From: Escherichia phage vB-Eco-KMB43
Sequence record: OR525698.1
Length of the DNA: 64,000 bases
Strand: one strand, 5' to 3'
Shown: piece after piece, positions 1 to 64,000 of the stretch
How the letters are laid out: the number at the start of each line of letters is the position of its first letter
Position numbering within the stretch: position 1 is the first letter of the stretch
Made by a program: the position numbers and the translations under genes
Notes under the pieces: model-generated
Told to the model about the DNA's origin: nothing
What the model saw: only the letters and a program-made list of their open reading frames with translations
Database searches by the model: none

Positions 1-91
1 ATTAGCTTATGCAATTATTCGTTCTGATCATGCAATTAATCTGGTAAACAAAGTTAACCGTAGCGTTGATAATGTTTCTAGGAAGAAGTAA
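1..91 (+). CDS. 3' end of upstream late gene, probably major capsid protein gp23 (partial)
   Basis: Frame open from window edge to TAA 89-91; lies directly upstream of gene 24 as in T4; assignment by synteny only. Confidence 0.4.
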   Translation, partial: LAYAIIRSDHAINLVNKVNRSVDNVSRKK

Positions 92-130
92 GTTTATTTT
101 TGGAATCCTTTGGATTCCTTTTTCTTTTTG

Positions 131-138
131 TATAAATA
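131..138 (+). promoter_or_regulatory. T4-type late promoter TATAAATA upstream of gene 24
   Basis: Exact TATAAATA about 38 nt upstream of the gene 24 ATG. Confidence 0.6.
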
Positions 139-175
139 TGATATATCCATTAAGGCAAATACAGGATTCATAAAC

Positions 176-1417
176 ATGACTCATATTTTTACTGAACTGT
201 TGCGGGAATCTACTTCCTCAGTAGCTAACCAGACAGCGCGACCGCAACTATTATCATTAACTCGCGCGGTAAACAACCTGATTTTCTCTGATCTGGTAGC
301 AATCCAGCCAACGGATCAACCAGTATCTGCATTGTACGGCCTACGTTATCTTAATCATGATGGTCAGATGACTTTCCGAACTGCTGCAACCTACGGTGGT
401 GCGGTTGGTGATCGCACAGAGATTGAAGAGTTTTCAAAAGAAAAATCTTATGACGAAGGCGCACTATTCAAATCAGGCGATGTTGTATACGAAGTTGTGA
501 CCGCTGGTACAGTCGGTGAAGATGCCGAAACTCCAGAAGCTGCGATCTTTAAAGGCGTAATGACAAACAAAATTCGTTTCTATAGCGATTGTGCATCGGT
601 AGAATACTTTGAAGATAAAAACACCGAAATTGCGTCTACCTCTATGCAGTTTGACAAGTGGCAAGTTAATGTAGGTTCTCGTAAACTGAAAACCTCGTTC
701 ACCACTGAATTAATGCAGGATCTTGAGGCAAGCCAAATCAACTCTGAAAACTCTGTAATTGATCTTCTGGCTACTGTTGCTTCAGAAGAGATCAACAAAG
801 ATATTATTCAGAAGTTGATCACTGTATCATCTCGCTATAAAATTAAAGGGATCACCCCTGATGGCGTACTTTCTCTCGTTAGCGTTCAGGATGCACCAAC
901 ACAAGCGCGTGAACTTTACCGCTATGCTTGCGAGATGAGCAATCAAATGTTGCGGACTTCCTCCTTTGCTGGTACATACGTTTTGGCGTCTTCTCGCGTG
1001 GTTGGCCTCCTGCAATCTTCCGGTTGGATGGAAGAAACCGACAATGCTCTAAGCGAAGGTCGTCTACGTTGCGGTCTGGAAGTGTACGCAGACACGACAA
1101 CACCTTTCGATTATATGCTCGTTGGTTGTAAGCACATGATCGGTGATATGGAGAGTGTCGGTTCTCTGTTCTACTCCCCATATACAGAAGCCGACGGCGC
1201 TGGCGCGTATAAGAGCGTAATTGACCCTAATAGCTTCCAGCATCATGTAGCTATTATGAATCGTTATTCACTCTCTGTCAACCCATATACATCAAAAGTT
1301 GATCAGGAAGAACACCAGGTCATCAAGGGTGACGATTGGGGTAAAATGGCTGGACGTTCAGAAATGTCCTACATTTTAGGAATCGAACTGCCACCGCTTG
1401 AGATTGACAACGCTTAA
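176..1417 (+). CDS. 24: head vertex protein gp24
   Basis: Translation from ATG 176 (MTHIFTELLRESTSS...) aligns along its length with remembered T4 gp24; AGGA RBS upstream; ORF track start at 110 is an upstream in-frame extension. Confidence 0.9.
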   Translation: MTHIFTELLRESTSSVANQTARPQLLSLTRAVNNLIFSDLVAIQPTDQPVSALYGLRYLNHDGQMTFRTAATYGGAVGDRTEIEEFSKEKSYDEGALFKSGDVVYEVVTAGTVGEDAETPEAAIFKGVMTNKIRFYSDCASVEYFEDKNTEIASTSMQFDKWQVNVGSRKLKTSFTTELMQDLEASQINSENSVIDLLATVASEEINKDIIQKLITVSSRYKIKGITPDGVLSLVSVQDAPTQARELYRYACEMSNQMLRTSSFAGTYVLASSRVVGLLQSSGWMEETDNALSEGRLRCGLEVYADTTTPFDYMLVGCKHMIGDMESVGSLFYSPYTEADGAGAYKSVIDPNSFQHHVAIMNRYSLSVNPYTSKVDQEEHQVIKGDDWGKMAGRSEMSYILGIELPPLEIDNA

Positions 1418-2005
1418 CTAAATATCTAACCAAGACAAGTCAGATCCGCCCAAGATTTTTTCGACGGCGGATCTATTTTCTTGATGATATAAGTTAAAAC
1501 ATGGTATCCCATGTCTACGGGCAACATAAACAGCAATTCTAGTTCCTCCCGAAACGATTCCATTAACTTCTTTCGCCCAAAATATCACACAATCTACCGG
1601 ATCATCAAGTGTCTCACCTAAGACTTGAGCAACATTTCTAGAAAACAGATTTTGCATGTATAACGGTATAGAACGAGGATTATCATAAACATGTTCTAAT
1701 TCATCCATCGCCAGATTTTTTTGTTCTAAGGTTTGCCATGCAATCACATCATGACCGTTATGCTTGTGGTCATAAAACTTCCAATTTGGAATGAAAATTT
1801 TTCTATAATCTGGATCGTAATACTTCATGAAAGCATTGTCCATACCGTAAGCCCCTCCAGAATGCGCTACAACGCGATTTTCTGACAATACCCTCCCAAT
1901 GGTACTAGCCATTATCAAAATGTCGCTAGGCGCTTTTCTAGAGCCGATTAAAGCACATCTACGAAGTGGTTTTACTCCAAATAGATCTTGTAACTGGTCA
2001 AACAT
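1418..2005 (-). CDS. SLOG/DprA(Smf)-like Rossmann-fold protein
   Basis: 195 aa; segment LIGSRKAPSDILIMASTIGRVLSENRVVAHSGGAYGMDNAF resembles the DprA/SLOG GxR...SGGARGID nucleotide-binding signature; GGAGGAA RBS upstream of ATG. Confidence 0.45.
   Translation of the reverse strand: MFDQLQDLFGVKPLRRCALIGSRKAPSDILIMASTIGRVLSENRVVAHSGGAYGMDNAFMKYYDPDYRKIFIPNWKFYDHKHNGHDVIAWQTLEQKNLAMDELEHVYDNPRSIPLYMQNLFSRNVAQVLGETLDDPVDCVIFWAKEVNGIVSGGTRIAVYVARRHGIPCFNLYHQENRSAVEKILGGSDLSWLDI
1442..1479 (+). terminator. candidate rho-independent terminator after gene 24
   Basis: Inverted repeat AGATCCGCC...GGCGGATCT followed by ATTTTCTT; loop is long (15 nt), so moderate confidence. Confidence 0.45.
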
Positions 2006-2157
2006 AATATTTCCTCCATAGAAAGCAATATCATACTACAAGTTAATAACAAATACAAGTATCCGCGTAGCGGAAGCGAGCACAGCGAGCATTAAAAACA
2101 CTTCCAGTAATTGATTAATAAATGTTCGAAACAAATTTTTATTATTTTATAAGATAA

Positions 2158-2327
2158 GTCTTCGTTTTGATCATAATTTAAACATACATGTAAAACTACA
2201 CAAAAGGATATCGCTTCGCGAACTCCTACGGAGTATAACATTTGTGTTACAATATGTAGTGATTAATAATTAACCAAAGATACATTTTCTATGTTCTAAA
2301 GATCTTTCTTCGTTTTGATCATAATTT
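2158..2327. repeat. imperfect direct repeat pair in a 410-bp noncoding region
   Basis: TCTTCGTTTTGATCATAATTTA at 2158-2179 and 2306-2327, each followed by ACATGTAAA(A)CTA. Confidence 0.6.
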
Positions 2328-2390
2328 AATCAAACAGTATTAATATTGTGCACATGTAAACTAAAATTATGTTAATAATAGATACAAAAA

Positions 2391-2410
2391 AGCCGCCCAG
2401 AAGGACGGCT
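2391..2410 (-). terminator. candidate terminator downstream of ORF 2419-2856
   Basis: AGCCGCCCAGAAGGACGGCT hairpin flanked by an A-run on the plus strand (T-run on the transcribed minus strand). Confidence 0.5.
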
Positions 2411-2418
2411 AATGTTAA

Positions 2419-2856
2419 TTATTTGTTGATAACGATCTGATTTCGGCGAATGGTAACATTACTCTTAGAGATGATCAGATCATCCGGCACTACGTTAGTT
2501 TTGTATGGTTGGAATCGAACAAGCATCTGATTGCGTTTAGACCCTTCCTTAATCTTGATTTCCATCTGGATATTGTTGCCTACGTGAGCAACCGCAATTT
2601 CACCTTTATTCTCATAGACCCACTTGCTGGTAACGTCTCCAGCAAAAGCCTTAATAACTTGCAATGCTTCGTCGTATGCGGTAGAGCTGTGAACTTTCAG
2701 AAGGCCAGCCGTAGCAAGACGGGAGCAGGTGATCGCCGGAGATTGCCAAACATCAACATTAATTTGCTCAATCATAGTAACACCGCCCTGATCAACTGCT
2801 TTGAATGCTTCGAACATTGCCTTTTTCATTGCTACGTGGTTTTTACGGAATTTCAT
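2419..2856 (-). CDS. hypothetical protein (145 aa)
   Basis: Intact ORF with AGGTG RBS; no recognisable motif. Confidence 0.6.
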   Translation of the reverse strand: MKFRKNHVAMKKAMFEAFKAVDQGGVTMIEQINVDVWQSPAITCSRLATAGLLKVHSSTAYDEALQVIKAFAGDVTSKWVYENKGEIAVAHVGNNIQMEIKIKEGSKRNQMLVRFQPYKTNVVPDDLIISKSNVTIRRNQIVINK

Positions 2857-2902
2857 AATTATTCACCTCTATTGATTAGTTATTCAGAATATTAATTACA
2901 AA

Positions 2903-3178
2903 TTAGGACATTGCCCGTTTGAATGCGTCCATTATAACAGTGTTATTTGGCTTGTCAACACGTTTTTGAACTTTATTTTTAAATTTTTTGTTGATGTGGT
3001 GTTTACGATAAACAACCTTTTCACGGCTGGCGTAAGCCTCGCGTGCATCTTTTACCATCAACCATTCCTTAGCCGCATCTTGTCCGCTGATCCCGCCAAT
3101 CTTCTTAGCAATATCAACAAAATTAAGACCGTGGTCTTCGCGTAGCATGTAAACCATTAACGCTGTTTTCTTGTCCAT
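2903..3178 (-). CDS. hypothetical protein (about 91 aa)
   Basis: ORF 2903-3286 in track; likely start is the ATG at 3176-3178, which overlaps the stop of the upstream ORF as ATGA (translational coupling). Confidence 0.5.
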   Translation of the reverse strand: MDKKTALMVYMLREDHGLNFVDIAKKIGGISGQDAAKEWLMVKDAREAYASREKVVYRKHHINKKFKNKVQKRVDKPNNTVIMDAFKRAMS

Positions 3179-3375
3179 CACTTCGCCCCATTGACGATTA
3201 ACAGGATAGTGATCAGTACCGGAAACTGGATCATGACAGTACCAAAAAACCGGATAAACGCATTTTCCGACTTCCACACATGACATGCGACTAGCTGATA
3301 GACCATTGTTGCAACCAAAGCCAGAAAATACATCTCGATTGGTGCTTCTTTGATCAATCGTACAACCTCATTCAT
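3178..3375 (-). CDS. small hydrophobic/membrane protein (65 aa)
   Basis: ORF with two hydrophobic stretches (FLALVATMVYQLVA, VMIQFPVLITILLIV). Confidence 0.5.
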   Translation of the reverse strand: MNEVVRLIKEAPIEMYFLALVATMVYQLVACHVWKSENAFIRFFGTVMIQFPVLITILLIVNGAK

Positions 3376-3538
3376 ACTTCACCTCATACATTCATAAACA
3401 CAACAACGAATAGGACAGTAACAGTTATTAAAGCCATTTTCAACCCCATATTCATAATATTTTCCTCATAGGGTAACGCCCTGTCGATGCGTGCCATTAT
3501 AGGCATCTAAATCGCTCTGTCAAGCACAAAAACAAAAA

Positions 3539-3558
3539 AGCCACCCCGAAGGATGGCT
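3539..3558 (-). terminator. candidate terminator downstream of hoc
   Basis: AGCCACCCCGAAGGATGGCT hairpin preceded on the plus strand by an A-run. Confidence 0.55.
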
Positions 3559-3569
3559 GATAGATTTCA

Positions 3570-4784
3570 TTAAGCAGGATGCGTTTCACGAATGCGTAGA
3601 ACTCGCTCTAACGTCTCTCGGTCCAGTTTATGTAACTTTTTGGACTGATACATGAAACCATTGCGAGATTCCATGCAAGTGCAATCACTATATTTTTCTT
3701 CCGCTGCCGCGATTGTCTCCAGATCTTTGGCGTACTTGCTGGTTGAATAAACTTCTCGGTTACGCCACTCTAACCCAGCCTCATTGAATTTAACAATCTC
3801 GTCAAATACCCACCATCCAATGTAGATAAATGAAGTTTTGCGCCACGGGATCGGGTGTACGTAACGAAACATTTTAACAACTTCCATTGAACATTTTCTA
3901 CTTGTACTTGTTGCAACTTCTACTGTTTCATCTTCGATCTGTTGATATAGTTTAGCAACACACCAGAATTTGGCTGTGTCATCGTAAGTAGCACTCTCTT
4001 TGAACAGATGACCGTCTGGCATGATAGAAAATCCTTCCTGTGCTTCGCCGACCTCACTACCGATCAGAGTCGGTGACAGTTGCCCTTCGCGCTGCAAATA
4101 CCAGTTATATTTGATCGTCAATTCAGGCATACCGCTAGAATCGCCTACAATGTTCTCTGACACAACATAATTAAGTAAGATCTCATTACCTAGTGCCACG
4201 GTCTTTGATTCCACCACATCCTGATCTACGTTCATTGTTGCCAGCATGATTTTAGTCGATGCGCTAGCGGCTGAATCTTCCGACTCACCCCACACTTTTA
4301 CAGTATACACGCCGTTTTTATCTGCTGTAAATTTTTGGATCGTAATATCCTGTGTTGTGTCTATAACGTCTTCGCCCTTACTCCAACTATAATGTAGTTC
4401 ATAGTTGTCTGCTGGAGTATTCCCACCAGAAAATTTTACTGTTGCATGTAATTCTACGTCTGTTTGTGATGATACGTAGAAATGCTGCGGTTCGGTGATA
4501 TTTACGATTAATTCAGCTTCTTCCATGAGGAAAACTTCAGATTCTACTGATTCCGTCGTATCGGTATCTTGTACCGTTACTTTATAGCTACCCGCATTTT
4601 CACTTGTTGCACCTACTACAGATAGCGTAGCTGTGCTATTTTCATGTGGTTGGTCGTCTTTTGTCCATGTATATGTCAAATTGCTGGGTAATGGTTCGTC
4701 ACCCGCTACAGTCGCCGTTAAGGTGAAACCATCTCCAGCAAGAAAACATCTTTTGTCAGATTTAATTGATACTGTGAAAGTCAT
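3570..4784 (-). CDS. hoc: Hoc, highly immunogenic outer capsid decoration protein
   Basis: Starts MTFTV as T4 Hoc; C-terminal YVHPIPWRKTSFIYIGWWVFDEIVK...ESRNG matches the T4 Hoc capsid-binding region (YVHPLPHRSSAYIWCGWWVMDEIQK...ESRNG). Confidence 0.85.
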   Translation of the reverse strand: MTFTVSIKSDKRCFLAGDGFTLTATVAGDEPLPSNLTYTWTKDDQPHENSTATLSVVGATSENAGSYKVTVQDTDTTESVESEVFLMEEAELIVNITEPQHFYVSSQTDVELHATVKFSGGNTPADNYELHYSWSKGEDVIDTTQDITIQKFTADKNGVYTVKVWGESEDSAASASTKIMLATMNVDQDVVESKTVALGNEILLNYVVSENIVGDSSGMPELTIKYNWYLQREGQLSPTLIGSEVGEAQEGFSIMPDGHLFKESATYDDTAKFWCVAKLYQQIEDETVEVATSTSRKCSMEVVKMFRYVHPIPWRKTSFIYIGWWVFDEIVKFNEAGLEWRNREVYSTSKYAKDLETIAAAEEKYSDCTCMESRNGFMYQSKKLHKLDRETLERVLRIRETHPA

Positions 4785-4953
4785 ATAAAGCCACTCCCAT
4801 AGAAAATCCGAATTTAATTAATTGAAATAGTTGATTGCCATCAACCAGATAACCATTGCGAGATTCCAATACATGAGTATTAGAATAGTGATGTAACGAG
4901 GCCGAAATAGTATCGATCTCGTCTGGGTATTTGTTCTGTTTGATGTAATACAT
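4762..4953 (-). CDS. small ORF encoding a Hoc C-terminus-like peptide (63 aa)
   Basis: MYYIKQNKYPDEID...HVLESRNGYLVDG parallels the extreme C-terminus of T4 Hoc (KYYLHRY...DYPEVDVQESRNGYIIH); shares an 18-nt identical stretch AACCATTGCGAGATTCCA with the hoc 3' end; may be a gene remnant. Confidence 0.35.
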   Translation of the reverse strand: MYYIKQNKYPDEIDTISASLHHYSNTHVLESRNGYLVDGNQLFQLIKFGFSMGVALYDFHSIN

Positions 4954-5049
4954 TGATTTTGTTAGAAATGTAGTATCCTCTTTTTAATTGCATAACGGAA
5001 CTACAATTAAAATTATAACAAATATTTCACAACTTTTATCACCCAAAAA

Positions 5050-5775
5050 TTACTTGAGTGTGTGGAATTGGCTGTGTTTAGTCTCTCGCACCTTGACAGA
5101 CCCATCGCGTTTGATATAATAGATCAGCGACTTGAGGGTGTCGTGTACATACGCGTGCGGGAAACGTTCTGGATACTTCTTCCAATCTGGAGTATTAACG
5201 ATCCAGTCGAAAATCCACCACGGGCAGGAGTAGTAACCACGACCGCCACCGATCAAGCAAATGGTCGGACGGAAGCCAGTAAGATCGCAAAATGAATCAG
5301 TGTCATGTGCTGGGGAACGATGCTCTGCTTCGTTAGAGAAAATGTTGGCTACCGGAGATTCCACTTTAACTTCCGGTGCTTCTTCAACATCTGACTTAAC
5401 TTCTTCGACCACTGGTTCAACTGCCGGAGATTCTTCTTTTGTTTCTTCAATGACGATCTCAGGTTCTTTCATTGCTTCAACCAGAGACGGATCAACTTCG
5501 TCGAATACCACTTTATCATCTGCGGTGTCTGCTGCCAGAATAAGATCGTTAATACTGGTTCCTTCTGCCGGAGTTTCTTCTTCCATTTCGGAAGCCAGTT
5601 TAGTTAATTCTGTTTCTACGAACTCGATCATGTTCTCTAGCGAGAGCGTCTTTTTGACCTTTATATCAAATTGTTTTGCGTAGTCCGCTAATTCTGTTTT
5701 AGCGGCTTTCTGTGATTCTTTGTCGTCGGACGCCGCAATAGCGCGGAGTTCTTCGAAATATTCTTTATCAAACAT
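5050..5775 (-). CDS. inh: Inh-like head protein with acidic linker and Hoc-like C-terminal module
   Basis: Position between hoc and uvsW as T4 inh; acidic low-complexity centre; C-terminal CPWWIFDWIV resembles the Hoc GWWVFDEIV motif; identity by synteny. Confidence 0.45.
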   Translation of the reverse strand: MFDKEYFEELRAIAASDDKESQKAAKTELADYAKQFDIKVKKTLSLENMIEFVETELTKLASEMEEETPAEGTSINDLILAADTADDKVVFDEVDPSLVEAMKEPEIVIEETKEESPAVEPVVEEVKSDVEEAPEVKVESPVANIFSNEAEHRSPAHDTDSFCDLTGFRPTICLIGGGRGYYSCPWWIFDWIVNTPDWKKYPERFPHAYVHDTLKSLIYYIKRDGSVKVRETKHSQFHTLK

Positions 5776-5801
5776 GTTATTCTCCTGATTGGGGGTGTTT
5801 G

Positions 5802-5809
5802 TATAAATA
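5802..5809 (+). promoter_or_regulatory. T4-type late promoter TATAAATA upstream of uvsW
   Basis: Exact TATAAATA about 37 nt upstream of the uvsW ATG. Confidence 0.55.
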
Positions 5810-5845
5810 TTTGTATACTGTATTTATTGAGTGAGGCTATTCGCT

Positions 5846-7330
5846 ATGCAAGATATTAAAATTCACTTTCTGAACTATTCCCATGTTCAAATTGAATGTA
5901 GCGATTCAATTTTATTAGAAATGCGAGATTATTTTAGTTTTGAAGTCGAGGGAGCGCGGTTTCAAAAAAGATTTAAGTATGGTGGATGGGATGGGCGTAT
6001 TCGTCTTTTAGACTACAACGGAAAGTTGCCTATCGGCCTAACTAAAACCGTGGGAATCTTCGCTAAAAATATGGGCTATAGCGTATGGGTAGATCCTCGC
6101 TTATTCGAAAAAGAACAAGTTACAGAAGAAGAAATTACAAAATGGTGTAATGACTTAGAATTATATTCCGGTGCTAACAGGATCACCCCGCACTGGTATC
6201 AATCAAAGGCTGTCTTTGAAGGTATCCATCATAAACGCCGTATGTTAGTTTTGCCTACGTCCGCTGGTAAATCTGCGATTGCTTGTATGTTGTCTCGCTG
6301 GTACTTAGAGAACTACGAAGGGAAAGTGCTGATCATCGTTCCTACCACGTCGCTAGTGCTGCAAATGCGTGATGACTTTGTTGATTATCGCCAGTTTCCT
6401 TATGAAGCAATTCATACTATCATGAGCGGTACTAGTAAACACGTAGGTGATCGCCTGATCGTTGTTAGTACGTGGCAATCAGCATGTAAACAGCCTCGTG
6501 AGTGGTTCCAACAATTCGGGATGGTTATTGTTGACGAATGTCACAAAGCCACTGCTAAAAACCTGCTAAACATCGTTACTGATATGGATCATTGCCAATT
6601 TAAGATCGGTATGACTGGTTCCCCTCGTGACGGGAAAGCTAACATGATGCAGTATGTCGGGCTTTTCGGTGATATTTCTAAGATCGTGAGTATTGACCGC
6701 CTGATGGAAGAAGGGCAGGTGACAAAACTGAAAATTAACTGTCTTTTCCTTCGTTATACCGATGAGGAATGTAGCGCGGTTAAGGGTAGAGAATATGCGG
6801 AAGAGATCAAGTATATTACGTCTAACCCACGACGAAATAAGTTTGCTTGTAATTTGGCGCTAAAACTCGCTAAGAAGGGCGAAAACGTATTCCTTATGTT
6901 CCGCAATACTAAGCACGGAAAACTTATGTATGACGCGTTACAGAAGGTACACGACAAGGTTTATTATATTGACGGTGGAGTTAAGACAGAAGAACGTGAT
7001 GAATTTAAGAAATTAGCGGAAGGGGAAACCGGGATCATTTGCGTTGCATCCTATGGTGTGTTCTCTACTGGTGTTTCAATTAAGAATTTGCACCATGTTA
7101 TTTTCGGTCATCCAGTGAAGGAATCAACTATCGTTCGTCAGAGTATCGGTCGTGCATTGCGTAAACATGGTTCTAAGGATATTGCAACGGTCTGGGATCT
7201 TATAGATCATCTGGCGGTGAAGACAAAGAGCAAGAATGCTAAGAAACAGTTTAGTCACCTTAATTATGCTCTTAAACACGCGCTTTTGAGGATACAGCTT
7301 TACAATACCGATAAATTTGAGTATGCTTAA
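5846..7330 (+). CDS. uvsW: UvsW DNA/RNA helicase; 3' end altered by a 55-bp tandem duplication
   Basis: MQDIKIHFLNYSHVQIECSDS... aligns with T4 UvsW (MDIKVHFHDFSHVRIDC...) including helicase motifs (PTSAGKS, DECH); ORF stops at TAA 7328-7330 inside the second repeat copy; native C-terminus ...EYVTKTIEI with stop at 7401-7403 lies downstream. Confidence 0.85.
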   Translation: MQDIKIHFLNYSHVQIECSDSILLEMRDYFSFEVEGARFQKRFKYGGWDGRIRLLDYNGKLPIGLTKTVGIFAKNMGYSVWVDPRLFEKEQVTEEEITKWCNDLELYSGANRITPHWYQSKAVFEGIHHKRRMLVLPTSAGKSAIACMLSRWYLENYEGKVLIIVPTTSLVLQMRDDFVDYRQFPYEAIHTIMSGTSKHVGDRLIVVSTWQSACKQPREWFQQFGMVIVDECHKATAKNLLNIVTDMDHCQFKIGMTGSPRDGKANMMQYVGLFGDISKIVSIDRLMEEGQVTKLKINCLFLRYTDEECSAVKGREYAEEIKYITSNPRRNKFACNLALKLAKKGENVFLMFRNTKHGKLMYDALQKVHDKVYYIDGGVKTEERDEFKKLAEGETGIICVASYGVFSTGVSIKNLHHVIFGHPVKESTIVRQSIGRALRKHGSKDIATVWDLIDHLAVKTKSKNAKKQFSHLNYALKHALLRIQLYNTDKFEYA

Positions 7331-7380
7331 ACACGCGCTTTTGAGGATACAGCTTTACAATACCGATAAATTTGAGTATG
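7271..7380. repeat. perfect 55-bp tandem duplication (2 copies) at the uvsW 3' end
   Basis: 7271-7325 and 7326-7380 are identical: CTTAAACACGCGCTTTTGAGGATACAGCTTTACAATACCGATAAATTTGAGTATG. Confidence 0.95.
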
Positions 7381-7409
7381 TCACGAAAACCATCGAGATT
7401 TAATAAATA

Positions 7410-7431
7410 GGGGCTTTAATGCCCCTTTATT
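7410..7431 (+). terminator. candidate rho-independent terminator after uvsW
   Basis: GGGGC-TTTAAT-GCCCC hairpin followed by TTTATTCT, immediately after the native uvsW stop. Confidence 0.6.
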
Positions 7432-7446
7432 CTACGGAGATTAAAA

Positions 7447-7683
7447 ATGATTAGCTTTAAACGTTTTTTGGTTGAGGCCGCTATTGACGGTTTCATGCGT
7501 AAGATTTATTCTTGTAATACTATCGAGGGATTAAATGAACTTGAGGCATATTATGAGAAGCGCAAGAAAGAAACAGAATTGAAACCTGCTGATGATATTT
7601 CGATCCGTGATGCCATCGCTGGACGCCGTAAGCAACTGGAAGCGGACAACGAGCCAGAAGATGAGCCGGAAGAGGATTTTTAA
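7447..7683 (+). CDS. uvsW.1: UvsW.1-like small protein (78 aa)
   Basis: Intact ORF with GGAGA RBS directly downstream of uvsW, as in T4. Confidence 0.6.
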   Translation: MISFKRFLVEAAIDGFMRKIYSCNTIEGLNELEAYYEKRKKETELKPADDISIRDAIAGRRKQLEADNEPEDEPEEDF

Positions 7684-7694
7684 GATATAAAAAA

Positions 7695-7713
7695 GCCCCA
7701 TCATTGATGGGGC
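7695..7713 (-). terminator. candidate terminator between uvsW.1 and the uvsY cluster
   Basis: GCCCC...GGGGC hairpin flanked by A-runs on the plus strand (T-run on the minus strand). Confidence 0.45.
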
Positions 7714-7746
7714 AAAATAAACCAATTAAAATCGGTTATCAACAAA

Positions 7747-7923
7747 TTACATTAACAGCATTGTTTGCTCTACGAGTTGTTCTTGTTCTTCGCCGTTCGC
7801 ATCTTCACTAATCGAACGTTCTGTTACTAGCTGTAAGCAGTAGCCAGTGTGAACAACGCCGTTTTCTGTCTGGACGGATAACGCATCCTCGACAGGTTGT
7901 TTACAACAAATACAGATTTTCAT
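7747..7923 (-). CDS. small Cys-rich protein, UvsY.-2-like (58 aa)
   Basis: Manual translation MKICICCKQPVEDALSVQTENGVVHTGYCLQ...; below the ORF-track length cutoff; position as T4 uvsY.-2. Confidence 0.45.
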   Translation of the reverse strand: MKICICCKQPVEDALSVQTENGVVHTGYCLQLVTERSISEDANGEEQEQLVEQTMLLM

Positions 7924-7944
7924 AAAAATTCCTCCTGCATGTAT

Positions 7945-8352
7945 TTAGCGACCAGATTCCAGCATACGCAATTCTATAGCATTCTTGATCGCAAAGCCAC
8001 GAGATTTAACGATATCAAGTGCGCGACCAGCAAAATCCATTACCATCTGGTAATATGCAATTTTCGTATCAAGTGGTAAGATCTCGTCGTCTGCTGCCAT
8101 GACAACTTTCAATTCTGATTTCTCATATTCAGCACGACACCAGTCATCACTACGGTTAGTGTAAAAATCAAGACGATTTTTCATAGCCTTTTTCTTTTTA
8201 GCCTCAAGAGCAATCGTCTCTCTTTTCGCCTCGCTGTAAATCCTTAACCACTTTGAGTATACTACCGGATTATTCAGCGCCTCCCATTGCAACTTAGTCG
8301 CATCGATCTTCATGTCAGCTTCTAATTGTTCTTTCAAATCGTTTAGGTCCAT
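7945..8352 (-). CDS. uvsY: UvsY recombination mediator
   Basis: 135 aa; ...LQWEALNNPVVYSKWLRIY...KSRGFAIKNAIELRMLESG aligns with T4 UvsY. Confidence 0.85.
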   Translation of the reverse strand: MDLNDLKEQLEADMKIDATKLQWEALNNPVVYSKWLRIYSEAKRETIALEAKKKKAMKNRLDFYTNRSDDWCRAEYEKSELKVVMAADDEILPLDTKIAYYQMVMDFAGRALDIVKSRGFAIKNAIELRMLESGR

Positions 8353-8399
8353 AATATCCCCTTATTCACACTAAGACCTATATCATATCACACACAAAA

Positions 8400-8798
8400 T
8401 CACTTTGCAAGTCTTATGCGTAGTTGTTCAAGATCATCTGGGTTATCTATTACTGAAAAGTAGATTGATACTATGATTGAGTTATCGTCGTACTGCGGAG
8501 TTACTTCTACTGTCAGGTTTCGGACCCGTGGTTCATAGTTTCGGATCGCCTCATTGATGTTTTTTGATAAGGTGTCCACTGTCAGTGGGTTCATGTTCTC
8601 AAACAGTGATTTATTGAGATCGCATCCAAACAGTGGATCAAATGGACGAGATCCCTTGCGAGTAGTCACGATCAGTAGAATAGAATCCTTAACCGCTTTA
8701 ATCCCTATGTTCTTTTTAACGTCGTTATTCCACGATCTGGATATATTGAGATCCAAATCAGTATACATCTGATTAATAGTTGCCATGTTATACCTCAA
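8400..8798 (-). CDS. 25: baseplate wedge protein gp25
   Basis: 132 aa; TTRKGSRPFDPLFGCDL...FSVIDNPDDLEQLRIRL matches T4 gp25 almost motif for motif. Confidence 0.9.
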   Translation of the reverse strand: MRYNMATINQMYTDLDLNISRSWNNDVKKNIGIKAVKDSILLIVTTRKGSRPFDPLFGCDLNKSLFENMNPLTVDTLSKNINEAIRNYEPRVRNLTVEVTPQYDDNSIIVSIYFSVIDNPDDLEQLRIRLAK

Positions 8799-9424
8799 AG
8801 AATTTTAAGGAAACTGGATAGACCTGATAATGAATATACACCAGATTCCCCGCATTCGCACTTGATCGGTACTGCCAGCGTGATTTGATTTCTTGTTAGC
8901 TCGTCGATCACTTCTTCCACTTTATCCGTGGTAAGCATATCCAGCACACGGTCAAAGTCCTGTGCGTTCAGGTCGTCTATATTGAATTGCTGATCGCCGA
9001 TCACGATATATTCGATACATGCAATTACCATCTGCATAATATCAACATCTTCTGTAAATTTAGGTTGACGAAACTTGATTTTTACTTGTCCTAAGTCTAG
9101 AATATATGGTTCAACTTCTGGTATCTGTGTGCGTGAAACATCAAGAGAATATACTTTCTCTTTATTGCATACACCACACACCCAAGTAGCATCAATTTTC
9201 ATCTTATTGAGGCTGTGACACCATAAGAGAAGAAAAATATATTCTGCTTCGCATTTCTCTAGCTCTAATGCATTGATCCCCGTACATTCATGTATGATCT
9301 CTATAACAACCTCTGACAGCTTGCCAGTCTCTTTTGCTGCTACCAGTTTTTGAAATTCGCCGAAGGTGAAAGCACGGGCGTGTATCAACTTTTCGCCTAA
9401 TTGGATCTTGAAAAAGTATTGCAT
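8795..9424 (-). CDS. 26: baseplate hub protein gp26
   Basis: 209 aa ORF upstream of gene 25 and divergent from gene 51 as in T4; contains CGVCNKEK motif shared with the neighbouring gp51. Confidence 0.65.
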   Translation of the reverse strand: MQYFFKIQLGEKLIHARAFTFGEFQKLVAAKETGKLSEVVIEIIHECTGINALELEKCEAEYIFLLLWCHSLNKMKIDATWVCGVCNKEKVYSLDVSRTQIPEVEPYILDLGQVKIKFRQPKFTEDVDIMQMVIACIEYIVIGDQQFNIDDLNAQDFDRVLDMLTTDKVEEVIDELTRNQITLAVPIKCECGESGVYSLSGLSSFLKIL

Positions 9425-9466
9425 AATAAAACACCCTTTATAAACACATAGAATTATTTAGTATTT

Positions 9467-9474
9467 TATAAATA
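9467..9474 (+). promoter_or_regulatory. T4-type late promoter TATAAATA upstream of gene 51
   Basis: Exact TATAAATA 21 nt upstream of the gene 51 ATG. Confidence 0.6.
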
Positions 9475-9494
9475 CCCGAAAGGGGGATTATACC

Positions 9495-10265
9495 ATGAAT
9501 ATTATCCGAATAAAACTACCGGAAGGTGTGCAGAGATTTAAACCCTTCACGGTAAAAGATTATAGAGATTTCCTTCTGGTGTCAACTGAAATTAAGATGA
9601 ATCCAGAAGAAGAACAAACGATTCTGGATGAGCTATTAGAAGAAATATATCCAGAAGTAGATCCGGCATTTCGTGAATATATTTTCCTGAATGTCTTTAC
9701 TAGTTCAATTGGTAAAACTAAGATACCGCTTTGTTTTACTTGCCCGACTTGCAACAAAGAAAGAAAAATGTTGCTTAACTTACAGGTTGAAGCACTAAAA
9801 CCAATCGTTCTAGAGGCCGCAGGGCTTAAAATAACTTTCCGGTATGTTAAACCATCAACCGACTATGCAAAAACGTTTCTGGATGCGATAGAGCGTGTAT
9901 CTGATGGTATTAATGATTATCTATGGACTGAATTACCGGAAGAAGTTAGAGAACAGGTTATCGATTCAATCTCATTTGCTGAATTTGAAGAAGTTGTTAA
10001 GCAGATGCACACAATCAAGATCGAACAAAAGATATCTTGTTGTGAAAGTCATGACCTGAAATACATAGGTCTTCTTCCATTGTTCAAATTGTTGTTGAAT
10101 CCAGATGAGTTATTCATCTTTTATCGAATAAACCATCTATTGGCAAAATCAAATTATTCTATCAGTGATCTTATGGACATGTTACCCGTCGAGAGAAACA
10201 TTGCACTGACACTGGTCGAGAAAGACGTAAAAGAGGCAAACAATGCAAAGAACGGGGTTTCCTAA
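9495..10265 (+). CDS. 51: baseplate hub assembly protein gp51
   Basis: 256 aa ORF at the T4 gene 51 position; GGGGA RBS; CPTCNKERK motif paralogous to gp26. Confidence 0.65.
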   Translation: MNIIRIKLPEGVQRFKPFTVKDYRDFLLVSTEIKMNPEEEQTILDELLEEIYPEVDPAFREYIFLNVFTSSIGKTKIPLCFTCPTCNKERKMLLNLQVEALKPIVLEAAGLKITFRYVKPSTDYAKTFLDAIERVSDGINDYLWTELPEEVREQVIDSISFAEFEEVVKQMHTIKIEQKISCCESHDLKYIGLLPLFKLLLNPDELFIFYRINHLLAKSNYSISDLMDMLPVERNIALTLVEKDVKEANNAKNGVS

Positions 10266-11352
10266 TGTCTCAATAAAACTTTATCAGGATTATGAGGCAT
10301 TTCTAAATCATCGCTTTATAGAATTGGGTGCTACCTTTGTTACAATGACTCTGCGTGATTCGATTCGTGGGGTGAACGAAGGATTGTTGCAATTCTATGA
10401 TAATAAGGCGATGCATACAAAATTAAACGGGAGAGAGATCATTCAGATTTCTCTATCCACTGCTAATACAGATGAAGTGTTTAACCGAATCTATGGGATC
10501 TCTCATAGTAATGTAACAATTGACCAAAAATCAGACAACATTTTAACATTCCAGTTAAAGAGTTATCATGAAACCCTAAACCTTAAATTTTCTAGCTCAT
10601 TGACAAATAACGCTGTTAATAACGTAACTAGTATGATTGATGCCATCTATAAGGAAGTTCCTTTATGGAAACCTACTATAAAGGGTGATAACGTTGTTAT
10701 TCCTCGTTGTCCGTGGGTTAGTACCATAAATGACTATATGGATTTTGTTAGGGCATACGGGCAAAGCGTAGAAACCGAGTCTTTCGTGTATTGCTGGGAA
10801 GATTTTGATGGTATAACGATCGCTGGACACGATACAATATTAAAAAATGAGCCAATACCAGCTATAATCTGTGAGCCTAGACTCATGGGGCAATTTATTG
10901 ATATGTCGCCTAATCTGATGGTTTTTAATTTCGAGTGGCAGACTAAGAGCAATGCTAAAGTTAAAAATTCATTTAGCAATGTGACATACACAACTATTGA
11001 TTTTGTTACTAAGCAGTATAATAAAATTATTGTTGGTAATGGGGATAATATTGCACACTTTGCTCATGGCGGCGCTTATGGCGATTTAACTTATAAGAAT
11101 GCGTTTTTGGAAGGTTCTAAACTTGCCACAATAGAACAATATGATTCATATGCTACCGCCGTGTGTCACGGTAATTTTTCGTTGCGCCCTGGTATGGTTA
11201 TTCGATTCTTTGATGAGAAGCAACAAGCACGCAATGATTTTATTGTTGACGAAGTTGTGCATGAAATTAGCCGAGAGCAATCATTAACTCACCTGTATAT
11301 GATCGGTAACAGCGAAGAATTACAGGAAGTCAAATTTGAAGGTAAGATATAA
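10243..11352 (+). CDS. 27: baseplate hub protein gp27
   Basis: MQRTGFPNVSIKLYQDYEAFLNHRFIELGATFVTMTLRDS... aligns with T4 gp27 ([31 protein letters not shown]...). Confidence 0.9.
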   Translation: MQRTGFPNVSIKLYQDYEAFLNHRFIELGATFVTMTLRDSIRGVNEGLLQFYDNKAMHTKLNGREIIQISLSTANTDEVFNRIYGISHSNVTIDQKSDNILTFQLKSYHETLNLKFSSSLTNNAVNNVTSMIDAIYKEVPLWKPTIKGDNVVIPRCPWVSTINDYMDFVRAYGQSVETESFVYCWEDFDGITIAGHDTILKNEPIPAIICEPRLMGQFIDMSPNLMVFNFEWQTKSNAKVKNSFSNVTYTTIDFVTKQYNKIIVGNGDNIAHFAHGGAYGDLTYKNAFLEGSKLATIEQYDSYATAVCHGNFSLRPGMVIRFFDEKQQARNDFIVDEVVHEISREQSLTHLYMIGNSEELQEVKFEGKI

Positions 11353-13058
11353 TGACAGAAACTAAACCTATGTTAAAATTTGTTGTTCCTGTAAAAAAAT
11401 TAGAGATAAACGGGAAACATATCAAGATCCCAAAAATGGGGATTAAGCAACATCGATTATTAAAAGATGTTCGTAGCTGTGATGAAACATTAAAGATTCT
11501 TCTTGATTCAATCTGTCCTGGGTTAAACGCTGCCGAGTCTGAATTGGTTATGCTTAACCTTTGTGCGTATGAAGAATTGCAAAAACTCAATAATTTCTCT
11601 TCTCAGATGAATGAGAAATTACGTGGTTTTGGTGTTATGATGGAACGTAGATTTGGTGTTGTCAGTAAAATGGCTAGCGGTATTGGTGCGATTGAAGAAG
11701 CACTGAAAAAACCGGAACAACCGCAAACAATGCCATCACCTCAGCCAGTTTTGCCTACTGTACCGGAACAGCCTAATAATGACAACTATCAAGGTCTTCC
11801 AAAGAAAAAACCAGATGTTGAGGAACGGAAGAAAAAGAACGCCGCAGATAAGCGCAATGCGGATTCTATGGAAAATCTTCTTAAAGTTGTTCGTGGAGGA
11901 TTTAAAGAAACCATAGGTATCTCTAATAAGGTCTTAGGGATGTTATTTAAGATCACCTTGACCGCTATGGCAGAAGCCGCAAAATGGGGCGCTATTTTGA
12001 TGGGTATTGTTTTTGCCATTGATACCCTTATGATTCATTTCAGATATTGGAGTGATTTATTCGAAACAAAATTTGATGAATTTATGGATAAAGCCGGAGA
12101 ATGGGCTGGACCCATTAGTGATATTCTAACAACTATTCGTCAAGTTCGAGATTATTGGTCTAAAGGTGAATATGGAGAATTAATTAAATCTCTTGTTATG
12201 GGTATTGGTGATGCATTCTATAAAACCTTTATCCAACTTGATCGAATTATCACTACTGGTATTGCTAAAATTCTTCGCATGATCCCTGGTATGGGTGATT
12301 ATGCCGATAAGTTAGAATATGGTGCTTTAAAATCTGCTGTCGCTCAAGGTTATACGCCAAATGAAAGAGAACTCGAATTAATGGATAAGGTCGAGTCTGA
12401 ACACGAAGAGGACAAATACGGGGAGCGTACTGGTTGGACCGGAAAAGCCCGTGATATTGGTGAGGCTATCGGTGACTCCATTAAAGATAAAGTTAACGAG
12501 GGTCTTGTTAGTCTGGGTTGGAGAGATCAAAAGGATGTTGACGCAGAGAAGCGACAAGAAGAATTAAAGCGCGGAGAATATGAGTCTGTTTCTGCTGAAC
12601 AACGATCTGCTAGTCGTAAACTTAGAATTAAAAGTGAGGGCGCGATCAACAATATTAATGAAGTTATGGAGAATTTGAGCGGTGACTATGACAAAGAAAG
12701 AATGGGAGAGTTGAAAAAGGATATTGATGTTTACCGTGAGCAAGTTCAAGATCCTACATTAGTTGAAAGTGATCGTTCTCAGTTAGAGCGTCTTATTGAA
12801 AAATTTGATGAGATGTATGCTGATAAAACTAAGGGTGTTGTGCAAACACAGCCGGTTCCTGCAACTGAAACGGAAACAGCAAAACAAGCGGAACGTACTG
12901 AACAAATGCAGAAACAAGCTGCAATCCAGAAACAAACGACAAATCAGACCTCAAACGTAAATAATACACAAATTGTAACAAACAATAGAACTATTAAACA
13001 GGGTGCACCAACAACTAGAATTGATGCCCCCGGTACAATTAATATGGGGAACTTTTAA
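11352..13058 (+). CDS. 29: baseplate hub / tail-tube length determinant gp29-like (568 aa), occupying the T4 gene 28 and 29 positions
   Basis: Single ORF starting with ATGA overlap on the gene 27 stop; Pro/Gln-rich and charged low-complexity stretches typical of tape-measure-like proteins; no separate gene 28 ORF found. Confidence 0.6.
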   Translation: MTETKPMLKFVVPVKKLEINGKHIKIPKMGIKQHRLLKDVRSCDETLKILLDSICPGLNAAESELVMLNLCAYEELQKLNNFSSQMNEKLRGFGVMMERRFGVVSKMASGIGAIEEALKKPEQPQTMPSPQPVLPTVPEQPNNDNYQGLPKKKPDVEERKKKNAADKRNADSMENLLKVVRGGFKETIGISNKVLGMLFKITLTAMAEAAKWGAILMGIVFAIDTLMIHFRYWSDLFETKFDEFMDKAGEWAGPISDILTTIRQVRDYWSKGEYGELIKSLVMGIGDAFYKTFIQLDRIITTGIAKILRMIPGMGDYADKLEYGALKSAVAQGYTPNERELELMDKVESEHEEDKYGERTGWTGKARDIGEAIGDSIKDKVNEGLVSLGWRDQKDVDAEKRQEELKRGEYESVSAEQRSASRKLRIKSEGAINNINEVMENLSGDYDKERMGELKKDIDVYREQVQDPTLVESDRSQLERLIEKFDEMYADKTKGVVQTQPVPATETETAKQAERTEQMQKQAAIQKQTTNQTSNVNNTQIVTNNRTIKQGAPTTRIDAPGTINMGNF

Positions 13059-14116
13059 TGAAAATTAGTGTTATCAATGATGCCGTTGATAGCTTTAAAG
13101 CGGGGGTTAAAACCTCCGCTGGTTTTACCTCAAAAAATAAAGGGAAAACATTAACCGCTCAATTCCCCGCTGAACGTGCTAGCGGTAATGATGCTAGCGG
13201 TTATTATATCAACGACTTATATAATAATGGTCTGTTATTCACTGCATACGATTACACCTCTCGTACTACTGGATCGCTGCGTGATTTCAGGAAAAAGAAA
13301 AATGTTGCTAGCGGTTTTGGTGGTAGCGTTAATATCGCTGGTTTTGATTTAAATTTGGGTGGGAGAAATGCTGCATTTGACCGAGAGGCAATTGCTAATA
13401 TTCTTCTTCCTCGTAGTCAATCTGACGTTGACGCTGCCAGCCATAAGTTTAATGATGTTGGTGAATCTGTTATTTCTCGCGGCGGTGGTACTTTAGGCGG
13501 TGCTCTTTCTAATATGGCATCTACTGCCGTTTTTGGTGGTATCGAAAGTATTACTGGTGGATACCTTGCCGATCACGGTGAACAGATTTATAATACTGCG
13601 CGAAGCATGTATGCGGGTGCTGATGCACGAACTAAAAACTACGTATGGCATCTAACCCCACGTAGTATTGAAGACCTTCGCAATATTCTGATCATATACG
13701 AAACGTTTTTAGAATTGTCTTATGGTTCTAGTGGCATTTCCAGCACCGCAAAAGAATTAAAAGCGGAAGTTGATGCGTGGTATAAAAATACACTATTGAG
13801 AAAATCCACCCCAGAGGAAGCGAAGAGAAATGATACTCTGTTTGAAGGGATCACCGATTTTCTATCAAACGTAATTACTGTATCTAACCCGACAATATGG
13901 ATGATCTCTAACTTCGGCAAGCGTACATCGTTTGAAGGGCGTAGCGATGCATTTGGTCCCGCTCAGATCTCAAGTGTACGTCTGGACAAGTCGCCTGATG
14001 GTAAGTTTAATGGCCTTGCTATTTCTCCTAACTTGCCGAGTACCTTTGTTCTGGAAGTATCATTTAGAGAGATCTTGACACTTTCCCGTGGTACTATATT
14101 TGGGAGTGCGGCATAA
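13058..14116 (+). CDS. 48: baseplate tail-tube cap gp48
   Basis: 352 aa ORF (T4 gp48 is 364 aa) in syntenic position; start overlaps the upstream stop. Confidence 0.75.
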   Translation: MKISVINDAVDSFKAGVKTSAGFTSKNKGKTLTAQFPAERASGNDASGYYINDLYNNGLLFTAYDYTSRTTGSLRDFRKKKNVASGFGGSVNIAGFDLNLGGRNAAFDREAIANILLPRSQSDVDAASHKFNDVGESVISRGGGTLGGALSNMASTAVFGGIESITGGYLADHGEQIYNTARSMYAGADARTKNYVWHLTPRSIEDLRNILIIYETFLELSYGSSGISSTAKELKAEVDAWYKNTLLRKSTPEEAKRNDTLFEGITDFLSNVITVSNPTIWMISNFGKRTSFEGRSDAFGPAQISSVRLDKSPDGKFNGLAISPNLPSTFVLEVSFREILTLSRGTIFGSAA

Positions 14117-14568
14117 TGTTTGATTTAAATGACTTTAACGAACAAGCCGCTAACCTTGACTTTCAGCGATCGAACTTATTCAGCGTGGCATTTGCCACCA
14201 CTCCAAGTAATAAGACACAAGCGATCCTAGAAAGTATGGGTGGTGCGGTATATGATATTATACCAAATGCATTAAATGACTATTTCGGGATTACTCGTGG
14301 TGATTATACTGACGCATTAACAAATCTTGCTGTGCAGGGTGTTAGGCGTGCTGTTGATTCATCTGGTGTCAAAAAGTATCTTTTAGGTGCAATGTCATCC
14401 CGCGTAGTTCAATCTCTTCTGGGGCAATTTGATGTTGGTACATATGCGCTTGACTGGTTCAATCTGGCATATAAGACAAGCGGTCTTCTGGTGTATGCTG
14501 TTAAGGTTCCAGAAAACAGATTGAATTATGAAATGGACCGTAACCACAATGCGCCAAACATTCGATTA
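14116..14568 (+). CDS. 54: gp54 baseplate tail-tube initiator, N-terminal segment (gene interrupted)
   Basis: MFDLNDFNEQAANLDFQRSNLFSVAFATTPS...NRLNYEMDRNHNAPNIRL aligns with T4 gp54 residues 1 to about 150; homology ends at about 14568 and the frame then runs into junk and a stop at 14646. Confidence 0.8.
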
Positions 14569-14945
14569 ATGGTAAGTGTCTGGAAGAAAAAGATGGTCTT
14601 AAGCTGTCTGATGTGTATATTTGTACAGAGACTGAATTTACTTTAAATGGTAAAGTCTTTAAATTTAAAAATCCAATGTATACTTCTGACCCCATTATCG
14701 ATGACGCTGATTTCTTGAGTCATCATTATCACGATCCTAGTGTAGACTTCCATGATTTCCCAGCTTTTATTATGGATTGGGCTACAGGATTAAGAAAAAC
14801 TATTGCACTGGATACACCGGAAGGTACTATCTATGGTGGAATTAACATATTGGATCGCCTATCATGAATGACGCATTAACATCATTTCGCGGGATGCGCA
14901 AGGAAGCGGAAGAAAACCCGATTGATAAACTTAACAAATTAGATA
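14569..14945 (+). other. about 375-bp intervening sequence splitting gene 54 (candidate intron or insertion)
   Basis: gp54 homology stops after NIRL and resumes at NGRDFDPLVLSFRMDSS in a different frame; the insert contains in-frame stops; boundaries good to about 3 nt. Confidence 0.7.
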
Positions 14946-15425
14946 AACGGACGTGATTTCGATCCGCTTGTATTGAGCTTTAGAATGGACTCTAGCGCAT
15001 CAAACTATCGAGCAATGCAGGATTGGGTTAACTCAGTAGAAGACCCCGTTACAGGGCTTCGTGCGCTTCCTGTTGACGTTGAAGCAGATATTCAGGTTAA
15101 CTTACATAACCGAATGGGAGTTCCTCACACGATCATGATGTTTAATGGTTGTGTTCCTGTTGGTGTGAGTGCACCGGAATTAACCTATGAAAATAACAAC
15201 GAAATAACAACATTCGATGTTACTTTCGCATATCGTTCTATGCAAACTGGTGCTGTAGGAGAGCAAGCCGCGCGAGAATGGATTGAGGATAAGGCAATAA
15301 ACGCAATAACAAACACTTTCGGCAATAATTTACTTGATAGTGGGTTATCTGCTGCTGGTAATGCTTTATCGCGTCTAAATGGCGTTGGTGGGCGTGTGGT
15401 GAATACTGTCACTAACTGGTTCTGA
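14946..15425 (+). CDS. 54: gp54 baseplate tail-tube initiator, C-terminal segment
   Basis: GRDFDPLVLSFRMDSSASNYRAMQDWVNSVEDPVTGLRALPVDVEADIQVNLH... aligns with T4 gp54 ITGRELDPLVISFRMDSEACNYRAMQDWVNSVQDPVTGLRALP... to the C-terminus. Confidence 0.8.
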   Translation, partial: NGRDFDPLVLSFRMDSSASNYRAMQDWVNSVEDPVTGLRALPVDVEADIQVNLHNRMGVPHTIMMFNGCVPVGVSAPELTYENNNEITTFDVTFAYRSMQTGAVGEQAAREWIEDKAINAITNTFGNNLLDSGLSAAGNALSRLNGVGGRVVNTVTNWF

Positions 15426-15434
15426 TAATCGAAA

Positions 15435-15459
15435 GGCGGGGATTATCCCCGCCTTTTTA
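15435..15459 (+). terminator. rho-independent terminator after gene 54
   Basis: GGCGGGG-ATTAT-CCCCGCC hairpin followed by TTTTTAT. Confidence 0.7.
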
Positions 15460-15942
15460 TTTTGCTAAATCATTGCAATATTTTAGTGCCTTAGTTTGAA
15501 ATTCTGCGCTGTTAAGTTCTTCATAACGGTCATAATCACCGTTTAATGCTGCTTTTCTTGCTTCTTGCTCTATCTGCATGTCAGACATGATAATACAGCG
15601 ATCCCGTGCTTTCATCTTCTCAAGTTGTATAAACTCTTCTTTCTGTTTGCGCAATTCTTCTTGACGCTTCTTTTCTTCTCGTGCTTTCTCTTCCCGCGCT
15701 TCTTTGATTGCATCCTTGAACATCTGCGTTTGTGGTGCTAAACCAACTTTAACGCGACCCACGTCTCGACGTTCCATTTTAGAAATAAAGCATGATTCGA
15801 TCTGATCATCACTTGCATATGCTGCTTTACATTCACGAAGCAAGAAAACCGGATCTGATTTAGCATTCATCATAGCTTCCATGTTAGCACAACCAGTAAG
15901 CATGAATGCAGACGCAAGACCAATTAGTTTAATCATTTTCAT
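15457..15942 (-). CDS. predicted lipoprotein (161 aa)
   Basis: N-terminal signal peptide with lipobox LTGC; charged Lys/Glu-rich repeat region. Confidence 0.6.
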   Translation of the reverse strand: MKMIKLIGLASAFMLTGCANMEAMMNAKSDPVFLLRECKAAYASDDQIESCFISKMERRDVGRVKVGLAPQTQMFKDAIKEAREEKAREEKKRQEELRKQKEEFIQLEKMKARDRCIIMSDMQIEQEARKAALNGDYDRYEELNSAEFQTKALKYCNDLAK

Positions 15943-16763
15943 TTAGTCACCTCACCGAAAATTGTAAATTGTCTACGATTCTCATCGCCGAAAGATTCTA
16001 CTACGTCGTTTACCTTGACGCAAGTCCCGCGCGGTAAAATTACTTCACATTCGCAAGGATTCCATGCAATTGACCCAACAACAAAACCTTTATGATCTTT
16101 TACGTCAATTACCCACGATACATTACAAGAATGTTGCATCTTTCCGGTCATCGATTCATATCGATTCTCACAATAAAGGCTAGTGCTGTTTGATAGCCAT
16201 CCTCCAAAGATGATCGGTGTCATGCTGGTCGATACAAAGTTTTTAAAGGTAAACTCCTTATCTTCAATGATGCGCTCTATTGTCTGAATGTCAAGATGTT
16301 GACCGCGATAAAGAGTACCGTTTAACTTTTCGGTTTTATCCATGACACAATCCATCAAATCGACAATCTCTGATATCTCGTCGGTCATGTCTTCTTCCCC
16401 TAAGAGAGCACCATTTACCCATTCGTATTGTTCAGATACATAATCACAGATTGCATTATATTCTGCTGGGGTTATGTTGTTATGTTTGTAATGTTTGAAT
16501 ACATTATCTCCAAAGTCTTCGGAATGTACTTCATACATCACATTAATGATTTTCTTGACAAATCCATAATCTTGTGTCTCGCGCTCAAGGAAGCGGATAA
16601 CCTTCACATAATCATCAAAGTTAATCTGATCGCTGATCATCTCAGTGATCATGTAACCATTAATCCCCTCAATGTCATATGTTTCAATATAATTGTCCAT
16701 ACGTTCCATCATTGATTCGCGTGATTCTTCCGAAAGACGAAAATCCTGTAATTTCTTGAACAT
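15939..16763 (-). CDS. Alt-like ADP-ribosyltransferase paralogue (274 aa)
   Basis: C-terminal region YRGQ...FVSTSMTPIIFGG...ECEVILPRG parallels the Alt catalytic R-S-E region (YR..., FVSTSL, EILLPRG) seen in the adjacent alt gene. Confidence 0.6.
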   Translation of the reverse strand: MFKKLQDFRLSEESRESMMERMDNYIETYDIEGINGYMITEMISDQINFDDYVKVIRFLERETQDYGFVKKIINVMYEVHSEDFGDNVFKHYKHNNITPAEYNAICDYVSEQYEWVNGALLGEEDMTDEISEIVDLMDCVMDKTEKLNGTLYRGQHLDIQTIERIIEDKEFTFKNFVSTSMTPIIFGGWLSNSTSLYCENRYESMTGKMQHSCNVSWVIDVKDHKGFVVGSIAWNPCECEVILPRGTCVKVNDVVESFGDENRRQFTIFGEVTK

Positions 16764-16842
16764 TTTAAACCTCCCATATAACAGAAAACGGGGCTAGTAT
16801 AAAACTAGTCCCCGTTTGAGTCAACCATTATTTCTTAAAAAA

Positions 16843-18894
16843 TTACATTTTAAATTTATCTGGCATTGCGTCTACAGATACCAGATCAGCGATAAGCTGA
16901 CGTAGAGTTGCCTTATCTGCTTTCTTACGTTCGGTTTTAGCTTCGCTAATGAAGCTGGAGAAAGACAGGTCAGAAGCAGGTTTAATAACACCTTCACGGA
17001 TGAATGCATCACCGTCTGCGATCATCTCGCCAGATTCTTGTAATGCTGCCAGTTCATTTTTGTTCATAATATGTGCCTCAATGTAATAAGTTTCTTGTGA
17101 ATCCGTCGATGCCGTAGCACGAGTTACCGTATCAAAGGATAACACAACACCGCGAGGAAGTAAAATCTCGCATTCTTTGTAAGCAAATGCTTTGTTACCT
17201 ACTGGCAACACAGGGATGTTTTCCGCGCCAGCAATGGAGAAAGCAACATTAGCGCCACCTTCACCGCGAGAGCCAGCCATAGAATCAACACCAGCAACGG
17301 CACTAGCCACGTTTGCATTCCAGCCGCCAAAAATGTTAGGTGCAAGGGAAGTGCTCACATAGTTTTTAAAGTAAAACGCTTTTTGCTTACGTGCAGTTTC
17401 CCACATTTGAGTCCGGAAGTCCATACCACGATACAGAATAGTACCCGGATCAAGTTTAACGCCATAGTTGGAGAAGGCATTATCCAGTGCATCGCACATC
17501 TTGACCAATTCTTCTGGATCTGCGATGCCTTCAAACTCTTCCAGCTTACGATCAGTTAGGAAGTTGTTCATATTGATGTATGCTGCATCGGCATATTCGC
17601 TCAATACAAAACCTTCCGCGCCCGGCAGATCAAGATCAATATCTGCCATCATTTCACCCATGTTGCTAGCAATTGCTTCAAACATACCGGAAGCAACATT
17701 ACGTAGGGCATCGGTTTTAATCTGGGTGATATGACTACGCAGCATTTCAGCTTTTACATCTGCTGGCATAGACTGGTCTACTCGATCCATTGCCAGGGCG
17801 GTGATCTTGTTTTCGAATACTTCCTCGCTCATGATTTCTTTTAAGCGTTTGATTGATGCTGCGATAACTTCCGCAGACAACGGATCATATTGATCCTGAA
17901 CTTTTACCAGTTCGCTTACTGCGTATTTTGCATCTGCTTCGCTTTCAAAAATAGTACGCATGAAACCATAGCGAGTGATAATATCACTTGTCCAGTCATT
18001 CAGAGAACGGGCGGTTGAACGTTCTAATGCTTGACGATCAATCAGAGTATTAAACTGTTTCTTAGGTTCGGCTTCGGTGATATCTTCTTCCGGTTTAAGA
18101 TTAATTTTTTCTGGATGATTCACATAGTCGCTGTTATAGGTCGCTTGAGTTTTCAGCATTTCTTCTTTAGTCAAACGAGATTTAGCCGCTACGCGTTGTT
18201 CTGCTTCCGCGTTTCGTTCTTCTTCTGACACAAGACTAGCCGCATACGCCTCATCTTTAGTCAGAGATTCACCAGTAGCCTTAGATACCCAGCGATCACC
18301 TAAATCACTTTCTACTTTAGTGAACAAGGATTCATCAAGTTTAATCCCTTTAATCTTATCAATCGCCATCCCGCGACGCTTGACAACAACTAAAGCGATC
18401 TTTTTGCTGGTCATTACTTCCTGCTGGAATACTTCAAACTTCGGTGTACGACGCACCAAACGCTCTATAACGCGCTTAACCAGTTCGGTCTTACCTTTCA
18501 TGCGGGATACGTTAAAACGGAACATAACAGCGTCTAATTGCGCTTTACGGGCTGTTTCCATAACCACATCAAAAGCACTTGCCATAACTGCAATCGGGTT
18601 ATCTCCTAGACCATTTTTAAGCTGTACAATACGACCGCTTTTGTTCATTTCGCACAGTACAACATGTGCGGTCTTGTCACCCATACGAATGATTTTAGGT
18701 GTTTTGTTGGTGAAGTTACAAAGACGGACAATCACATCTTTATCGCGTGTCTGTACTGCAAAAAGCTGTTTAGGATTCTGCTTAGGCTTTAAGCACTGTA
18801 CCGGAGCAATACTGCCAAAGTTTTCTTCCTCTTCCGTCAACAGCCATTTCTCGAAAGATTCAATCATTAGATCGTCGATTTCTAAGTTAAACAT
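16843..18894 (-). CDS. alt: Alt ADP-ribosyltransferase (head-packaged)
   Basis: 683 aa (T4 Alt is 682 aa); LFTKVESDLGD and C-terminal FYFKNYVSTSLAPNIFGG...ECEILLPRG match T4 Alt. Confidence 0.85.
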   Translation of the reverse strand: MFNLEIDDLMIESFEKWLLTEEEENFGSIAPVQCLKPKQNPKQLFAVQTRDKDVIVRLCNFTNKTPKIIRMGDKTAHVVLCEMNKSGRIVQLKNGLGDNPIAVMASAFDVVMETARKAQLDAVMFRFNVSRMKGKTELVKRVIERLVRRTPKFEVFQQEVMTSKKIALVVVKRRGMAIDKIKGIKLDESLFTKVESDLGDRWVSKATGESLTKDEAYAASLVSEEERNAEAEQRVAAKSRLTKEEMLKTQATYNSDYVNHPEKINLKPEEDITEAEPKKQFNTLIDRQALERSTARSLNDWTSDIITRYGFMRTIFESEADAKYAVSELVKVQDQYDPLSAEVIAASIKRLKEIMSEEVFENKITALAMDRVDQSMPADVKAEMLRSHITQIKTDALRNVASGMFEAIASNMGEMMADIDLDLPGAEGFVLSEYADAAYINMNNFLTDRKLEEFEGIADPEELVKMCDALDNAFSNYGVKLDPGTILYRGMDFRTQMWETARKQKAFYFKNYVSTSLAPNIFGGWNANVASAVAGVDSMAGSRGEGGANVAFSIAGAENIPVLPVGNKAFAYKECEILLPRGVVLSFDTVTRATASTDSQETYYIEAHIMNKNELAALQESGEMIADGDAFIREGVIKPASDLSFSSFISEAKTERKKADKATLRQLIADLVSVDAMPDKFKM

Positions 18895-18940
18895 TTTATA
18901 TCCTCTAGTTGATAACCTATAAACCTATATTTATGAAAAA

Positions 18941-18955
18941 GGGGCTTAACGCCCC
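18941..18955 (-). terminator. candidate terminator between ORF 18962-19174 and alt
   Basis: GGGGC-TTAAC-GCCCC hairpin preceded on the plus strand by AAAAA. Confidence 0.55.
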
Positions 18956-18961
18956 CATTTA

Positions 18962-19174
18962 TTATAATGCACCATCGAGCAATTGCTCTAAGGTGTATCC
19001 TGAATAGTCTTTTTCAATCAGGATATATTTTCCTACTCGTTTAATACAACCGCGCATTTCAACGTATTCTGCGTAGTTGATGGTGCGAGTTGTTCCATCT
19101 TCCAGTAATGCAGTACCGATTTCGTTAATGCGGTCATAAGTTACGTCGGTAATGATGATTTCGATGTTAGCCAT
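18962..19174 (-). CDS. hypothetical protein (70 aa)
   Basis: ORF with AGGAG RBS downstream of a promoter cassette. Confidence 0.55.
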   Translation of the reverse strand: MANIEIIITDVTYDRINEIGTALLEDGTTRTINYAEYVEMRGCIKRVGKYILIEKDYSGYTLEQLLDGAL

Positions 19175-19204
19175 TTGATACTCCTTAGTAGTTCGTTTCG
19201 GTAT

Positions 19205-19245
19205 GGGTGTATTATGATATACACCCTCTGTTATGTCAACAACTT
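19205..19245 (-). promoter_or_regulatory. early promoter cassette (sigma70-like, PeSL-type)
   Basis: Reverse complement reads TTGACA, 17-nt spacer, CATAAT, then conserved leader ACACCCATACCGAAACG. Confidence 0.6.
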
Positions 19246-19425
19246 TTAGAACATTTTTGAAATCAATTCTGCTTTGATTTCGCAGAGAACATCTAAAGAT
19301 TTCTCGTCACCTGCTTTTGCTGCTTCTGCTTGCATTTTTGAAATGGCTTCAATGTCGGTGCAATTATAAGCCGCTTGAACTTTAGCGATTGCGATGATTG
19401 CCGATTCGATGGTTAAGTGTTTCAT
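19246..19425 (-). CDS. small hypothetical protein (59 aa)
   Basis: Manual translation MKHLTIESAIIAIAKVQAAYN...; preceded by promoter cassette and GGGGAATCAAAC RBS. Confidence 0.45.
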   Translation of the reverse strand: MKHLTIESAIIAIAKVQAAYNCTDIEAISKMQAEAAKAGDEKSLDVLCEIKAELISKMF

Positions 19426-19454
19426 GTTTGATTCCCCTTTCGTTTCGGTATGTG

Positions 19455-19490
19455 TGTATTATAGGGGATCACCGATCCCCCTGTCAACAA
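19455..19490 (-). promoter_or_regulatory. early promoter cassette with palindromic spacer
   Basis: Reverse complement TTGACA-GGGGGATCGGTGATCCCC-TATAAT; spacer is a perfect GGGGATC/GATCCCC palindrome. Confidence 0.65.
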
Positions 19491-19498
19491 CTTTTTAG

Positions 19499-20050
19499 TT
19501 ATTTTTTTAATTGCTCATCTTGCAATAGGGCAATCACATGCTGGCGATGTTCTTCCGATTGAGGCACACCGAAAAAGTTTGTTTTGTAGAAATACTCTAA
19601 TCGGTCTTCTCGTGTGCTCTCTTCCATCATGATCGCGGGTAGTCCGAGATTTCGGAAACGTCGCTTTTCTGCTGGCGTAAAATCACTGTAATACAACATA
19701 GAATCATCATTACCAGCAATGCTAAACTCATCCTTCATAAAGGAGAATATTGCGTTTAAACGCTGTTTACCGTCCACGATTTCGATCTCATAGCGAGAGC
19801 CATCATCAATCTTAGCCATTGCGATAGCACCGACCGGAAAATCATTAATCAGGTTTTCGATAAACATACGTTTGTTTTCGGTGTCCCATACCAAAGGACG
19901 CTGATAATCTGGGTTCATGTTGATATAGCCATCTTCTAACCATGCTTCGTAAACAGAGATGACAAAGTTTTTAGTATTGGTATAGTAACGGCGTTTAGGC
20001 GTTAAACGGTTCATGTTATAGTCTCCTGAATGGATCATCACGTAAATCAA
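19499..20050 (-). CDS. DUF262 (ParB-like nuclease domain) protein
   Basis: 183 aa; DYQRPLVW...FPVGAIAMAK...EIVDGKQRLNAI matches the DUF262 DGQQR signature region. Confidence 0.55.
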   Translation of the reverse strand: MIYVMIHSGDYNMNRLTPKRRYYTNTKNFVISVYEAWLEDGYINMNPDYQRPLVWDTENKRMFIENLINDFPVGAIAMAKIDDGSRYEIEIVDGKQRLNAIFSFMKDEFSIAGNDDSMLYYSDFTPAEKRRFRNLGLPAIMMEESTREDRLEYFYKTNFFGVPQSEEHRQHVIALLQDEQLKK

Positions 20051-20348
20051 TATCTTTTAAGAACTCATCCCATGAATGGCGGATATTGTTCTTAATTCTC
20101 CAGATAAGCGCAGGGATTGAACGCTCTCCCATCTGGAAGTATGGATCATATGATCCGTATGCCCAATATGCTACTACAATTCCACAATCAGCGCAATAGT
20201 ATTCTATTTCACTTGCTGGCGACCAAAGTCCATCAATATGATCGGTGATCTTGCTTTCGATGTTATGGCTATGACAATCAGGGCAACGGATGCAATGACC
20301 TTGTTTATCGTAATTTGACGTTAGCGAATACTTAAACAATCTCATCAT
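20016..20348 (-). CDS. small zinc-ribbon-like protein (110 aa)
   Basis: CxxC...CxxC arrangement (CIRCPDC, CADCG); start overlaps the upstream stop. Confidence 0.5.
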   Translation of the reverse strand: MMRLFKYSLTSNYDKQGHCIRCPDCHSHNIESKITDHIDGLWSPASEIEYYCADCGIVVAYWAYGSYDPYFQMGERSIPALIWRIKNNIRHSWDEFLKDIDLRDDPFRRL

Positions 20349-21061
20349 AGATCCTTATTTGCTTCAAATACTGCCTTTGCGAATCCTCGCGGGGTAAGTG
20401 ACCTGATAGTCTTTGTTTTCGTTCCTTTCCCGCCTAGCTTAGAATGCTGTTTACTGTACCCTTTATTAATCTGCAAAGGTTTCTTTTCTGGCATTATAAA
20501 GCCTTGTCCGGTCCATAAGCAAGTCTTTTTCGGGTACATATCACGGGCGGCGATATACTCAGGAAAAGTAGGATGTTTATCATCTTCCGGCAAATAACCG
20601 CCATATTCCCACGGATGGAACATATAATCAGGCTTACGCCACATGCTAGAGATAACGCTTACAGGATTCTCTATCATGTAGGGAACTCCTAGCCATTCAC
20701 CCAAATAAGCGGTTATTTTAGCTGCCCGTACATCATGAACTTGAATCAATGGTCCTTGCTCTCGTTTCTTTCGTTCAAAGTGTGCAGCGCCACTAACAGC
20801 TAAATTGGTGCACGGTGGGAATGCAAAGATAATATCCGGTTTCCCCCATTCAAGGTCCATTGCTCTTTCCAGCCAGTTCAAATCAATCCAGGTGTTTACA
20901 TAGGTAATGTTTGGATGTTCAAATCTGGTATTATACTTTTTGTATGTACCGTGGTCGGCGTCATCCGCATTAAAGCAGACTACCTTATGACCTGCTTTAG
21001 CCCATTCTAGCCCCATTATCCCCGATCCGTCAAAGTTACAGAATATTAATTTTTGTTTCAT
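20345..21061 (-). CDS. C5-cytosine methyltransferase-like protein (divergent, 238 aa)
   Basis: FCNFDGSG (motif I-like), IIFAFPPCTNLAVSG (motif IV-like Pro-Cys), MIENP (ENV-like); no clear motif VIII or X, so family assignment is tentative. Confidence 0.45.
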   Translation of the reverse strand: MKQKLIFCNFDGSGIMGLEWAKAGHKVVCFNADDADHGTYKKYNTRFEHPNITYVNTWIDLNWLERAMDLEWGKPDIIFAFPPCTNLAVSGAAHFERKKREQGPLIQVHDVRAAKITAYLGEWLGVPYMIENPVSVISSMWRKPDYMFHPWEYGGYLPEDDKHPTFPEYIAARDMYPKKTCLWTGQGFIMPEKKPLQINKGYSKQHSKLGGKGTKTKTIRSLTPRGFAKAVFEANKDL

Positions 21062-21303
21062 ATACGCCCCTTTAATCCAACACAGATTTTAGAAGGTTCT
21101 TTGCCGTGCCACATTAAGTAAAGTCCATTAATGCGGCCTTGTTTTGTATATGATTCTTTTCTGATCTTCTTATAGTGTCGTGCTTCCTCAGCCGATTGTT
21201 TAGAATACCAATCATAAAGGAAGAGGCACAAAGGCCAACCATTAGCGGCCTTAATGCAGTTATTAAGAAATTCCTTATTGCGTTTAATTAATTTTCTTTT
21301 CAC
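21058..21303 (-). CDS. hypothetical protein (81 aa)
   Basis: Intact ORF, start overlapping the upstream stop. Confidence 0.5.
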   Translation of the reverse strand: MKRKLIKRNKEFLNNCIKAANGWPLCLFLYDWYSKQSAEEARHYKKIRKESYTKQGRINGLYLMWHGKEPSKICVGLKGRI

Positions 21304-21551
21304 GCTGCCCCCATTGGTTTGATAGTAACAGAATCTAAAAGACCTTTGTTAGCCAGTTCGCGGCAAGTTTTCAGATCCGCAACTTCCCAGCCAGCCGCAA
21401 TCAGGTTATCGATGAGGCTGTTAGCAACTTCTTCGCTCATGAAAGAGCACTGTTTGCCGATGGTGTAGCGTACACGCTGTAATTTCAGTTTACGGAAGCC
21501 TTTAACGTTCAGGTCTTTAGCGATTTTCTTTGCGGTTTCGATGTTAGCCAT
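21300..21551 (-). CDS. hypothetical protein (83 aa)
   Basis: Intact ORF with GGAGAATCAAAC RBS downstream of a promoter cassette. Confidence 0.55.
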   Translation of the reverse strand: MANIETAKKIAKDLNVKGFRKLKLQRVRYTIGKQCSFMSEEVANSLIDNLIAAGWEVADLKTCRELANKGLLDSVTIKPMGAA

Positions 21552-21587
21552 TGTTTGATTCTCCTAAGTGGTATCTAGTCTTGATGG

Positions 21588-21622
21588 TTGTATTGTAGGG
21601 GAGTTATCCTCCCCTGTCAACA
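21588..21622 (-). promoter_or_regulatory. early promoter cassette with palindromic spacer
   Basis: Reverse complement TTGACA-GGGGAGGATAACTCCCC-TACAAT. Confidence 0.6.
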
Positions 21623-21634
21623 CTTTTTATAAAA

Positions 21635-21802
21635 TTATTTGTTAATTTCCGGTGCGTTGCTAGGATAGTAACCTTCTTTAACTCCGAGGTATTTCGCAAC
21701 CATCCCTACAATCTTCTGTGCTACTACAATGTCAAATTTCAGATAATCTTCGCCGTGGGTTTCAATGATATATGCTTCACATGCTGCTTTAGTCTCGAAC
21801 AT
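21635..21802 (-). CDS. small hypothetical protein, paralogue A (55 aa)
   Basis: MFETKAACEAYIIETHGEDYLKFDIVVAQKIVGMVAKYLGVKEGYYPSNAPEINK; near-identical second copy at 25256-25423. Confidence 0.55.
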   Translation of the reverse strand: MFETKAACEAYIIETHGEDYLKFDIVVAQKIVGMVAKYLGVKEGYYPSNAPEINK

Positions 21803-21832
21803 TTTGATTCTCCTATTTCGTTTCGGTATGTG

Positions 21833-21868
21833 TGTATTATAGGGGATCTCCCGATCCCCGTCAACAAC
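21833..21868 (-). promoter_or_regulatory. early promoter cassette with palindromic spacer
   Basis: Reverse complement TTGACG-GGGATCGGGAGATCCCC-TATAAT then conserved leader and GGAGAATCAAAATG. Confidence 0.65.
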
Positions 21869-21880
21869 TTTTTTTTAAAA

Positions 21881-22162
21881 TTATTCGTGATTAGTTTCGA
21901 TGTTGTGCATTTTGCACCAGTTCAGCCAATCACCCAGATCCTGATAGTTAATGCTTTTATCTGCTGCCATCGTTTTTGTCTTGATACCCATATGTGCGTT
22001 ATGAGTAAGCATTTTTACAGTGAACTCAATTTTATCACCTTTAGCTTTAACATCAACCAGTTTGGTCCACTGGCTACCAGCGCCGCGAATGTTCATACCA
22101 ACGATGTTTCCGATGTATGCTTCTTTGTTTTTCAGGATTTCGGTTGCTTTGATGAATTTCAT
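21881..22162 (-). CDS. hypothetical protein (93 aa)
   Basis: Intact ORF with GGAGAATCAAAAATG initiation context. Confidence 0.55.
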   Translation of the reverse strand: MKFIKATEILKNKEAYIGNIVGMNIRGAGSQWTKLVDVKAKGDKIEFTVKMLTHNAHMGIKTKTMAADKSINYQDLGDWLNWCKMHNIETNHE

Positions 22163-22192
22163 TTTTGATTCTCCAGTTCGTTTCGGTATGTG

Positions 22193-22226
22193 TGTATTAT
22201 GCTATTTTCTTACTTTGGTGTCAACA
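22193..22226 (-). promoter_or_regulatory. early promoter cassette
   Basis: Reverse complement TTGACA-N17-CATAAT with conserved leader. Confidence 0.6.
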
Positions 22227-22233
22227 ACTTTTT

Positions 22234-22503
22234 TTAGATATTTTCAGAAATAAATTTTAAAACTTGACGTAAATGTTTCTCATCTTTGATAGTCGCCGGA
22301 AGTTCTTCTTTTACTTCCTGTGCAAGATAGATATTTCCGTTCCAAGTGAAAGATCCGTCTTCGTTTACGCGATAGCTGAACATCCACTCGCAATCATTTT
22401 CGATTTCATATACACACAGAAGAGTGTAATCTTCAAAGCTATTGATTTCAAGGTCGAAGCCGTGACGTTTTGCAAAGTTGGTAGTGGTTTTAGTCAGTGC
22501 CAT
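22234..22503 (-). CDS. hypothetical protein (89 aa)
   Basis: Intact ORF with GGAGAATCAAACAATG initiation context. Confidence 0.55.
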   Translation of the reverse strand: MALTKTTTNFAKRHGFDLEINSFEDYTLLCVYEIENDCEWMFSYRVNEDGSFTWNGNIYLAQEVKEELPATIKDEKHLRQVLKFISENI

Positions 22504-22540
22504 TGTTTGATTCTCCTAAGTGGTATCTCGTCTTGATGGG

Positions 22541-22575
22541 TGTATTATGCTATAGGCGTGATCTGGTGTCAATGC
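22541..22575 (-). promoter_or_regulatory. early promoter cassette
   Basis: Reverse complement TTGACA-N17-CATAAT. Confidence 0.55.
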
Positions 22576-22820
22576 TTTTTTTAATTTTATGCAATAAAAA
22601 GACGACACTAAGGTCGGCACATTTTAAAAATTCTTGCCATATATGCAAGCCTCATAATCTAGAGGATGACCGCCAATCCTACCCGGCTTAATATTCCAAC
22701 CGCATCGATATTTGCTGACCATGCTAACAGTTTCGGTTCTTAGAGCATTTTCTTTGCAAATCATACCCCATAAATTCTTTTCTATAAGGACAGTCCGCTT
22801 TGCAAGTTGGCGGTTCTACG

Positions 22821-23012
22821 TCATTTAGCGGGTCGGAAGCAGTTGGCTTTATTATCAATTCTTTGTTTGCAATAATCATAAGCACATCCCATTGAAGACA
22901 ATTTAACATCTTCGCAATAAGTGTTGAATCCGTCAAACACGGTCACTTCGTATTTGACTCCATCAGCGATAGCTTTTACTTTATACCATCCATGCTTGTA
23001 TAAAATCTTCAT
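22821..23012 (-). CDS. small Cys-rich hypothetical protein (63 aa)
   Basis: ORF with promoter cassette and RBS upstream; overlapped in another frame by ORF 22724-22936, which may hold a second small gene from an internal ATG. Confidence 0.5.
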   Translation of the reverse strand: MKILYKHGWYKVKAIADGVKYEVTVFDGFNTYCEDVKLSSMGCAYDYCKQRIDNKANCFRPAK

Positions 23013-23041
23013 CTTTATTTCCTCAATCTCGTTTCGATGGG

Positions 23042-23077
23042 TGTATTATGCTATAGGCTAGACCAGGTTGTCAACAA
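23042..23077 (-). promoter_or_regulatory. early promoter cassette
   Basis: Reverse complement TTGACA-N18-CATAAT. Confidence 0.55.
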
Positions 23078-23104
23078 CTTTTTTAATTTTTTGGAAATAA
23101 AAAA

Positions 23105-23122
23105 GCCGACGCTAAGGTCGGC
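23105..23122 (-). terminator. candidate terminator downstream of ORF 23131-23439
   Basis: GCCGAC-GCTAAG-GTCGGC hairpin flanked by A-runs on the plus strand. Confidence 0.6.
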
Positions 23123-23130
23123 TAATAAAA

Positions 23131-23439
23131 TCATTTAGACAAATAATCATTCTGTGCAATCCGGTCGGCGTATGCTGGTGTTACGTCAATCGCCAACACT
23201 TTAACGCGTGCTTTCTTGCGACCTGGGTTTTCTCGTAACCAGTGCTCATGACCGTGCACATTTTTATATTTTGATGCGGTTTCGAAGGTACGGATCGGAC
23301 CTGGATAATCTGCGTAAAGGATCTCTAGGTCTTCGGTGATGTAAAAATATACATCATAATTACTGTTCTCTAGTTTAAGCAGAGAATTGCGAAATTGTGG
23401 TAAATTCTCGCGGGTAAATTCAACTACAAGATTTTTCAT
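23131..23439 (-). CDS. member 1 of a tandem paralogue family (HxHW...V.P..AD motif)
   Basis: Start taken at ATG 23437-23439 with GAGGA RBS (track ORF extends further upstream in frame); ...YFYITEDLEILYADY...HGHEHWL...KVLAIDVTPAYAD. Confidence 0.55.
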   Translation of the reverse strand: MKNLVVEFTRENLPQFRNSLLKLENSNYDVYFYITEDLEILYADYPGPIRTFETASKYKNVHGHEHWLRENPGRKKARVKVLAIDVTPAYADRIAQNDYLSK

Positions 23440-23488
23440 AGTGATATCCTCATTCAGATAGATTAAAAGGGGCTTAACGCCCCGTATA

Positions 23489-23776
23489 TTAAAACAGTCC
23501 TTCCTGTACACCGTAGTAGAGTTCGTCACTGATAATTTCATTAATGCGACGGTGTGCATATTCCTGATTTGCGAAGTTGTCAGCAAGTTCTACTTTAGTT
23601 TCGCCGTCATGAGTCCATTTAGTGATAACTTTACCATCTGCAAATTTGAAGTTGAACTCTTTAGCTACTGCATCGCGTACCAGACGTGCGAACTTGTTGT
23701 TACGGATTGCATTATCGGTTTCGTGTGCAGCGTGAGCAAATTTGTTAACTTTCAGAGTGATAGTAATGTATGCCAT
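23489..23776 (-). CDS. hypothetical protein (95 aa), paralogous to ORF 26658-26969
   Basis: Shares ...RLVRDAVAKEFNFK... with ...IREVRKALAKEFNTK... of ORF 26658-26969. Confidence 0.55.
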   Translation of the reverse strand: MAYITITLKVNKFAHAAHETDNAIRNNKFARLVRDAVAKEFNFKFADGKVITKWTHDGETKVELADNFANQEYAHRRINEIISDELYYGVQEGLF

Positions 23777-23819
23777 AATTTGATTCTCCTAGTTAGAAAG
23801 TGTATCTCGTTTCGATGGG

Positions 23820-23853
23820 TGTATTATGCTATACACCCGATCCATTGTCAACG
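23820..23853 (-). promoter_or_regulatory. early promoter cassette with palindrome over the -10 region
   Basis: Reverse complement TTGACA-N17-CATAAT; GGGTGTA...TACACCC inverted repeat. Confidence 0.55.
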
Positions 23854-24183
23854 CCTTTTTATAAAATAATTTTCGATATCTTTATGATGTTTTTCTCGTG
23901 CTTGGTCTGCCTCGGCTGGCGATACGTTGGAAGCGATAATCTTCACTACTGTTGCACCTTTTTCGGTGTCCGACACCCAATGATTATGGAAACCGCTATT
24001 ATTAAACACTTGATAAGAAAATGATTTAATGCTAGGGAAATTATATGTGTAATAGCGTACCTTTAATTCTGAATCTATGTATAGATAGATCACCGCACCT
24101 AGATAGACCGTCTCACTCGTTCCATCAACTAACAGTAGAGTATTTCGCAATTCTTCTAAATTGTCTTTTGTAAGAAAAATCAT
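23848..24183 (-). CDS. member 2 of the tandem paralogue family
   Basis: ...YLYIDSELKVRYYTYNF...GFHNHWVSDTEKGATVVKIIASNVSPAEADQAREKHH. Confidence 0.6.
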   Translation of the reverse strand: MIFLTKDNLEELRNTLLLVDGTSETVYLGAVIYLYIDSELKVRYYTYNFPSIKSFSYQVFNNSGFHNHWVSDTEKGATVVKIIASNVSPAEADQAREKHHKDIENYFIKRR

Positions 24184-24197
24184 AGTATAATCCTCAA

Positions 24198-24533
24198 TTA
24201 AACCAAATTAACTTTGGTGTTGTGGTGTTTTTCTCGTGCTTCGTCCGCTTCTTCCGGTGTCACGTTACGAGCGACTACAATAACACTTGCTGCCTCTCCG
24301 TGATGAGAGATCTCTACCCAATGGTTATGATTTGTGAATCCGTGTTTTATTGCGTAAGCGAACGGCTTGGACGTCCAGTAGTTACTATAATATCGTACAT
24401 TTAGATCGCTATCAATGTACAAATATGTGCTGTCGTTTACATTGCCACTAACAACAAAAACAAGACAATTGCGAAGATCTGGCAATATTTTGTCTGTCAA
24501 TTTTATAATGTGACTGTTCATAATTAACACCAC
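24198..24533 (-). CDS. member 3 of the tandem paralogue family
   Basis: ...YLYIDSDLNVRYYSNYW...HNHNHWVEISHHGEAASVIVVARNVTPEEADEAREKHH. Confidence 0.6.
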   Translation of the reverse strand: MVLIMNSHIIKLTDKILPDLRNCLVFVVSGNVNDSTYLYIDSDLNVRYYSNYWTSKPFAYAIKHGFTNHNHWVEISHHGEAASVIVVARNVTPEEADEAREKHHNTKVNLV

Positions 24534-24733
24534 TCAAGAGTTTTTGAAAACACATCTATCCATTGTTGAGTATATGCAGTTTCTTTCCACGAGACAATAC
24601 CAGTAGAATAATGATTCTTGTTTCCAGAAAAGGACGGGCATTTTGATGCATCTTCCATCATCTTTTCGGCGAACTCTGGTTCGTATACTCGCAAGATCTG
24701 TTGATATGCTTTGTAGTCTTTAAATTTGCTCAT
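24524..24733 (-). CDS. hypothetical protein (69 aa)
   Basis: Intact ORF between paralogue-family members. Confidence 0.45.
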   Translation of the reverse strand: MSKFKDYKAYQQILRVYEPEFAEKMMEDASKCPSFSGNKNHYSTGIVSWKETAYTQQWIDVFSKTLEWC

Positions 24734-24998
24734 AATCGTTAACTACCTTATCAGCTTCTTTTATTGTTTTTACATCAACTGCGATAACCCGTAAAGGTTC
24801 GTCGTGGTTCCACCAATGATCGTGAATATCAGCTTGTGATTTATCACCAAAGGAATCACGAATATCATTTTTACATTTATAGCTAATGTGACCGTCATAG
24901 TCAACATAAAGGTAATTATCGAAAATCGGCGTTTTTAAGATCATGCCGAAAAATCTTTCTTTGTGTGTCTTATCCAGTGTTGCAGTAATTCGCATCAT
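24720..24998 (-). CDS. member 4 of the tandem paralogue family
   Basis: ...YLYVDYDGHISYKC...DIHDHWWNHDEPLRVIAVDVKTIKEADK. Confidence 0.55.
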   Translation of the reverse strand: MMRITATLDKTHKERFFGMILKTPIFDNYLYVDYDGHISYKCKNDIRDSFGDKSQADIHDHWWNHDEPLRVIAVDVKTIKEADKVVNDYEQI

Positions 24999-25010
24999 AA
25001 TATATTCCTC

Positions 25011-25190
25011 TTAGAAAGGGATGGTCATTTCTTGAGCTTGTACATTCTCGTTAGGATTAAACTTCATCCAACCGATATTGTCTACCAGCATATGCACATT
25101 TTTATCATATCCTACGTGAGTAGTCAATACTAAATGTGCTTTACCTTCAACGATGATTTCCATGTACTTCTGAACTTCGATAGCTTTCAT
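25011..25190 (-). CDS. small hypothetical protein (59 aa)
   Basis: Manual translation MKAIEVQKYMEIIVEGKAHLVL...; GGAGAATCAAAAATG initiation context. Confidence 0.45.
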   Translation of the reverse strand: MKAIEVQKYMEIIVEGKAHLVLTTHVGYDKNVHMLVDNIGWMKFNPNENVQAQEMTIPF

Positions 25191-25214
25191 TTTTGATTCT
25201 CCGTTTGTTGTCTT

Positions 25215-25255
25215 GATGGGAGTATATTACTACTCCCTTTAATCATTGTCAACTA
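25215..25255 (-). promoter_or_regulatory. early promoter cassette, class with palindrome spanning the -10
   Basis: Reverse complement TTGACA-N17-TAATAT within GGGAGTAGTAATATACTCCC palindrome. Confidence 0.55.
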
Positions 25256-25423
25256 TTATTTGTTAATTTCCGGTGCGTTGCTCGGATAGTAACCTTCTTT
25301 AACACCCAGATATTTTGCGACCATTCCGGTGATCTTCTGTGCTACTACAATGTCAAATTTCAGGTAGTCTTCACCGTGGTTTGCTACAATGTATGCTTCG
25401 CATTCTGCTTTAGTCTGGAACAT
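25256..25423 (-). CDS. small hypothetical protein, paralogue B (55 aa)
   Basis: MFQTKAECEAYIVANHGEDYLKFDIVVAQKITGMVAKYLGVKEGYYPSNAPEINK; about 90 percent identical to ORF 21635-21802. Confidence 0.55.
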   Translation of the reverse strand: MFQTKAECEAYIVANHGEDYLKFDIVVAQKITGMVAKYLGVKEGYYPSNAPEINK

Positions 25424-25454
25424 TTTTGATTCTCCTATATCTCGTTGGTATGTG

Positions 25455-25488
25455 TGTAGTATAGGGGATCACCGATCCCCTGTCAACA
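25455..25488 (-). promoter_or_regulatory. early promoter cassette with palindromic spacer
   Basis: Reverse complement TTGACA-GGGGATCGGTGATCCCC-TATACT. Confidence 0.6.
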
Positions 25489-25493
25489 ACTTT

Positions 25494-25844
25494 TTATTCT
25501 TCATCTTCATCTTTATCTTGATATGCGTACGTCATAAATTTGTCTGCTACTTTGTCCGCGTTTTCAGGTTCTACGTCTGACGCTAGGACAACAGCTAGTT
25601 CTGTTTTGTCGTTTCCATCATACCAATGATTATGAGTGTCGTTTTCTTCGATATAAAACGAATCATTTGGAGTTGTGCGACAATATACGTCTAAATTCCC
25701 ATCGATATAAAAGATCCAATCCGAATACAAAATGATTGTTTTAGCAAGATTTTTATTGCCTTCAACGAAAGGTTCGGCTACAAACAAATTAGTATGTTCC
25801 ATAGTATTTTTCCTCAAAATTATACAGCTTCGTAAACTTCCCAA
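25494..25844 (-). CDS. member 5 of the tandem paralogue family
   Basis: ...IFYIDGNLDVYCR...DTHNHWYDGNDKTELAVVLASDVEPENADK. Confidence 0.55.
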   Translation of the reverse strand: MGSLRSCIILRKNTMEHTNLFVAEPFVEGNKNLAKTIILYSDWIFYIDGNLDVYCRTTPNDSFYIEENDTHNHWYDGNDKTELAVVLASDVEPENADKVADKFMTYAYQDKDEDEE

Positions 25845-26011
25845 TGTCCAACACCAGCACGCTTAACGAAAAGGTTTTCTTTTATGTTATTCATAAACGT
25901 CTGGATGGATTTAATTCGTTTGGAAGGTTTCCAGTCTTCGTTGGTATTGCGTCGATACATCATAACATTACCAGACCGCTTATATTCAGCAACCATTTTA
26001 AGACCACACAT
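25820..26011 (-). CDS. hypothetical protein (63 aa)
   Basis: Intact ORF; start overlaps the upstream stop. Confidence 0.45.
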   Translation of the reverse strand: MCGLKMVAEYKRSGNVMMYRRNTNEDWKPSKRIKSIQTFMNNIKENLFVKRAGVGHWEVYEAV

Positions 26012-26067
26012 AATATTATCCTCAATTTGTGGGAGAGTATTACCCTCCCGATTATTGTTATACTACA

Positions 26068-26388
26068 TTACGCAAAATGGCGTGTCAATGCTTCTTTTGC
26101 TGTTCCGCTAAGATTCTCTATCTCTCCTGGCATAACATCAACCGCCAGAACTTCTACAACATCCTCTGATCCTAACCAGTGAGTATGACCTTTGTAGAAC
26201 TTGATAATCAGACTACCTTCCTCATCCCATTTAACGCTATCGCTAGCCCACCACACATCACCGTCGATAAAGTTGATGTAAAGCACACTACGCCACATTG
26301 AATTAATTACTTTCAATACTGCGCCTTTCATATCTTCCACGGTGTGGTCTTCCATTTTGAAGACCTCGCCTACCTGAACTTTTGCCAT
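26068..26388 (-). CDS. member 6 of the tandem paralogue family (most divergent)
   Basis: ...YINFIDGDVWWASD...KGHTHWLGSEDVVEVLAVDVMPGEIE. Confidence 0.5.
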   Translation of the reverse strand: MAKVQVGEVFKMEDHTVEDMKGAVLKVINSMWRSVLYINFIDGDVWWASDSVKWDEEGSLIIKFYKGHTHWLGSEDVVEVLAVDVMPGEIENLSGTAKEALTRHFA

Positions 26389-26405
26389 TTAGTCACCTCT
26401 CTTTA

Positions 26406-26585
26406 TTACATAACAATTACGCCAGCCGTTGAAAGTTGATGTTTCAACTGAGCATTTTCTGCTACTGTCAAATCAATGATTTCTTGTGACGCTGCAATCA
26501 TATAGCCATTGGTGATATTGTTTTGCATCAGTTCAATGGTTTCTTCGTTGTAGCGGATTTTAGCGATGATTTCGTTGAAGTTCAT
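26406..26585 (-). CDS. small hypothetical protein (59 aa)
   Basis: Manual translation MNFNEIIAKIRYNEETIELMQNN...; GGAGAATCAATTATG context. Confidence 0.45.
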   Translation of the reverse strand: MNFNEIIAKIRYNEETIELMQNNITNGYMIAASQEIIDLTVAENAQLKHQLSTAGVIVM

Positions 26586-26617
26586 AATTGATTCTCCTAG
26601 TTCGTTTCGGTATGTGT

Positions 26618-26651
26618 GTATTATAGGGGAGTTTAACCTCCCCTGTCAACA
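26618..26651 (-). promoter_or_regulatory. early promoter cassette with palindromic spacer
   Basis: Reverse complement TTGACA-GGGGAGGTTAAACTCCCC-TATAAT. Confidence 0.65.
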
Positions 26652-26657
26652 ACTTTT

Positions 26658-26969
26658 TTAAAGTTTTTCCATGATAACGGTCATAATTACATCTTCTGCG
26701 CGAGCGGTCAGATTATCAGCGTCAGCATGTGGGCGGTTGGTTGTTACAGAGATAACACCGTTGCGCACTGGTTTGATATTGATATCAAGATGATCCGCGA
26801 AACGTTCGCCAGTTACAGAATGAATTTTGGTGTTAAATTCTTTTGCCAGTGCCTTGCGAACTTCACGAATCAGGATAGCGTTTTTCAGTTGGTTCTCCGC
26901 GCTCATGGTCTTCTGAGTGTTCATGGTTCCGTCGAAGTCAATCATTGGCAGCGTTACGATGTATTTCAT
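26658..26969 (-). CDS. hypothetical protein (103 aa), paralogous to ORF 23489-23776
   Basis: Shared ...VRKALAKEFNTK... block; GGAGAATCAAAAATG context. Confidence 0.55.
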   Translation of the reverse strand: MKYIVTLPMIDFDGTMNTQKTMSAENQLKNAILIREVRKALAKEFNTKIHSVTGERFADHLDINIKPVRNGVISVTTNRPHADADNLTARAEDVIMTVIMEKL

Positions 26970-27011
26970 TTTTGATTCTCCGTTTAAGAAAGTGTGTTTC
27001 GTTTTGATGTG

Positions 27012-27045
27012 TGTAGTATAGGGGATACGTGATCCCCTGTCAACA
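27012..27045 (-). promoter_or_regulatory. early promoter cassette with palindromic spacer
   Basis: Reverse complement TTGACA-GGGGATCACGTATCCCC-TATACT. Confidence 0.6.
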
Positions 27046-27056
27046 ACTTTTTTGAA

Positions 27057-27401
27057 TTATTTTTTCATGAGCTTAATGGCTTCTTCCATAGCCAGCACAT
27101 TTCGATAGTTAGGGTATCGTGTTAGATCGTCATACATTCGCTTAAGGGTGGAAACTTCCTCAAACTCTGGGTTTTCTAGATACAGTTGAACAAATTGTTT
27201 CTCTACCATCTCGGCTTTTAGCTTGTCTGCTTGTTCCTGTTCATATGATTTCGTTGGACCCAACACCAACAAAATGATAAAGGTGATCAACGGGCTAATG
27301 ATCAATGATAGGATAACATAACCAATAACGCTACGGTTTAAACGGCTTGCGTACATGCCTACAAGGAAAACAAAAAGGATATAGATAAACAGAAAGAACA
27401 T
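27057..27401 (-). CDS. small membrane protein (114 aa, two predicted TM segments)
   Basis: Hydrophobic stretches FFLFIYILFVFLVGMYA and VILSLIISPLITFIILLVLG. Confidence 0.55.
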   Translation of the reverse strand: MFFLFIYILFVFLVGMYASRLNRSVIGYVILSLIISPLITFIILLVLGPTKSYEQEQADKLKAEMVEKQFVQLYLENPEFEEVSTLKRMYDDLTRYPNYRNVLAMEEAIKLMKK

Positions 27402-27408
27402 ATAATGG

Positions 27409-27882
27409 TTACTCCTTATTTTCGCGCTCGTACTTTTCGAAATAAAATTCTACTGGCTGGTCGTGGATTGACAGCAAGCCAAAGCGTTTAGCCGCTCGCA
27501 ATCCCATATTGCGCTGAATGTACTTCTGGAAGTTCTCGCGTATACACTTACGCCAGGATTCTAAGCCCATGCAGCTTTTATAAAGATTGCATTGCACACA
27601 TGCCGGATTCATGTTATCAAGTATATCATGCTCCGGTTTATGCATTCCTACAACCTTATACTTCCACGATCCATCATCATTACGGACAATTCGTCCATTT
27701 TCATCATAGACTACCTTTGAGCGTCGCAATACTGGTTTGATGTGGTCTGCGTGCCAGCGATCCCCTAGTTCCTCGCCACAATAGGCACAACGTCCACCAT
27801 ATTTCATTTTCAGGATCTGGCGTTGCTCTTTCTTTGACAATTTTTTAGGTTTAGGGGCTTTCGCCCCTTCATTATCACACAT
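27409..27882 (-). CDS. HNH endonuclease (freestanding, homing-endonuclease-like)
   Basis: CAYCGEEL...HADHIKPV...NMNPACVQCN: canonical CxxC-HxxH-N-CxxC HNH motif; start overlaps the end of the ligase gene. Confidence 0.75.
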   Translation of the reverse strand: MCDNEGAKAPKPKKLSKKEQRQILKMKYGGRCAYCGEELGDRWHADHIKPVLRRSKVVYDENGRIVRNDDGSWKYKVVGMHKPEHDILDNMNPACVQCNLYKSCMGLESWRKCIRENFQKYIQRNMGLRAAKRFGLLSIHDQPVEFYFEKYERENKE

Positions 27883-29377
27883 CGAATACCTCTTTTACTG
27901 TATTTGCAGTGGTCTTGTCGTAGCGAATACGTTTGATGATTGGGAGAAATAAAGAGAACTCCGGTTCATCTTCTTTACGTGATTTGCTGCGAATGTACCC
28001 GTTGCATGTCATCTCAATGACTTTTCCAATCAGGTTATGACGGTCAGCCCATAACATTTCTCGGTCGAGTTCATTTCGACGATCGAACGGAATTACACGT
28101 TCAGTACCATCATCACCTTTTTCGGTTGTAGTGTCGGTTAATCCCGATCCGGTGTTAGTCATCATTCGTCCGCACGCACTACGGACAGTAAAACCGCCTA
28201 CCTTATTGGGGTCTTTACTATGCGGATATACATCAACAATTTCCGCGTCGAAGTCAATCACTTCTTTAAATTTAACCTGATCTTTACTACGGCGATCTTC
28301 AAATACACCATGTAAATTTTTAAGGATAATACCTTCTAAGCCCATGTTGACATAACGATGATATACTTCGCGAGCTTCATCGATATTGTTAACTACAGTG
28401 TTTTCTATGATCTGAACACGAGGATCGTTAAGTTCTTCAACAATCTGTTTTAGTTCTTCGAATCGATCTTTATATTGCTTCGTTGCTTTCTCGTTTCCGT
28501 AATACACATCACGGTCGATAACATCCCAGACAGTGTAAACAATACATTGGGCTTCTTCTTTTGGAATAGTTCCTTTAAGTGATTTGTTGAGGATACCATT
28601 TCCGGTCTGACGATCTGCAACAACGGATTCTTTCACTGCTTCCGCTACTGGCGTTAATGGCATTTCCTCTTCTTCAAATATCCATGACAGAGTACCATCA
28701 TAAACGCTTTCAACGAAGTTCTGCGCTGGTGTTTGCGAAAGGGTAGGCATATATACCAATTCGCCATCTAGAACAATTCCACGGCCTCGTAGACGCTCTA
28801 AAACCGCAAACAAATCATCAAGCCCTTGATAGGTATTACCTGAGCGGGTATAGATTGCTAATGTTTCCCCGTCAATATCAGCCATACCACGAGCGCCATC
28901 GCTTTTAAGTTGTGCATACGCCGGATACTTGATATTAGCAATAGTCTTATCAGAACATGACGATGCAAGGTGGCACGGTTGCTGGGGGATCAGTTTCTTC
29001 CATACCTTGTTTGCAGTGGTAGCGGAACAGCCGCATTCCAGATCACGATTCAGGACCATCATTGCAACTTTAGCATCATCCTCTGACAAGCAAGTCAGAG
29101 TATCGGTAACTAGCTGTAATGCTGCATTACCAGTTACTTGACGCGTGGCAAGTTTATTTTTAAAGACCTGTAATGCACCGGATAAAGACAATACAGACGA
29201 ATAGCGAGACGGTTTATCGTATTTCTTTACGCCAAACGTAACCTGTTTGCAATATGCCAGATAAAAGCATTCTTTCAGCGTTTCATTGCTCGCGGATTCT
29301 TTCAGAATCTTTTCTTTCAGCGATGTTTTGTCTGTTGCTGCAAGCTGATTAATGATATTAAGAATTGACATTTTCAC
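27875..29377 (-). CDS. 30: ATP-dependent DNA ligase gp30
   Basis: 500 aa; FAQLKSDGARG (KxDG adenylation site), LDGELVY, EGIILKN, and overall collinearity with T4 DNA ligase. Confidence 0.9.
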   Translation of the reverse strand: MKMSILNIINQLAATDKTSLKEKILKESASNETLKECFYLAYCKQVTFGVKKYDKPSRYSSVLSLSGALQVFKNKLATRQVTGNAALQLVTDTLTCLSEDDAKVAMMVLNRDLECGCSATTANKVWKKLIPQQPCHLASSCSDKTIANIKYPAYAQLKSDGARGMADIDGETLAIYTRSGNTYQGLDDLFAVLERLRGRGIVLDGELVYMPTLSQTPAQNFVESVYDGTLSWIFEEEEMPLTPVAEAVKESVVADRQTGNGILNKSLKGTIPKEEAQCIVYTVWDVIDRDVYYGNEKATKQYKDRFEELKQIVEELNDPRVQIIENTVVNNIDEAREVYHRYVNMGLEGIILKNLHGVFEDRRSKDQVKFKEVIDFDAEIVDVYPHSKDPNKVGGFTVRSACGRMMTNTGSGLTDTTTEKGDDGTERVIPFDRRNELDREMLWADRHNLIGKVIEMTCNGYIRSKSRKEDEPEFSLFLPIIKRIRYDKTTANTVKEVFDV

Positions 29378-29837
29378 CTCGTTTTGTTAAACGTTCACGA
29401 ATATCATTGAGGATACTACAAAATTCCGATTCAGTCAATATAGTCTTTAACGGATCAGTTCCACCTATGCTATGACGTAATTTCTTATTTCCGGTAGCAA
29501 GTAATGCTTTACAAAATTCTGGGTTATTCCGTGCCATCGTAACAAATGCCAGATGTACCAGTCTGTAATAATGCTCACTCATTCGATGAATCGGGCGACC
29601 CTGAAAATATAACATGTGATTCTCAATCTTTTCAGTTCTTCCGGTTCTTTTTGCTTTGCCACCGTGCATCAAAAAGATTTCTCTTTGTCTCTGAGGGTTC
29701 TTAAATCTTAGCCCCTGTAAAAATCCTTCTGTGCTGTTAATATCGCAGCCAAATAAACGGAATGGTCTTTTATTGAAATTACTCAATTCACCCGATGGAT
29801 AAGGTCCACCCGCATAGATATCAATTTCAGAAGTCAT
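29358..29837 (-). CDS. NADAR (DUF1768, YbiA-like) family protein
   Basis: IYAGGPYPSGELSNFNKRPFRLFGCDINSTEGFLQGLRF aligns with the E. coli YbiA core (INFYSTSDDYGDFSNFAAWPIKVDGKTWPTSEHYFQAQKF). Confidence 0.6.
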   Translation of the reverse strand: MTSEIDIYAGGPYPSGELSNFNKRPFRLFGCDINSTEGFLQGLRFKNPQRQREIFLMHGGKAKRTGRTEKIENHMLYFQGRPIHRMSEHYYRLVHLAFVTMARNNPEFCKALLATGNKKLRHSIGGTDPLKTILTESEFCSILNDIRERLTKRGENVNS

Positions 29838-29991
29838 TGAAACTAATCTCGCTAATCAGAGAGAACGGATCATAATCGTCATTAGGAATATCGATAGTAA
29901 TCGAATGAGGATTTACCCATACACCAAACTGGTCTTCTTCGGTGAATACTTCGGTATGGATTTCGTGGATGTTTACATTCATAGTTTTCAT
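29827..29991 (-). CDS. small hypothetical protein (54 aa)
   Basis: Manual translation MKTMNVNIHEIHTEVFTEEDQFGVWVNPHS...; overlaps the NADAR start by 11 nt. Confidence 0.35.
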   Translation of the reverse strand: MKTMNVNIHEIHTEVFTEEDQFGVWVNPHSITIDIPNDDYDPFSLISEISFNDF

Positions 29992-30044
29992 AATAAAATT
30001 TCCTTAATAATCAATAACTTACAAAATCATATAGCCAAAATATA

Positions 30045-30063
30045 GGCGGGATTATTTCCCGCC
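30045..30063 (-). terminator. candidate terminator downstream of gene 31
   Basis: GGCGGGA-TTATTT-CCCGCC hairpin. Confidence 0.45.
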
Positions 30064-30074
30064 GTTTAAAATCA

Positions 30075-30398
30075 TTAACCGTAAACTACCACAATATTCT
30101 GTTTGTGTGTTACAGTCCATTTCAGGTCGATCTCTTCTTCCTTCTTAACGCCGTTAATAACGTCTGGATGAGGAACTTTATTCATCTTGCCATGTGGCAG
30201 TAAAACAGTTTTACCCAGCAATTCTTTATCTACCGTTTCACCGATATCAATAATCTTACCTACCAGCGGAATCTCGCCCATAGTGCGCTTTTGCTCAATA
30301 ATGATCCCCATAGAGCTTTTTACTTCTGTCCCTGCGCTTTCTGCTTTAGCTTCAATGATCACATAGTCACCAAGTGCTTTAGGAGTTTTAACGGTCAT
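30075..30398 (-). CDS. 31: gp31 GroES-like co-chaperonin for capsid folding
   Basis: 107 aa; position between ligase and cd; GroES-like pattern ...GDYVIIEAKAESAG...GIIIE... comparable to T4 gp31. Confidence 0.75.
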   Translation of the reverse strand: MTVKTPKALGDYVIIEAKAESAGTEVKSSMGIIIEQKRTMGEIPLVGKIIDIGETVDKELLGKTVLLPHGKMNKVPHPDVINGVKKEEEIDLKWTVTHKQNIVVVYG

Positions 30399-30439
30399 AA
30401 TTTTATTACCTCTTCAAATCAATACAGTTTAATGATGAA

Positions 30440-30760
30440 TTATTTATAAATTTCGACGATCTGCGCTGGAGTCAGCCCGTCTACATTAATCAGACTATCA
30501 AGCCCAAAACTACGGAAACCTTCAACTGCAATTTCATATACTGGCAAAGATGTTTCTGATTCTTTACGCGGTTTTTCAACATTCGGAACTAACCACTTTT
30601 CGTATGTTTCAAACGGCATCAGTGCCGGATCTCGCGTGGCGATCATCTCACGGACAGTACCATCTTTCTTAGTAAACTGCAAAGAGTGAGTACCGACCGA
30701 AAACATTTTCTTTAGTGCTTCACGAAGTGCGATATTATCAACTTGTTCAGTCATTATCAA
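30440..30760 (-). CDS. hypothetical protein (106 aa), 31.1-like by position
   Basis: Intact ORF between gene 31 and cd. Confidence 0.5.
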   Translation of the reverse strand: MIMTEQVDNIALREALKKMFSVGTHSLQFTKKDGTVREMIATRDPALMPFETYEKWLVPNVEKPRKESETSLPVYEIAVEGFRSFGLDSLINVDGLTPAQIVEIYK

Positions 30761-31253
30761 TACCCTTCAAATCAGTCAATAATGCTTTTGGAATACGCGT
30801 GATTGTAATATCTGCATTATTCAGAATATCAGCCCAATCACGCCCACCATTTCGATCATATGTGTCGCAATAGTATAGATGTTTAATACCACTGTTTGCA
30901 ATTGCTTTAGCGCAATCTGGACACGGTGAAGCAGTACACCACATACTAGCGCCTTCAATCGATACACCGCTACGGGCAGCAAACAAAATAGCATTTAATT
31001 CAGCATGGATCTCGTTTTTCTGTGACCATGCACTATGCTCTGGTCGTTTTTCTGGGATCATTTTGCCGTCATCATCCAGCCAACCGTTTTTATGTGCATG
31101 ACAGCTACAATTTACTTGCCCTGCTGGAGTTCCGTTAAATCCAGTAGAAATGATTCGCCCGTCTTTTTCGATCAGTGCGCCTACCTTCCACGAAACGCAT
31201 TTAGAGTTCTTTGCGATTAGATAGGCGATCTGCATGTAAGTTTGTGACAACAT
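30747..31253 (-). CDS. cd: dCMP deaminase
   Basis: 168 aa; SWKVGALIEKDGRIISTGFNGTPAG, HAELNAILFAARSG and SPCPDCAKAIANSGIK zinc-binding motifs match T4 Cd. Confidence 0.9.
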   Translation of the reverse strand: MLSQTYMQIAYLIAKNSKCVSWKVGALIEKDGRIISTGFNGTPAGQVNCSCHAHKNGWLDDDGKMIPEKRPEHSAWSQKNEIHAELNAILFAARSGVSIEGASMWCTASPCPDCAKAIANSGIKHLYYCDTYDRNGGRDWADILNNADITITRIPKALLTDLKGIDND

Positions 31254-31274
31254 AATATAATCCTCACATAGTAA

Positions 31275-31478
31275 TTAACCGTATACGCGAAAGTATTCTA
31301 CTGATCCGTCGCTATACTGTTTTACATTGAATGTATTCACACCATGATTATTTCTCATGATGACATATACACTGCGACGTTCATCGCTAAACGGCATAAC
31401 TGGCGCTGGTTCAATATCAACACTAAAACCACGTTTAGCAAGTGCTTCGCCTAATTGCTTGAGTTTATCGGTAAACAT
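31275..31478 (-). CDS. hypothetical protein (67 aa)
   Basis: Intact ORF between cd and pseT. Confidence 0.45.
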   Translation of the reverse strand: MFTDKLKQLGEALAKRGFSVDIEPAPVMPFSDERRSVYVIMRNNHGVNTFNVKQYSDGSVEYFRVYG

Positions 31479-32377
31479 TAAAAGTCTCCGTAGTTAACCT
31501 GAAAACATTCTACACCAATTGAGCGGTACATGTCAACCACTTGATCACGGTCATCTACCGCCAAAACAACATGATAACGCGGTGCAATTTCAGAGAAGAA
31601 GATCTCTTTCTTCACTTCATGATCAGGACGACGATCATTAGTTTCACGTTGAAAGTGATCACTCGGTTCAATACCCTGTTCACGCAACCATTGCAGAGTA
31701 TCTTCTTCGCAAACATCCTCACGCCCTGAGCATGTAATGATACGATAACCATTATCACGATACAGTTTAAGCATTTCGACCACTTGCGGACGAGGTTTAT
31801 CTTCTTTGACCTTTGTCCAGTCAAACGGATGACGACCGCCCTTATCCGCTAATGTCCCATCAATATCAAAGATCACTGCCTTTGGCAGCATGGTATTCGG
31901 TTTGTATACTTCTTGACCCATATATTCCTGCATCAGATAAAATTGGTTGCGCAAATGAGAAAGTGGAATTGCTTTCTCACCGCGATATAAATTACGTTTC
32001 TTTAGTGTCTCAAATGATTCATTGAACACTTGTTCAGTATACACCGCGTTAAATTCTTTTGCAAGTTCTTTGTAGAATACACGATGTTTTTCTTTCAGGT
32101 TGGTATCGGAGATAATGATACTCAATCCGCGTGATAGAGTCTCACGAGCAATCATTCTCTGAATAGACTCTACCAGCTTTTCTTTTTCCTTAGTATACTT
32201 GTATTTCAAATGTGAGTCAACACCAAACAACATAAGACGAAGATCATCACGATTCACATTACGATAATTACTAAACCGTTTACATGTTTCCATCGCCCAT
32301 GTAGTTTTACCGGACCCAGAACAACCAACGGTTAAAATCACTTCACATTTCGGCATTATTTCTCCTTCGGTTTGCAC
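31478..32377 (-). CDS. pseT: polynucleotide 5'-kinase/3'-phosphatase
   Basis: ILTVGCSGSGKTT (P-loop), NRDD, and phosphatase IFDIDGTL...VDDR...VECWQV...GDF match T4 Pnk; true start may be the internal MPKC Met at 32354-32356. Confidence 0.9.
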   Translation of the reverse strand: MQTEGEIMPKCEVILTVGCSGSGKTTWAMETCKRFSNYRNVNRDDLRLMLFGVDSHLKYKYTKEKEKLVESIQRMIARETLSRGLSIIISDTNLKEKHRVFYKELAKEFNAVYTEQVFNESFETLKKRNLYRGEKAIPLSHLRNQFYLMQEYMGQEVYKPNTMLPKAVIFDIDGTLADKGGRHPFDWTKVKEDKPRPQVVEMLKLYRDNGYRIITCSGREDVCEEDTLQWLREQGIEPSDHFQRETNDRRPDHEVKKEIFFSEIAPRYHVVLAVDDRDQVVDMYRSIGVECFQVNYGDF

Positions 32378-32808
32378 CGTTCCTCATTAAGTTCTTTTCG
32401 ATAATAACACATGATCAACTTACTTTCAAGTGTATATCTCTTAATATCCGCAAGCCAGACTCTGAATTTTTGGGAGTCCTCCCACGACATAGAAACTCTA
32501 GGTTTACCGTCTATTGTATCCACTTTCAGGTCAATGTCAACTTTTTCTATTGGTGCTGGTAGTGGAGGATGTAATTTCGGTTCCTGTGAATAATGGTCCA
32601 TTGTACACGAAGAAAGCGCAAATACAATAGGCAAAGCGAAGACATGGATTATGGAGGTCTGAAAATTCTTATGTGCTTTCTTAAACATCCAGTGTATCAC
32701 GAAAATTGAAAACACCATCAGGATAATAATGCTTGCACCTATCCACAGATAATCAACCAGATTAAAATTGCTTATCTGCTCTTGTGTAGGCAATATTTCT
32801 ATGCTCAT
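32356..32808 (-). CDS. hypothetical membrane-associated protein (150 aa)
   Basis: N-terminal hydrophobic segment WIGASIIILMVFSIFVIHWMF and a second segment IIHVFALPIVFALSSC. Confidence 0.5.
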   Translation of the reverse strand: MSIEILPTQEQISNFNLVDYLWIGASIIILMVFSIFVIHWMFKKAHKNFQTSIIHVFALPIVFALSSCTMDHYSQEPKLHPPLPAPIEKVDIDLKVDTIDGKPRVSMSWEDSQKFRVWLADIKRYTLESKLIMCYYRKELNEERCKPKEK

Positions 32809-33179
32809 TTAGTAGCCTCCTTTAATTCTTCGGTAAACTCCTTAAATGAATCATTAAGCTGTTTCTCTACCAACTTTGGTTTTTGTGCTACTACATAGCC
32901 TCGTGTAGCGTCTTTCATTGCTTTGTTTTGTTCTTCTGCAAACTTAGTTCTTATTCCGTACATCTCCTTTTGTAGTGAGTCTACGACCTTCATCTTTTCA
33001 TCTGTCTTTTTCTTATACTCTGTAAATTCCTGATTCAGTCGATCTACCTCCTTTTTATTTTCCCACCACATATTACCACCTACCCCTAGCAACACAGAGA
33101 TGATAACAATGTATATCAGCTTTGACATATTACCCCCAACGACAAAAGGCGGGGAACTAGCCCCGCTTATTATTACCAA
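32805..33179 (-). CDS. hypothetical protein with N-terminal TM helix and coiled-coil region
   Basis: KLIYIVIISVLLGVGGNMWW followed by a charged helical region. Confidence 0.5.
   Translation of the reverse strand: MVIISGASSPPFVVGGNMSKLIYIVIISVLLGVGGNMWWENKKEVDRLNQEFTEYKKKTDEKMKVVDSLQKEMYGIRTKFAEEQNKAMKDATRGYVVAQKPKLVEKQLNDSFKEFTEELKEATK
33149..33166 (-). terminator. candidate terminator downstream of rnlA
   Basis: GCGGGG-AACTAG-CCCCGC hairpin with flanking A/T runs. Confidence 0.55.
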
Positions 33180-34342
33180 TCAATCTTATCAGCCGGAATA
33201 AGTTTCTTATAATTCCGTAGATAGTAAGTTTTCATTGAATCCAGAATACGGTCATAATCAAGACCATCAAATGCAATCATCAGACACATGAAAATATATG
33301 CTTGTGCATCACCATGTTTACGTGATTCGATAGTCGCATTTGATGCATATGTCTTTCTGTCTTCTCCCGCGTGTGCGTTATAAAATTCTGTTGCTGTCGT
33401 GAAGGCATTGCGAAGAATAGACCTGAATGCTTCCTCGAATAGCTCGATTCGTTCCAGTGCTTCCGGTTCGCCTTCATATGCAGCACGCAAATCATCGGTT
33501 TCGCTTTCTACGACATAGTAGATCAGGTTATTAGGAAACATCGATGTGTTTTTAATGTTATGCACACCAATATACCATTCACTCTTCACTTTGAACATTT
33601 GACCGTCTTTAGTGCGTGCAACAATTCCTTCGATACCTTCTGCGGTCCGAACTTCATCAAGAATATTGCTAAAACGCGCTGAATCAACCTGTAACGCATT
33701 TACCAGATGAGGACGTAGGATTGCGTCAGAAAATAGCATTTGATGCGGTACGTACTCTCCTGTGACGTTATGGCGTACATTCAGAAGTGTTAGCGACGGT
33801 TCAGAATATTCTACAACAATTCGGTTGCTGGGCGCTGTATATTCAAAGTTGAAAGTATAATCAGACCCAATATCAGCAATCTTAGCGCGTAGATCCGCAT
33901 ACTTCTCTGAATACAGAAGACCGTTTGCTCTCTCTGCCTGGCTTGAGTACAAGGCCGCTTTAGACTTCAACTGAACATAGCCGTTATCAATGTATGTGCT
34001 TACTAGACTACCGTCCATTTTGTCCATGACCATTTCCACATCTTCCGGCTTAAAGCGAGCGCGATCATTCTCACCCAAATTAAAAAACTTCTCCATAGGA
34101 CGAGATGCGATGCGGACCGGACGACCTTTATCGTCAATTTCAAACATGATCCCGCGACACTCTAACGCATCTGGTTTATTCCACATTTCCGGTTTGCTCA
34201 AGTACAGATAACTAAAAATGCGCATACGGGTTTGCATCGCCGTAATTTCATCTTTGTAATAGAACGTATCAGATCCGTCACATAGTGCCATCAGATTTTT
34301 GAACAATGCTAAAACTTTTTTGTTGTTTTCTTTTGTTGACAT
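33173..34342 (-). CDS. rnlA: RNA ligase 1
   Basis: LFKNLMALC..., IFSYLYLSKPEMWNKPDALECRGIMFE, RIASRPMEKFFNLGEN, DGSLVSTY, EGIVARTKDGQMFKVKSEWY align with T4 Rnl1; track start overlaps denA by 65 nt, so the true start may be an internal Met. Confidence 0.9.
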   Translation of the reverse strand: MSTKENNKKVLALFKNLMALCDGSDTFYYKDEITAMQTRMRIFSYLYLSKPEMWNKPDALECRGIMFEIDDKGRPVRIASRPMEKFFNLGENDRARFKPEDVEMVMDKMDGSLVSTYIDNGYVQLKSKAALYSSQAERANGLLYSEKYADLRAKIADIGSDYTFNFEYTAPSNRIVVEYSEPSLTLLNVRHNVTGEYVPHQMLFSDAILRPHLVNALQVDSARFSNILDEVRTAEGIEGIVARTKDGQMFKVKSEWYIGVHNIKNTSMFPNNLIYYVVESETDDLRAAYEGEPEALERIELFEEAFRSILRNAFTTATEFYNAHAGEDRKTYASNATIESRKHGDAQAYIFMCLMIAFDGLDYDRILDSMKTYYLRNYKKLIPADKIDW

Positions 34343-34739
34343 AATTTGTGTTCCATTCTGGTTTAAATTTGGTGATCAAAACAGGTTCTTCGATATCGGC
34401 AGTGCTTATAATATCCTTACCCGTTGGATTCTCGATGTACAACTCAAAGCACTGTCGGTAATAGAATGTTACTGTCTTACCTTCCTCTAGCGCCTTATGA
34501 ATATTCTTACTCTTGCGAGTATCCGCTGTTGGTGTTTGTCTGTTAATGCTAGTCCGGTAATAATTGATCCGCTTTCTGAGATTGACAGTCTGACCAATAT
34601 ATACCAGTTCATCATCAACAACAATAGCGTAAAGAACATTTAAACGGTTCTTCTGAGGCGGCAGAATCACATCACCATCTTTACACTCTAAACATGAATA
34701 TTTAACGAATCCATAGTTTTCTATTAGCTCATTAATCAT
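34278..34739 (-). CDS. denA: endonuclease II (GIY-YIG family)
   Basis: NRLNVLYAIVVDDELVYIGQTVNLRKRINYYRTSINRQ matches T4 DenA NKYNVIYAIAINDELVYIGKTKNLRKRINYYRTAINRK. Confidence 0.9.
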   Translation of the reverse strand: MINELIENYGFVKYSCLECKDGDVILPPQKNRLNVLYAIVVDDELVYIGQTVNLRKRINYYRTSINRQTPTADTRKSKNIHKALEEGKTVTFYYRQCFELYIENPTGKDIISTADIEEPVLITKFKPEWNTNYVNKRKQQKSFSIVQKSDGTM

Positions 34740-34764
34740 TATCCTTTCCTCACGTCACAACAAA

Positions 34765-34782
34765 GGCGGGATTTCTCCCGCC
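34765..34782 (-). terminator. candidate terminator downstream of ORF 34790-35188
   Basis: GGCGGGA-TTTC-TCCCGCC hairpin. Confidence 0.5.
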
Positions 34783-34789
34783 CGCCTTA

Positions 34790-35188
34790 TTAACTTTCCA
34801 GAATATCGCGAGCTTCGTTACGCTCCTTGATGATTTTCAGGACAAATTCCAGTTTTTCTTTGTTCAGTGTTCCGTTTTCCATTGCTTCTTTGACGGTAAA
34901 CACTCCGCCACCTTGCCCGTATACAGTGACAGTGATTTCACCTAACATCGTGGTATGAAAACCGCCAATTTTCGGTGATTCGAAAGAAACAATTACCTCG
35001 CGAACAGTATTACCGTCGTTGATTTCTGAGAGGGTAATGTCGTTTTTGTAGGCGGTTGCTTTAACCATACGGATCAACATAGTCTGATCTGGTGAGATGG
35101 TCATTTTGTCCATTGCATGTTGCAATGCAGCGTAACCGAAAACTTTAACGAAGTCCAGAACATCTTTGCGAGTTTGAAATTTAATCAT
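34790..35188 (-). CDS. hypothetical protein (132 aa)
   Basis: Intact ORF downstream of a promoter cassette. Confidence 0.55.
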   Translation of the reverse strand: MIKFQTRKDVLDFVKVFGYAALQHAMDKMTISPDQTMLIRMVKATAYKNDITLSEINDGNTVREVIVSFESPKIGGFHTTMLGEITVTVYGQGGGVFTVKEAMENGTLNKEKLEFVLKIIKERNEARDILES

Positions 35189-35212
35189 CTTGATACTCCT
35201 TAGTTGTTTTGG

Positions 35213-35252
35213 TATGGGAGTATCTTACTACTCCCGTGATATGCTGTCAACT
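35213..35252 (-). promoter_or_regulatory. early promoter cassette, class with palindrome spanning the -10
   Basis: Reverse complement TTGACA-N17-TAAGAT within GGGAGTAGTAAGATACTCCC palindrome. Confidence 0.55.
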
Positions 35253-35258
35253 GCTTTT

Positions 35259-35408
35259 TTATGCAACCGCAAACATCAACATTTGAACATTCTTGGCTGT
35301 CTGGCTTTCAAAGTTCTGACATTCTTTGATAATGTCCTCTACTTTCTCGCCGGAGATCTCCGCGTAAGTTTCGATTGCCATTTTCAGTACCGCGTCAAAG
35401 TTGTTCAT
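35259..35408 (-). CDS. small hypothetical protein (49 aa)
   Basis: Manual translation MNNFDAVLKMAIETYAEISGEKVED...; GGAGAATCAAATG context. Confidence 0.4.
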   Translation of the reverse strand: MNNFDAVLKMAIETYAEISGEKVEDIIKECQNFESQTAKNVQMLMFAVA

Positions 35409-35437
35409 TTGATTCTCCTTAAAGTTTATTTCGTTTC

Positions 35438-35478
35438 GATGGGGGTATATTAATACCCCCGTTATTCAGTGTCAACTA
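35438..35478 (-). promoter_or_regulatory. early promoter cassette
   Basis: GGGGGTATATTAATACCCCC palindrome; shares an identical 27-nt stretch CGTTATTCAGTGTCAACTACTTTTTAA with the cassette at 35720-35758. Confidence 0.55.
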
Positions 35479-35694
35479 CTTTTTAATGACAATTTCGAAT
35501 TTTGCTACCTTGCGTCCTCGTTTATTGAAAGCAACCCACGGACGGTTTTCAATATAGAACAATTCTTCGCCAATAATGAATACTGGCTGATTGTAAAGGC
35601 GACCCATCAGGTCACGCTGGCGAATGGTAGTAGATTCGTATACTTCGCCTACTACAAAGTGTTTGCTGATAGAGTCGGTGCAAGTAAATTTCAT
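35476..35694 (-). CDS. hypothetical protein (72 aa)
   Basis: Intact ORF flanked by promoter cassettes. Confidence 0.5.
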   Translation of the reverse strand: MKFTCTDSISKHFVVGEVYESTTIRQRDLMGRLYNQPVFIIGEELFYIENRPWVAFNKRGRKVAKFEIVIKK

Positions 35695-35719
35695 TTTGAT
35701 TCTCCTTTGTTTCGTTTCG

Positions 35720-35758
35720 ATGGGAGTATCTTACTACCCCCGTTATTCAGTGTCAACT
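35720..35758 (-). promoter_or_regulatory. early promoter cassette
   Basis: Near-duplicate of the cassette at 35438-35478. Confidence 0.55.
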
Positions 35759-35763
35759 ACTTT

Positions 35764-35982
35764 TTACTTGTTGTATTCATTCCACCATTGGGTGAGCTTA
35801 TCAATTATTTTTGTGTTTCTATCCAACTTATCCCACCGTTTTCGAGGGTTTATCAACCGTAATAGGTAAGGTGTACTTGTTAAGTGAACTCGGTCAATAT
35901 AGTGATTGATGTACTGCTTTTCGATTCTAAGTTTCATCTTTTTACGATGAAAATATGCAATGACTTGTTCTTCTGTTTCCAT
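35764..35982 (-). CDS. hypothetical protein (72 aa)
   Basis: Intact ORF with GGAGGAACATATG context. Confidence 0.5.
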   Translation of the reverse strand: METEEQVIAYFHRKKMKLRIEKQYINHYIDRVHLTSTPYLLRLINPRKRWDKLDRNTKIIDKLTQWWNEYNK

Positions 35983-36003
35983 ATGTTCCTCCGTTTCGAT
36001 GTG

Positions 36004-36038
36004 CGTATTATGCTATGGCAAGATCAGATTGTCAACAC
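36004..36038 (-). promoter_or_regulatory. early promoter cassette
   Basis: Reverse complement TTGACA-N17-CATAAT. Confidence 0.55.
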
Positions 36039-36082
36039 CCAATAACAAAAAAGTCGCCACTATGGGCGACTTTGAACAAACA

Positions 36083-36559
36083 TTAATCATGACCGTGATT
36101 TGCAATATCCGCTCGCGTCTTATCTTTGTGATTTCCTACGTCAAAGACACGATAACCATTTTCACGCAAAACTTTAATCACTTCTGGGTTATCCTCAAAG
36201 ACTCCGACAACTTCATCTTTATCAAAGGATTTAATTACCTCTAATTTGATGTGATAGTCTTTACGGGAATCGGTACGGCCTCTCATAAAGATTTTATCAA
36301 AACACACCCCGTTAGAAATTAACCAATCAATTGTTTCCATGTAAGCATGTGAACTTCGTCCTGTGAGGATGTAAATCAAATGCCCGTTGTCGGAAAGAGC
36401 ATTAATAACACGAATTACATCGTAAATGGGGGAATCTCCCCCACATGCTTTGTTATATTCGATCCATGACTCGACTTTATCAAGATTTTCGGTTGGCATC
36501 TTTGCTAGTCGATGCGTTGGATCTGTGATCGTAAAATCTAAATCGACAAAATATATCAT
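36083..36559 (-). CDS. HAD-superfamily phosphatase
   Basis: FVDLDFTIT (DxDxT motif I), LTGR (motif II), GVFEDNP (motif IV). Confidence 0.65.
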   Translation of the reverse strand: MIYFVDLDFTITDPTHRLAKMPTENLDKVESWIEYNKACGGDSPIYDVIRVINALSDNGHLIYILTGRSSHAYMETIDWLISNGVCFDKIFMRGRTDSRKDYHIKLEVIKSFDKDEVVGVFEDNPEVIKVLRENGYRVFDVGNHKDKTRADIANHGHD

Positions 36560-37719
36560 AGATATTTCCCGAATCGGTTGTAGTCATCGTCTGTTAAATC
36601 GGTATTAACCTGAGATACCAGATACATAATCTCTACTTCTTGCGCTGCATTCTGTACTTCGTCAGAGTTTAACCACTTACGCATCCACGGTAAAGGATGA
36701 CGACGAACACTAAACGGGCTTTTCAGTCCGACAGCACGCATACGGGAATCTGCCAGGTATTCTACATAAGTTTTCAGAATTTCCGGTGACAATCCAGGAA
36801 TTGACCCCATTGCGAATAGGTGGTCTACCCATTCTTTTTCTTGCTCGACAACATCCAGAAAGATTTTCGTTGCTTCGCCTTCAAGTTCTTCCGCAATCTG
36901 TTTCCACTCATCACCATCAGCCCCCGTTTGCCATTGACGAATAATGTATTGTGTGCCTTTTAAGTGAAGTTGTTCATCACGCGCAATAAATTTCATGATC
37001 TTCGCGTTACCTTCCAGTAAACCACGTTCGGCAAAGCTGAAAGTACATGCAAAGGACACATAAAAACGGATTGCCTCCAGTGCATTAACGCAATGCATAC
37101 ACAGATAGAGTGATTCCATCAGATTGCGTTTAGTTTCTTCCACGTACGAAATGCTATCAGAATATGCATCAAGGTCAAATTCATTTTCAGAAGAACGACT
37201 AAAACTTTCTTTAGCGTCCTCGTATTCACGGATTTTCACCAGAACATCATCATAATATTTCCCGATAGATTCCGCTCGCTTCATGATAGCAGGGTTATCG
37301 ATGATCTGGTCGAACTCACTAGCCGGATCAATGAAACAGTTACGCATAATGTGTGTATAGCTTCGGCTATGAATCGTTTCGCTGAATGTCCATGTTTGCA
37401 ACCATGTATCGAGAGTTGGATCAGATACAATTGGACCAAATGCTGCGGACGGTGCGCGACCTTGAATAGAATCAAGTAATGTCTGATACTTCAAGTTTTC
37501 GGTAAAGAAACGCTTTTCAACGTCACCCATATTAAGATATTGAATGCGGTCGGTTGCAAGTGAAATCTCTTCTGGACGCCAGAAAAATGACAATTGCTTT
37601 TCGATCAGTTCTTCAAATACTTGATGACGCTGAATATCATAGCGAGCGATACCCAACCCACTACCCAGAAACATCGGTTCGTTCATAATATCAACATGTT
37701 CGCGGTTAAATACGCTCAT
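36556..37719 (-). CDS. nrdB: ribonucleotide reductase small subunit
   Basis: 387 aa; di-iron/tyrosyl radical region ...CVNALEAIRFYVSFACTFSFAERGLLEGNAKIMKFIARDEQLHL...; continuous ORF with no intron. Confidence 0.9.
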   Translation of the reverse strand: MSVFNREHVDIMNEPMFLGSGLGIARYDIQRHQVFEELIEKQLSFFWRPEEISLATDRIQYLNMGDVEKRFFTENLKYQTLLDSIQGRAPSAAFGPIVSDPTLDTWLQTWTFSETIHSRSYTHIMRNCFIDPASEFDQIIDNPAIMKRAESIGKYYDDVLVKIREYEDAKESFSRSSENEFDLDAYSDSISYVEETKRNLMESLYLCMHCVNALEAIRFYVSFACTFSFAERGLLEGNAKIMKFIARDEQLHLKGTQYIIRQWQTGADGDEWKQIAEELEGEATKIFLDVVEQEKEWVDHLFAMGSIPGLSPEILKTYVEYLADSRMRAVGLKSPFSVRRHPLPWMRKWLNSDEVQNAAQEVEIMYLVSQVNTDLTDDDYNRFGKYL

Positions 37720-37734
37720 TAATTCACCTCACTA

Positions 37735-37902
37735 TCACTTTTTAACACAAAAGAACTTAGTATTTCTGTTTATTTCGCTATCCTGCTGCAATTCCTGCAC
37801 AGCTTCAAAACAATTTTGATATGATGAAAACTCTACGCTGGTAACAGTTCCTTTATTATATACGCCTACGCTAACGGAAAGCAATAACCATAATGTAGCC
37901 AT
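37735..37902 (-). CDS. small hydrophobic protein, paralogue 1 (55 aa)
   Basis: MATLWLLLSVSVGVYNKGTVTSVEFSSYQNCFEAVQEL...; TAATG overlap with the upstream paralogue. Confidence 0.45.
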   Translation of the reverse strand: MATLWLLLSVSVGVYNKGTVTSVEFSSYQNCFEAVQELQQDSEINRNTKFFCVKK

Positions 37903-38075
37903 TAGTTCACCTTTTGTTTTTCAACGCAATATAGATTCATAAAGCGTTTATTGTCTTCGCGGATAATCTCGCGAGCTTTAACGCAATCCTGCTTTGTTGC
38001 AAACTCAATGCTTGACATATTTCCGTAATTATACATTGAATTGCTTATTGCAATCAATAACCATACAGTAGCCAT
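37902..38075 (-). CDS. small hydrophobic protein, paralogue 2 (57 aa)
   Basis: MATVWLLIAISNSMYNYGNMSSIEFATKQDCVKAREII... Confidence 0.45.
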   Translation of the reverse strand: MATVWLLIAISNSMYNYGNMSSIEFATKQDCVKAREIIREDNKRFMNLYCVEKQKVN

Positions 38076-38242
38076 TATCCGACAACCTCAAAACATTTAT
38101 CATCAGGAAGAATCGCCCATTCTACACCGTATTCATCCTCAACGTAGTAGCAAGTCCCATCATGTCGAGCATCATATTCATCACCAACAACAAAGCTATC
38201 AGCTAGTTCAAAATCTACAGCAACACATTTTAATTTGGTCAT
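38075..38242 (-). CDS. small hypothetical protein (55 aa)
   Basis: Start taken at ATG 38240-38242 with GTGAGGA RBS (track ORF extends upstream in frame to 38302). Confidence 0.45.
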   Translation of the reverse strand: MTKLKCVAVDFELADSFVVGDEYDARHDGTCYYVEDEYGVEWAILPDDKCFEVVG

Positions 38243-38271
38243 AATAAAATCCTCACTTGTTTTTGATGGTT

Positions 38272-38305
38272 GTATTATAGCGGGGATTTCTCCCCGCGTC
38301 AACAG
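38272..38305 (-). promoter_or_regulatory. early promoter cassette, copy flanking the methyltransferase gene (downstream side)
   Basis: ATTATAGCGGGGATTTCTCCCCGCGTCAACAG, identical over 32 nt to the copy at 39169-39202. Confidence 0.65.
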
Positions 38306-39150
38306 CTATTTGACAATCCATCGCAAGCATCAATGTAAGCACCTACAAAACTTTCTATAAAAAGTGCTCCGACTTGAGGAACTATCGCATTGCCATAACC
38401 GCGCAATCGTCCCATTGTTGAGGATACCCCATCAGCCAACAAGGGAATCGTGGGTTCAACAATTCGTTTTTTCCCGTCTCTGCATAGATACTCTGTTCCA
38501 CTGTCCCAAAACCGTAATACATCTTCACTTGTTCTGATAAATTTCCCGGCGCTAGTGATTTCCTCCCCGTTGCAAGTCTCGCTTCCATTCTCCGTTGCAT
38601 TGCTTCCGGCGATCTTGCTGATATATTCGTTACAGTAGGTGTTTGCCAACTCGTTAATAGCCCCGAAGAAAAGTCTGTCCCGCTTGTGCGGCGCACCGAC
38701 GATATCACATGATAATACCGCAGCCCCGACACTGTAACCTTCTCTTTCCAATTCCTCGTGAAGATCATCCAACCACCCCGTTTCGATAGCTTTTGCAACC
38801 TGTTCCCCAAAGAGCATTGGAGGTTTGCACGCTGACACGAGTTTAAGAAATGTCGGTGCAAGGTGTCTTTCGTCGAACTTTCCTTTTTGCTTTCCGGCTC
38901 TTGAAAATGGTTGACATGGTGGCGATCCGGTCCATAGCCTTGTTGTTTCTGGTACTCCAGCGAGTTGCAATGCTCTTGACCACCCCCCAATCCCCGCGAA
39001 GAAGTGACATTGTGTAAATCCTTCCAGATCTCTAGGGGTGACTTCTGTAATTGATCTTTCATCGACATACCCATAAGGAATTAATTTGTTTGCTATAAGT
39101 TCACGTAACCAGTTAGCCGCGCCTTTATCCCACTCATTGTAATAATTCAT
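38299..39150 (-). CDS. DNA (cytosine-5)-methyltransferase
   Basis: 283 aa; FFAGIGGWS (motif I), GSPPCQPFS (motif IV, catalytic Pro-Cys), GEQV (ENV-like), KRDRLFF (motif VIII), GNAIVPQV (motif X) in canonical order. Confidence 0.8.
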   Translation of the reverse strand: MNYYNEWDKGAANWLRELIANKLIPYGYVDERSITEVTPRDLEGFTQCHFFAGIGGWSRALQLAGVPETTRLWTGSPPCQPFSRAGKQKGKFDERHLAPTFLKLVSACKPPMLFGEQVAKAIETGWLDDLHEELEREGYSVGAAVLSCDIVGAPHKRDRLFFGAINELANTYCNEYISKIAGSNATENGSETCNGEEITSAGKFIRTSEDVLRFWDSGTEYLCRDGKKRIVEPTIPLLADGVSSTMGRLRGYGNAIVPQVGALFIESFVGAYIDACDGLSNSC

Positions 39151-39168
39151 TCTTACAATTCACCTCAC

Positions 39169-39202
39169 ATTATTATAGCGGGGATTTCTCCCCGCGTCAA
39201 CA
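39169..39202 (-). promoter_or_regulatory. early promoter cassette, copy flanking the methyltransferase gene (upstream side)
   Basis: Reverse complement TTGACG-CGGGGAGAAATCCCCGC-TATAAT. Confidence 0.65.
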
Positions 39203-39208
39203 GTTATT

Positions 39209-41452
39209 TTACAGCTTACAGGATGAACACTCGCTAGCGTCTTCCGTACCATCTGCACCGTCGCGAACGTTCGCATAATACAGGGTTTTCAGACCGTAAT
39301 ATTGAGCAAACAACATATCATCTAACACATCAGCAATATCGACTTTACCAGTCTTATAAGTGCTTGGATCGTATGATGTATTGGAACTAATCGCCTGATC
39401 CACAAACTTCTGCATGATCGCTGCCAGTGTCAGATAAGGCTTGTTACCTTTCTTGATCAGTGTCCAAAGCAGGTCAATAACATCAGCATTATTCTCTACG
39501 TTCGGAATAACCTGATTAAATTGCCCTTCTTTCGATCCTTTAACCGATACAATCCCGCGAGGCGGTTCAATACCATTTGTGCTGTTAGACACCTGAGAAG
39601 ATGACTCACAAGGCATCAGCGCCGAAAGCGTACTGTTACGAATGCCATATTTTTTCAGGTCTTCGCGCAGTTCTTCCCAATCCATCTCATACACCGGATC
39701 AACCAGTTCATCTACTGTCTTTTTGTACCAGTCGATAGGAAGTTCACCGCGACCGTAGCGTGTTTCGTGCATCAGTTCGCAAGCACCCTTCTCTTTTGCG
39801 AGTTGCACACTAGCCTTAATCAGAGCATATTGCAAGCGTTCAAACGTTTTATGCGTAAACTCGTTAGCGTCTTCATATGTGAAGAAATTATCTGCTAGAT
39901 ATGATGCAAAGTTAGTAACACCAACGCCCAGAGAGCGACGTTTTTTGGCTGTCAGAGCTTGTTCTACAGGATAATCCTGATAATCTAACAGGTTGTCAAG
40001 TGCACGCACCATAACCATAGCAATGCGTTCTACTTCTTTCATGTTTTCGATATCGAAATTACCTAAAACATATGCTGCCAAAGTGCATAGGCTGATCTCT
40101 GAATCATCACGACCCATCGGTTTAGTAGGCAGTGCAATTTCACAACACAGGTTAGATTGTTTAATCGGTGCTACATTACGAATAAACGCCCCGTGATTGT
40201 TCATGTTGTCTGTGAACGTTGGGTAGATTCGACCAGTGTTAAAACGTTCAATTGCCACCGCTAAAAACAGGTCTTCGGCTTTAACACGAGTTTTACGAAC
40301 ACTCGGATCTTTTTCCAGTTTTTCGTAAAGCTGGCGGAAACCTTCCTCATCTCGGAAGTACAGATCCCACAACAAGCCACCTGCAACATCTGGACTAAAC
40401 AGAGTAATGTAATCCCGTTTAAGGAATCGCTCTACCATCAGGTTATTAATCTGTACGCCGTAGTCAAGATGGCGAATGCGGTTATCTTCCACGCCCTTAT
40501 TGTTCTTTAACACAATCAGACTTTCAAACTCTAAATGCCACATTGGGTAATAGAGTGTCGCTGCCCCGCCACGAATACCGCCTTGTGAGCATGACTTAAC
40601 GGCAGTCTGAAAATGTTTCCAGAATGGGATAACGCCAGTATGACGAACTTCACCATGCCCGATCTTAGATCCTTCCGCGCGAATCATACCAGCATTGATA
40701 CCGATACCAGCACGCTTGCTAATATACTTGATGATTGCATTTGCTGTTTCGTTGATGCCCTGCAATGAATCATCAGATTCGATCACCACACACGAACTAA
40801 ATTGGCGTGTTGGGGTACGCACACCTGCCATAATCGGAGTAGGCAGAGAGATTTGCTTATTCGCAACAGCATTATAAAAATCAATCACATGTTCAAGTCG
40901 ATTTTCTGTCTCTTCTTGATGCAAGCACATACCGATCAGCATATACGCAAATTGCGGTGTTTCGATGATTTTCTTAGTGCTGCGATCCTGAACAAGATAT
41001 TTCTCTTTTAACTGCATCGCACCAGCATAGGTCATTTTAAAATCAAGTTTATGGTCGATGAATTTCTCCAGATATTCCACTTCTTCACGGGAATATTTTT
41101 GCAGAATTTCGCGATCATATTTTCCGGTTGCAATATTACGCTCAATATGGCTATAAAAATCAATAGGTTGGAATTGACCGTATACTGATTTACGAAGCGC
41201 GAACATTGCAAGGTTACTTGCTACATATTGATAATCAGGTGTTTCTACAGTAATGTTATCTGCGGCGACCTTAATCAATACTTTCTGGATATCATTGGTA
41301 GACATACCTTCTGTCAGAAGTGGTTCAACCATATCAAACAATTCATATGGATCAACGTTATGACCTTCGGCTGCCGCTTCCAGAATTTTCATTACTTTTT
41401 CTTTTTCAAACGGAACAGTCAGACCGGAAGACTTAACAACATTTTTAATCAT
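39209..41452 (-). CDS. nrdA: ribonucleotide reductase large subunit
   Basis: 747 aa; N-terminal ATP-cone, catalytic-site motifs (NLCCEIALP, CESSSQ) and C-terminal redox cysteines (CSSCKL). Confidence 0.9.
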   Translation of the reverse strand: MIKNVVKSSGLTVPFEKEKVMKILEAAAEGHNVDPYELFDMVEPLLTEGMSTNDIQKVLIKVAADNITVETPDYQYVASNLAMFALRKSVYGQFQPIDFYSHIERNIATGKYDREILQKYSREEVEYLEKFIDHKLDFKMTYAGAMQLKEKYLVQDRSTKKIIETPQFAYMLIGMCLHQEETENRLEHVIDFYNAVANKQISLPTPIMAGVRTPTRQFSSCVVIESDDSLQGINETANAIIKYISKRAGIGINAGMIRAEGSKIGHGEVRHTGVIPFWKHFQTAVKSCSQGGIRGGAATLYYPMWHLEFESLIVLKNNKGVEDNRIRHLDYGVQINNLMVERFLKRDYITLFSPDVAGGLLWDLYFRDEEGFRQLYEKLEKDPSVRKTRVKAEDLFLAVAIERFNTGRIYPTFTDNMNNHGAFIRNVAPIKQSNLCCEIALPTKPMGRDDSEISLCTLAAYVLGNFDIENMKEVERIAMVMVRALDNLLDYQDYPVEQALTAKKRRSLGVGVTNFASYLADNFFTYEDANEFTHKTFERLQYALIKASVQLAKEKGACELMHETRYGRGELPIDWYKKTVDELVDPVYEMDWEELREDLKKYGIRNSTLSALMPCESSSQVSNSTNGIEPPRGIVSVKGSKEGQFNQVIPNVENNADVIDLLWTLIKKGNKPYLTLAAIMQKFVDQAISSNTSYDPSTYKTGKVDIADVLDDMLFAQYYGLKTLYYANVRDGADGTEDASECSSCKL

Positions 41453-41500
41453 ATTACCTCACTTCATATTTTAGCAGGAACAAGTTTTATCCTCCATATT

Positions 41501-41516
41501 GGGGGCTTTCGCCCCC
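41501..41516. other. GC-rich hairpin in the td-nrdA intergenic region
   Basis: GGGGGC-TTTC-GCCCCC; similar hairpins at 52008-52023 and 57737-57752. Confidence 0.4.
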
Positions 41517-41521
41517 TTTGT

Positions 41522-42754
41522 TTATACTGCCATTTGAGCGGTGATCGCTGGATGGCTTTGATAGTTGTGAATTTTAAAATCTTTCGGAGTCTTTGTCAAT
41601 ACCTCATCTAAAGATTTAAATTCCGGCAACTCAATTGTTGGTTTATCAAACGGAACACGGCTTAACTGTTCCATAACTTGATCAAAATGGTTTTTGTAAA
41701 TGTGAGTATCTCCACCAGAGAAAATCAGTTCTCCTACCTCAAGATCACACATTTTCGCTATGATGTGAGTTAACAGCGCATAGCTGGCGACGTTAAAGGG
41801 CAAGCCCAAAAAGCTGTCTACGCTTCGCTGAAACCACATACAAGACAGTTTACCTTCATTGACGTAGAATTGTACGAACGGATGACATACACCCAATACA
41901 GCATTATGTGTTCCTTGTACGTTCCATGAGTCAATGATGATACGTCGATCCGTTGGATTGTTTTTAATTTGTTCAATCACGTTTTGTAACTGGTCTTCCC
42001 AAATCTTCGGGCGATAGACATATTCTTCATCGTCTTTAGTGCTTGATGTGTCTACGTCCATACTAACAAACATCGTGGTATCCGGTGCTATAATATCCCC
42101 ACCCAGATAATCACTATCAAGCAGATAACCGAAATAACCATCATCTACCCATTCCTGGAATCCCCACAAGCAATATGCATCATTAACAAAATTAGATTGA
42201 GTCTTCCAGTGGTCTGCTACTAAGAATTGATTATATTCAGAATCAAACTCTTCATAACGCATACCACGCCAGATAGCACATAAACGGTCTTCTGTGTCAT
42301 TAGTTGGCGTAAAGTCTTCTACCCACGGGTGCTTAAATGTATGTGTATATTTGCTCTTAACGCGCTTAATTTTGATTTCACCATGTGGATGAATCGGTTT
42401 GCGTCGCCACGCCATACCATACATATTTCCGACATTATAACCATTGAATCGCAATGGATTCTTTTCTTTCATATCAAGACAGTTGCCGCGCCAAATATCA
42501 AAGGCTTCCTCGTCAAACTTGCCGCGTGTAATTTCCTGTAAGCGACGGCGGTCAAGTGATCCCTCCATAAACCATAGCAATTCGCCAATTACAGAGGCTG
42601 TAGCCATCTTTTTAGTGGTCAGTAATGGGAAACCCTTGCTTAAATCAATTCGCATCTCTGCGCCGAATTTAGAGAGCGTACCTACCCCCGTGCGGTCTTC
42701 ACGAGGACAGCCATTATCAAGAACATCACGCAATAGTTTCAAATATTCTTTCAT
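41522..42754 (-). CDS. td: thymidylate synthase with a large internal insertion
   Basis: 410 aa; N-terminal DRTGVGT and FPLLTTKK, catalytic CHPFVQFYV, DSFLGLPFNVASYALL and TS-like C-terminus ...AQMAV; extra segment between the YGMAWR and DRRIIIDSWN blocks; continuous ORF. Confidence 0.8.
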   Translation of the reverse strand: MKEYLKLLRDVLDNGCPREDRTGVGTLSKFGAEMRIDLSKGFPLLTTKKMATASVIGELLWFMEGSLDRRRLQEITRGKFDEEAFDIWRGNCLDMKEKNPLRFNGYNVGNMYGMAWRRKPIHPHGEIKIKRVKSKYTHTFKHPWVEDFTPTNDTEDRLCAIWRGMRYEEFDSEYNQFLVADHWKTQSNFVNDAYCLWGFQEWVDDGYFGYLLDSDYLGGDIIAPDTTMFVSMDVDTSSTKDDEEYVYRPKIWEDQLQNVIEQIKNNPTDRRIIIDSWNVQGTHNAVLGVCHPFVQFYVNEGKLSCMWFQRSVDSFLGLPFNVASYALLTHIIAKMCDLEVGELIFSGGDTHIYKNHFDQVMEQLSRVPFDKPTIELPEFKSLDEVLTKTPKDFKIHNYQSHPAITAQMAV

Positions 42755-43022
42755 CCCACATCACCTTTTTCTTATTGATTGCTTTCTTACGCAGTTTTGC
42801 TACTGTCTCGTCAATGTCTATAAAGATAACACCACGGTCGAATATAGTAGCAGGTCTTGATATATCGCTATTTTCTTGCACAGGAAGCCATGATGCGCTC
42901 GCTTCATCATAGAGATATTGTAAACCGTAATAATCTACGGCTACTGCGTAGTTTTCACTGGTAGCTGACCATAATTGAATAATACCGACTTTCATTATTG
43001 TTCCCGTCCACAATGTAAACAC
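42726..43022 (-). CDS. hypothetical protein (98 aa or shorter)
   Basis: ORF between frd and td; true start may be an internal Met. Confidence 0.45.
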   Translation of the reverse strand: MFTLWTGTIMKVGIIQLWSATSENYAVAVDYYGLQYLYDEASASWLPVQENSDISRPATIFDRGVIFIDIDETVAKLRKKAINKKKVMWDERIFETIA

Positions 43023-43088
43023 CGACTACCAGCAAACATCAAAGATTCACCACAATGTTTGCACTCATAATCTGTCAGAATTTTCATG

Positions 43089-43670
43089 TTACGCCTTCTT
43101 ACGTTCTAAAATTTGTTCGCTGATCAGGTAATCATCAAGGAAGTAATTATGTTCTTCTTTTGTTGCAAAGTCAAAATATAATTCCTGAATCATTTCCTTA
43201 GAGATGCCAACATCATATTCAAACGGATCATTAATTCCTGATCGTTGAACATACGTTAACACAATACGGTCCGCAAAGTCAACTGCTTTTTCAATCAGGG
43301 AAGGTCCGCCAATAACGCTTACCAAACCTTGCAATTTCTCTATGACTTCTAATAATTCCTTCAATCCACCATCATTAGTAATCGCGGTATACACATCTGG
43401 TTGGTCGCCGTTTTTTGCTTTCGGTGCTGGCTTACTGGTATCGGTGCTAACAACCACATTCACACGGCCTTCCAGTGCTTTAGGTAGACTTTCAAAGGTA
43501 TTACGTCCCATTACAACCGCCGCAAGATCAACATCTCCCATAGTGCGCATTTTAAAGTTTTCCATGTCCTTTTTGATTGGACGTCCCCACGGTAAACCGC
43601 CTTTAAAACCAAAAGCCCAATTTTCATCTGACATTTTAGTATCACCAATCGCAAATACACATTGAATCAT
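43089..43670 (-). CDS. frd: dihydrofolate reductase
   Basis: 193 aa; IQCVFAIGDTKM, GGLPWG, and overall DHFR pattern; position upstream of td as in T4. Confidence 0.85.
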   Translation of the reverse strand: MIQCVFAIGDTKMSDENWAFGFKGGLPWGRPIKKDMENFKMRTMGDVDLAAVVMGRNTFESLPKALEGRVNVVVSTDTSKPAPKAKNGDQPDVYTAITNDGGLKELLEVIEKLQGLVSVIGGPSLIEKAVDFADRIVLTYVQRSGINDPFEYDVGISKEMIQELYFDFATKEEHNYFLDDYLISEQILERKKA

Positions 43671-43685
43671 AATATAAATCTCCTA

Positions 43686-44015
43686 TCAAACCAGCTTGAG
43701 ATAGTTTTCGTTAACGTTTTCTTCTGTGATCTCGGTTTTAAACTCATTACCAACATCAGGAGAAACATAATAGCGTTCGGAATAATCACGCCACATTTTC
43801 AGTAGGCTGACACCAACATTAACACCATTTTCCCAGAAACGGAAGATAATTTTATTTGCGGTGTAGCGGTAATCGCTTTGAATCAAGCTGCCATCACCGC
43901 GACGTGATTCATAAACCGTAATACATTCACGGTTAGCGGCTTTAAGACATTCTTCAATAGTGCCGCATGAGATAATTTCGGTTGAGTCGTTTACGATTTG
44001 TTCTACAGTCCACAT
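43686..44015 (-). CDS. hypothetical protein (109 aa)
   Basis: Intact ORF downstream of a promoter cassette. Confidence 0.5.
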   Translation of the reverse strand: MWTVEQIVNDSTEIISCGTIEECLKAANRECITVYESRRGDGSLIQSDYRYTANKIIFRFWENGVNVGVSLLKMWRDYSERYYVSPDVGNEFKTEITEENVNENYLKLV

Positions 44016-44037
44016 AATATAATCCTCTCTTTGTTTC

Positions 44038-44070
44038 GATGTGTGTATTATACATTACCACATCAGCATG
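44038..44070 (-). promoter_or_regulatory. early promoter cassette
   Basis: Reverse complement TTGACA-N16/17-TATAAT with conserved leader. Confidence 0.55.
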
Positions 44071-44103
44071 TCAACACCTTTTTCATAAAATTTTAGGCAA
44101 TAA

Positions 44104-44124
44104 AAAGCCTCCCCGAAGGAAGGC
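44104..44124 (-). terminator. candidate terminator downstream of gene 32
   Basis: GCCTCC-CCGAAG-GAAGGC hairpin flanked by A-runs on the plus strand. Confidence 0.55.
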
Positions 44125-44136
44125 TTTAAAAATTCA

Positions 44137-45160
44137 TTACAGATTCAGAAGTGAGTCCAGGTCATCCAGATCAGAAGCGGAGGAAGTACCGCCACCCAGA
44201 TCCAGCGATGCCATCAGGTCATCAGCGGAAGAATCTAACGCCGTGCTAGCTGCGTTAATACCAACTACAGTGCTAGCTGCGGTAATACCAGAATCGAATG
44301 CATTCATCTGTGCGTCAAAATCGTCAAGCTGGCTGTTAATCGCTGCCGCAGCACTGGAAGCCGCAGCGCCAGCTACCATAGAAACGCCCATAGTTTTCTT
44401 AAATTTGGTTTCCAGTTCATCGAACGGTTTAAACTGGCTAGGCGCTACAATCTCACCCAGATCAACCATGTTTTCCATCAGATATTTCTGATATGCTTCG
44501 TCTTCAATTTTCGGAAGCTGTGATTGCTGCATGAAACGAGAATCATCATAGTTCTGGTGTTTATCAACCTTCTTAGCTTTCAGGAGGAAGTTAGCACCGG
44601 AGAACACACAAGTTACATCTACCGGAACTTCGCCCATGTCGGTATTCACGTTCACCATTGCAACGATCTTATCATAAATTTTCTGACCGAAGCGGAATTT
44701 GAATACCTTACCTTCATTTTCTGGTGCTTGAGGATCTTTCAGTACCAGAATATTTGCGTAGTAAGACGCTTTACGCTTAATCAGTTGCCATTCGGTTTTA
44801 TCGGTATTGTACAGGTCTTTTTCGTTAATATATTTGCACACAGGGCAAGAATCAAAATCACCGTGGGTGCTGGAGCAGTTTTCCCAATACCATTTGCCAT
44901 TAACTTTGAAGGAATGGTTTACCAGTTTCACAATCGGCAGACCGTCTTCTGTCTTAGACGGCAGGAAGCGAATCAGGGCTTCACCGTTACCTGCTGCATC
45001 AGTCTTAATCTTCCACTCTTTCGGATCTTCTTTGGAGAAACCGTTGCCACCTTTCAGTGTTAATCTTCCACTCTTTCGGATCTTCTTTGGAGAAACCGTT
45101 GCCACCTTTCAGTGAGGCCAGTTGAGCTTGCAGTTTGGAAGAATCTTGGCGTTTAAACAT
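44137..45160 (-). CDS. 32: gp32 single-stranded DNA-binding protein; reading frame broken near the 5' end by a 55-bp tandem duplication
   Basis: From ATG 45158-45160: [33 protein letters not shown] (T4: [33 protein letters not shown]), then frameshift and stop at 45005-45007; main frame (44137-45105) carries the rest of gp32 including zinc-site residues [10 protein letters not shown]. Confidence 0.85.
45005..45114. repeat. perfect 55-bp tandem duplication (2 copies) inside the gene 32 N-terminal coding region
   Basis: 45005-45059 and 45060-45114 identical: TTAATCTTCCACTCTTTCGGATCTTCTTTGGAGAAACCGTTGCCACCTTTCAGTG. Confidence 0.95.
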
Positions 45161-45193
45161 ATTCACTATTCCTTCTTTTGATTAATTTACTAG

Positions 45194-45226
45194 ACTATTA
45201 TACAGATTTAAATTTACTTGTCAACT
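45194..45226 (-). promoter_or_regulatory. sigma70-like promoter upstream of gene 32
   Basis: Reverse complement TTGACA-N16/17-TATAAT about 35 nt upstream of the gene 32 ATG; overlaps the 3' end of gene 59. Confidence 0.55.
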
Positions 45227-45901
45227 ATTTGTTTCGGCTTTTAATTGAGATATTTCTTTACACTCTTTAACTACTTTAACAAATAATGCTCTTGCTTTTG
45301 CGGCGTCAATAACAAGTAGTTTCTTGTACGCCTTCATTTTAACACTATAAGTTTGCCAAATCAAGTCTTTGGCTACCTTGTCGTGTTCGTCGATTATATT
45401 TAGAAAGCTATCTAACAACATAAACGACTCAAACGATATAATCCGATTTTGCAGTAGTTTAAAGATACCGCTTGTTTCGGTTGTGGGATTGTATGTAATT
45501 AGCTCTTTAAGAGTAACCCCGCGTTTCTCGGAGAAGTATACCAGACTTTTAATGTCATCGTCAAATCGTGTTGCTGCATCGGTTATCTTTCCTATGTATT
45601 CCATATAAAAGCCGTATGCGTCAACATCAGTGATTTCACCTACCCATGCATCGGTATTAGCTACCAGATTGCTTAGGAATAGGAAGTATAATTCTCTTAG
45701 ATTGTACTTTTCCGCTAATTTTGCGAAATAATACTTATCTCTGCGTTTATTGAATGCGGCATCAGACAACCGCATCCTCCAATTGTATTTTACGCAATCA
45801 TAACGCCCGTTCATGTGAGCTTTCATCATGCAATATAACATATACACAGATTTAGCATTAATTCGCATATCTGGATCTGGAGGAAGACGGTTTCTGATCA
45901 T
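45221..45901 (-). CDS. 59: gp59 helicase loader
   Basis: GKSVYMLYCMMKAHMNGRYDCVKYNWRMRLSDAAFNKRRDKYYF...IISFESFMLLDSFLNIIDEHD matches T4 gp59. Confidence 0.9.
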   Translation of the reverse strand: MIRNRLPPDPDMRINAKSVYMLYCMMKAHMNGRYDCVKYNWRMRLSDAAFNKRRDKYYFAKLAEKYNLRELYFLFLSNLVANTDAWVGEITDVDAYGFYMEYIGKITDAATRFDDDIKSLVYFSEKRGVTLKELITYNPTTETSGIFKLLQNRIISFESFMLLDSFLNIIDEHDKVAKDLIWQTYSVKMKAYKKLLVIDAAKARALFVKVVKECKEISQLKAETNS

Positions 45902-45910
45902 ACATACCCC

Positions 45911-46180
45911 TTAAATATCGAGAGTGTTGGTCGGTTCGTCGATCACTCCCTTCCTGAGCGTTCTATTTACTATACATTCTTGTGTGATCTTGTCAATAAT
46001 GGACACCGGAATATATTTCTGATAGTGACCATATTCGATAGAGTTTTCCTCTACAAACTGAGTGGTCGCTTCAAGATAAGTCAATCCCTCTTCAACAACC
46101 AGTTTTTCGATTGCAAGACCGTTTGCTGTTTTATTCGCGGCTTTTACCGCATGTTCATTAAGCATTGAACACCCGATCAT
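45911..46180 (-). CDS. 33: gp33 late-transcription co-activator
   Basis: ...EEGLTYLEATTQFVEENSIE...YIPVSIIDKI... matches T4 gp33 (...EEFGMSYLEATTAFLEENSIPE...FIPSGIIEKI...). Confidence 0.8.
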   Translation of the reverse strand: MIGCSMLNEHAVKAANKTANGLAIEKLVVEEGLTYLEATTQFVEENSIEYGHYQKYIPVSIIDKITQECIVNRTLRKGVIDEPTNTLDI

Positions 46181-46433
46181 AGAGTTCTACCGCTTCATCG
46201 CGTTCTGCTTCGAAGGTTTCGCGCTGTTGCTGGTGATACAGTTTAAACAGAATGCCCCACATTTTACCGTCTACGCCTAATTCTTCTTTAGCACGCTGTT
46301 TGATCTCTTTGATCTTATCGCCGTATGCTTCTTGAATGGTTTTCTGATCGCTGGCTTCTTTAATCAGTTGTGCCAGGGTATTTCCGTGTACATTTTCGTC
46401 AAATACTACTTTTTCTTTTTTCTGTTCAGTCAT
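46158..46433 (-). CDS. dsbA: DsbA dsDNA-binding late-transcription enhancer
   Basis: ...VVFDENVHGNTLAQLIKEASD...RAKEELGVDGKMW...ELYDRVF matches T4 DsbA. Confidence 0.8.
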   Translation of the reverse strand: MTEQKKEKVVFDENVHGNTLAQLIKEASDQKTIQEAYGDKIKEIKQRAKEELGVDGKMWGILFKLYHQQQRETFEAERDEAVELYDRVFNA

Positions 46434-46437
46434 AATA

Positions 46438-47037
46438 TTAACCCTCTTTCGTCATTAATTGAAAACCACGTTCAGCTTTTGAGATTTCGCTAGGACGTAA
46501 ATCGTCACCCACATATTCTAGCATCATTTCTCGGATAATGTCAAGTGCTTTTTCATCACCTGATTTTAACTCGAACTCAAGTTCATAATGAGCAGTGTCG
46601 CCCAATCCTTCGCCTACTTTGCCATAATAGAAAGTGTCTTTGCACATTTCCACTATACCACAACCCATATCTAGAGTCAATGACTTGCGATATGTCATTA
46701 CTTGCATTGTTGTAGTGATATAGTCTGAGTTTACCCCTATACTATCAATAAAATGGACAAACTCATCCCAATTTGAAAATGTAATTTCCTCGCGGTTGAA
46801 TAGTCCAGATTCATTATCACCCATTTTGACCATGATCTCTGATTTTCGACAGTCAAGTCGTGCATAAATTCCTTTTTGACGTAGCGCATGATCTTCGGTA
46901 TCATAATAAAATTCGTGTTTTAGAATGTTATCTCGGTCTAAGAGATTGTATCCGTCATACATTGCCACCCACAAATCACAGATGGTTTCGACGCCAATTT
47001 GTGAGTGTGCATAGTATTTTAATTCAAGTTCTTTCAT
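46438..47037 (-). CDS. CYTH-domain (triphosphate tunnel metalloenzyme-like) protein
   Basis: N-terminal ELELKYY (ExExK-like) and C-terminal HYELEFEL (acidic ExExE-like) bracketing a ~190-aa domain with conserved Arg/Lys positions. Confidence 0.5.
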   Translation of the reverse strand: MKELELKYYAHSQIGVETICDLWVAMYDGYNLLDRDNILKHEFYYDTEDHALRQKGIYARLDCRKSEIMVKMGDNESGLFNREEITFSNWDEFVHFIDSIGVNSDYITTTMQVMTYRKSLTLDMGCGIVEMCKDTFYYGKVGEGLGDTAHYELEFELKSGDEKALDIIREMMLEYVGDDLRPSEISKAERGFQLMTKEG

Positions 47038-47047
47038 ATGTCAACCC

Positions 47048-47995
47048 TTAGAACTCACCAATTTTCTGCAACATTTTAACTAACGCATTTGTTACAAAAT
47101 AGTTATAAATTTTACCGCGTGGTGCTGGTTTAGATTTTTCCCATGACTCCAGAATCTGATTCTGAATATCATCTGGGATGTAATCGAAATCAATAAGTTC
47201 GCGGTTTTCGTCAAATCGTCGTGCTTCTTCCTCTGTCATCAAAGACTTTGGATCTTCGGCATCGAAAATTTGCTCCAACCATTTGGTTGGAACTGGTTTA
47301 GCTCGTTCCCCTTCCAGTCGAGAGATAATGAAATCACTACGACACTTGACAGAAGCCACACCGTCTTTTGCGTCACCCTTAACACATTTTACCATAAGGT
47401 CTTTGTAAGGGCTACCATATTTGCATTTCTTCCATGCTTTCTGTACTGGCGCCCACTGTTTCACATTTTTGTATTTGTGCAACTGTGTGTAGTCACCATC
47501 GCCGGAGTTGATTAGCACCTGACGACCTTCTACAGAAAACTTTTTAGTTAACACAGCGATTATATCATCTGCTTCAACTTTGTCAACCTTAATAACGTGA
47601 TAAGGCATGTTCTCTTTAAACTCTTCGGTGATCTTATTGATCGCAGCAAAGATCATCTCCCAATCACGCGGATCTGCGTCTCGTTTTTCCTTACGGTTGC
47701 GTTTATAGTAAGGTGCGATATCACGTCGCCAGTAACCTTTGCTTGAATCAAAAGCAAGTACCGTGATTGGGTATTGATCTTTGAATTTTGTCATATTATA
47801 ACGCATGGTGTCAAGAATAAGATGACGGATCATGCCTTCATTAATAGGATCTTCCGGTTTAAAGGTATGCGAGATAGTAGCAATCATAAGCTGCGACATA
47901 TCAATCAAATGCACACCTTCCGGCAGTTTATCTTCTGGATCATCAAAGAAATCATTAAGTGTAGCGGTAGTTTTTGTAAACGGGTTATACGTCAT
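47048..47995 (-). CDS. rnh: RNase H (FEN-family 5'-3' exonuclease)
   Basis: VRHLILDTMRYN, KGYWRRDIAPYYKRNR, EADDIIAVLTKKFS, DGDYTQLHKYKNVKQW, DFDYIPD match T4 RNase H. Confidence 0.9.
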   Translation of the reverse strand: MTYNPFTKTTATLNDFFDDPEDKLPEGVHLIDMSQLMIATISHTFKPEDPINEGMIRHLILDTMRYNMTKFKDQYPITVLAFDSSKGYWRRDIAPYYKRNRKEKRDADPRDWEMIFAAINKITEEFKENMPYHVIKVDKVEADDIIAVLTKKFSVEGRQVLINSGDGDYTQLHKYKNVKQWAPVQKAWKKCKYGSPYKDLMVKCVKGDAKDGVASVKCRSDFIISRLEGERAKPVPTKWLEQIFDAEDPKSLMTEEEARRFDENRELIDFDYIPDDIQNQILESWEKSKPAPRGKIYNYFVTNALVKMLQKIGEF

Positions 47996-47997
47996 AA

Positions 47998-48183
47998 TTA
48001 AGTTCTCTCCACTCTCACAACAACAGACTCATCAAACGAGCTAGATACTTCACGATCATACCCGTATTTCTCCATAACTCGCAGAATTGCATTGTTTAGT
48101 TCTGCGCGAAAATAATTGTAATCCTTATCAGGGATTCGGTCAACTACCCATTTTGCACCGTCTGACAAATCAACTTTAACCAT
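47998..48183 (-). CDS. hypothetical protein (61 aa)
   Basis: Intact small ORF abutting rnh. Confidence 0.4.
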   Translation of the reverse strand: MVKVDLSDGAKWVVDRIPDKDYNYFRAELNNAILRVMEKYGYDREVSSSFDESVVVRVERT

Positions 48184-48221
48184 AATATATCATCCTCTTT
48201 TGTTTCTATCAAGCCTTATTT

Positions 48222-48229
48222 TATAAATA
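48222..48229 (+). promoter_or_regulatory. T4-type late promoter TATAAATA upstream of gene 34
   Basis: Exact TATAAATA 29 nt upstream of the gene 34 ATG. Confidence 0.6.
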
Positions 48230-48257
48230 TGAACATACTATAAAAGGAGACCCAATA

Positions 48258-51200
48258 ATGGCAGATTTTTCTCAACATTTCAAGGCCACATTTGGCTTTG
48301 ACGCTGGTAATGAAAAGGTCGTCAATGTAGCATACGCAGATAAAAACACATCAACGGATGCGGTCAACGTTGAATTTTTCAATTACCATAATGGTATTAC
48401 TCAGTATGACACAACTCGCGGTTATGATCAATACGGAACTACAATCTATCAAAACCGTCCGTATTATGCAAAAGAAGATATCGCAAAACCAGCAGGTGAC
48501 TTTGACCCGACTAAATGGCAAGCACTGCGCACGGACCCACGTTGGGATTATGTTGCAGCAACTTCCGGCGATACTCCTTTAAAGTCCGGTGATTATATCG
48601 CAGCGGACTGTCAGTTTGCAAACTTGACATTCTCAATGCCTACTAATCCGGCAGAGGGCGACACTATAACAGTAAAAGATATCGGTGGCAAGTGCGGTGT
48701 TAATGAGTTATCGTTCCTTGCGGCTGGTCATGAGTTCTATCATAACGGTGTGGTAAACAACCGCAAATGGTATTGTACTACCCCTTATGCAATGAACTAC
48801 TTCATTTTTGTTCGCAATCGCTGGCACGTTTACCAGACGGGAACGGAGCCGCGCGGGGTATATGCACAGCCATCTATTGATCCGATTCAGATGCAAAACG
48901 GTGATCAGGTATTCCGTCGTAGTTCTTTAGGTAACATTGTTTTGATGCTTCCTAAGTTTGCTAATAACGGTGATATGATCCAGACTACCGATCTTGACGG
49001 ATTGACTGCAACCAACCATGTTACAGTAAAAGTACATGAAGGTGCGCAAGAACAATCGATCGGTACTTTCGGGGTAAAAGAAATTGTTGGTAAGCGTAGC
49101 GGTCATGGTGTATTCATCTTTGACAAACCGGAAAACTTATGGCGTTTGTGGGATGGCGATCAGTCTGTTCGCTTGAATCCTATCATTAGTGATACTCGCT
49201 TATCCCCTAATAGCTATGTTGCAGTATTTGGTGATCGTGATGTTACCTTGACTTTACCGACCAATGTCGAGCCGGGTGATCGTATCCAAGTTTCTATGCA
49301 GTATATGCACGGAAACCAGACTTGCCGAATCGTTACCTCAGAAGAGGATACAAAAATCCTTATGCAGAAAAACATGGTTCAGTTTCCTAAGCGTAGCGAG
49401 TACCCATTCAATGGGACCGATACATGGACGGGAGTGTCTGAATTGTCTTTCAACGCTGCAAATGATTATGTACCTTATCTGGAGTTCTCTTATTCAGAAG
49501 GTGATGATGGTAAGAAATACTGGTTGGTTGCACATGCTCACCCGATTGTAGAACGAGTAGATCCTACACGTAAAGATCGTGTTGGTGTAATTGCACTGGC
49601 TACCCAGGATGAAACAAACAAAAACCATGAAGATAATCCTAGCGACGAAGTTGCGGTGACCCCAAAGGTTCTGGCTAATAAAACAGCCAACGAAACTCGA
49701 CGCGGTATTGCTCGCATTGCAACTCAAGCGGAAACGCATCAAGATACTGGTTCCAGCTTCCTGGATGATGTTATCGTTACACCTAAAAAGTTAAATAACT
49801 GTGTTGCTACCGAAGACCGTCGTGGTGTGGTGGAAATTGCAACTCAACATGAAACAAACGAAGGTTTAGACGATACCCGCGCAATCACTCCTAAGAAGTT
49901 AGAAGAACGTCGCGCGTCCGAGGATCTTGCTGGTATCGCTGAAATTGTTCAGGTAGGCGGTAATGCTGCCGCTCTAAGGGGTGAAGCTGGTACGGGGATC
50001 TATAACATCAACGACCACGCTAAAATAGTTACTCCGCAAAACATCAACGAAGTTAAGGCGACCGAAACTTCCCGTGGTGTTGGCTATCTGGCAACTGATG
50101 CGGAAGTGCAAGGGGCTACAGAATCAACCCCGCAAGATGCTTTACTAATCACGACTCGCACGCTAACGAAACGTACTGCTACCGAATCGCGTACTGGTAT
50201 CGCTGAAATTGCAACGCAGGAAGAAACAAACTTAGGTCAAAGTGATAACCATATCATCACGCCTAAAAAGCTGCATACTCGCCGCGCAACGGAAACTTTA
50301 CACGGTTTAGCAGAAATTGCAACTCAACCGGAATTTGACGCAGGTCGTGACGATTCTCGCATTTCTACCCCATTGAAGATTAAAACCTTCTTTGAGAATG
50401 CACAGCGTTTGAAAGTAGATCCGACTCAGGGGCTTAACCTTACTGGTGATTTGTGGCAAGGTATCATGATCAGCGGTCTGGATGCAACCGAAGACACAAA
50501 AGGTGTCGCTAAAGTTGCTACTACTCAGCTTACTGACGCTGGTCAAGATGATACTACAATCATCACGCCTAAAAAGCTGCAAGGCAAAAAGGCCACCGAA
50601 GGTAAAGAAGGTATTATCCGAGTTGGTACTCAAGCCGAAACCGTGGCTGGTACACTGGCTAATGTAGCAATTTCTCCGAAGAACTTCAAATATGTTGTTC
50701 AGACAGAGGATACATGGAAAGCAACCGAAGCGCGTCGTGGATTCTTGAAAGTTGCTACTCAGGAAAACTGTTTTGTTGGTGATAATCTGCAAGGTTCTAC
50801 TCAAGAACTAGGAAACTACCAGCATGACGGAATTGCTGTTACCCCGAAAGGATTAAACTACGCACTTGCTAATTTCTTACCTAAGATGGCAACCGCTCAG
50901 AATAGTTTGAAATTAGGTAACGTAGAGGCCGCTAAATGGGCGCGTAGAGACATTGACCAGACCATAGAGAGCAATTACACGTTTAATAAAAACGTTAACG
51001 TGAAGGGCGATTTAGAGTGCTTAAAATCTGGTTCCTTTGAAACTCTGTCTGTGACTAAGAACTCGACCGATGATCCGAGTAATGGTCATCTGGTGTTGGG
51101 TGAGCGTGGAGTTGACGGTCACACCGGAATTACTCTGCATGGCACAACCGCATCGGAAGGCATGGAAAACTCATGGTCTATTATCGTTGGTGGCACGGGA

Positions 51201-51998
51201 ACAGCGCAAGTTGTTGATAGTAATGCTATCGCTTTCGGTAAAATCAATGATGGTGGATTAGTCGAGCATTACGCCTTTGCTATGGAACACAATGGCGACG
51301 CGACAGCATATAGAGACTTTATTGCAGGTCGTAACCTGTATGCGAAACAAGGCGGTTTATACATTGTTGACCAGTCTAATCCGGCAATGACTCGTTCCCC
51401 AGATGGTATGCTGAATATCGGTCACGGTGGAAGTGTTAACATCAAGGCAGGTCATCAAACGTTAACTACAGAGATCGCCGGACAGAAATATCAGATCGTA
51501 CACGCAGGAAACGCTGACGAAGTTCTTAACCGTCAGTTTGTTAAGAATGCTGGCGATACAATGGTCGGTAAGCTGACTATGGATAATGCGCCTATTGTTT
51601 CTGTTAAGCATGAAGCTAGCGCGGCAACCGCTCCGGCAATCGGTAACATCGGTTTCTGGAATATGCGAGTTACTACCCAGAACATCAAAGAAACTTATCC
51701 AGAGAAGAAAAACGGTACTCTGATGCAATGGGGTACTGACGCGGACGGGCTTACCCAGCTTTGGTCCCCTGATGGTACTCATAAACATTATATCCGTTCC
51801 GGTACTGGTGGTCAATGGACCGCATGGGGCGAAATTTACACCAAACAGAACAAGCCTACCGCTCAGGAAATCGGGGCAGTTGTTGCCGAAGGTGGTTTAA
51901 TGAACTCTATGACGGTTCGTGACTGGATCAAGGTTGGTAATGTTAAAATCATCGCCAATAATCTGACTCGTACCGTAGATTTTATCTGGGAAGACTAA
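48258..51998 (+). CDS. 34: long tail fibre proximal subunit gp34
   Basis: 1246 aa; N-terminus, internal repeats (RRGIARIATQAET..., RRGVVEIATQHETN..., TPKKL...) and C-terminus RDWIKVGNVKIIAN...FIWED match T4 gp34. Confidence 0.9.
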   Translation: MADFSQHFKATFGFDAGNEKVVNVAYADKNTSTDAVNVEFFNYHNGITQYDTTRGYDQYGTTIYQNRPYYAKEDIAKPAGDFDPTKWQALRTDPRWDYVAATSGDTPLKSGDYIAADCQFANLTFSMPTNPAEGDTITVKDIGGKCGVNELSFLAAGHEFYHNGVVNNRKWYCTTPYAMNYFIFVRNRWHVYQTGTEPRGVYAQPSIDPIQMQNGDQVFRRSSLGNIVLMLPKFANNGDMIQTTDLDGLTATNHVTVKVHEGAQEQSIGTFGVKEIVGKRSGHGVFIFDKPENLWRLWDGDQSVRLNPIISDTRLSPNSYVAVFGDRDVTLTLPTNVEPGDRIQVSMQYMHGNQTCRIVTSEEDTKILMQKNMVQFPKRSEYPFNGTDTWTGVSELSFNAANDYVPYLEFSYSEGDDGKKYWLVAHAHPIVERVDPTRKDRVGVIALATQDETNKNHEDNPSDEVAVTPKVLANKTANETRRGIARIATQAETHQDTGSSFLDDVIVTPKKLNNCVATEDRRGVVEIATQHETNEGLDDTRAITPKKLEERRASEDLAGIAEIVQVGGNAAALRGEAGTGIYNINDHAKIVTPQNINEVKATETSRGVGYLATDAEVQGATESTPQDALLITTRTLTKRTATESRTGIAEIATQEETNLGQSDNHIITPKKLHTRRATETLHGLAEIATQPEFDAGRDDSRISTPLKIKTFFENAQRLKVDPTQGLNLTGDLWQGIMISGLDATEDTKGVAKVATTQLTDAGQDDTTIITPKKLQGKKATEGKEGIIRVGTQAETVAGTLANVAISPKNFKYVVQTEDTWKATEARRGFLKVATQENCFVGDNLQGSTQELGNYQHDGIAVTPKGLNYALANFLPKMATAQNSLKLGNVEAAKWARRDIDQTIESNYTFNKNVNVKGDLECLKSGSFETLSVTKNSTDDPSNGHLVLGERGVDGHTGITLHGTTASEGMENSWSIIVGGTGTAQVVDSNAIAFGKINDGGLVEHYAFAMEHNGDATAYRDFIAGRNLYAKQGGLYIVDQSNPAMTRSPDGMLNIGHGGSVNIKAGHQTLTTEIAGQKYQIVHAGNADEVLNRQFVKNAGDTMVGKLTMDNAPIVSVKHEASAATAPAIGNIGFWNMRVTTQNIKETYPEKKNGTLMQWGTDADGLTQLWSPDGTHKHYIRSGTGGQWTAWGEIYTKQNKPTAQEIGAVVAEGGLMNSMTVRDWIKVGNVKIIANNLTRTVDFIWED

Positions 51999-52031
51999 TT
52001 AAAGGGGGCGAAAGCCCCCTATGGGGTTATT

Positions 52032-53171
52032 ATGACACAAGATATAGAATTACGCAACACCGGAATTAAGTTTGCGCATTTCGACGAAGACTCCGCGACA
52101 TTTACAAGCATTTCAGAAAATAACTCTGTGATGTATAAGCTGGAAGTGCGCGGATCTAATGCGGATTCTACCAAACCAGCAAGGATTAGATTTAATGGAG
52201 TGGAGATAGTTGGCACTGGCTATGAAAATGGCCTAAATTTTAAAGTTCTTACTCCAACTGGACAACTACACGAAGAAAAGGTATTCTATGGTCGCGGTGC
52301 TGTTTTGGCAATGCGTGATTATCTCTCTTTGCTGAAAGGTGACTATATCATTGCGATGGCAACGCATGGAGAATTGTTTGCAGATCCGATAAGTGATGTT
52401 GTATTCTCTAAGATGGGATCTGTATCATTCCCGAATCACATTTTGCTACAGCAAATGCCTCGTGTATCCTATGCAGCAATTTATTCTACTAAAATGGGCA
52501 AAATTGTGTGCGAAGGGATGCAAGCAACGAACGGGGAAGGTCAAGATTCGTCTATACAGATCGAGAAAGTTTATGATACTATAGACGATCTTGCAATAAC
52601 AGGAACACCACAACGATTTTTAGATTATCCGGTTGAATATGTTAGCGAAGATGCCGAACATTTCGAGCTAATACAATGGCCTCATGATGAGATCAGCTCA
52701 CCACTTGAAGATTTTAACATAAAGGCAGGTGACAAACTATCAATATCCTTTGAATTGTTCCGTGATAGTGCCGCAGCCGCAGCCAACGTAACAGCGCGTT
52801 TCTATCACAACTACTTCACTGATGGACAATATCAAACTGGCGTTCGTTATAATGCCAGCCAGAAAGATCAATGGGAAAAGTTTGAAGCCGTCTATACCGT
52901 ACCGGAAGGAGTTGATAGTGTTACCACTGGTTGTATCAGATATCCAACCAACTCAAATGAAGGTATTGTTAAAATTAGAAACATACTAATAACGCCGATC
53001 AGTGGAGTCGTCAAAACTACTGGTCCTACTTCATTTGGTGTTAACGGTATTAGAACAACTCACATTCAGGATAACGGCAATTTCGATAACCCTGTTATGA
53101 GTCTTCTTAAATTACCTAGAGACAATAAACATATCACATCCAACAACTTTAAAGAGTTCGATGTTGATTAA
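52032..53171 (+). CDS. 35: long tail fibre hinge protein gp35
   Basis: 379 aa (T4 gp35 is 372 aa) in syntenic position between 34 and 36. Confidence 0.75.
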   Translation: MTQDIELRNTGIKFAHFDEDSATFTSISENNSVMYKLEVRGSNADSTKPARIRFNGVEIVGTGYENGLNFKVLTPTGQLHEEKVFYGRGAVLAMRDYLSLLKGDYIIAMATHGELFADPISDVVFSKMGSVSFPNHILLQQMPRVSYAAIYSTKMGKIVCEGMQATNGEGQDSSIQIEKVYDTIDDLAITGTPQRFLDYPVEYVSEDAEHFELIQWPHDEISSPLEDFNIKAGDKLSISFELFRDSAAAAANVTARFYHNYFTDGQYQTGVRYNASQKDQWEKFEAVYTVPEGVDSVTTGCIRYPTNSNEGIVKIRNILITPISGVVKTTGPTSFGVNGIRTTHIQDNGNFDNPVMSLLKLPRDNKHITSNNFKEFDVD

Positions 53172-53182
53172 CATTTTTAACA

Positions 53183-53210
53183 AGCCGATCCTCGTGGTCG
53201 GCTTTATTTT
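53183..53210 (+). terminator. rho-independent terminator after gene 35
   Basis: AGCCGA-TCCTCGTGG-TCGGCT hairpin followed by TTATTTTTAT. Confidence 0.65.
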
Positions 53211-53332
53211 TATACAGTTGGTTAAAACATAACCAAAACGAAGAAAGATCTTTAGAATAATAGAAAATTTGTTTCGGTTAAAAAGTAGTCAGTGCCTACG
53301 GCACGTCGCGAAGCGATATTTTGTTAACATTC

Positions 53333-53340
53333 TATAAATA
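53333..53340 (+). promoter_or_regulatory. T4-type late promoter TATAAATA upstream of gene 36
   Basis: Exact TATAAATA 34 nt upstream of the gene 36 ATG. Confidence 0.6.
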
Positions 53341-53373
53341 CTCGGAACTATAACTAATTTTTGAGGTTACTTT

Positions 53374-54864
53374 ATGGCAGATTTGAAACATGGATCTACT
53401 GTAGGCGGATCTCCCATTTGGACGCAAGGAAACTTGACGATCCAGCCAGCGGGTGATCAGCTTTTCTATAAAGGTCATAAAATCTATACCGCTTTTGATA
53501 AACCTTCGGCTGCCGATTTTGATGCTGTTAGTGCATCTGAGGGTGGTACATTTCAGAAACTGGTCCATTTTGAGGAAGGTTTAAGCGTAGGTAGCGCATC
53601 CGGTGGAGAAACCAAAAAGAACGGGATCTTTAAAGGAAAGAGCGATGCGGCTAACTTTGATGGTGTAAGTTGGGGTTTGCATTCGTGGAAATCTATTGGT
53701 TTTGTTAATGCTCGTGATGATGTTATCATGGCTTATATTGACACTACCACAGGTGATTTTAAAACTAAAGGGACCATCGAAGGGACAACCATTAAAGACA
53801 CTGGTCAACGCGTCTATAGTCCTGTTAATAAGCCGACAAACAATGATTTGGATTTGGTGTCTCGTCGCGGTGATACTCTCACGGGAACGTATAATTTAAA
53901 CACGGCTACATTTAAACTTGATGTTAATTCGAAAATACTTGCGCGGGATCGTGGTTTCATTGCTTTCGATTCTAATGCCATTTATTTTGGAAATAGTCTT
54001 GATACTTTGGCATTCAGTAGCAAAAACGAGCCGACAATTTCTGTTAATGGCAAGGCAGGTAGATTCTACCACACCAACAATAAACCGACTAAAGCCGATG
54101 TTGGACTAGGTAATGTCACCAATGATGCACAGGTTAAACGTGCTGGTGATATTATGGAAGGTAACTTGCAAGCGCCTAGAATGTTGGCGACAAACGATCC
54201 TGCTGGTCCTAATGAATTGGTTCGTTTGAGCTACTTTGAGAAAAAATCAATGGTAGCAAATCCAACAATCATTGGAAACGTTGATTGGAACACTCTTATT
54301 AATCGCGGTATCTATCGTGTGGAAAATGCTGGATCAGGTACTAATAAACCGTCTGATAGCTATTATAACGGCGTTTTGATGGTATATCGCCCAGAAGATG
54401 CGGTCGGTACTCGTCGAATTGTTCAGGTATACTATCCTGAATCTATTGATCATCCGATGTGCTGGCGTTCTTGTTCTAATGAATCATGGACCGCATGGAA
54501 CTATGTAGATCACCGTAAATTGGCTGATGCTCGCTATGTTAATGTGACTGGCGATACCATGAGAGGTGCTTTGACAGTTCCCGCTGCAAACGGCGTTCGT
54601 ACCGCAAAAGCTAACTATAATGGTGATAATTGCTACGCTGGACTTAATAGCTTAGATGGCACAGCAATGATTCATCGTGTTAGTGATATTAAAGCGCACG
54701 AGAAACTAGGCATCACACATGATTCTAAAATTATTTTCGTTAAATCACGCAACAATACTCAGGACACCGATACATTTGAATTATACCACGAAGGACACAA
54801 ACCAACTCCTGATGATGTTGGCGCTGTTCCGCTTAATGCGGTAATTGATTTTGGTACTTTCTAA
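53374..54864 (+). CDS. 36: long tail fibre distal connector gp36 (extended, 496 aa)
   Basis: MADLKHGSTVGGSPIWTQGNLTIQPAGDQLFYKGHKIY matches T4 gp36 MADLKVGSTTGGSVIWHQGNFPLNPAGDDVLYKSFKIY; more than twice the T4 length. Confidence 0.85.
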   Translation: MADLKHGSTVGGSPIWTQGNLTIQPAGDQLFYKGHKIYTAFDKPSAADFDAVSASEGGTFQKLVHFEEGLSVGSASGGETKKNGIFKGKSDAANFDGVSWGLHSWKSIGFVNARDDVIMAYIDTTTGDFKTKGTIEGTTIKDTGQRVYSPVNKPTNNDLDLVSRRGDTLTGTYNLNTATFKLDVNSKILARDRGFIAFDSNAIYFGNSLDTLAFSSKNEPTISVNGKAGRFYHTNNKPTKADVGLGNVTNDAQVKRAGDIMEGNLQAPRMLATNDPAGPNELVRLSYFEKKSMVANPTIIGNVDWNTLINRGIYRVENAGSGTNKPSDSYYNGVLMVYRPEDAVGTRRIVQVYYPESIDHPMCWRSCSNESWTAWNYVDHRKLADARYVNVTGDTMRGALTVPAANGVRTAKANYNGDNCYAGLNSLDGTAMIHRVSDIKAHEKLGITHDSKIIFVKSRNNTQDTDTFELYHEGHKPTPDDVGAVPLNAVIDFGTF

Positions 54865-54868
54865 TTCT

Positions 54869-54890
54869 AGCGGGGATTATCCCCGCTTTT
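54869..54890 (+). terminator. rho-independent terminator after gene 36
   Basis: AGCGGGGA-TTAT-CCCCGCT hairpin followed by TTTT. Confidence 0.65.
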
Positions 54891-54931
54891 CTAAATAATA
54901 TTATTCTAACAACCGTTAAGGATTTTATAAA

Positions 54932-57730
54932 ATGGCAGATTTACAGAGAATCCAATTTAAAAGAACAAGTACGGCAGGTCGCAAGCCGGATGCGAATATT
55001 CTAACTCCGGGTGAACTTGCTATTAACCTAGCGGATCGAGAACTATATACAAAAGATGACAGCAATAATGTAATTACTTTGGGACACTTTCGCGGTGAGT
55101 TGCCATCTGATGCAAATTTAGATAATTATGGACCTACTGGTAAATTTACTGGCGTTTGGTCTAAATCAACTTCAACAAATGCGCAGCCAGCAAATAAATT
55201 CCCAGAAGAGAATGCTGTAGGTGTATTAGAAGTATTTGTGGCTGGTCAATTTGCTGGCACTCAGCGTTATACTGTTCGGTCTGGTAACGTTTATATCCGT
55301 TCTTTGTCTGCGAAATGGAATGGCGTAGATGGTCCATGGGGTCCGTGGCGCAATATTCAAACTGGCACACGTCCACTATCAACTACACTAGACTTGAATA
55401 CTTTAGGTGATGCTTCTCATTTTGGGTTATGGCGAAATAGTTTAAGTTCCATTGCATCATTTTCTCGAAATTACCCAGAAGAAGGTGGTCTCGCGCAAGG
55501 TCTTTTAGAAATTTATGAAGGTGGTAACTATTCTCGCACGCAACGTTATACTACCCGAATGGGTGTTGTATATGTTCGTTGTCTTGCTGGTGCATGGGAT
55601 CCAGAAGCTCCGAATTGGGGACCGTGGCAACAAGTAGGTATGGTTACTCCAAACACATTCTATGACGGGGATCTTAATAATTTTCGTTCTCCTGGCTTGT
55701 ATAACATTTTAGGGACTGATGCCGTTATTAACCGTCCAGTTGCAGAAGGTGTTCCGGTTGAGATGACCGGATTGCTTGAGGTTAAACAGCGTGCTTCCGG
55801 TGCCGCTATTTTCCAACGTTTCACTACCGCAGGAACGGGTGCAACTACGCGATCTCGCGTGTTTGAACGTGCGATGACAAATAACATCTGGGGAAATTGG
55901 TACGAAGTATATACGTCCTATTCTATGCCGATCACTCTGGGTATGGGTGGTGTTAAATCTCAATTAGCGGAGCTAGACTGGCAAACCTTTGATTTTGTCC
56001 CTGGTAGTATGTTTAGTGTTCCTTTGAACAAAATAAAGAATATGCCAGCAAATATGGATTGGGGGACGATTGACGGAAACTTGGTTATGTTTTCTGTCGG
56101 TCCTAGCGAACATACCGGAACGGGTCGAACTGTTCAAGTGTGGCGCGGTACTGTATCTCAGGCGAACTATCGTTATTTCGTTGTTCGTATCGCTGGTAAT
56201 CCAGGAAGTAGGACTAATACTTGTCGTCGTGTTGTTGTGGAAGATGGTCGCCACACATGGACAGCGCAACAAGATTTTAATGGTGCAGTTAACTTCGGTG
56301 CTCCTACCAATTTTAACTCTACTGTTAACCTTAATAACACTACCACATTTAAAACAGAAGTTAAATTCCGCTCATCTAATGCATTCCGTATGTATGGCGG
56401 TAATTTTGGCACAATTTTCCGTAATGATGGTGAAAGTCTTTATATTCTTTCCACCGACGAAAATGATCAAGATGGAAACTTTAATACAAATAGACCTTTC
56501 CGCTATCAATTAAAAACTGGCGATGTTACTTTGGGTGGCACTAGCGGTGCTAACGCTTTAGTATTAAAAGGCGGTTCTCTTGCTGCTACCTTTAGCGGTG
56601 ATGTTAATTTAAGTAAAGGTACGCTGACGTTTGAAGCGGGTGGTAAGCAATCACGCGATTATTTCCGGTTTAATCATTGGGGTGATAGCAATAACGCTCG
56701 TGATAACATTATTCAGTTAGAAGATAGTAAAGGCGCTCATTTTTCCACTGAACGTACTTTAGCGACGGGCGCAATTAAAACTAAGTTCTTTGGTGAAGTT
56801 GAATCCGATGGTCGATTGACTATTAAACGTCCTGGTGATGCTATTGTATTATCAACAACTGCTGGTAATGCTTTGCATATTCGCGGTGATATAGACGGGA
56901 GTGGTAACTGGTATATTGGCAAGGGTGGTGCTGATAATTCGCTAGCATTTTATAGCTATGCTACTCAGGCGGCAGTACATATAACAAACAATGGTGAGAT
57001 TGCGTTAAACCCGCAAAATACCGCAATGGTTAACGTTAACCGCGACCGTGTACACATTAACGGTTCTGGATGGATTGCTAGACAACCGGGTGATTGGGGC
57101 AACCAATGGCGAGTAGAAGCTCCATTATTCGTTGATCATGGTTATGTTGGTCAAGATAGTTATTATCCTATTCTTAAAGCAAGAAGCGTTATAACCAATC
57201 AAGGATATAGCACCGCTGTTGACTTTGGTATGCGTCGTATTCCATCACAGTGGGGGCAAGCAATCATTCGCGTCGGATCCACGGAGGCTTCTCCTGATGC
57301 TGGACACCCACAAGCTATATTTGAATTCCATCATGATGGATTCTTTTATACACCAGGAAATGGTAGCTTTAGCGATGTGTATATTCGTTCTGACTCCCGT
57401 CTCAAGATTAATAAAGAAGAATTAGAATATGGAGCGGTCGAAAAAGTTTGCCGACTGAAAGTTTATACATACGATAAGGTTAAGTCTATTAAAGATCGTA
57501 GTGTTATTAAACGTGAAGTTGGTATTATTGCTCAGGATCTTGAAAAAGAATTACCGGAAGCTGTGTCTAAAGTTGAAGTTGATGGTTCTGATGTTCTGAC
57601 AATTTCTAACTCGGCAGTGAATGCTCTTTTAATTAAGGCTATTCAGGAAATGAGTGAAGAAATTAAAGAATTGAAAACGCCTCTCTTTACTAAAATTGCT
57701 CGCAAAATTAGTAAATATTTTAAATTCTAA
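54932..57730 (+). CDS. 37: long tail fibre distal subunit gp37 with C-terminal intramolecular chaperone (peptidase S74-like) domain
   Basis: MADLQRIQFKRTSTAGRKPDANILTPGELAINLADRELYTKDDSNNVITLG matches the T4 gp37 N-terminus; C-terminal ...IRSDSRLKINKEELEYG...VGIIAQDLEKELPEAV... matches the endosialidase-chaperone signature. Confidence 0.85.
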   Translation: MADLQRIQFKRTSTAGRKPDANILTPGELAINLADRELYTKDDSNNVITLGHFRGELPSDANLDNYGPTGKFTGVWSKSTSTNAQPANKFPEENAVGVLEVFVAGQFAGTQRYTVRSGNVYIRSLSAKWNGVDGPWGPWRNIQTGTRPLSTTLDLNTLGDASHFGLWRNSLSSIASFSRNYPEEGGLAQGLLEIYEGGNYSRTQRYTTRMGVVYVRCLAGAWDPEAPNWGPWQQVGMVTPNTFYDGDLNNFRSPGLYNILGTDAVINRPVAEGVPVEMTGLLEVKQRASGAAIFQRFTTAGTGATTRSRVFERAMTNNIWGNWYEVYTSYSMPITLGMGGVKSQLAELDWQTFDFVPGSMFSVPLNKIKNMPANMDWGTIDGNLVMFSVGPSEHTGTGRTVQVWRGTVSQANYRYFVVRIAGNPGSRTNTCRRVVVEDGRHTWTAQQDFNGAVNFGAPTNFNSTVNLNNTTTFKTEVKFRSSNAFRMYGGNFGTIFRNDGESLYILSTDENDQDGNFNTNRPFRYQLKTGDVTLGGTSGANALVLKGGSLAATFSGDVNLSKGTLTFEAGGKQSRDYFRFNHWGDSNNARDNIIQLEDSKGAHFSTERTLATGAIKTKFFGEVESDGRLTIKRPGDAIVLSTTAGNALHIRGDIDGSGNWYIGKGGADNSLAFYSYATQAAVHITNNGEIALNPQNTAMVNVNRDRVHINGSGWIARQPGDWGNQWRVEAPLFVDHGYVGQDSYYPILKARSVITNQGYSTAVDFGMRRIPSQWGQAIIRVGSTEASPDAGHPQAIFEFHHDGFFYTPGNGSFSDVYIRSDSRLKINKEELEYGAVEKVCRLKVYTYDKVKSIKDRSVIKREVGIIAQDLEKELPEAVSKVEVDGSDVLTISNSAVNALLIKAIQEMSEEIKELKTPLFTKIARKISKYFKF

Positions 57731-57766
57731 CAACAAGGGGGCATTGCCCCCTTTGGAGTATAAATT

Positions 57767-58549
57767 ATGGCAGTAGTTGGTGTTCCTGGTTGGATTGGAA
57801 GTTCAGCCGCAAATGAAACAGGACAAAGATGGATGAGTCAAGCGGCTGGTCAATTAAGATTGGGTGTTCCTTGCTGGATGATTCAATTTGCAGGTCGCTC
57901 GCGAGAAATTATTCATACACTTGGTGCAGACCATAACTTCAACGGTCAGTGGTTCCGTGATAGATGCTTTGAAGCAGGTAGTACACCTATAGTGTTTAAT
58001 ATCACTGGAGATTTAGTATCATATTCTAAAGATGTTCCTTTATTCTTTATGTACGGAGATACACCGAATGAATATGTTCAGTTGAATATACATGGCGTAA
58101 CGATGTATGGTCGTGGCGGGAATGGCGGTAGCAATGGTCCTGGATCAGCCGGGGGGCATTGTATTCAAAATGATATTGGTGGGAGACTAAGAATTAATAA
58201 TGGTGGAGCTATTGCAGGTGGCGGTGGCGGTGGCGGTGGTGGGTATTATTCTCCTTTTTCACAAATGAGATTAACCTTTGGCGGTGGCGGTGGGCGTCCG
58301 TTTGGTGCGCCGGGCGGATCTATTGATATGCAATCAGGCGCAACTGCTGGTACTCTTTATGCGCCCGGTTCGGGGTCCGTGAACGGTATCTATAATGGTG
58401 GAAGCGGTGGTGAGGTAGGCGCCGCAGGAGGTAGATGTAATATTCGTGGTCAAGGATCTGAATATAATGGCGGCGATTCTGGATATGCTGTTATAGGGTC
58501 TTCTCCAACGTGGCAAAATCGCGGAGCTATTTACGGACCGGCTGTTTAG
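57767..58549 (+). CDS. 38: gp38-type tail fibre adhesin with glycine-rich motifs
   Basis: 260 aa; poly-Gly islands ([37 protein letters not shown]) typical of T2/T6-type gp38 adhesins; position after gene 37. Confidence 0.75.
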
Positions 58550-58612
58550 ACGCAATTATAAAAAGAATTAAGGAAAACTCCCACGGAAGGGAACTACTAA
58601 GGAGAAACGGCT

Positions 58613-58852
58613 ATGGTCTATAATATCGTCATTGGTGCTTTGTCTAATTTCGGAATGAAACTATTGTCAAAGTTAATTAGTGAAAAGATGCTCACTAAAA
58701 TTTTCTTCTATTGCGCTCGTCGTCTTGCGGCTTATACCAATACGCCAATTGATGATCGTTTTGTGGAAGAACTTTATAAGGAGTTTAATAAAGATCAGTC
58801 AGAAGATAGTAACGAGCAAGATAAACCTAATGATAGTCAACTACCTAAATAA
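58613..58852 (+). CDS. hypothetical protein (79 aa) between gene 38 and holin
   Basis: Intact ORF with hydrophobic N-terminal segment and acidic C-terminus. Confidence 0.45.
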   Translation: MVYNIVIGALSNFGMKLLSKLISEKMLTKIFFYCARRLAAYTNTPIDDRFVEELYKEFNKDQSEDSNEQDKPNDSQLPK

Positions 58853-58885
58853 GAGTACACTGTCATAGTTATCTTAGGGCATTAT

Positions 58886-59542
58886 ATGCAAGTTTCTGAA
58901 AAAGGGAAAGACTTTGCTATCTCAAATGTCCTGCGCGCTATTTTCACAACTAAAAGCACGGAGTTGCTCGTACTTCGTGTTTTTGCTGCCGTCGTGTTGT
59001 CCATATTAGCATTTGTCGTTTATAGTAAAAACGAGTTATTTGCGCTTTATAAAGAGACTCGTTATGAGACTTATGCTCACATTCTCCAGGTAGAGAAAGA
59101 CCGCAATTTTGATAATGCAGCACAGGAGCAGTTACAGATAGTTCATGTGTCGGCTGATGCCGATTTTTCTGCTGTTTTTAGTTTTCGTCCGAAAAACCTA
59201 AACTATTTTGTTGATTTGGTGGCATATGAAGGAAAGTTACCGCATACAATCGATGAAAAAAATTTAGGCGGATTCCCTATCAATAAAACGAGTGAAGAAT
59301 ATCGTAGGCATCTTTTAGGTAAATCATATTTTACCGATAAAGATTTCCAGTATATTCCATCAAGAGAAAAGAAATTAGAGAGTATCGATATAGGGTTTAT
59401 GTATTCTTGCCCTATATTCAATCTCGATAATGTCTATTCTGGTAGTATCTCCATTGCATGGAAGAATAAACCGGATATTGACATTGAGAATTTAGATACT
59501 CTTTGCAATCAATCTGCCAGAATCCTCGGTAGGATTAGATAA
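58886..59542 (+). CDS. t: holin T
   Basis: 218 aa; ...EQLQIVHVSADADFSAVFSFRPKNLNYFVDLVAYEGKLP...YSCPIFNLDNVYSGSI...ARILGR matches T4 holin. Confidence 0.9.
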   Translation: MQVSEKGKDFAISNVLRAIFTTKSTELLVLRVFAAVVLSILAFVVYSKNELFALYKETRYETYAHILQVEKDRNFDNAAQEQLQIVHVSADADFSAVFSFRPKNLNYFVDLVAYEGKLPHTIDEKNLGGFPINKTSEEYRRHLLGKSYFTDKDFQYIPSREKKLESIDIGFMYSCPIFNLDNVYSGSISIAWKNKPDIDIENLDTLCNQSARILGRIR

Positions 59543-59550
59543 CTTAAAGG

Positions 59551-59580
59551 GGGAAGCCTTTCGGCCTCCCCTTCTTTTTT
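59551..59580 (+). terminator. rho-independent terminator after t
   Basis: Imperfect GGGGGAAGCC...GGCCTCCCC hairpin followed by TTCTTTTTT. Confidence 0.6.
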
Positions 59581-59827
59581 ATTGACGCATAGACGCGCCT
59601 GAATCGCATTTTGACGCTGTATGATGAAAACATGTAGCGTACCAGTCATCGGCTTGTTTGTCTTCGTCAGAAAACGCGTAATTTCGTTGTATGCCGTTTT
59701 CTACTTTGACCAGTGCAATAGCTGTTTCTGGAAGATCAATCAATCGGACAAAATCACCATCTTCCCACTCTACACGAGCAATATCATAGCCCATCTCAAA
59801 GTATACAATCGCTTGTTCTAATTTCAT
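59579..59827 (-). CDS. hypothetical protein (82 aa)
   Basis: Intact ORF; start overlaps the upstream stop. Confidence 0.5.
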   Translation of the reverse strand: MKLEQAIVYFEMGYDIARVEWEDGDFVRLIDLPETAIALVKVENGIQRNYAFSDEDKQADDWYATCFHHTASKCDSGASMRQ

Positions 59828-60153
59828 TCTGGAAACTTCCCGTAAACATTCTCTGCCAACTTACGTGCATCGTTTACAATATCTTTCATGTAATGACTAT
59901 AATTTTTAGCTAGATCAATGATGCAATCAACAAAGAAGTAATAGCGTCGCAGTGCTACCAGCTCAACATCTTCAAGATGACCATTTTCTCCAATCGCTGA
60001 AATATGTTTAAATTCCTTTCGGATCGCGTCCATCGCTACATTAACTTCTTTTATAATATCTTTCGTATTATATGCACCTCGACTAATCAAAATTTTGGTT
60101 AGGTCTTCTGCTTTTTCGTGAAAGTTGTCAATTTCAAACTCGATCATAATCAC
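59824..60153 (-). CDS. hypothetical protein (109 aa), paralogous to ORF 60262-60594
   Basis: C-termini ...DARKLAENVYGKFPE and ...DEARIMTENIFGKF align between the two ORFs. Confidence 0.55.
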   Translation of the reverse strand: MIMIEFEIDNFHEKAEDLTKILISRGAYNTKDIIKEVNVAMDAIRKEFKHISAIGENGHLEDVELVALRRYYFFVDCIIDLAKNYSHYMKDIVNDARKLAENVYGKFPE

Positions 60154-60261
60154 CTCTCATAATTTCACGCTGTTGTGTCAACATTTTTTCGTGGTTTGCT
60201 AATTCTATACCTTGTAATAGCATAACCAGTGCAATTTTCAATGATTCATCATCTTTCATAA

Positions 60262-60594
60262 TCAAAATTTACCGAAAATATTCTCTGTCATAATTCTTGC
60301 TTCGTCGATTATTTTCGTCATGTTCATGGTGTAGTTATGATCATTTAGTGCTTTAATGACAACGAGCAAGGAATCTAAAAACACTCGATACCGGGTATAT
60401 TCTACGCTATTTGTGAATACCGATGTTTTCTCTACTTTATCGATCAGATAGCCTAAAACCGATAGAGCCTCGTTTACTTCCCTTGTTACTTTATCGGCGC
60501 TAAACAACACCGGATAAAGACGCGGTGTGATTAACCGCGCTGCCTCTTTCAATTCGGTCGCTTTCCATGATTCATATTTGTCATAGTTAAACAT
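60262..60594 (-). CDS. hypothetical protein (110 aa), paralogous to ORF 59824-60153
   Basis: See paralogue; intact ORF. Confidence 0.55.
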   Translation of the reverse strand: MFNYDKYESWKATELKEAARLITPRLYPVLFSADKVTREVNEALSVLGYLIDKVEKTSVFTNSVEYTRYRVFLDSLLVVIKALNDHNYTMNMTKIIDEARIMTENIFGKF

Positions 60595-60606
60595 TGTATA
60601 ATGTCC

Positions 60607-60939
60607 TTACAGATGAAAACCTGTTACAATCACCGCATCGATCATACCGCTAGGAATAAACGGTTCACCCTCTTTTATTTCAACTTTGAATTGATGCCAT
60701 TTCGCTAATACTTCTTCCAGTACACCCAGCGATTCGGCGTCTGCTTTGGTGTCATCTGTCACCCATTCCGGATTCATGAGAGCATAGTTTACATAGTCCA
60801 TTTCTGGGGTCATGTCATCAATGTTAATATATTTGTAGTTGACGCGTTTCAGAATTTCAAATTCTTTATTATCAACCTGTACCATGTATAATTCAGTAGT
60901 TTCTGGAATCAGTTCCCACACAATCAGTACATTTTTCAT
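60607..60939 (-). CDS. hypothetical protein (110 aa)
   Basis: Intact ORF. Confidence 0.5.
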   Translation of the reverse strand: MKNVLIVWELIPETTELYMVQVDNKEFEILKRVNYKYINIDDMTPEMDYVNYALMNPEWVTDDTKADAESLGVLEEVLAKWHQFKVEIKEGEPFIPSGMIDAVIVTGFHL

Positions 60940-60947
60940 AGTTCACC

Positions 60948-61316
60948 TCACTTAACAAAGATTTTCTTTAATGCTTTCAGGATCGTTGCTTCCGGTGCTT
61001 CCTCCGGTGGAGGAAGCAATTCTACCACTTCCTCTTCCAACTCGATATAGTCTACCAGATATTCTACATAGAATGCAAGTGCTTCCATGAAATTAAATGC
61101 TACATCCGATTCACCACAAGCGCCTACATGCATTGTATAAACATCACTGCGATCAAGTTTGTGGATGCTTCCCAGATAGTTCCGGTTATACCAGACTTCC
61201 CACACTTTCAGCTTTCCGGTTTTGGTTGCTGTTTTATAATCGGTTTCGTAATGATGCAATTGACGTTGCAGATCATTGATAATAACACATTTTTCGTAAT
61301 TGTTTTGAATTTCCAT
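60948..61316 (-). CDS. hypothetical protein (122 aa)
   Basis: Intact ORF. Confidence 0.5.
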   Translation of the reverse strand: MEIQNNYEKCVIINDLQRQLHHYETDYKTATKTGKLKVWEVWYNRNYLGSIHKLDRSDVYTMHVGACGESDVAFNFMEALAFYVEYLVDYIELEEEVVELLPPPEEAPEATILKALKKIFVK

Positions 61317-61326
61317 GATGTAATCC

Positions 61327-61518
61327 TCACTTATCGTTAAGAAGTTCTAAAACTTTCTGTCGTACTTTGTCAATATTAGTTGATTCAAAAACTGTATGGT
61401 ATCCCCAACTTTGACCGTATGATCGCGAGCAATCCCCATATCCCCATTGTTCAACCTGATAGTATTCAAGGAATGGGTGCTGCCGAACTATGATACCATC
61501 GCGATTAAAAATTACCAT
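61327..61518 (-). CDS. hypothetical protein (63 aa)
   Basis: Intact small ORF. Confidence 0.4.
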   Translation of the reverse strand: MVIFNRDGIIVRQHPFLEYYQVEQWGYGDCSRSYGQSWGYHTVFESTNIDKVRQKVLELLNDK

Positions 61519-61541
61519 AATATAATCCTCACGTCAACAAC

Positions 61542-61829
61542 TTATTTTCGGTTGTGGTCACGATATGTTTTAAAATATCCCTCGTACCACGGTAAAATAT
61601 CTGGATTTTTACCACTATACAGACCTTTAACCATCATGTCAATAAGACCGTCCGGTGTTTGATAATTACCAGCTTTTATAAGCTCTCTGATTAAAATCTC
61701 TCTGTATATGTCTTTCGGATCTTCGTAATCAACTTGTATTGTTGTTGTGGTCTCATTCAATTTGGTTTCTGGAGTATCTCGCATCGCATCCCACCAATCT
61801 TTTGTGATCTTCATGTTATTGAATTTCAT
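61542..61829 (-). CDS. hypothetical protein (95 aa)
   Basis: Intact ORF. Confidence 0.5.
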   Translation of the reverse strand: MKFNNMKITKDWWDAMRDTPETKLNETTTTIQVDYEDPKDIYREILIRELIKAGNYQTPDGLIDMMVKGLYSGKNPDILPWYEGYFKTYRDHNRK

Positions 61830-61840
61830 AATTTAACCTC

Positions 61841-62599
61841 TTACTTGCAAACGTATTGATCTACATCAATTGCGCCACCGAATGTAGGATGACGTTTTTC
61901 GAATCGAATAGTTCCGTCGTTTGGTTCGAAAACGGAGTATTCATATAGATCTTTCTTGCCAACATTCTTATAAAACCCGCCTTTAGTCATAAGGGTTTCT
62001 TGTACGTTTGCTTTGTGTACGTTGTATTCATCAATGTATACAAAATCAACCATCTTCCCATTTTTAATGGTTACTTTAAGATCTCCTGGTTGATTTCCAT
62101 ATTTGGCATACAGTGGCGCTTCTTTAATTTTTGTGGAAATTCCATCTTTCATACTCCACTCATAACGAACGGTGCATTGATAGGTAAAAGTTTCGACCTT
62201 CGGTTCTTCTACCACTTTTGCTTCCTGTTTCGGTTGTTCTTCTTCAACCTTCGCAGAAGTCTCTGAATCGCTTTCTGACGCGGTTTCTTCTTTAGGTAAT
62301 ACATTCATCAAGTTTTGGATTTGAGCGTTGTATACAGCCTCCAGTGGCTGAATCTGCCCGATATTGATCATTGTATCACGAACAGTTTTATTCCAGTTAC
62401 GTTGCTCTTGTTTCAGAGACGGATCAATCTTAACAGCCTTAACATACACCTCATGAAGTTTAGAGTCCAGTGCGGAGATAGACTCATTAGCACAAATAAA
62501 CTTCTCTGATTTGGTAGTAGCTTTAGCGCAATCAAAGGACGCAGCGTTAGCACCGAAAGCAGTAGCAGAAAGAACGATAGCAGCGATAATGTTTTTCAT
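61841..62599 (-). CDS. secreted protein with LprI/DUF1311-like N-terminal domain
   Basis: Signal peptide MKNIIAAIVLSATAFGANA; CAKATTKSEKFICANESISALDSKL...EQRNWNKTVRD resembles the DUF1311 Cys-x-Cys helical domain. Confidence 0.55.
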   Translation of the reverse strand: MKNIIAAIVLSATAFGANAASFDCAKATTKSEKFICANESISALDSKLHEVYVKAVKIDPSLKQEQRNWNKTVRDTMINIGQIQPLEAVYNAQIQNLMNVLPKEETASESDSETSAKVEEEQPKQEAKVVEEPKVETFTYQCTVRYEWSMKDGISTKIKEAPLYAKYGNQPGDLKVTIKNGKMVDFVYIDEYNVHKANVQETLMTKGGFYKNVGKKDLYEYSVFEPNDGTIRFEKRHPTFGGAIDVDQYVCK

Positions 62600-62612
62600 A
62601 ATATATTCCTCA

Positions 62613-62653
62613 GTGTTTTGTCTTGATGGGAGTATCTTACTACTCCCTTAATC
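62613..62653 (-). promoter_or_regulatory. early promoter cassette, class with palindrome spanning the -10
   Basis: GGGAGTATCTTACTACTCCC palindrome and TGTCAA (reverse complement TTGACA). Confidence 0.55.
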
Positions 62654-62674
62654 CTGTGTCAACAACTATTTTTT

Positions 62675-62887
62675 TTAATTTTTACCCGCTCGTGCATTAA
62701 TACGCATTTTCTGCATAGCCATGATCTGGCTTACTACTTCTTCTTTACGTTCTTGCGTGATAACGTGACCAGATTCCGCAAACTCTCCCGCAACTTCTTC
62801 TACGATCTCGCGAACTTGAGAACGTCCAAAGATGCGGTTTCCTTCGTAGCTCATAAATTCAGTCACTACTTGCTCAATAGATTTCAT
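62675..62887 (-). CDS. hypothetical protein (70 aa)
   Basis: Intact ORF with GGAGAATCACATG context. Confidence 0.5.
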   Translation of the reverse strand: MKSIEQVVTEFMSYEGNRIFGRSQVREIVEEVAGEFAESGHVITQERKEEVVSQIMAMQKMRINARAGKN

Positions 62888-62907
62888 GTGATTCTCCTTT
62901 CGTTTGG

Positions 62908-62947
62908 TATGGGAGTATATTACTACTCCCTTATCTTTACGTCAACT
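62908..62947 (-). promoter_or_regulatory. early promoter cassette
   Basis: Reverse complement TTGACG-N17-TAATAT within GGGAGTAGTAATATACTCCC. Confidence 0.55.
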
Positions 62948-62952
62948 AGTTT

Positions 62953-63195
62953 TTAGAAATTTTTCGCTTCTTCTTCGGTCATCATAACCGCGCATTCGTG
63001 CATAACTTTGAAAACCGGATCAATCATGTCGAATGCTTCGCGGGACAGTTTACGAGAAGCGATTTTGATTGCTTCATCGTCTTCGACTACAGGAACAAAA
63101 ACAGTTTTCAGTTCATCGAGCACGGCAGCTTCTTTTTCATTCAGGAAGATCCCAGCGTCGTACAGTGCAACTTCGATAACATTCACTTTAACCAT
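62953..63195 (-). CDS. hypothetical protein (about 80 aa)
   Basis: Start taken at ATG 63193-63195 with GGAGG RBS; track ORF extends upstream in frame to 63258. Confidence 0.45.
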   Translation of the reverse strand: MVKVNVIEVALYDAGIFLNEKEAAVLDELKTVFVPVVEDDEAIKIASRKLSREAFDMIDPVFKVMHECAVMMTEEEAKNF

Positions 63196-63220
63196 TTTTA
63201 TTTCCTCCAGTTCGTTTCGG

Positions 63221-63260
63221 TATGGGAGTATAATACTACCGATGACCTTTGGCGTCAACT
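63221..63260 (-). promoter_or_regulatory. early promoter cassette
   Basis: GGGAGTATAATACTACC with CGTCAA (reverse complement TTGACG). Confidence 0.5.
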
Positions 63261-63460
63261 AGTTTTTTGTTATTTTCGTGAAAATTTTTCGTCGCCTCAA
63301 GTGCTTTTCGCTGGGCTTCTTGTTGTGCTTGCTGGCGTGCTGCCTCTTGCGATGCCATAACGGAAGCATTTGCGGCAGTTACAGCCGCGACCATCGCTGC
63401 GGTGTTAGCATTTACAGTACATGCGCTCGCCAACAAAGCAATCGCAATCATTTTCTTCAT
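63236..63460 (-). CDS. small secreted or lipoprotein-like protein (74 aa)
   Basis: N-terminal MKKMIAIALLASACTVNA signal-like segment followed by Ala/Gln-rich helix. Confidence 0.45.
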   Translation of the reverse strand: MKKMIAIALLASACTVNANTAAMVAAVTAANASVMASQEAARQQAQQEAQRKALEATKNFHENNKKLVDAKGHR

Positions 63461-63696
63461 AGTTTCCTCTTTAGGTTATCTTCGACCTTCACCCATTCCG
63501 CGTATTCTTGCGCGGCTACTTTCGGATTTAGTCCGTCTTCATACATTGCATCAAGTAATTCTTTGTCGGTGGGCTTATACCCTAGATAAGCCTCCACCTG
63601 ATTTTTCCAAATTTTATACCAGTTCATATTATCACCAATCAAGAGCGCGTGTCTCTGCGTCTTCCCATGCTTGATCCATAACAGCCTTGAAAACAT
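63457..63696 (-). CDS. hypothetical protein (79 aa)
   Basis: Intact ORF; start overlaps the upstream stop. Confidence 0.45.
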   Translation of the reverse strand: MFSRLLWIKHGKTQRHALLIGDNMNWYKIWKNQVEAYLGYKPTDKELLDAMYEDGLNPKVAAQEYAEWVKVEDNLKRKL

Positions 63697-63904
63697 ATTC
63701 TAGAGTATCATCTTTAGAGAATCCGAAGACCTTAGACGGGATATCTTCAATTGCTACTCCAGCAACTTCTGCATTACGCGCTTGGCAATAATGCAACTCT
63801 AAGTTATCGAGATAGCGACCGCCTAATTTCTCCATATCATCCCAGCATTTCCAGTAACCTACTTTATTTGCAATTGCTAACACTTTGCTGTTTTCGTTGC
63901 TCAT
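63632..63904 (-). CDS. hypothetical protein (about 90 aa)
   Basis: Start taken at ATG 63902-63904 (MSNENSK...) with GGAGAATCAAAGATG context; track ORF extends upstream in frame to 63964. Confidence 0.45.
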   Translation of the reverse strand: MSNENSKVLAIANKVGYWKCWDDMEKLGGRYLDNLELHYCQARNAEVAGVAIEDIPSKVFGFSKDDTLEYVFKAVMDQAWEDAETRALDW

Positions 63905-63926
63905 CTTTGATTCTCCTTTTGTTTGG

Positions 63927-63965
63927 AATGGGAGTATATTACTACTCCCATTATTCAGTGTCAAT
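63927..63965 (-). promoter_or_regulatory. early promoter cassette
   Basis: GGGAGTATATTACTACTCCC palindrome and TGTCAA. Confidence 0.5.
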
Positions 63966-64000
63966 AGATTTTATTCGATTATTTCAAATTTTGCTACCGG

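What the first reader, a model, noticed from the sequence alone, without database searches (positions are those of the whole stretch)
42030..42430. Thymidylate synthase with a ~120-aa insertion and no td intron
The td ORF is 410 aa, against 264 in E. coli ThyA and 286 in T4 Td. Conserved blocks (DRTGVGT, catalytic Cys in CHPFVQFYV, uracil-discriminating Asn in LPFNVASYALL, C-terminal …AQMAV) are intact, but about 120 extra residues lie between the YGMAWR and DRRIIIDSWN blocks. The gene is continuous at DNA level, unlike T4 td with its group I intron. The insert has no intein hallmarks and may be an added domain.
Basis: partly seen in the sequence, partly recalled or inferred. Interest (0 to 1): 0.45.

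Follow-up and report, generated by a model that had tools for sequence, protein, structure and literature searches.

The report
Endonuclease relic inside phage thymidylate synthase
The thymidylate synthase of this RB49-like coliphage carries, in one surface loop, a folded 136-residue remnant of a homing-endonuclease-like gene cassette that entered the gene in frame, without an intron or intein, and is intact and apparently mobile in other phages.

Summary
It is a full ThyA-type thymidylate synthase with every catalytic residue. One contiguous 136-aa block (aa 118-253, nt 41996..42403) sits in the hairpin matching E. coli TS 100-108. No intron and no intein features were found.

The insert is a decayed in-frame copy of a phage cassette. 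Its core ("M2") is homologous to a large family of small stand-alone phage proteins (M2 plus AP2/NUMOD DNA-binding tails) that PHROGs labels HNH endonucleases. About 40 other phage TS clusters carry an insert at this site. The long ones (about 245-285 aa) keep the full cassette and every family-invariant residue (D-K-D...N).

Syntenic phages with and without the insert, and one mosaic TS gene, point to transfer by gene conversion.

The window's copy has lost both flanking modules and the signature residues (D-S-D) and is very acidic. It is still predicted to fold confidently, is present in all 58 Krischvirus records, and is under purifying selection (dN/dS 0.1-0.3). It is probably a domesticated, non-nucleolytic domain. 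Its present role is unknown, and I found no description of it in the searched literature.

The parts
41522..42754 (-). td gene, 410 aa, one continuous ORF
   Evidence: It is 97-99% identical at the nucleotide level to RB49-like Krischvirus td.
42404..42754 (-). N-terminal TS segment, aa 1-117 (ends ...NMYGMAWR)
   Evidence: Aligns to E. coli TS 1-99 and Pfam PF00303.
41996..42403 (-). In-frame insert, aa 118-253 (136 aa)
   Evidence: Unmatched by TS profiles. It matches inserts at the same position in other phage TS proteins.
42365..42403 (-). Basic N-terminal stalk strand, aa 118-130 (RKPIHPHGEIKIK)
   Evidence: AF2 strand E118-130. The first 26 insert residues, which include this strand, carry net charge +7.
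42041..42331 (-). M2 remnant, aa 142-238: three helices plus a beta-hairpin; the degenerate HNH-like core
   Evidence: M2 profile 116.7 bits, E 1.6e-35 (the profile includes this sequence). A profile built only from stand-alone proteins gives E 2e-8 over aa 167-273, which is the C-terminal part of M2 and runs on past it. AF2 elements H153-169, H181-193, H199-204, E210-213, E228-231.
42230..42241 (-). Four codons (SEYN, aa 172-175) that are present or absent among Krischvirus td alleles (410 vs 406 aa)
   Evidence: This is also the lowest-pLDDT block of the insert.
42143..42172 (-). CLWGFQEWVD, aa 195-204: motif conserved in TS-embedded copies (short and long) but not in stand-alone M2 proteins
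   Evidence: Alignments.
42110..42118 (-). D-S-D, aa 213-215: degenerate counterpart of the family-invariant D-K-D
41993..42022 (-). C-terminal stalk strand, aa 245-254 (YVYRPKIWED), returning to the TS core
   Evidence: AF2 strand E245-254.
41522..41995 (-). C-terminal TS segment, aa 254-410 plus stop; contains catalytic Cys290 (nt 41885-41887), R310, D313, N321, H351, Y353

Best explanation
This Td is a working ThyA-type thymidylate synthase. Its surface hairpin (E. coli 100-108) was invaded in frame by a phage homing-endonuclease-type cassette.

In its complete form, seen in about 20 other phage TS clusters, the cassette has three parts:
- M1: a beta-rich DNA-binding-type repeat.
- M2: an HNH-like core with an invariant D-K-D...N signature.
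- M3: a tail that aligns with the start of the AP2/NUMOD-like tail of stand-alone relatives.

The cassette is translated as part of TS and is not spliced out at RNA or protein level. It moves between td alleles by recombination or gene conversion.

In the T4-like lineage that includes this window the cassette has decayed to a two-stranded beta stalk carrying only the M2 fold. M1 and M3 are deleted and the signature residues are gone (D-S-D, no Asn), so it can no longer be a nuclease of that family. The remnant is fixed, folds as a compact, very acidic domain, and is kept by purifying selection as an integral part of the enzyme.

Shown:
- TS identity and intact catalytic residues.
- Single-block insertion.
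- Homology of the insert to the cassette and to stand-alone proteins.
- Loss of signature residues.
- Fixation and purifying selection.
- Presence/absence and mosaic patterns in relatives.

Inferred:
- No splicing.
- No nuclease activity in this copy.
- Nuclease-driven homing of the intact copies.
- The present role of the remnant: either a structural passenger or an exapted interaction surface.
For: TS identity.

Same-site inserts in other TS proteins:
- Klebsiella phage phiKp_21 (517 aa), Vibrio phage D181 (477 aa), P0001-P0025 and P0121-P0131.
- An exhaustive phmmer search of 1.84 billion cluster representatives with the insert gave 13 hits. Eleven are TS proteins, one is a stand-alone 139-aa protein, and one is a low-complexity protein with no aligned stretch.

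Homology to the endonuclease-type family:
- Long inserts hit PHROG 2081, 953 and 374 ('HNH endonuclease') at E 1.7e-33, 1.5e-25 and 1.8e-20.
- The M2 profile finds 603 clusters of 130-205-aa proteins, some with AP2 (PF00847) or NUMOD (PF07453, PF22083) domains.
- A profile built only from 74 stand-alone members hits the window's Td at E 2e-8 in a set of 33 sequences, and long inserts at 1e-19 to 1e-34.

Decay series: 20 of the 24 long or intermediate inserts tabulated keep the whole D-K-D...N signature, and all 24 keep at least W44, W72 and F78. The window, P0002-5, P0009/13, P0020 and P0123-125 have lost much of the signature.

Selection:
- dN/dS is 0.10-0.3 for the insert against 0.02-0.09 for the core.
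- At dS of about 0.7 it is 0.13 against 0.085.
- The indel in the insert is a whole number of codons.

Fixation: 58 of 58 Krischvirus records carry the insert. Short forms also occur in other T4-like contigs with gp32-frd-td-nrdA synteny.

Mobility in relatives:
- P0024/P0025 (283-286-aa inserts) have TS cores at distance 0.08/0.16 from the insert-less P0051.
- They lie in syntenic phage contigs, with a clean homology break at the loop.
- P0021 is a mosaic. Its insert and about 60 upstream TS residues match a P0131-like donor. About 50 downstream residues diverge from P0011 but cannot be compared with the truncated P0131. The distal ends are 80-97% identical to P0011.

No intron, intein or hidden ORF.
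Against: - No experiment shows that M2 proteins are nucleases.
- Pfam and NCBIfam have no model for M2, and no Pfam HNH model matches it.
- The usual HNH histidine is a lysine even in intact members.
- hhalign against a canonical HNH_3-AP2 protein aligns only from the conserved Asn into the AP2 part.
- The deep TS phylogeny is unresolved. The large insert-bearing clade appears in 8 of 30 bootstrap replicates, so the number of independent insertions is unknown. The with/without pattern could also reflect loss.
- Constraint on the remnant is nearly as strong as on the TS core in the deepest comparison. That fits a selected function better than a mere passenger.
Confidence: 0.7

Rival explanations
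1. Exapted accessory domain. The remnant has a new selected job in Td, for example an acidic protein-interaction or DNA-mimic surface that docks Td to basic partners in the phage dNTP-synthesis or replication machinery. It shares the origin proposed in the best explanation but differs on the present role.
For: - Purifying selection is almost as strong as on the TS core at high divergence: omega 0.13 against 0.085.
- The insert is 50-55% identical across T4-like lineages whose TS cores are 65-67% identical.
- The TS-specific motif LWGFQEWVD is conserved in embedded copies only.
- The M2 remnant has net charge -16 (pI 4.1). That is outside the range of 74 stand-alone M2 domains (-7 to +8) and of the long inserts (-1 to +8).
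- pTM 0.92 suggests a fixed orientation on the enzyme.
Against: No partner, interface or phenotype is known. The acidity is much weaker in the sister T4-like lineages (-3 to -7). Constraint could come only from the need to fold without harming TS.
Confidence: 0.3
2. The insert in this window is still an active, mobile homing endonuclease.
For: It is homologous to a family annotated as HNH endonucleases.
Against: - The DNA-binding-type modules M1 and M3 are absent.
- The invariant R50, K100, Y110-S111, C115 and N123 are lost.
- It is fixed in 58 of 58 Krischvirus records with no presence/absence polymorphism.
- Its composition matches the rest of the gene.
- It is strongly acidic.
Confidence: 0.03
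3. The block is an intein, or an in-frame intron, and is removed before the mature enzyme forms.
For: td and thyX genes of phages are known hosts of group I introns and inteins (PMC2988022, PMC5050341).
Against: - No Rfam hit in the window.
- No Hint/intein domain.
- The junctions read WR|RKP...IWE|DQL, with no Cys/Ser/Thr nucleophile and no His-Asn.
- The in-frame amino-acid sequence is under purifying selection.
- The block is predicted to form one rigid body with TS.
Confidence: 0.02
4. The block is a lineage-specific elaboration of a variable TS loop, unrelated to endonuclease genes, like the extra small-domain residues of L. casei TS.
For: This hairpin varies in length among insert-less TS proteins, from 10 to 35 residues.
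Against: There is significant sequence homology to stand-alone non-TS proteins and to PHROG endonuclease families through the long forms.
Confidence: 0.03

Closest known systems
T4 td group I intron with I-TevI (and I-BmoI in the Bacillus mojavensis thyA intron)
   Same: The same host gene is colonised by a homing-endonuclease-bearing element. The host enzyme stays functional. td is a recurrent target in phages (PMC2988022; I-BmoI from my own knowledge).
   Different: Those elements are introns removed from the mRNA, encode GIY-YIG enzymes and sit at a different site. Here there is no intron, the cassette is read in frame as part of TS, and its core is HNH-like.
Inteins with endonuclease domains (e.g. 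mycobacteriophage ThyX inteins, PMC5050341)
   Same: An in-frame insertion of an endonuclease-type module inside a nucleotide-metabolism enzyme, with patchy distribution.
   Different: There is no Hint splicing domain and there are no junction nucleophiles. The insert sits in a variable surface hairpin rather than a conserved active-site motif, and it stays in the mature protein (inferred).
ShiLan domain: non-splicing insertion in a mycobacteriophage DNA methylase that hides an HNH endonuclease (PMC11855218)
   Same: A homing-type insertion in a phage gene that is neither intron nor intein, keeps the host frame open, and is predicted to fold away from the host enzyme.
   Different: In ShiLan the HNH is encoded out of frame. 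Here the endonuclease-like homology is in the TS frame and no alternative-frame ORF exists. The window's copy is a decayed, fixed relic.
Stand-alone phage M2-AP2/NUMOD proteins (PHROG 2081, 953, 374; e.g. Escherichia phage alia gp039, Vibrio phage K375_0094, Bacillus phage BC-VP 'HNH endonuclease')
   Same: They share the M2 domain. M1 repeats are also shared with K375_0094.
   Different: They are free-standing genes with DNA-binding tails and an intact D-K-D...N signature. The window's copy is embedded in TS and lacks both the tails and the signature.
Canonical HNH_3-AP2 homing endonucleases of T4-like phages (e.g. L014:1742-2338, RB49 ORF040c; PMC1524935, PMC2993671)
   Same: Same overall layout: a nuclease-type core followed by an AP2 domain. 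The conserved Asn and the AP2 part align. By eye, D-H...N...N aligns with D-K...N...N.
   Different: No Pfam HNH model matches M2. The general-base His is replaced by Lys. The N-terminal helices (LYxxWxxMxxRCY...VCxxWxxFxxF) have no counterpart in HNH_3.
Known length variation of TS (L. casei small-domain insert; eukaryotic insert 1; bifunctional DHFR-TS)
   Same: TS tolerates extra residues on its surface. From my memory of human TS, eukaryotic insert 1 lies at the same hairpin. This was not tested here.
   Different: Those are short loops (12-50 aa) or terminal fusions with no homology to mobile-element proteins.

Membership tests
ThyA-type thymidylate synthase (PF00303 / TIGR03284) | Profile score above the curated cut-off over the whole fold | tested here: met
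   PF00303: 284 bits against 24.3. TIGR03284: 284.5 against 108.35. The match is in two pieces that flank the insert.
ThyA-type thymidylate synthase (PF00303 / TIGR03284) | Catalytic Cys and the dUMP/folate-binding residues (E. coli R21, Y94, R126', R127', C146, R166, D169, N177, H207, Y209) | tested here: met
   R21, Y112, R270, R271, C290, R310, D313, N321, H351 and Y353 are all present.
ThyA-type thymidylate synthase (PF00303 / TIGR03284) | dTMP synthesis activity | not testable with these tools
   Needs an enzyme assay or thyA complementation.
Intein | Hint splicing domain; Cys/Ser/Thr at the N-junction; His-Asn followed by Cys/Ser/Thr at the C-junction | tested here: not met
   No Pfam hit on the insert. 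The junctions read R|RKPIH and KIWE|DQL.
Group I/II intron | Structured intron RNA interrupting the ORF | tested here: not met
   No Rfam family reaches its gathering score anywhere in the window. The ORF is continuous and selected at the amino-acid level.
Canonical HNH (beta-beta-alpha-metal) endonuclease | Match to an HNH sequence model | tested here: not met
   No Pfam HNH family matches the insert, the long inserts or the stand-alone relatives.
Canonical HNH (beta-beta-alpha-metal) endonuclease | Asp-His general base and Asn/His metal ligands | tested here: not met
   The intact family has D-K-D...N. The window has D-S-D, and Asp at the Asn position.
Canonical HNH (beta-beta-alpha-metal) endonuclease | Beta-beta-alpha fold | tested here: inconclusive
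M2 ('D-K-D') domain family of phage M2-AP2/NUMOD proteins (PHROG 2081/953/374) | Significant profile match | tested here: met
   A profile of 74 stand-alone members hits the window's Td at E 2e-8 among 33 sequences. PHROG models hit the window's insert directly only at E 0.07-0.19, but hit long TS inserts at down to 1.7e-33.
M2 ('D-K-D') domain family of phage M2-AP2/NUMOD proteins (PHROG 2081/953/374) | Family-invariant residues W44, R50, W72, F78, D99-K100-D101, N123 (P0130 numbering) | tested here: not met
   The window keeps W72, F78, D99 and D101. By the global alignment it also keeps W44. It lacks R50, C51, Y52, K100, Y110, S111, C115 and N123. It is therefore a degenerate descendant, not a functional member.
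Homing (mobile) endonuclease element | Presence/absence at one site among closely related genomes | tested here: not met
   For the window's lineage the insert is present in 58 of 58 Krischvirus records. The feature is met for the long forms: L016 and L020 carry it, L018 and L019 lack it.
Homing (mobile) endonuclease element | Co-conversion of flanking host sequence | tested here: inconclusive
   P0021 is a clear mosaic around the insert. Ordinary homologous recombination would give the same pattern. Nothing comparable was seen for the window.
Homing (mobile) endonuclease element | Site-specific cleavage of the empty allele | not testable with these tools
   Needs biochemistry or co-infection crosses.

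The most novel reading that the evidence does not exclude
The intact cassettes in other phage TS genes may be active homing endonucleases that live permanently inside a permissive loop of their host enzyme. They would be translated as part of it and spread by cutting empty td alleles. That would be a third, splicing-independent way for homing endonuclease genes to occupy essential genes, alongside introns and inteins. The RB49-type relic would be the end point of that cycle, exapted as an acidic interaction domain of Td.
Probability: 0.25. Interest if true: 0.8.

Novelty: new variant of a known kind. Interest (0 to 1): 0.6.

Why it matters
Homing endonuclease genes are thought to survive inside conserved genes only by hiding in self-splicing introns or inteins, or by sitting between genes. 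This td locus and its relatives suggest another route: direct in-frame residence in a tolerant surface loop of the host enzyme.

The relatives show a visible decay series:
- full cassettes with an intact signature;
- intermediate copies with an eroded signature;
- a domesticated 136-aa domain that has been kept under selection in a whole genus of coliphages since before that genus diverged.

This gives a concrete, testable example of how selfish elements can become new protein domains. It also defines an uncurated domain family (M2) that has no Pfam, NCBIfam or PDB representative. On a practical level, one phage record (Vibrio phage D181) labels such a TS 'HNH endonuclease' and others (phiKp_21, Cognac, Whisky, Brandy) 'hypothetical protein'.

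Tried and rejected
- The word-indexed protein search with the insert alone returned nothing. The full-length query and the exhaustive representative search were used instead.
- Pfam and NCBIfam give no family for the insert, the long inserts or the stand-alone relatives.
- A PDB profile search with the stand-alone family finds only plant AP2 domains for the tail.
It was repeated without them.
- IMG/VR holds only two close loci.
- No second M2 copy exists in the window.
- No hidden out-of-frame ORF, as in ShiLan, exists in the window's insert or in two long inserts.
- The GC profile shows no foreign island at the insert.
- The bootstrapped NJ tree did not resolve whether most insert-bearing TS proteins form one clade (8 of 30 replicates). 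I therefore make no claim about the number of insertion events.
- Vibrio phage VH7D, which looked like a 92%-coverage hit, has an ordinary 299-aa TS.
- Literature searches found no description of the RB49 Td insert.
Full report
**What is there**

The window is from an RB49-like T4-type coliphage (genus Krischvirus). The td region is 97-99% identical to RB49 and about 57 other records. Gene order is RNase H, CYTH-domain protein, gp59, gp32, frd, td, nrdA, a C5 methylase, nrdB.

td is ORF 41522..42754 on the minus strand: 410 aa and uninterrupted. TS profiles match it in two pieces, aa 1-~116 and aa 254-410. PF00303 scores 284 bits and TIGR03284 scores 284.5, both far above their cut-offs. The best solved relatives are E. 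coli TS (264 aa), L. casei TS (316 aa) and T4 Td (286 aa).

A multiple alignment places all the unmatched residues in one block, aa 118-253 (nt 41996..42403). The block lies inside the hairpin that reads WRAWPTPDGR|HIDQ in E. coli (residues 98-111). Every residue I know to be needed for TS catalysis is conserved. Rfam finds no RNA family in the window, and there are no tRNA genes.

**The insert is a real, translated, folded domain**

AlphaFold2 with a 40-sequence alignment gives mean pLDDT 93.9 and pTM 0.92 for the whole protein. The insert alone gives pLDDT 93.0.

The predicted layout is:
- A long two-stranded ribbon, aa 118-130 paired with aa 245-254.
- On it, a compact unit of three helices (153-169, 181-193, 199-204) and a beta-hairpin (210-213, 228-231).

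Selection was measured among ten td alleles:
- dN/dS is 0.10-0.3 for the insert (a few low-divergence pairs range from 0.08 to 0.65), against 0.02-0.09 for the TS core.
- In the deepest comparison (dS about 0.7) the values are 0.13 and 0.085.
- The only length difference is a whole four-codon indel (SEYN, nt 42230-42241), giving 410 or 406 aa.

All 58 phage records whose Td is at least 90% identical carry the insert. No phage record falls between 60% and 90% identity. In the same phage collection the T4-like relatives listed among the weaker hits (T4 itself, RB16, KP15-like and others) cover only about 67% of the query. That is, they lack the insert.

**Where the insert comes from**

Searching phage genomes with the insert alone found the Krischvirus copies. 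It also found segments of proteins in Klebsiella jumbo phage phiKp_21 (E 6e-12) and Vibrio phage D181 (E 4e-6; annotated "HNH endonuclease"). Both proteins turned out to be thymidylate synthases, of 517 and 477 aa, with a longer insert at exactly the same position.

The large protein collections hold about 40 clusters of such TS proteins, 401-613 aa long. An exhaustive phmmer search of 1.84 billion cluster representatives with the insert gave only 13 hits. Eleven are TS proteins, one is a stand-alone 139-aa protein (P0130), and one is a low-complexity protein with no aligned stretch.

The long inserts (about 245-285 aa) have three parts:
- M1: "G.Y.V.GK...vvIkF..TGsy...iKD...PSveGvGYlG".
- M2: "rkLY.iW.dM..R.YnP....Y..v.VC.RW.NF.NFy.D...LWGFQEfVDSgY..LDKDYyGsniYSPdTCiF....N".
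- M3: "LNGGG.GFKiY.y....fYS...Lq..RG".

The window's insert keeps only M2 on the ribbon.

Long inserts match three PHROG families labelled HNH endonuclease: phrog_2081 at E 1.7e-33 (profile positions 14-216 of 433), phrog_953 at 1.5e-25 and phrog_374 at 1.8e-20. The window's own insert reaches them only at E 0.07-0.19.

A profile of M2 finds 603 clusters of small stand-alone proteins (130-205 aa). Some carry AP2 (PF00847) or NUMOD-type (PF07453, PF22083) domains, and a few are named "HNH endonuclease" or "AP2 domain-containing protein" by their sources. A profile built only from 74 of these stand-alone proteins detects the window's Td at E 2e-8 in a set of 33 sequences. It detects the long TS inserts at 1e-19 to 1e-34. 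The homology is therefore direct and not only transitive.

**Is M2 a nuclease domain?**

This is not settled.

Points in favour:
- The PHROG labels.
- The layout (core followed by an AP2 domain) is that of HNH-AP2 homing endonucleases of T4-like phages (PMC1524935, PMC2993671).
- Stand-alone members sit in places typical of homing genes. For example, alia gp039 lies directly after a gene annotated as DNA polymerase part I.
- The stand-alone family has invariant D99-K100-D101 and a nearly invariant N123 on a beta-hairpin.
- By eye, the string LDKD...GNK.YSPDTC.FV...N lines up with VDH...DNRIENLR...N of a canonical HNH_3-AP2 protein.
- hhalign aligns the conserved Asn and the AP2 part at 83.8% probability.

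Points against:
- No Pfam or NCBIfam model covers M2.
- No solved structure matches it by sequence.
- The catalytic histidine of HNH enzymes is a lysine here.

I therefore call M2 "HNH-like" and treat nuclease activity of the intact members as an inference.

**A decay series**

Aligned to the stand-alone profile, 20 of the 24 long or intermediate TS inserts tabulated keep the whole signature (Y41 W44 M47 R50 ... D-K-D ... Y-S ... C ... N). The other four carry one or two substitutions or lack the final Asn. A second group (P0020, P0123, P0124, P0125) has eroded signatures.

The short forms have lost R50-Y52, K100, Y110-S111, C115 and N123. These are the window, P0002-P0005, P0009 and P0013. 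The window reads D-S-D and has Asp in place of the Asn.

Short forms arose at least twice:
- Once in the T4-like group. That group comprises the window, P0002 and P0003-P0006. P0005 and P0006 lie in gp32-frd-td-nrdA synteny.
- Once inside the phiKp_21-like group, where the short P0009 and P0013 cluster with long forms in 26 of 30 bootstrap replicates.

The window's M2 remnant is also unusually acidic, with net charge -16 over 95 residues and pI 4.1. Stand-alone M2 domains range from -7 to +8 and long inserts from -1 to +8. The ribbon's first strand is basic. Together with the lost modules and residues, this makes DNA cleavage or DNA binding by the window's copy unlikely.

**Evidence that the intact cassette moves**

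(i) P0024 and P0025 carry 283-286-aa inserts, yet their TS cores are at distance 0.08 and 0.16 from the insert-less P0051. They sit among dozens of insert-less TS proteins.
- The contigs are syntenic phage genomes (DUF2201 gene ... DHFR, TS).
- Nucleotide homology (77-81%) runs up to the hairpin, breaks, and resumes.
- About 850 nt in L016 stand in place of 92 nt in L018.

(ii) P0021 is a mosaic.
- Its first 57 and last ~100 TS residues are 80-97% identical to P0011.
- The insert and about 60 upstream TS residues match a P0131-like donor: 71% against 42% to P0011.
- About 50 downstream residues are also only 50-60% identical to P0011. They cannot be compared with P0131, which is truncated there.

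This is the pattern expected from co-conversion, although ordinary recombination could also produce it.

(iii) P0022 and P0017 have insert-less nearest neighbours.

The deep TS tree is not resolved. The 31-member insert-bearing clade is recovered in only 8 of 30 bootstrap replicates. I therefore do not estimate how many insertions occurred, and loss remains an alternative to gain in any single case.

**What it is not**

- Not an intein. There is no Hint domain and there are no junction nucleophiles.
- Not an intron (selection at the protein level).
- Not a ShiLan-type element with an out-of-frame endonuclease (PMC11855218), because no alternative-frame ORF of note lies in the insert here or in two long forms.
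- Not spread-out loop growth.
- Not recently acquired foreign DNA, judging by GC content.

**How it most likely works**

Td acts as an ordinary TS dimer. The insert projects from a hairpin that is naturally variable, from 10 to 35 residues in insert-less relatives. From my memory of human TS, which was not tested here, this is also where "eukaryotic insert 1" lies.

The cassette entered there in frame. It was tolerated because a beta ribbon carries it away from the core. It then lost its DNA-binding-type modules and signature residues.

What remains is kept by selection. That is either because a misfolding insert would damage an enzyme the phage needs, or because the acidic domain has acquired a role of its own. 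Constraint nearly equal to that on the core at high divergence leans slightly towards the second option, but nothing identifies a partner.

**Novelty**

RB49 td has been in GenBank since 2003 as plain "thymidylate synthase". The surveys of T4-like genomes and their homing endonuclease genes that I could read list no td-embedded relic (PMC1524935, PMC2993671, PMC2988022). My full-text searches found no description of TS proteins with this insert. The closest published idea is the ShiLan insertion (PMC11855218). I rate the finding a new variant of a known kind: a homing-endonuclease-type element, in a new in-frame and non-spliced arrangement, seen here in decayed and domesticated form.

Noticed in passing
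window 38299..39150 (-): A 283-aa C5 cytosine DNA methylase (PF00145, E 4e-19) lies between nrdA and nrdB in a GC-richer stretch (0.45-0.49 against about 0.40 nearby). A matching 279-aa gene is present in the related contig L014 but absent from L015, so it is a variable cargo gene in this phage group.
   Followed up: partly
window 42726..43022 (-): A small ORF (98 aa from GTG; annotated as 89 aa, RB49ORF236c, in RB49) overlaps the td start by 29 nt. It is annotated in four of the six fetched Krischvirus td loci (shorter in a fifth, unannotated in PHB13). It has no Pfam family.
   Followed up: partly
L014:1742-2338 compared with window 45106..45220: A canonical HNH_3-AP2 homing endonuclease gene (198 aa) sits between gp59 and gp32 in the related contig L014. 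It is absent from L015 and from the window, where gp59 and gp32 are about 115 nt apart. This is a classic presence/absence homing-gene polymorphism.
   Followed up: partly
L014:3476-4693 and L015:2716-3738 compared with window 43671..44136: The related contigs carry a 340-405-aa CapR-domain gene between gp32 and frd. The window has only the 109-aa ORF 43686..44015 there.
   Followed up: no
L022:4689-7876: In a T4-like metagenomic contig that also has a short-insert td, nrdA is split into 476-aa and 324-aa ORFs by a 237-aa ORF with a faint I-HmuI NUMOD-like match. It looks like a homing gene splitting nrdA.
   Followed up: no
L004:1872-2468 (Escherichia phage alia gp039): A stand-alone M2-AP2 protein lies immediately downstream of a gene annotated as DNA polymerase I 'part I', which suggests a homing-type gene next to or inside a split polymerase gene.
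   Followed up: no
L002:2144-3577 (Vibrio phage D181); L001:1955-3508 (Klebsiella phage phiKp_21): Insert-bearing thymidylate synthases are mis-annotated in public records as 'HNH endonuclease' and 'hypothetical protein'. D181-type TS proteins also diverge at normally conserved TS positions (for example RSG instead of DRTG near the N-terminus), so their TS activity may be worth checking.
   Followed up: partly
window 42230..42241 (-): A four-codon indel (SEYN) inside the insert splits Krischvirus td alleles into 410-aa and 406-aa forms. It falls in the least confident loop of the AF2 model.
   Followed up: yes

Follow-up and report, generated by a model that had tools for sequence, protein, structure and literature searches.

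The exact tandem duplication of 55 nucleotides that interrupts gene 32 in the window (the whole 64,000-nt stretch analysed here, from the Escherichia phage vB-Eco-KMB43 record OR525698.1) is most likely not a real feature of the phage. On balance, we lean towards reading the extra copy as a fault that arose when the sequence was built and that does not belong to a replicating phage genome, with an untrimmed k = 55 overlap as its likeliest route. The duplication is exact and private, and it is accompanied in the same sequence by two other private lesions, one of which is also 55 nt long.

The two 55-nt units lie head-to-tail inside gene 32 and are 100% identical, a perfect repeat of a length that cannot arise by chance in 64 kb. 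Tandem Repeats Finder (TRF) reports it at 44999-45114 (period 55, 2.1 copies, score 225), and a separate repeat finder agrees, returning two perfect head-to-tail copies at 45005-45059 and 45060-45114. Gene 32 runs on the minus strand from an ATG at 45160-45158, and the unit (coding strand, CACTGAAAGG...GGAAGATTAA) starts and ends on second codon bases, those of codons 16 and 34 respectively. The resulting arrangement is as follows:

45060..45114, minus strand: copy 1 of the unit, on the 5' side as gene 32 is read, covering codons 16-34
45005..45059, minus strand: copy 2 of the unit, the same as copy 1, read from the ATG one base out of frame
45005..45160, minus strand: 51-codon truncated frame from the genuine gene 32 start, 33 gp32 residues followed by 18 out-of-frame residues
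44137..45059, minus strand: rest of gene 32 (codons 16-322 plus stop), open in the single-copy frame

The frame that opens at the conserved gp32 start is interrupted: from the ATG at 45160 it ends after 51 codons, at a TAA contained in the last bases of copy 2 (45007-45005), and Pfam recognises no family in this 51-codon frame. The 306 codons that follow the duplication can be read without interruption in the frame of a single-copy gene, and they form part of a downstream frame of 322 open codons running from a GTG at 45105 to the stop at 44137. This GTG is the only upstream in-frame start available to the downstream frame, and no Shine-Dalgarno-like sequence lies ahead of it (CTCACTGAAAG, then GTG). 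The sequence-only reading is borne out on all of these points, its coordinates included: it had described the exact head-to-tail duplication, the shift of frame that prevents any full-length gp32 from being made from the ATG, the remainder of gp32 lying open in the frame restored by one copy, and the GTG without a ribosome-binding site as the sole in-frame restart.

Both the 322-aa ORF and a one-copy reconstruction match the gp32 family PF08804 (E about 3.6e-51 to 3.7e-51, 174.6 bits against a cutoff of 26.8). The one-copy product can furthermore be aligned with full-length T4 gp32 (8gme_A) over residues 1-298, the N-terminal cooperativity segment included (E 6.6e-107), a full-length collinearity that holds only when one 55-nt copy is removed. 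Judged by these matches, the gene 32 product is a clear gp32 orthologue. The gp32 core structures solved so far start at residue 21-22, so that the duplication extends from the N-terminal cooperativity segment into the first part of the core. No second gp32-like gene is present within the window. Gene 59 lies upstream, and on the downstream side a small ORF is followed by frd and td; the neighbours on both sides (gene 59; small ORF, then frd) are those seen in JSE and RB49. Two signals flank the gene:

45197..45224, minus strand: sigma-70-type consensus promoter of gene 32, TTGACA-16-TATAAT
44108..44122, minus strand: terminator-like hairpin and T-run just past the gene 32 stop

The annotation of RB49 places an early promoter at the position equivalent to 45197..45224, and the gene 32 leader and its AAGGA ribosome-binding site are identical to those of the relatives. 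With one copy taken out, comparison of 44100-46100 with LF73P4 gives 5 differences in 1946 bases, each at a third codon position of gene 32. This pattern indicates that gene 32 was kept intact by purifying selection until very recently, and it does not look like an old pseudogene. In T4, T2 and RB69, gp32 is known to regulate its own translation by way of a pseudoknot in the leader. The sequence-only reading had invoked such autoregulation together with the essentiality of gp32; the latter stands, since gp32 is essential in T4 (PMC3014915), whereas the former does not transfer simply to this phage, because RB49, the type phage of the group, is reported to lack a conserved gene 32 leader pseudoknot and an A+U-rich operator (PMC3014915).

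Three further observations concern other ORFs. The 109-aa ORF downstream of gene 32 (43686-44074, minus strand) has its own perfect TTGACA-16-TATAAT promoter at 44074-44047; its protein is 100% identical to the JSE homologue, and a related contig lists no Pfam family for it. RB49 carries a 1.46-kb endonuclease gene directly 3' of gene 32 (L003 3229-4686) that is missing from the window (44016-44136) and from JSE, a presence/absence polymorphism of a probable homing endonuclease. Likewise, the window has nothing that corresponds to the homing endonuclease gene located between nrdB and nrdA in JSE (L006 40499-41146).

The phage to which the window belongs is RB49-like, of the T4 type (genus Krischvirus, family Straboviridae). 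Its nearest genomes are 95-99% identical to it over its length, the best matches to the gene 32 region being Krischvirus LF73P4 (99.5%), W115, JSE and RB49; no record identical to the window was found. Comparison with closely related genomes, the check that the sequence-only reading had proposed, returned a single copy in 58 full-locus records and four run assemblies. All 58 of the related phage records, a count that takes in only relatives covering the query in full, match over 1143-1146 bases where the window has 1199-1201, and alignment with LF73P4, JSE and RB49 opens a clean gap of 55 nt in flanking sequence that is otherwise identical. The four independent Logan run assemblies encode an identical gp59 and carry one copy of the unit in gene 32, and an exact look-up of gp59 gave five contigs, each of them single-copy at gene 32 and none the same as the window. 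The two-copy junction itself has no exact match in the viral, metagenome and genome contig collections. In addition, neither the two gene 32 ORF products nor two tail-fibre proteins had an exact match on look-up, searches of E. coli genome and plasmid collections were equally without a match, and these look-ups yielded no second, independent sequence of the phage itself. These comparisons indicate that the duplication is not a feature of the Krischvirus group and is private to the window sequence.

The closest public record, OZ035795.1 (Krischvirus LF73P4), is unannotated and is collinear with neither the window nor JSE. Window positions 1-27053 correspond to about 10.9-37.7 kb on its plus strand, 26966-53327 to 56.7-83.3 kb on its minus strand, and 53218-64000 to 130.7-141.5 kb, again on the minus strand, and the ends of these blocks overlap by 88 nt (window 26966-27053) and 110 nt (53218-53327). 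The record looks like a chain of contigs in a non-biological order and not like a finished genome; its overlapping blocks indicate that contig chains with untrimmed overlaps do occur in Krischvirus.

The first of the two accompanying lesions is a duplication of the same length in a different gene:

7271..7380, plus strand: another perfect tandem duplication, located at the 3' end of uvsW and made up of 2.0 copies of a 55-nt unit, detected by TRF

Across the whole window, TRF reports exactly two long tandem repeats (7271-7380 and 44999-45114), both of them perfect and with a period of 55, while JSE and LF73P4, examined over about 136 kb, have no long tandem repeats of this type. The uvsW duplication replaces the last 7 residues, VTKTIEI, by a single A and a stop (...FEYVTKTIEI becomes ...FEYA). 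Where the window has 901 bases, the 53 related records that include the full locus match over 846; the 11 relatives aligned from among these 53 each have one copy, and the junction has no exact match in viral and metagenome contigs. Since the two sites are unrelated, their identical 55-nt length points to a fixed technical parameter and not to two mutations. That the units might be copies of a dispersed element was considered and ruled out, each 55-mer occurring solely at its own site in the window.

The second accompanying lesion affects baseplate genes:

11568..14948, plus strand: rearranged stretch in which genes 28, 29 and 54 are broken, recognised from the gene order in JSE and LF73P4

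A block of about 385 bp, made up of the end of gene 28 and the start of gene 29, is found at 14563-14948 inside gene 54 and not before 11568, which places it 3 kb downstream of its position in JSE and LF73P4. A base-by-base comparison with these two relatives shows that 158 bp belonging to gene 29 and 5 bp belonging to gene 54, present in both, are also missing from the window. The joins at 11568, 14563-14565 and 14948 overlap by merely 1-3 nt, and the products of the rearrangement are an in-frame gene 28-29 fusion ORF (11352-13060) and a truncated gp54. In the 54 relatives that cover the query of this stretch, the span is about 165 bases longer and aligns in four pieces; the 14565 junction has no exact match in viral contigs, and neither the uvsW duplication nor the rearrangement occurs in any relative searched. 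When the JSE ORFs of at least 90 aa were translated and compared with the window, changes of frame or order appeared at three places and at no others.

Two further observations emerged from the comparison with JSE. The window segment 62135-62599 (minus strand) matches only the first 167 residues of a 272-aa hypothetical protein of JSE (L007 13267-14085), with 84% identity, either through natural divergence in the variable early region or through another truncation. Dispersed repeats of about 70-90 nt, with 80-90% identity to several intergenic sites of JSE, lie between small early genes, and presumably resemble the promoter-stem-loop cassettes of T4-type phages; their sites in the window are:

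19418-19507: dispersed repeat
21800-21886: dispersed repeat
25421-25498: dispersed repeat
26581-26660: dispersed repeat
35404-35485: dispersed repeat
35689-35766: dispersed repeat
62609-62681: dispersed repeat

It is established from T4 biology that a genome without gp32, gp29 and gp54 cannot replicate or build a baseplate. With all three products lost, the sequence as written cannot be that of a viable clone; a clone carrying all three private lesions could not form plaques. Of the options offered by the sequence-only reading, error is accordingly the one that the data favour: the duplication is absent from relatives, it has a uvsW twin of the same length, and it shares its molecule with a rearrangement that breaks three baseplate genes. 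Selected disruption, which had been suggested alongside deliberate disruption, is implausible for a gene that is essential and present in a single copy.

The breakpoints are informative about how a second copy could have come about. At gene 32 there is 0 nt of adjacent microhomology, and a 5-nt match is reached only beyond one mismatched base: ACTGA occurs twice, 55 nt apart, in wild-type gene 32, one base in from the breakpoints, a coincidence with a probability of about 0.008 in simulation. Slippage on ACTGA predicts G as the junction base, which is C. At uvsW, explicit comparison gives 0 nt of microhomology on either side. A duplication by microhomology or slipped-strand pairing would call for a short direct repeat exactly at both unit ends, which neither gene has, and the gene 32 junction has C and not the predicted G. 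The duplication could still be a real, very recent and spontaneous one, produced by illegitimate recombination or template switching. It would then reside in a defective genome or a sub-population, kept going by wild-type phage infecting the same cells or by recombination that often removes one copy. We regard this as quite unlikely. The copies are identical, as a new event predicts, the nearby ACTGA repeat lends the idea some weight, and T4-type phages recombine efficiently, classical T4 genetics including duplication frameshifts between short repeats. The consensus of a propagated lysate, however, should show the viable majority. Moreover, the junction base does not agree with slippage on ACTGA, the same molecule would have to have acquired a same-length twin in uvsW without microhomology and to have lost genes 28, 29 and 54, and the mutation would be lethal, gp32 being essential in T4 (PMC3014915) and the window containing a single gene 32.

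The positions that border the repeated units were also compared among relatives. Both flanks of the gene 32 55-mer (45004 and 45115) vary, in an alignment in which 4.6% of sites vary overall; of the uvsW flanks, 7270 never varies and 7381 does so in 1 of 11 relatives. The 55-mers are thus bounded by variable sites on both flanks at gene 32 and weakly so at uvsW. The idea that two strains meet at the gene 32 junction found no support, the density of SNPs relative to LF73P4 being unchanged at 45060.

An assembly fault is the reading that we prefer. By default, SPAdes (for short reads) and metaSPAdes use k-mers of up to 55. Neighbouring contigs in a k = 55 de Bruijn graph, or the two ends of a circular contig, would share exactly 55 nt, and in the mechanism that we infer, two pieces of such a graph would have been joined end to end with the shared overlap left in; the true gene 32 would then contain one copy and encode an ordinary gp32 of 322 residues. 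A k-mer set of 21, 33 and 55 has been used for phage assembly (PMC9319786), and in a SPAdes assembly of a T4-like phage, overlapping ends of 55 bp had to be trimmed (PMC8483715). In line with this mechanism, the length of the repeat equals the assembler k and recurs at 7271-7380, both repeats consist of two perfect copies (period 55, 100%, 2.0-2.1 copies), and the second copy is absent from independent sequences of the locus. The blunt breakpoints, with uvsW lacking microhomology and C at the gene 32 junction, fit an artefact as well, and a 55-mer located between variable sites, as in gene 32, is what may be expected of a graph node bounded by strain differences. Some findings run counter to it: base-level quality elsewhere is high, with all other JSE genes of at least 90 aa intact; the variation at the uvsW flanks is weak; and the SNP density shows no jump at 45060. 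Furthermore, the joins of the rearranged baseplate stretch overlap by 1-3 nt and not by 55, so that a k-mer join fails there and either a second kind of error or editing after assembly is needed.

Editing of the sequence file after assembly, by hand or by a program, as in the stitching of fragments, a design file for genome reconstruction or a deliberate in-silico perturbation, would yield both 55-nt duplications together with the cut-and-paste at 11568-14948. It would be equally non-biological, differing only in the agent, and we hold it to be possible, if doubtful. It would explain why three structural lesions of different kinds stand amid otherwise clean natural sequence, with blunt breakpoints overlapping by 0-3 nt, why the gene 32, uvsW and 14565 junctions are unmatched in the collections scanned for each, why the four products looked up, two from gene 32 ORFs and two from tail-fibre genes, are all absent from the records, and also the rearrangement, which a k-mer overlap leaves unexplained. 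No editor can be identified from the sequence, however, and editing gives no reason for the value 55, whereas assembler defaults supply one. Both gene 32 flanks, in addition, fall on naturally variable sites, an outcome that random editing gives in about 0.2% of cases.

The sequence-only reading had further raised an unusual expression mechanism, an idea that nothing was found to support: there is no conservation, no RNA structure and no stop or slippery-site context. If the duplication were real and full-length gp32 were made by recoding, either the ribosome would leave a codon in copy 1 and land on its counterpart 55 nt downstream, in the manner of T4 gene 60 bypassing, or tRNA-Phe would slip by +1 from UUU to UUC at CGG-UUU-CUC (codons 40-42) in copy 2. 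We consider such recoding extremely improbable. Its attractions are formal: each codon in copy 1 is repeated 55 nt further on, 55 equals 3x18+1, so that a hop or a +1 shift restores the frame, and a UUU-C site is present in the shifted frame. These signals, however, would pre-exist by accident in ordinary coding sequence. No stop follows any candidate take-off codon in copy 1, and no stem-loop is found, the region folding worse than shuffled controls (z = +2.1). Rfam offers no family match either; its only hit, HIV_FE, stays below threshold (24 bits, with 45 required) and lies on the terminator hairpin in the opposite strand, and we take it as chance. Programmed recoding sites are conserved, yet the second copy occurs in 0 of 58 full-locus relatives and 0 of 4 run assemblies, and the same 55-nt event is found in uvsW without any such rationale. 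A +1 frameshift of the prfB type, in which a slippery codon precedes a stop or a hungry codon and a stimulator resembling a Shine-Dalgarno sequence lies about 3 nt upstream, does not fit either: UUU-CUC is without a following stop, AGGUGG lies 6 nt upstream, and the site is not conserved. That the two-copy allele is nevertheless real in growing phage, through an efficient unprogrammed hop or +1 shift or through a duplication that is constantly recombined away, strikes us as very improbable.

Were the duplication real, an essential replication protein that is needed stoichiometrically would be expressed across a frameshift, a new case of recoding in the phage group of gene 60 bypassing, and a real two-copy allele would show, as an experiment of nature, how T4-type phages cope with duplications that shift the frame of an essential gene. 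On our preferred reading of an assembly fault, the sequence contains at least three structural faults (7271-7380, 11568-14948 and 45005-45114), which would introduce false pseudogenes (gene 32, uvsW and genes 28, 29 and 54) into annotation and comparative work; the recurring length of 55 nt provides a simple signature by which such faults can be spotted in other records.

Among known systems, the spontaneous duplication frameshifts between short direct repeats of classical T4 rII genetics resemble the gene 32 case in being tandem duplications of tens of bases that shift the frame, with a 5-nt repeat near the gene 32 breakpoints. The rII mutants, however, were recovered in a gene that is not essential, with the repeat right at the junction, whereas gene 32 is essential and its repeat is displaced by one mismatch, and the uvsW twin is without any repeat. 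Bypassing of the 50-nt gap in T4 gene 60 offers another parallel, since there too a T4-type phage has matched codons, some 50 nt apart, between which a hop would restore the protein. It depends on a stop immediately behind the take-off codon, on a stem-loop at that site and on a signal in the nascent peptide (PMC3014915), while in the gene 32 duplication no stop, no take-off stem-loop, no nascent-peptide signal and no conservation were seen. T4 gp32 itself shares with the window the PF08804 domain, the full-length match of 8gme_A and the same neighbours, and differs in that the ORF of the window is interrupted at codon 34; its leader pseudoknot operator is reported to be absent in RB49-type phages (PMC3014915). 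Finally, the untrimmed k = 55 overlaps of SPAdes usually appear as a single overlap at the ends of a circular contig, whereas here two internal sites are affected alongside a rearrangement, and they agree with the gene 32 case in being exact two-copy, head-to-tail repeats whose length is that of a default k.

What the first reader, a model, noticed from the sequence alone, without database searches (positions are those of the whole stretch)
46438..47037. CYTH (triphosphate tunnel metalloenzyme-like) gene between dsbA and rnh
The 199-aa ORF shows N-terminal ExExK-like (ELELKYY) and C-terminal acidic (HYELEFEL) motifs typical of CYTH/TTM enzymes (class IV adenylate cyclases, triphosphatases). 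It sits in the replication and late-transcription gene block, where T4 has no counterpart that I recall. Possible roles include nucleotide signalling or polyphosphate or triphosphate-RNA metabolism.
Basis: inference. Interest (0 to 1): 0.5.

Follow-up and report, generated by a model that had tools for sequence, protein, structure and literature searches.

The report
Phage triphosphate-tunnel (CYTH) enzyme gene
The ORF is a real, conserved gene of RB49-like (Krischvirus) coliphages that encodes a small YgiF-like "triphosphate tunnel" enzyme, most likely a phosphate-cleaving hydrolase and not a cAMP-forming cyclase; the family assignment has been in the literature since 2003-2006, and its role in infection is still untested.

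Summary

By published motif rules it is a hydrolase-type TTM, not a class IV adenylate cyclase: there is no room for the HF motif and the second Glu of ExE is kept. It has no CHAD domain, and one Arg of the RxR strand is missing, so the substrate (PPPi or an organic triphosphate) is open.

This is not new. The ortholog RB49ORF244c was annotated "similar to ygiF" and listed as a CYTH domain in 2006.

New here:
- The rnh-CYTH-dsbA-33 order holds in relatives down to 31% identity.
- CYTH is always the most diverged gene of the block.
- Within Krischvirus, codons 1-150 are a swapped-allele island (56-84% nt identity against 94-99% in the flanks).
- The tunnel-facing residues stay invariant across these alleles.

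No function has been shown. Interest is modest.

The parts
46438..47037 (-). CYTH/TTM gene (199 aa), ortholog of RB49ORF244c
47017..47031 (-). Codons 3-7, the ExExK motif (E3, E5, K7). They align with YgiF E4, E6 (metal site 2) and K8.
   Evidence: Invariant in alignments A1 and A2. Alignment to 5a60. Residue roles from PMC4641920.
46570..46584 (-). Codons 152-156, ExExE on strand beta8. E154 aligns with YgiF E160 (metal 1) and E156 with YgiF E162 (metal 2).
   Evidence: E154 conserved in 146/148 and E156 in 147/148 distant CYTH proteins.
46852..46866 (-). Codons 58-62, Y-A-R-L-D. This strand normally carries the RxR motif; one Arg is missing here.
   Evidence: The alignment register is ambiguous (YxRxD, or Y in place of the first Arg).
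46588..47037 (-). Codons 1-150, an allele-swapped variable island
   Evidence: Nucleotide identity to RB49 is 84% and to Skers/L006/L008 56%, against 94-99% in the flanks. dS is 0.41 to above 2, against 0.07-0.16 in rnh and dsbA.
46438..46587 (-). Codons 151-199 plus the stop codon. This segment is conserved like the flanks. It encodes strand beta8, a helix and the C-terminal plug helix (S186, K187, R190).
   Evidence: 97-99% nucleotide identity in all Krischvirus alleles compared. dS 0.03-0.11.
46515..46544 (-). Sigma-70-like promoter (TTGACA-18-TAGAAT with a TG extension) inside the 3' end of the CYTH ORF, facing dsbA/33
   Evidence: The equivalent place in the 38%-identity relative L010 reads TTGACA-17-TATAAT. 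Consensus match only; function not shown.
47016..47044 (-). Sigma-70-like promoter (TTGACA-17-TAAAAT) overlapping the start codon and the ExExK codons
   Evidence: The same TTGACA immediately before the ATG is seen in L010. Consensus match only.
47559..47586 (-). Perfect sigma-70 consensus (12/12, with TG) inside rnh; a candidate early promoter for transcripts covering the CYTH gene
   Evidence: Inference only.
47048..47995 (-). rnh (T4-type RNase H / 5'-3' exonuclease), the upstream neighbour
   Evidence: PF09293 and PF02739.
46158..46433 (-). dsbA (late-transcription dsDNA-binding protein), the downstream neighbour
   Evidence: PF11126.

Best explanation
The gene encodes a stand-alone, single-domain triphosphate tunnel metalloenzyme of the YgiF type. 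Eight antiparallel strands form a closed tunnel. Basic residues in the tunnel (K7, R60, K71, R82, R117, K187, R190) would hold a triphosphate chain. Two Mg2+/Mn2+ ions would be held by E154 (site 1) and by E3/E5/E156 (site 2), and the site-2 metal would activate a water that attacks the terminal phosphate. The predicted chemistry is therefore hydrolysis of a small triphosphate-bearing substrate to a diphosphate plus Pi, not cyclisation to cAMP. By nearest homology the default substrate is inorganic triphosphate (PPPi). The missing Arg of the RxR pair, the conserved Tyr58 and the lack of a CHAD domain leave an organic triphosphate equally possible. The gene is packed in the early/replication block rnh-CYTH-dsbA-33 and is probably transcribed from sigma-70-type early promoters. 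It is probably an accessory gene rather than an essential one. Shown here: fold, family and conservation of the catalytic set. Inferred: activity, substrate, timing and role.
For: Family and fold:
- Pfam CYTH above cut-off.
- The family profile aligns residues 3-195 with residues 6-201 of YgiF chain 5a60.
- HHalign gives 99.9% against 51 distant CYTH proteins.

Catalytic set:
- E3, E5, K7, R60, K71, R82, E84, R117, E152, E154, E156, S186, K187 and R190 are invariant down to 31% identity.
- They match the residues that bind PPPi and two metals in YgiF (PMC4641920).

Selection on the tunnel:
- Within the variable codons 1-150, 23 of 39 tunnel-facing strand positions are invariant, against 2 of 41 outward-facing and 2 of 34 helix positions.
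- dN/dS is 0.2-0.3.

Hydrolase versus cyclase, by the rules of PMC8233210:
- Class IV cyclases need an HF motif four residues before ExExK and have ExA on beta8.
- Here ExExK starts at residue 3 and beta8 reads E154-F-E156.

Operon packing and promoter-like sites.
Against: - No enzyme assay exists for any member, and no literature on its function was found.
- The RxR strand reads Y58-A-R60-L-D62. In the alignment to YgiF, Y58 falls on R56, whose Ala mutant is nearly inactive. In the HHalign and hmmalign register R60 is that Arg and D62 replaces the second Arg. The catalytic set is complete only in the second register.
- YgiF's CHAD domain is absent.
- The specific substrate cannot be read from sequence.
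- One isolate (vB_EcoM_G2494) carries the gene split into two ORFs. This suggests the gene is dispensable, or it is a sequencing error.
Confidence: 0.7

Rival explanations
1. The enzyme is a counter-defence or host-manipulation enzyme. It would hydrolyse an organic triphosphate, such as an NTP/dNTP or base-modified dNTP, an alarmone such as pppGpp, thiamine triphosphate, or a triphosphate-bearing immune signal. The allele diversity would then reflect an arms race with host factors.
For: - CYTH is the fastest-diverging gene of its block in every comparison: 84 vs 99%, 57 vs 97-100%, 48 vs 79%, 38 vs 75%, 31 vs 65-76%.
- At least five allele classes circulate in almost identical Krischvirus backgrounds.
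- The exterior varies while the tunnel is invariant.
- Tyr58 sits, in the HHalign register, where thiamine triphosphatases carry the aromatic residue that stacks on the organic moiety (W/YxRxR).
- Iyer et al. proposed nucleotide-pool roles for CYTH triphosphatases of jumbo phages (PMC7824862).
Against: - No PADLOC match.
- No paper links TTMs to phage defence or counter-defence.
- dN/dS is below 1, and the high dS points to import of old alleles rather than rapid in-place change.
- Tyr58 is Val or Ile in the more distant phage relatives P0044 and P0045.
- The location is a conserved core block, not a typical accessory hot-spot.
Confidence: 0.18
2. It is a class IV (CyaB-like) adenylate cyclase that raises cAMP in the infected cell. 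Some GenBank records annotate it this way.
For: - The orthologs in phages AV108 and PHB13 are annotated 'adenylate cyclase'.
- The fold is shared with CyaB (2fjt, 3n10).
- In one alignment register the first Arg of RxR is replaced, as it is in class IV cyclases.
Against: - Only two residues precede ExExK, so the HFxxxxExExK signature cannot exist.
- The second Glu of ExE is kept (E156), whereas class IV cyclases strictly have Ala there (PMC8233210).
Confidence: 0.04
3. It is an RNA 5'-triphosphatase. It would act on pppRNA ends, either the Okazaki primers that the neighbouring RNase H removes or transcripts, converting them to diphosphate ends.
For: - The gene is adjacent to and co-oriented with rnh and the late-transcription genes, and this order is conserved down to 31% identity.
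Against: - No hit to the Cet1-like Pfam family.
- The protein has the YgiF/ThTPase-type C-terminal plug helix (SKAERG aligned with SKAARG). From general knowledge of these structures, this helix closes one end of the tunnel and favours small substrates.
- Gene order alone is weak evidence of function in T4-like genomes.
Confidence: 0.06
4. It is a catalytically inactive tunnel protein that only binds (sequesters) a polyphosphorylated ligand or a host protein.
For: One Arg of the RxR pair is lost. In the YgiF register this is the Arg whose mutation abolishes activity.
Against: All four metal-binding glutamates and the ExExK lysine are invariant across the whole phage clade. A pure binder would not need them.
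Confidence: 0.02

Closest known systems
E. coli YgiF inorganic triphosphatase, CYTH (TTM) domain, PDB 5a60/5a61
   Different: The phage protein has no linker or CHAD domain (199 aa against 433 aa). The RxR strand reads YxRxD. K40 and H150 are specific to the phage clade. No activity has been measured.
RB49ORF244c and its Krischvirus orthologs (PHROG 14893)
   Same: Same gene, same position, 84-99% protein identity. It was already noted as 'similar to ygiF' in GenBank AY343333 and as 'CYTH domain, 0.0026' in Nolan et al. 2006 (PMC1524935).
   Different: Nothing of substance. The window carries the Phi1/FL04-type allele rather than the RB49-type allele.
Single-domain bacterial and archaeal TTM triphosphatases (NeuTTM, CthTTM, SaTTM, BH2851)
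   Different: They are shorter (about 150-190 aa), have a complete RxR motif, and share 14-19% identity.
Class IV adenylate cyclase CyaB (YpAC-IV)
   Same: Same superfamily and same fold.
Mammalian thiamine triphosphatase
   Same: TTM hydrolase with a plug helix. There is an aromatic residue two positions before the first Arg (W/YxRxR), which corresponds to Y58-x-R60 in the HHalign register.
   Different: The second Arg is Asp here. Identity is 15%. The Tyr is not kept in the more distant phage relatives.

Membership tests
CYTH / triphosphate tunnel metalloenzyme superfamily (Pfam PF01928) | Match to the family profile above the curated cut-off | tested here: met
   27.8 bits against a cut-off of 23.2, E 2.6e-6. 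HHalign 99.9% to 51 distant CYTH proteins.
CYTH / triphosphate tunnel metalloenzyme superfamily (Pfam PF01928) | N-terminal ExExK motif | tested here: met
   E3-L-E5-L-K7, invariant in all relatives.
CYTH / triphosphate tunnel metalloenzyme superfamily (Pfam PF01928) | Eight-stranded antiparallel beta-barrel tunnel | tested here: met
CYTH / triphosphate tunnel metalloenzyme superfamily (Pfam PF01928) | Acidic ExE on beta8 for metals 1 and 2 | tested here: met
   E154 and E156 align with YgiF E160 and E162.
CYTH / triphosphate tunnel metalloenzyme superfamily (Pfam PF01928) | Basic tunnel residues, including the RxR pair on beta3 | tested here: inconclusive
   K71, R82, R117, K187 and R190 are present. 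The RxR strand is Y58-A-R60-L-D62, so one Arg is missing, and which one depends on the alignment register.
CYTH / triphosphate tunnel metalloenzyme superfamily (Pfam PF01928) | Divalent-cation-dependent triphosphate hydrolysis | not testable with these tools
   Needs an enzyme assay.
YgiF-type CYTH-CHAD inorganic triphosphatase | C-terminal CHAD domain | tested here: not met
   The protein is 199 aa and a single domain, with no CHAD hit in Pfam. Distant relatives of about 500 aa do carry CHAD.
YgiF-type CYTH-CHAD inorganic triphosphatase | Catalytic Arg56 (proposed proton donor) | tested here: inconclusive
   It aligns with Y58 in the hmmsearch alignment and with R60 in the HHalign and hmmalign register.
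Class IV adenylate cyclase (CyaB-like) | HF motif four residues before ExExK | tested here: not met
   Only M1 and K2 precede E3. Rule from PMC8233210.
Class IV adenylate cyclase (CyaB-like) | Second Glu of ExE replaced by Ala | tested here: not met
   E156 is present and invariant.
Thiamine triphosphatase | W/YxRxR motif | tested here: inconclusive
   The strand reads YxRxD in one register. The second Arg is absent, and the Tyr is Val or Ile in P0044 and P0045.
Cet1-like RNA triphosphatase (PF02940) | Match to the mRNA_triPase profile | tested here: not met

The most novel reading that the evidence does not exclude
The tunnel enzyme destroys a triphosphate-bearing nucleotide or signal that matters in phage-host conflict. 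Several anciently diverged alleles of its outer surface are kept in otherwise near-identical Krischvirus genomes, and this would reflect selection to escape a host sensor or inhibitor. That would make it the first TTM-family counter-defence enzyme.
Probability: 0.1. Interest if true: 0.65.

Novelty: already known. Interest (0 to 1): 0.27.

Why it matters
CYTH/TTM enzymes are ancient and widespread, yet their physiological roles are mostly unknown, even for E. coli YgiF. A virulent phage lineage has kept a minimal version in its replication gene block over deep divergence while shuffling everything except the tunnel lining. That makes it a tractable place to ask what such an enzyme does in vivo. 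On the practical side, the result corrects the 'adenylate cyclase' annotations in some phage records. As a discovery it is minor, because the domain assignment has been public since 2003-2006.

Tried and rejected
- PADLOC: no hit.
- NCBIfam: only a meaningless 11.7-bit hit to ADP-dependent glucokinase.
- Single-sequence PDB search: a weak match to 'immunity protein TriTu' (7zhm, E 0.11). It disappeared when the family profile was used, so I treat it as chance.
- IMG/VR scan with the family alignment: only three near-identical loci.
- The afdb50 fold library was not available.
- Five literature searches for phage CYTH/TTM function, counter-defence links or RB49 functional genomics found only the 2006 domain listing and a general remark on jumbo phages.
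- The T4-type late promoter motif TATAAATA does not occur upstream of the gene on its strand.
- I tried to settle the beta3 (RxR) register from spacing, hmmalign and HHalign.
- I considered that the variable island reflects rapid in-place evolution. I rejected this because synonymous divergence is also 4 to more than 15 times that of the flanks, which points to exchange of old alleles.

Full report
**What is there.** The window comes from a Krischvirus, an RB49-like "pseudo-T-even" coliphage. The 2.3 kb around the finding is 99.8% identical to Krischvirus LF73P4 and phage FL04, and 95-97% identical to Phi1, RB49, JSE and about 50 others. An ATG-started ORF of 199 codons occupies exactly 46438..47037 on the minus strand.

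It is wedged between rnh (47048-47995) and dsbA (46158-46433), followed by genes 33, 59 and 32. All are on the same strand and were identified by Pfam. The start codon lies 10 nt after the rnh stop and is preceded by TAAGGG. The stop lies 4 nt before the dsbA start.

**Family and fold.**
- Pfam's CYTH model (PF01928) is matched above its gathering score: 27.8 against 23.2 bits, E 2.6e-6, residues 27-191.
- PHROGs places the protein in phrog_14893, "unknown function".
- PADLOC has no match.
- A profile of 18 family members (alignment A1) finds one PDB sequence, E. coli inorganic triphosphatase YgiF. The alignment runs end to end, family positions 3-195 against chain residues 6-201.
- An exhaustive HMMER search of 1.84 billion representatives found only three clusters below 1e-30, all from phages. 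Behind them is a tail of about 220 distant proteins. Nine of the ten I scanned against Pfam are ordinary CYTH or CYTH-CHAD proteins, or fall just below that cut-off.
- HHalign between the phage family and 51 of these gives 99.9% probability.
- AlphaFold2 on A1 gave a confident model: pLDDT 91.4, pTM 0.85, eight long strands plus four helices.
- Foldseek against the PDB ranks YgiF first (E 2.4e-12, TM 0.77). It is followed by AtTTM3, HpAC1, BH2851, SaTTM, thiamine triphosphatases and CyaB.

**Catalytic equipment.** I used the alignment to YgiF and the residue roles established by Martinez et al. 2015 (PMC4641920).
- E3 and E5 correspond to YgiF E4 and E6 (metal site 2).
- K7 corresponds to K8.
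- E154 corresponds to E160 (metal site 1).
- E156 corresponds to E162 (metal site 2).
- K71, R82/E84, R117 and the C-terminal S186-K187-x-x-R190-G191 helix also have direct counterparts.

All of these are invariant in the phage clade down to 31% identity. They are also near-universal among 148 distant CYTH proteins.

**Hydrolase or cyclase.** Vogt et al. 2021 (PMC8233210) give three motif rules. True class IV adenylate cyclases carry an HF motif four residues before ExExK, and on beta8 they have ExA rather than ExE. Here ExExK starts at residue 3, so an HF motif cannot exist, and the second Glu (E156) is kept. By those rules the protein is a hydrolytic TTM. The "adenylate cyclase" label carried by some orthologs (AV108, PHB13) is not supported. 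"Inorganic triphosphatase" (the Makalu phages) is the better of the existing labels.

**Departures from YgiF.**
- There is no CHAD domain.
- The strand that normally carries R-x-R reads Y58-A-R60-L-D62.
- The hmmsearch alignment to YgiF is gapless through the following hairpin and puts Y58 on Arg56. That is the residue whose Ala mutant is nearly inactive. It puts R60 on Arg58.
- hmmalign of most distant homologs, and HHalign, instead put R60 on the first Arg, D62 on the second, and Y58 on the position where thiamine triphosphatases have their stacking Trp/Tyr.
- The phage clade has three fewer residues between the conserved Asp46 and Arg82 than most relatives (36 against 39).
- Either way one Arg is missing, and K40 and H150 are specific to the clade.

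I therefore leave the substrate open between PPPi and an organic triphosphate.

**Distribution and synteny.** In 50,697 phage records the family occurs only in the 58 Krischvirus genomes. The same set is recovered with the window protein and with metagenomic relatives of 38% and 31% identity.

Metagenomic relatives at 59%, 48%, 38% and 31% identity (P0042-P0045) all sit in the same place. They lie directly upstream of dsbA and gene 33 and, where the contig reaches far enough, directly downstream of rnh. The nearest non-phage relatives are an archaeal stand-alone CYTH next to a PRK-family kinase gene and a bacterial one next to a Mur ligase gene.

**Evolutionary pattern (new here).** In every comparison CYTH is far more diverged than its neighbours.

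| Compared with | CYTH identity | Neighbour identity |
|---|---|---|
| RB49 | 84% | 99% |
| Skers | 57% | 97-100% (rnh, dsbA); gp33 94% |
| L006 | 59% | 93-96% |
| L009 | 48% | 78-80% |
| L010 | 38% | 74-75% |
| L011 | 31% | 65-76% |

Within Krischvirus the divergence is confined to codons 1-150.
- Nucleotide identity there is 84% to RB49 and 56% to Skers, L006 and L008.
- rnh, codons 151-199 and dsbA/33 stay at 94-99%.
- Synonymous divergence in the island is 0.41 (RB49) to above 2 (Skers), against 0.07-0.16 in rnh and dsbA. dN/dS is 0.2-0.3.

So these are old alleles exchanged by recombination, with breakpoints at the start codon and near codon 150. This is not in-place acceleration, and each allele is under purifying selection.

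Inside the island, 23 of 39 strand positions on the tunnel-facing parity are invariant. Only 2 of 41 outward-facing positions and 2 of 34 helix positions are. The parity of each strand was set from the known catalytic residues, so that is one binary choice per strand; the alternating conservation pattern itself is plain in the alignment. The tunnel is what selection keeps, and the exterior is free or diversified.

One isolate, vB_EcoM_G2494, has the gene split into 66- and 130-codon ORFs. That is either a sequencing error or a sign that the gene is dispensable.

**Expression.** The consensus scan finds twice as many sigma-70-type sites as in shuffles, mostly on the gene's strand.
- A perfect 12/12 site lies inside rnh (47586-47559).
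- One overlaps the CYTH start (47044-47016).
- One lies inside the conserved 3' end (46544-46515), facing dsbA.

The last has a perfect TTGACA-17-TATAAT counterpart in the 38%-identity relative L010, despite different amino acids there. The TTGACA before the ATG is also shared. No T4-type late promoter box lies upstream on this strand. I infer early transcription together with the replication genes. None of this has been shown.

**Mechanism and role.** The best-supported reading is a two-metal TTM phosphohydrolase that removes the terminal phosphate from a small triphosphate substrate. PPPi is the default candidate because YgiF is by far the closest characterised relative.
- Shown here: family, predicted fold, the conserved catalytic set, purifying selection on the tunnel.
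- Inferred: activity, substrate, timing of expression.
- Unknown: the physiological role.

The rivals are:
- an organic-triphosphate or conflict enzyme, favoured by the allele diversity and Tyr58 but lacking any direct support;
- an RNA 5'-triphosphatase, suggested by the fold family and the rnh neighbourhood, but with a YgiF-type plug helix and no Cet1 profile match;
- a class IV cyclase, which fails two of three motif tests;
- an inert binder, which is unlikely given the invariant metal ligands.

**Novelty.** The ortholog RB49ORF244c carries the GenBank note "similar to ... ygiF". It is listed as "CYTH domain, 0.0026" in Nolan et al. 2006 (PMC1524935). The public protein collection already tags most members with PF01928. 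Iyer et al. 2021 note CYTH triphosphatases scattered among jumbo phages (PMC7824862). No experimental work on the phage enzyme was found. The finding is therefore already known as an annotation.

What this analysis adds:
- the structural confirmation;
- the case against the cyclase label;
- the missing Arg of the RxR pair;
- the conserved synteny;
- the allele-swapped island with an invariant tunnel.

Interest is modest (0.27). The most novel reading still open, a TTM counter-defence enzyme, I put at about 10%.

Noticed in passing
window 46588-47037 against flanks 45911-46587 and 47048-47995: There is a sharp mosaic boundary. Codons 1-150 of the CYTH gene are 56-84% identical in DNA between Krischvirus genomes whose flanks, and the last 49 codons of the same gene, are 94-99% identical. 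dS in the island is 4 to more than 15 times that of the neighbours.
   Followed up: yes
window 46515-46544 (-) and L010 about 512-540: A sigma-70-like promoter lies inside the 3' end of the CYTH ORF and faces dsbA. In a 38%-identity relative the same place is a perfect TTGACA-17-TATAAT although the encoded amino acids differ. This suggests a conserved internal early promoter for dsbA/33.
   Followed up: partly
window 47016-47044 (-): TTGACA lies immediately before the CYTH ATG, and TAAAAT is formed by the Leu-Lys-Tyr codons of the ExExK motif. Together they make an 11/12 promoter match whose transcripts would start inside the ORF. The same arrangement is seen in L010. Its purpose is unknown.
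   Followed up: partly
L015 601-1196 (phage vB_EcoM_G2494, MK327935): The CYTH ortholog is annotated as two ORFs of 66 and 130 codons. This is a frameshift or a sequencing error, and it is the only disrupted copy among the 58 records.
   Followed up: partly
L002 5802-6398 (phage Skers): An HNH homing endonuclease gene sits between genes 59 and 32 in Skers. The window has only about 115 nt of intergenic DNA at that place (45106-45220).
   Followed up: no
L012/L013 4797-6606: The nearest non-phage relative (P0046) appears archaeal by context (Sec61-beta and RIO1 genes nearby). It lies directly after a PRK-family kinase gene, which echoes the kinase-TTM fusion of plant TTM1/2.
   Followed up: no
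window 47998-48183 (-): A 61-codon ORF upstream of rnh (the counterpart of RB49ORF246c) is conserved in all Krischvirus loci looked at. It has no family assignment.
   Followed up: no
window 47161-47220 (inside rnh): A short patch in the 3' part of rnh drops to 75% identity against Skers, while the rest of rnh is 93-100% identical. It is possibly a second small recombination patch.
   Followed up: no
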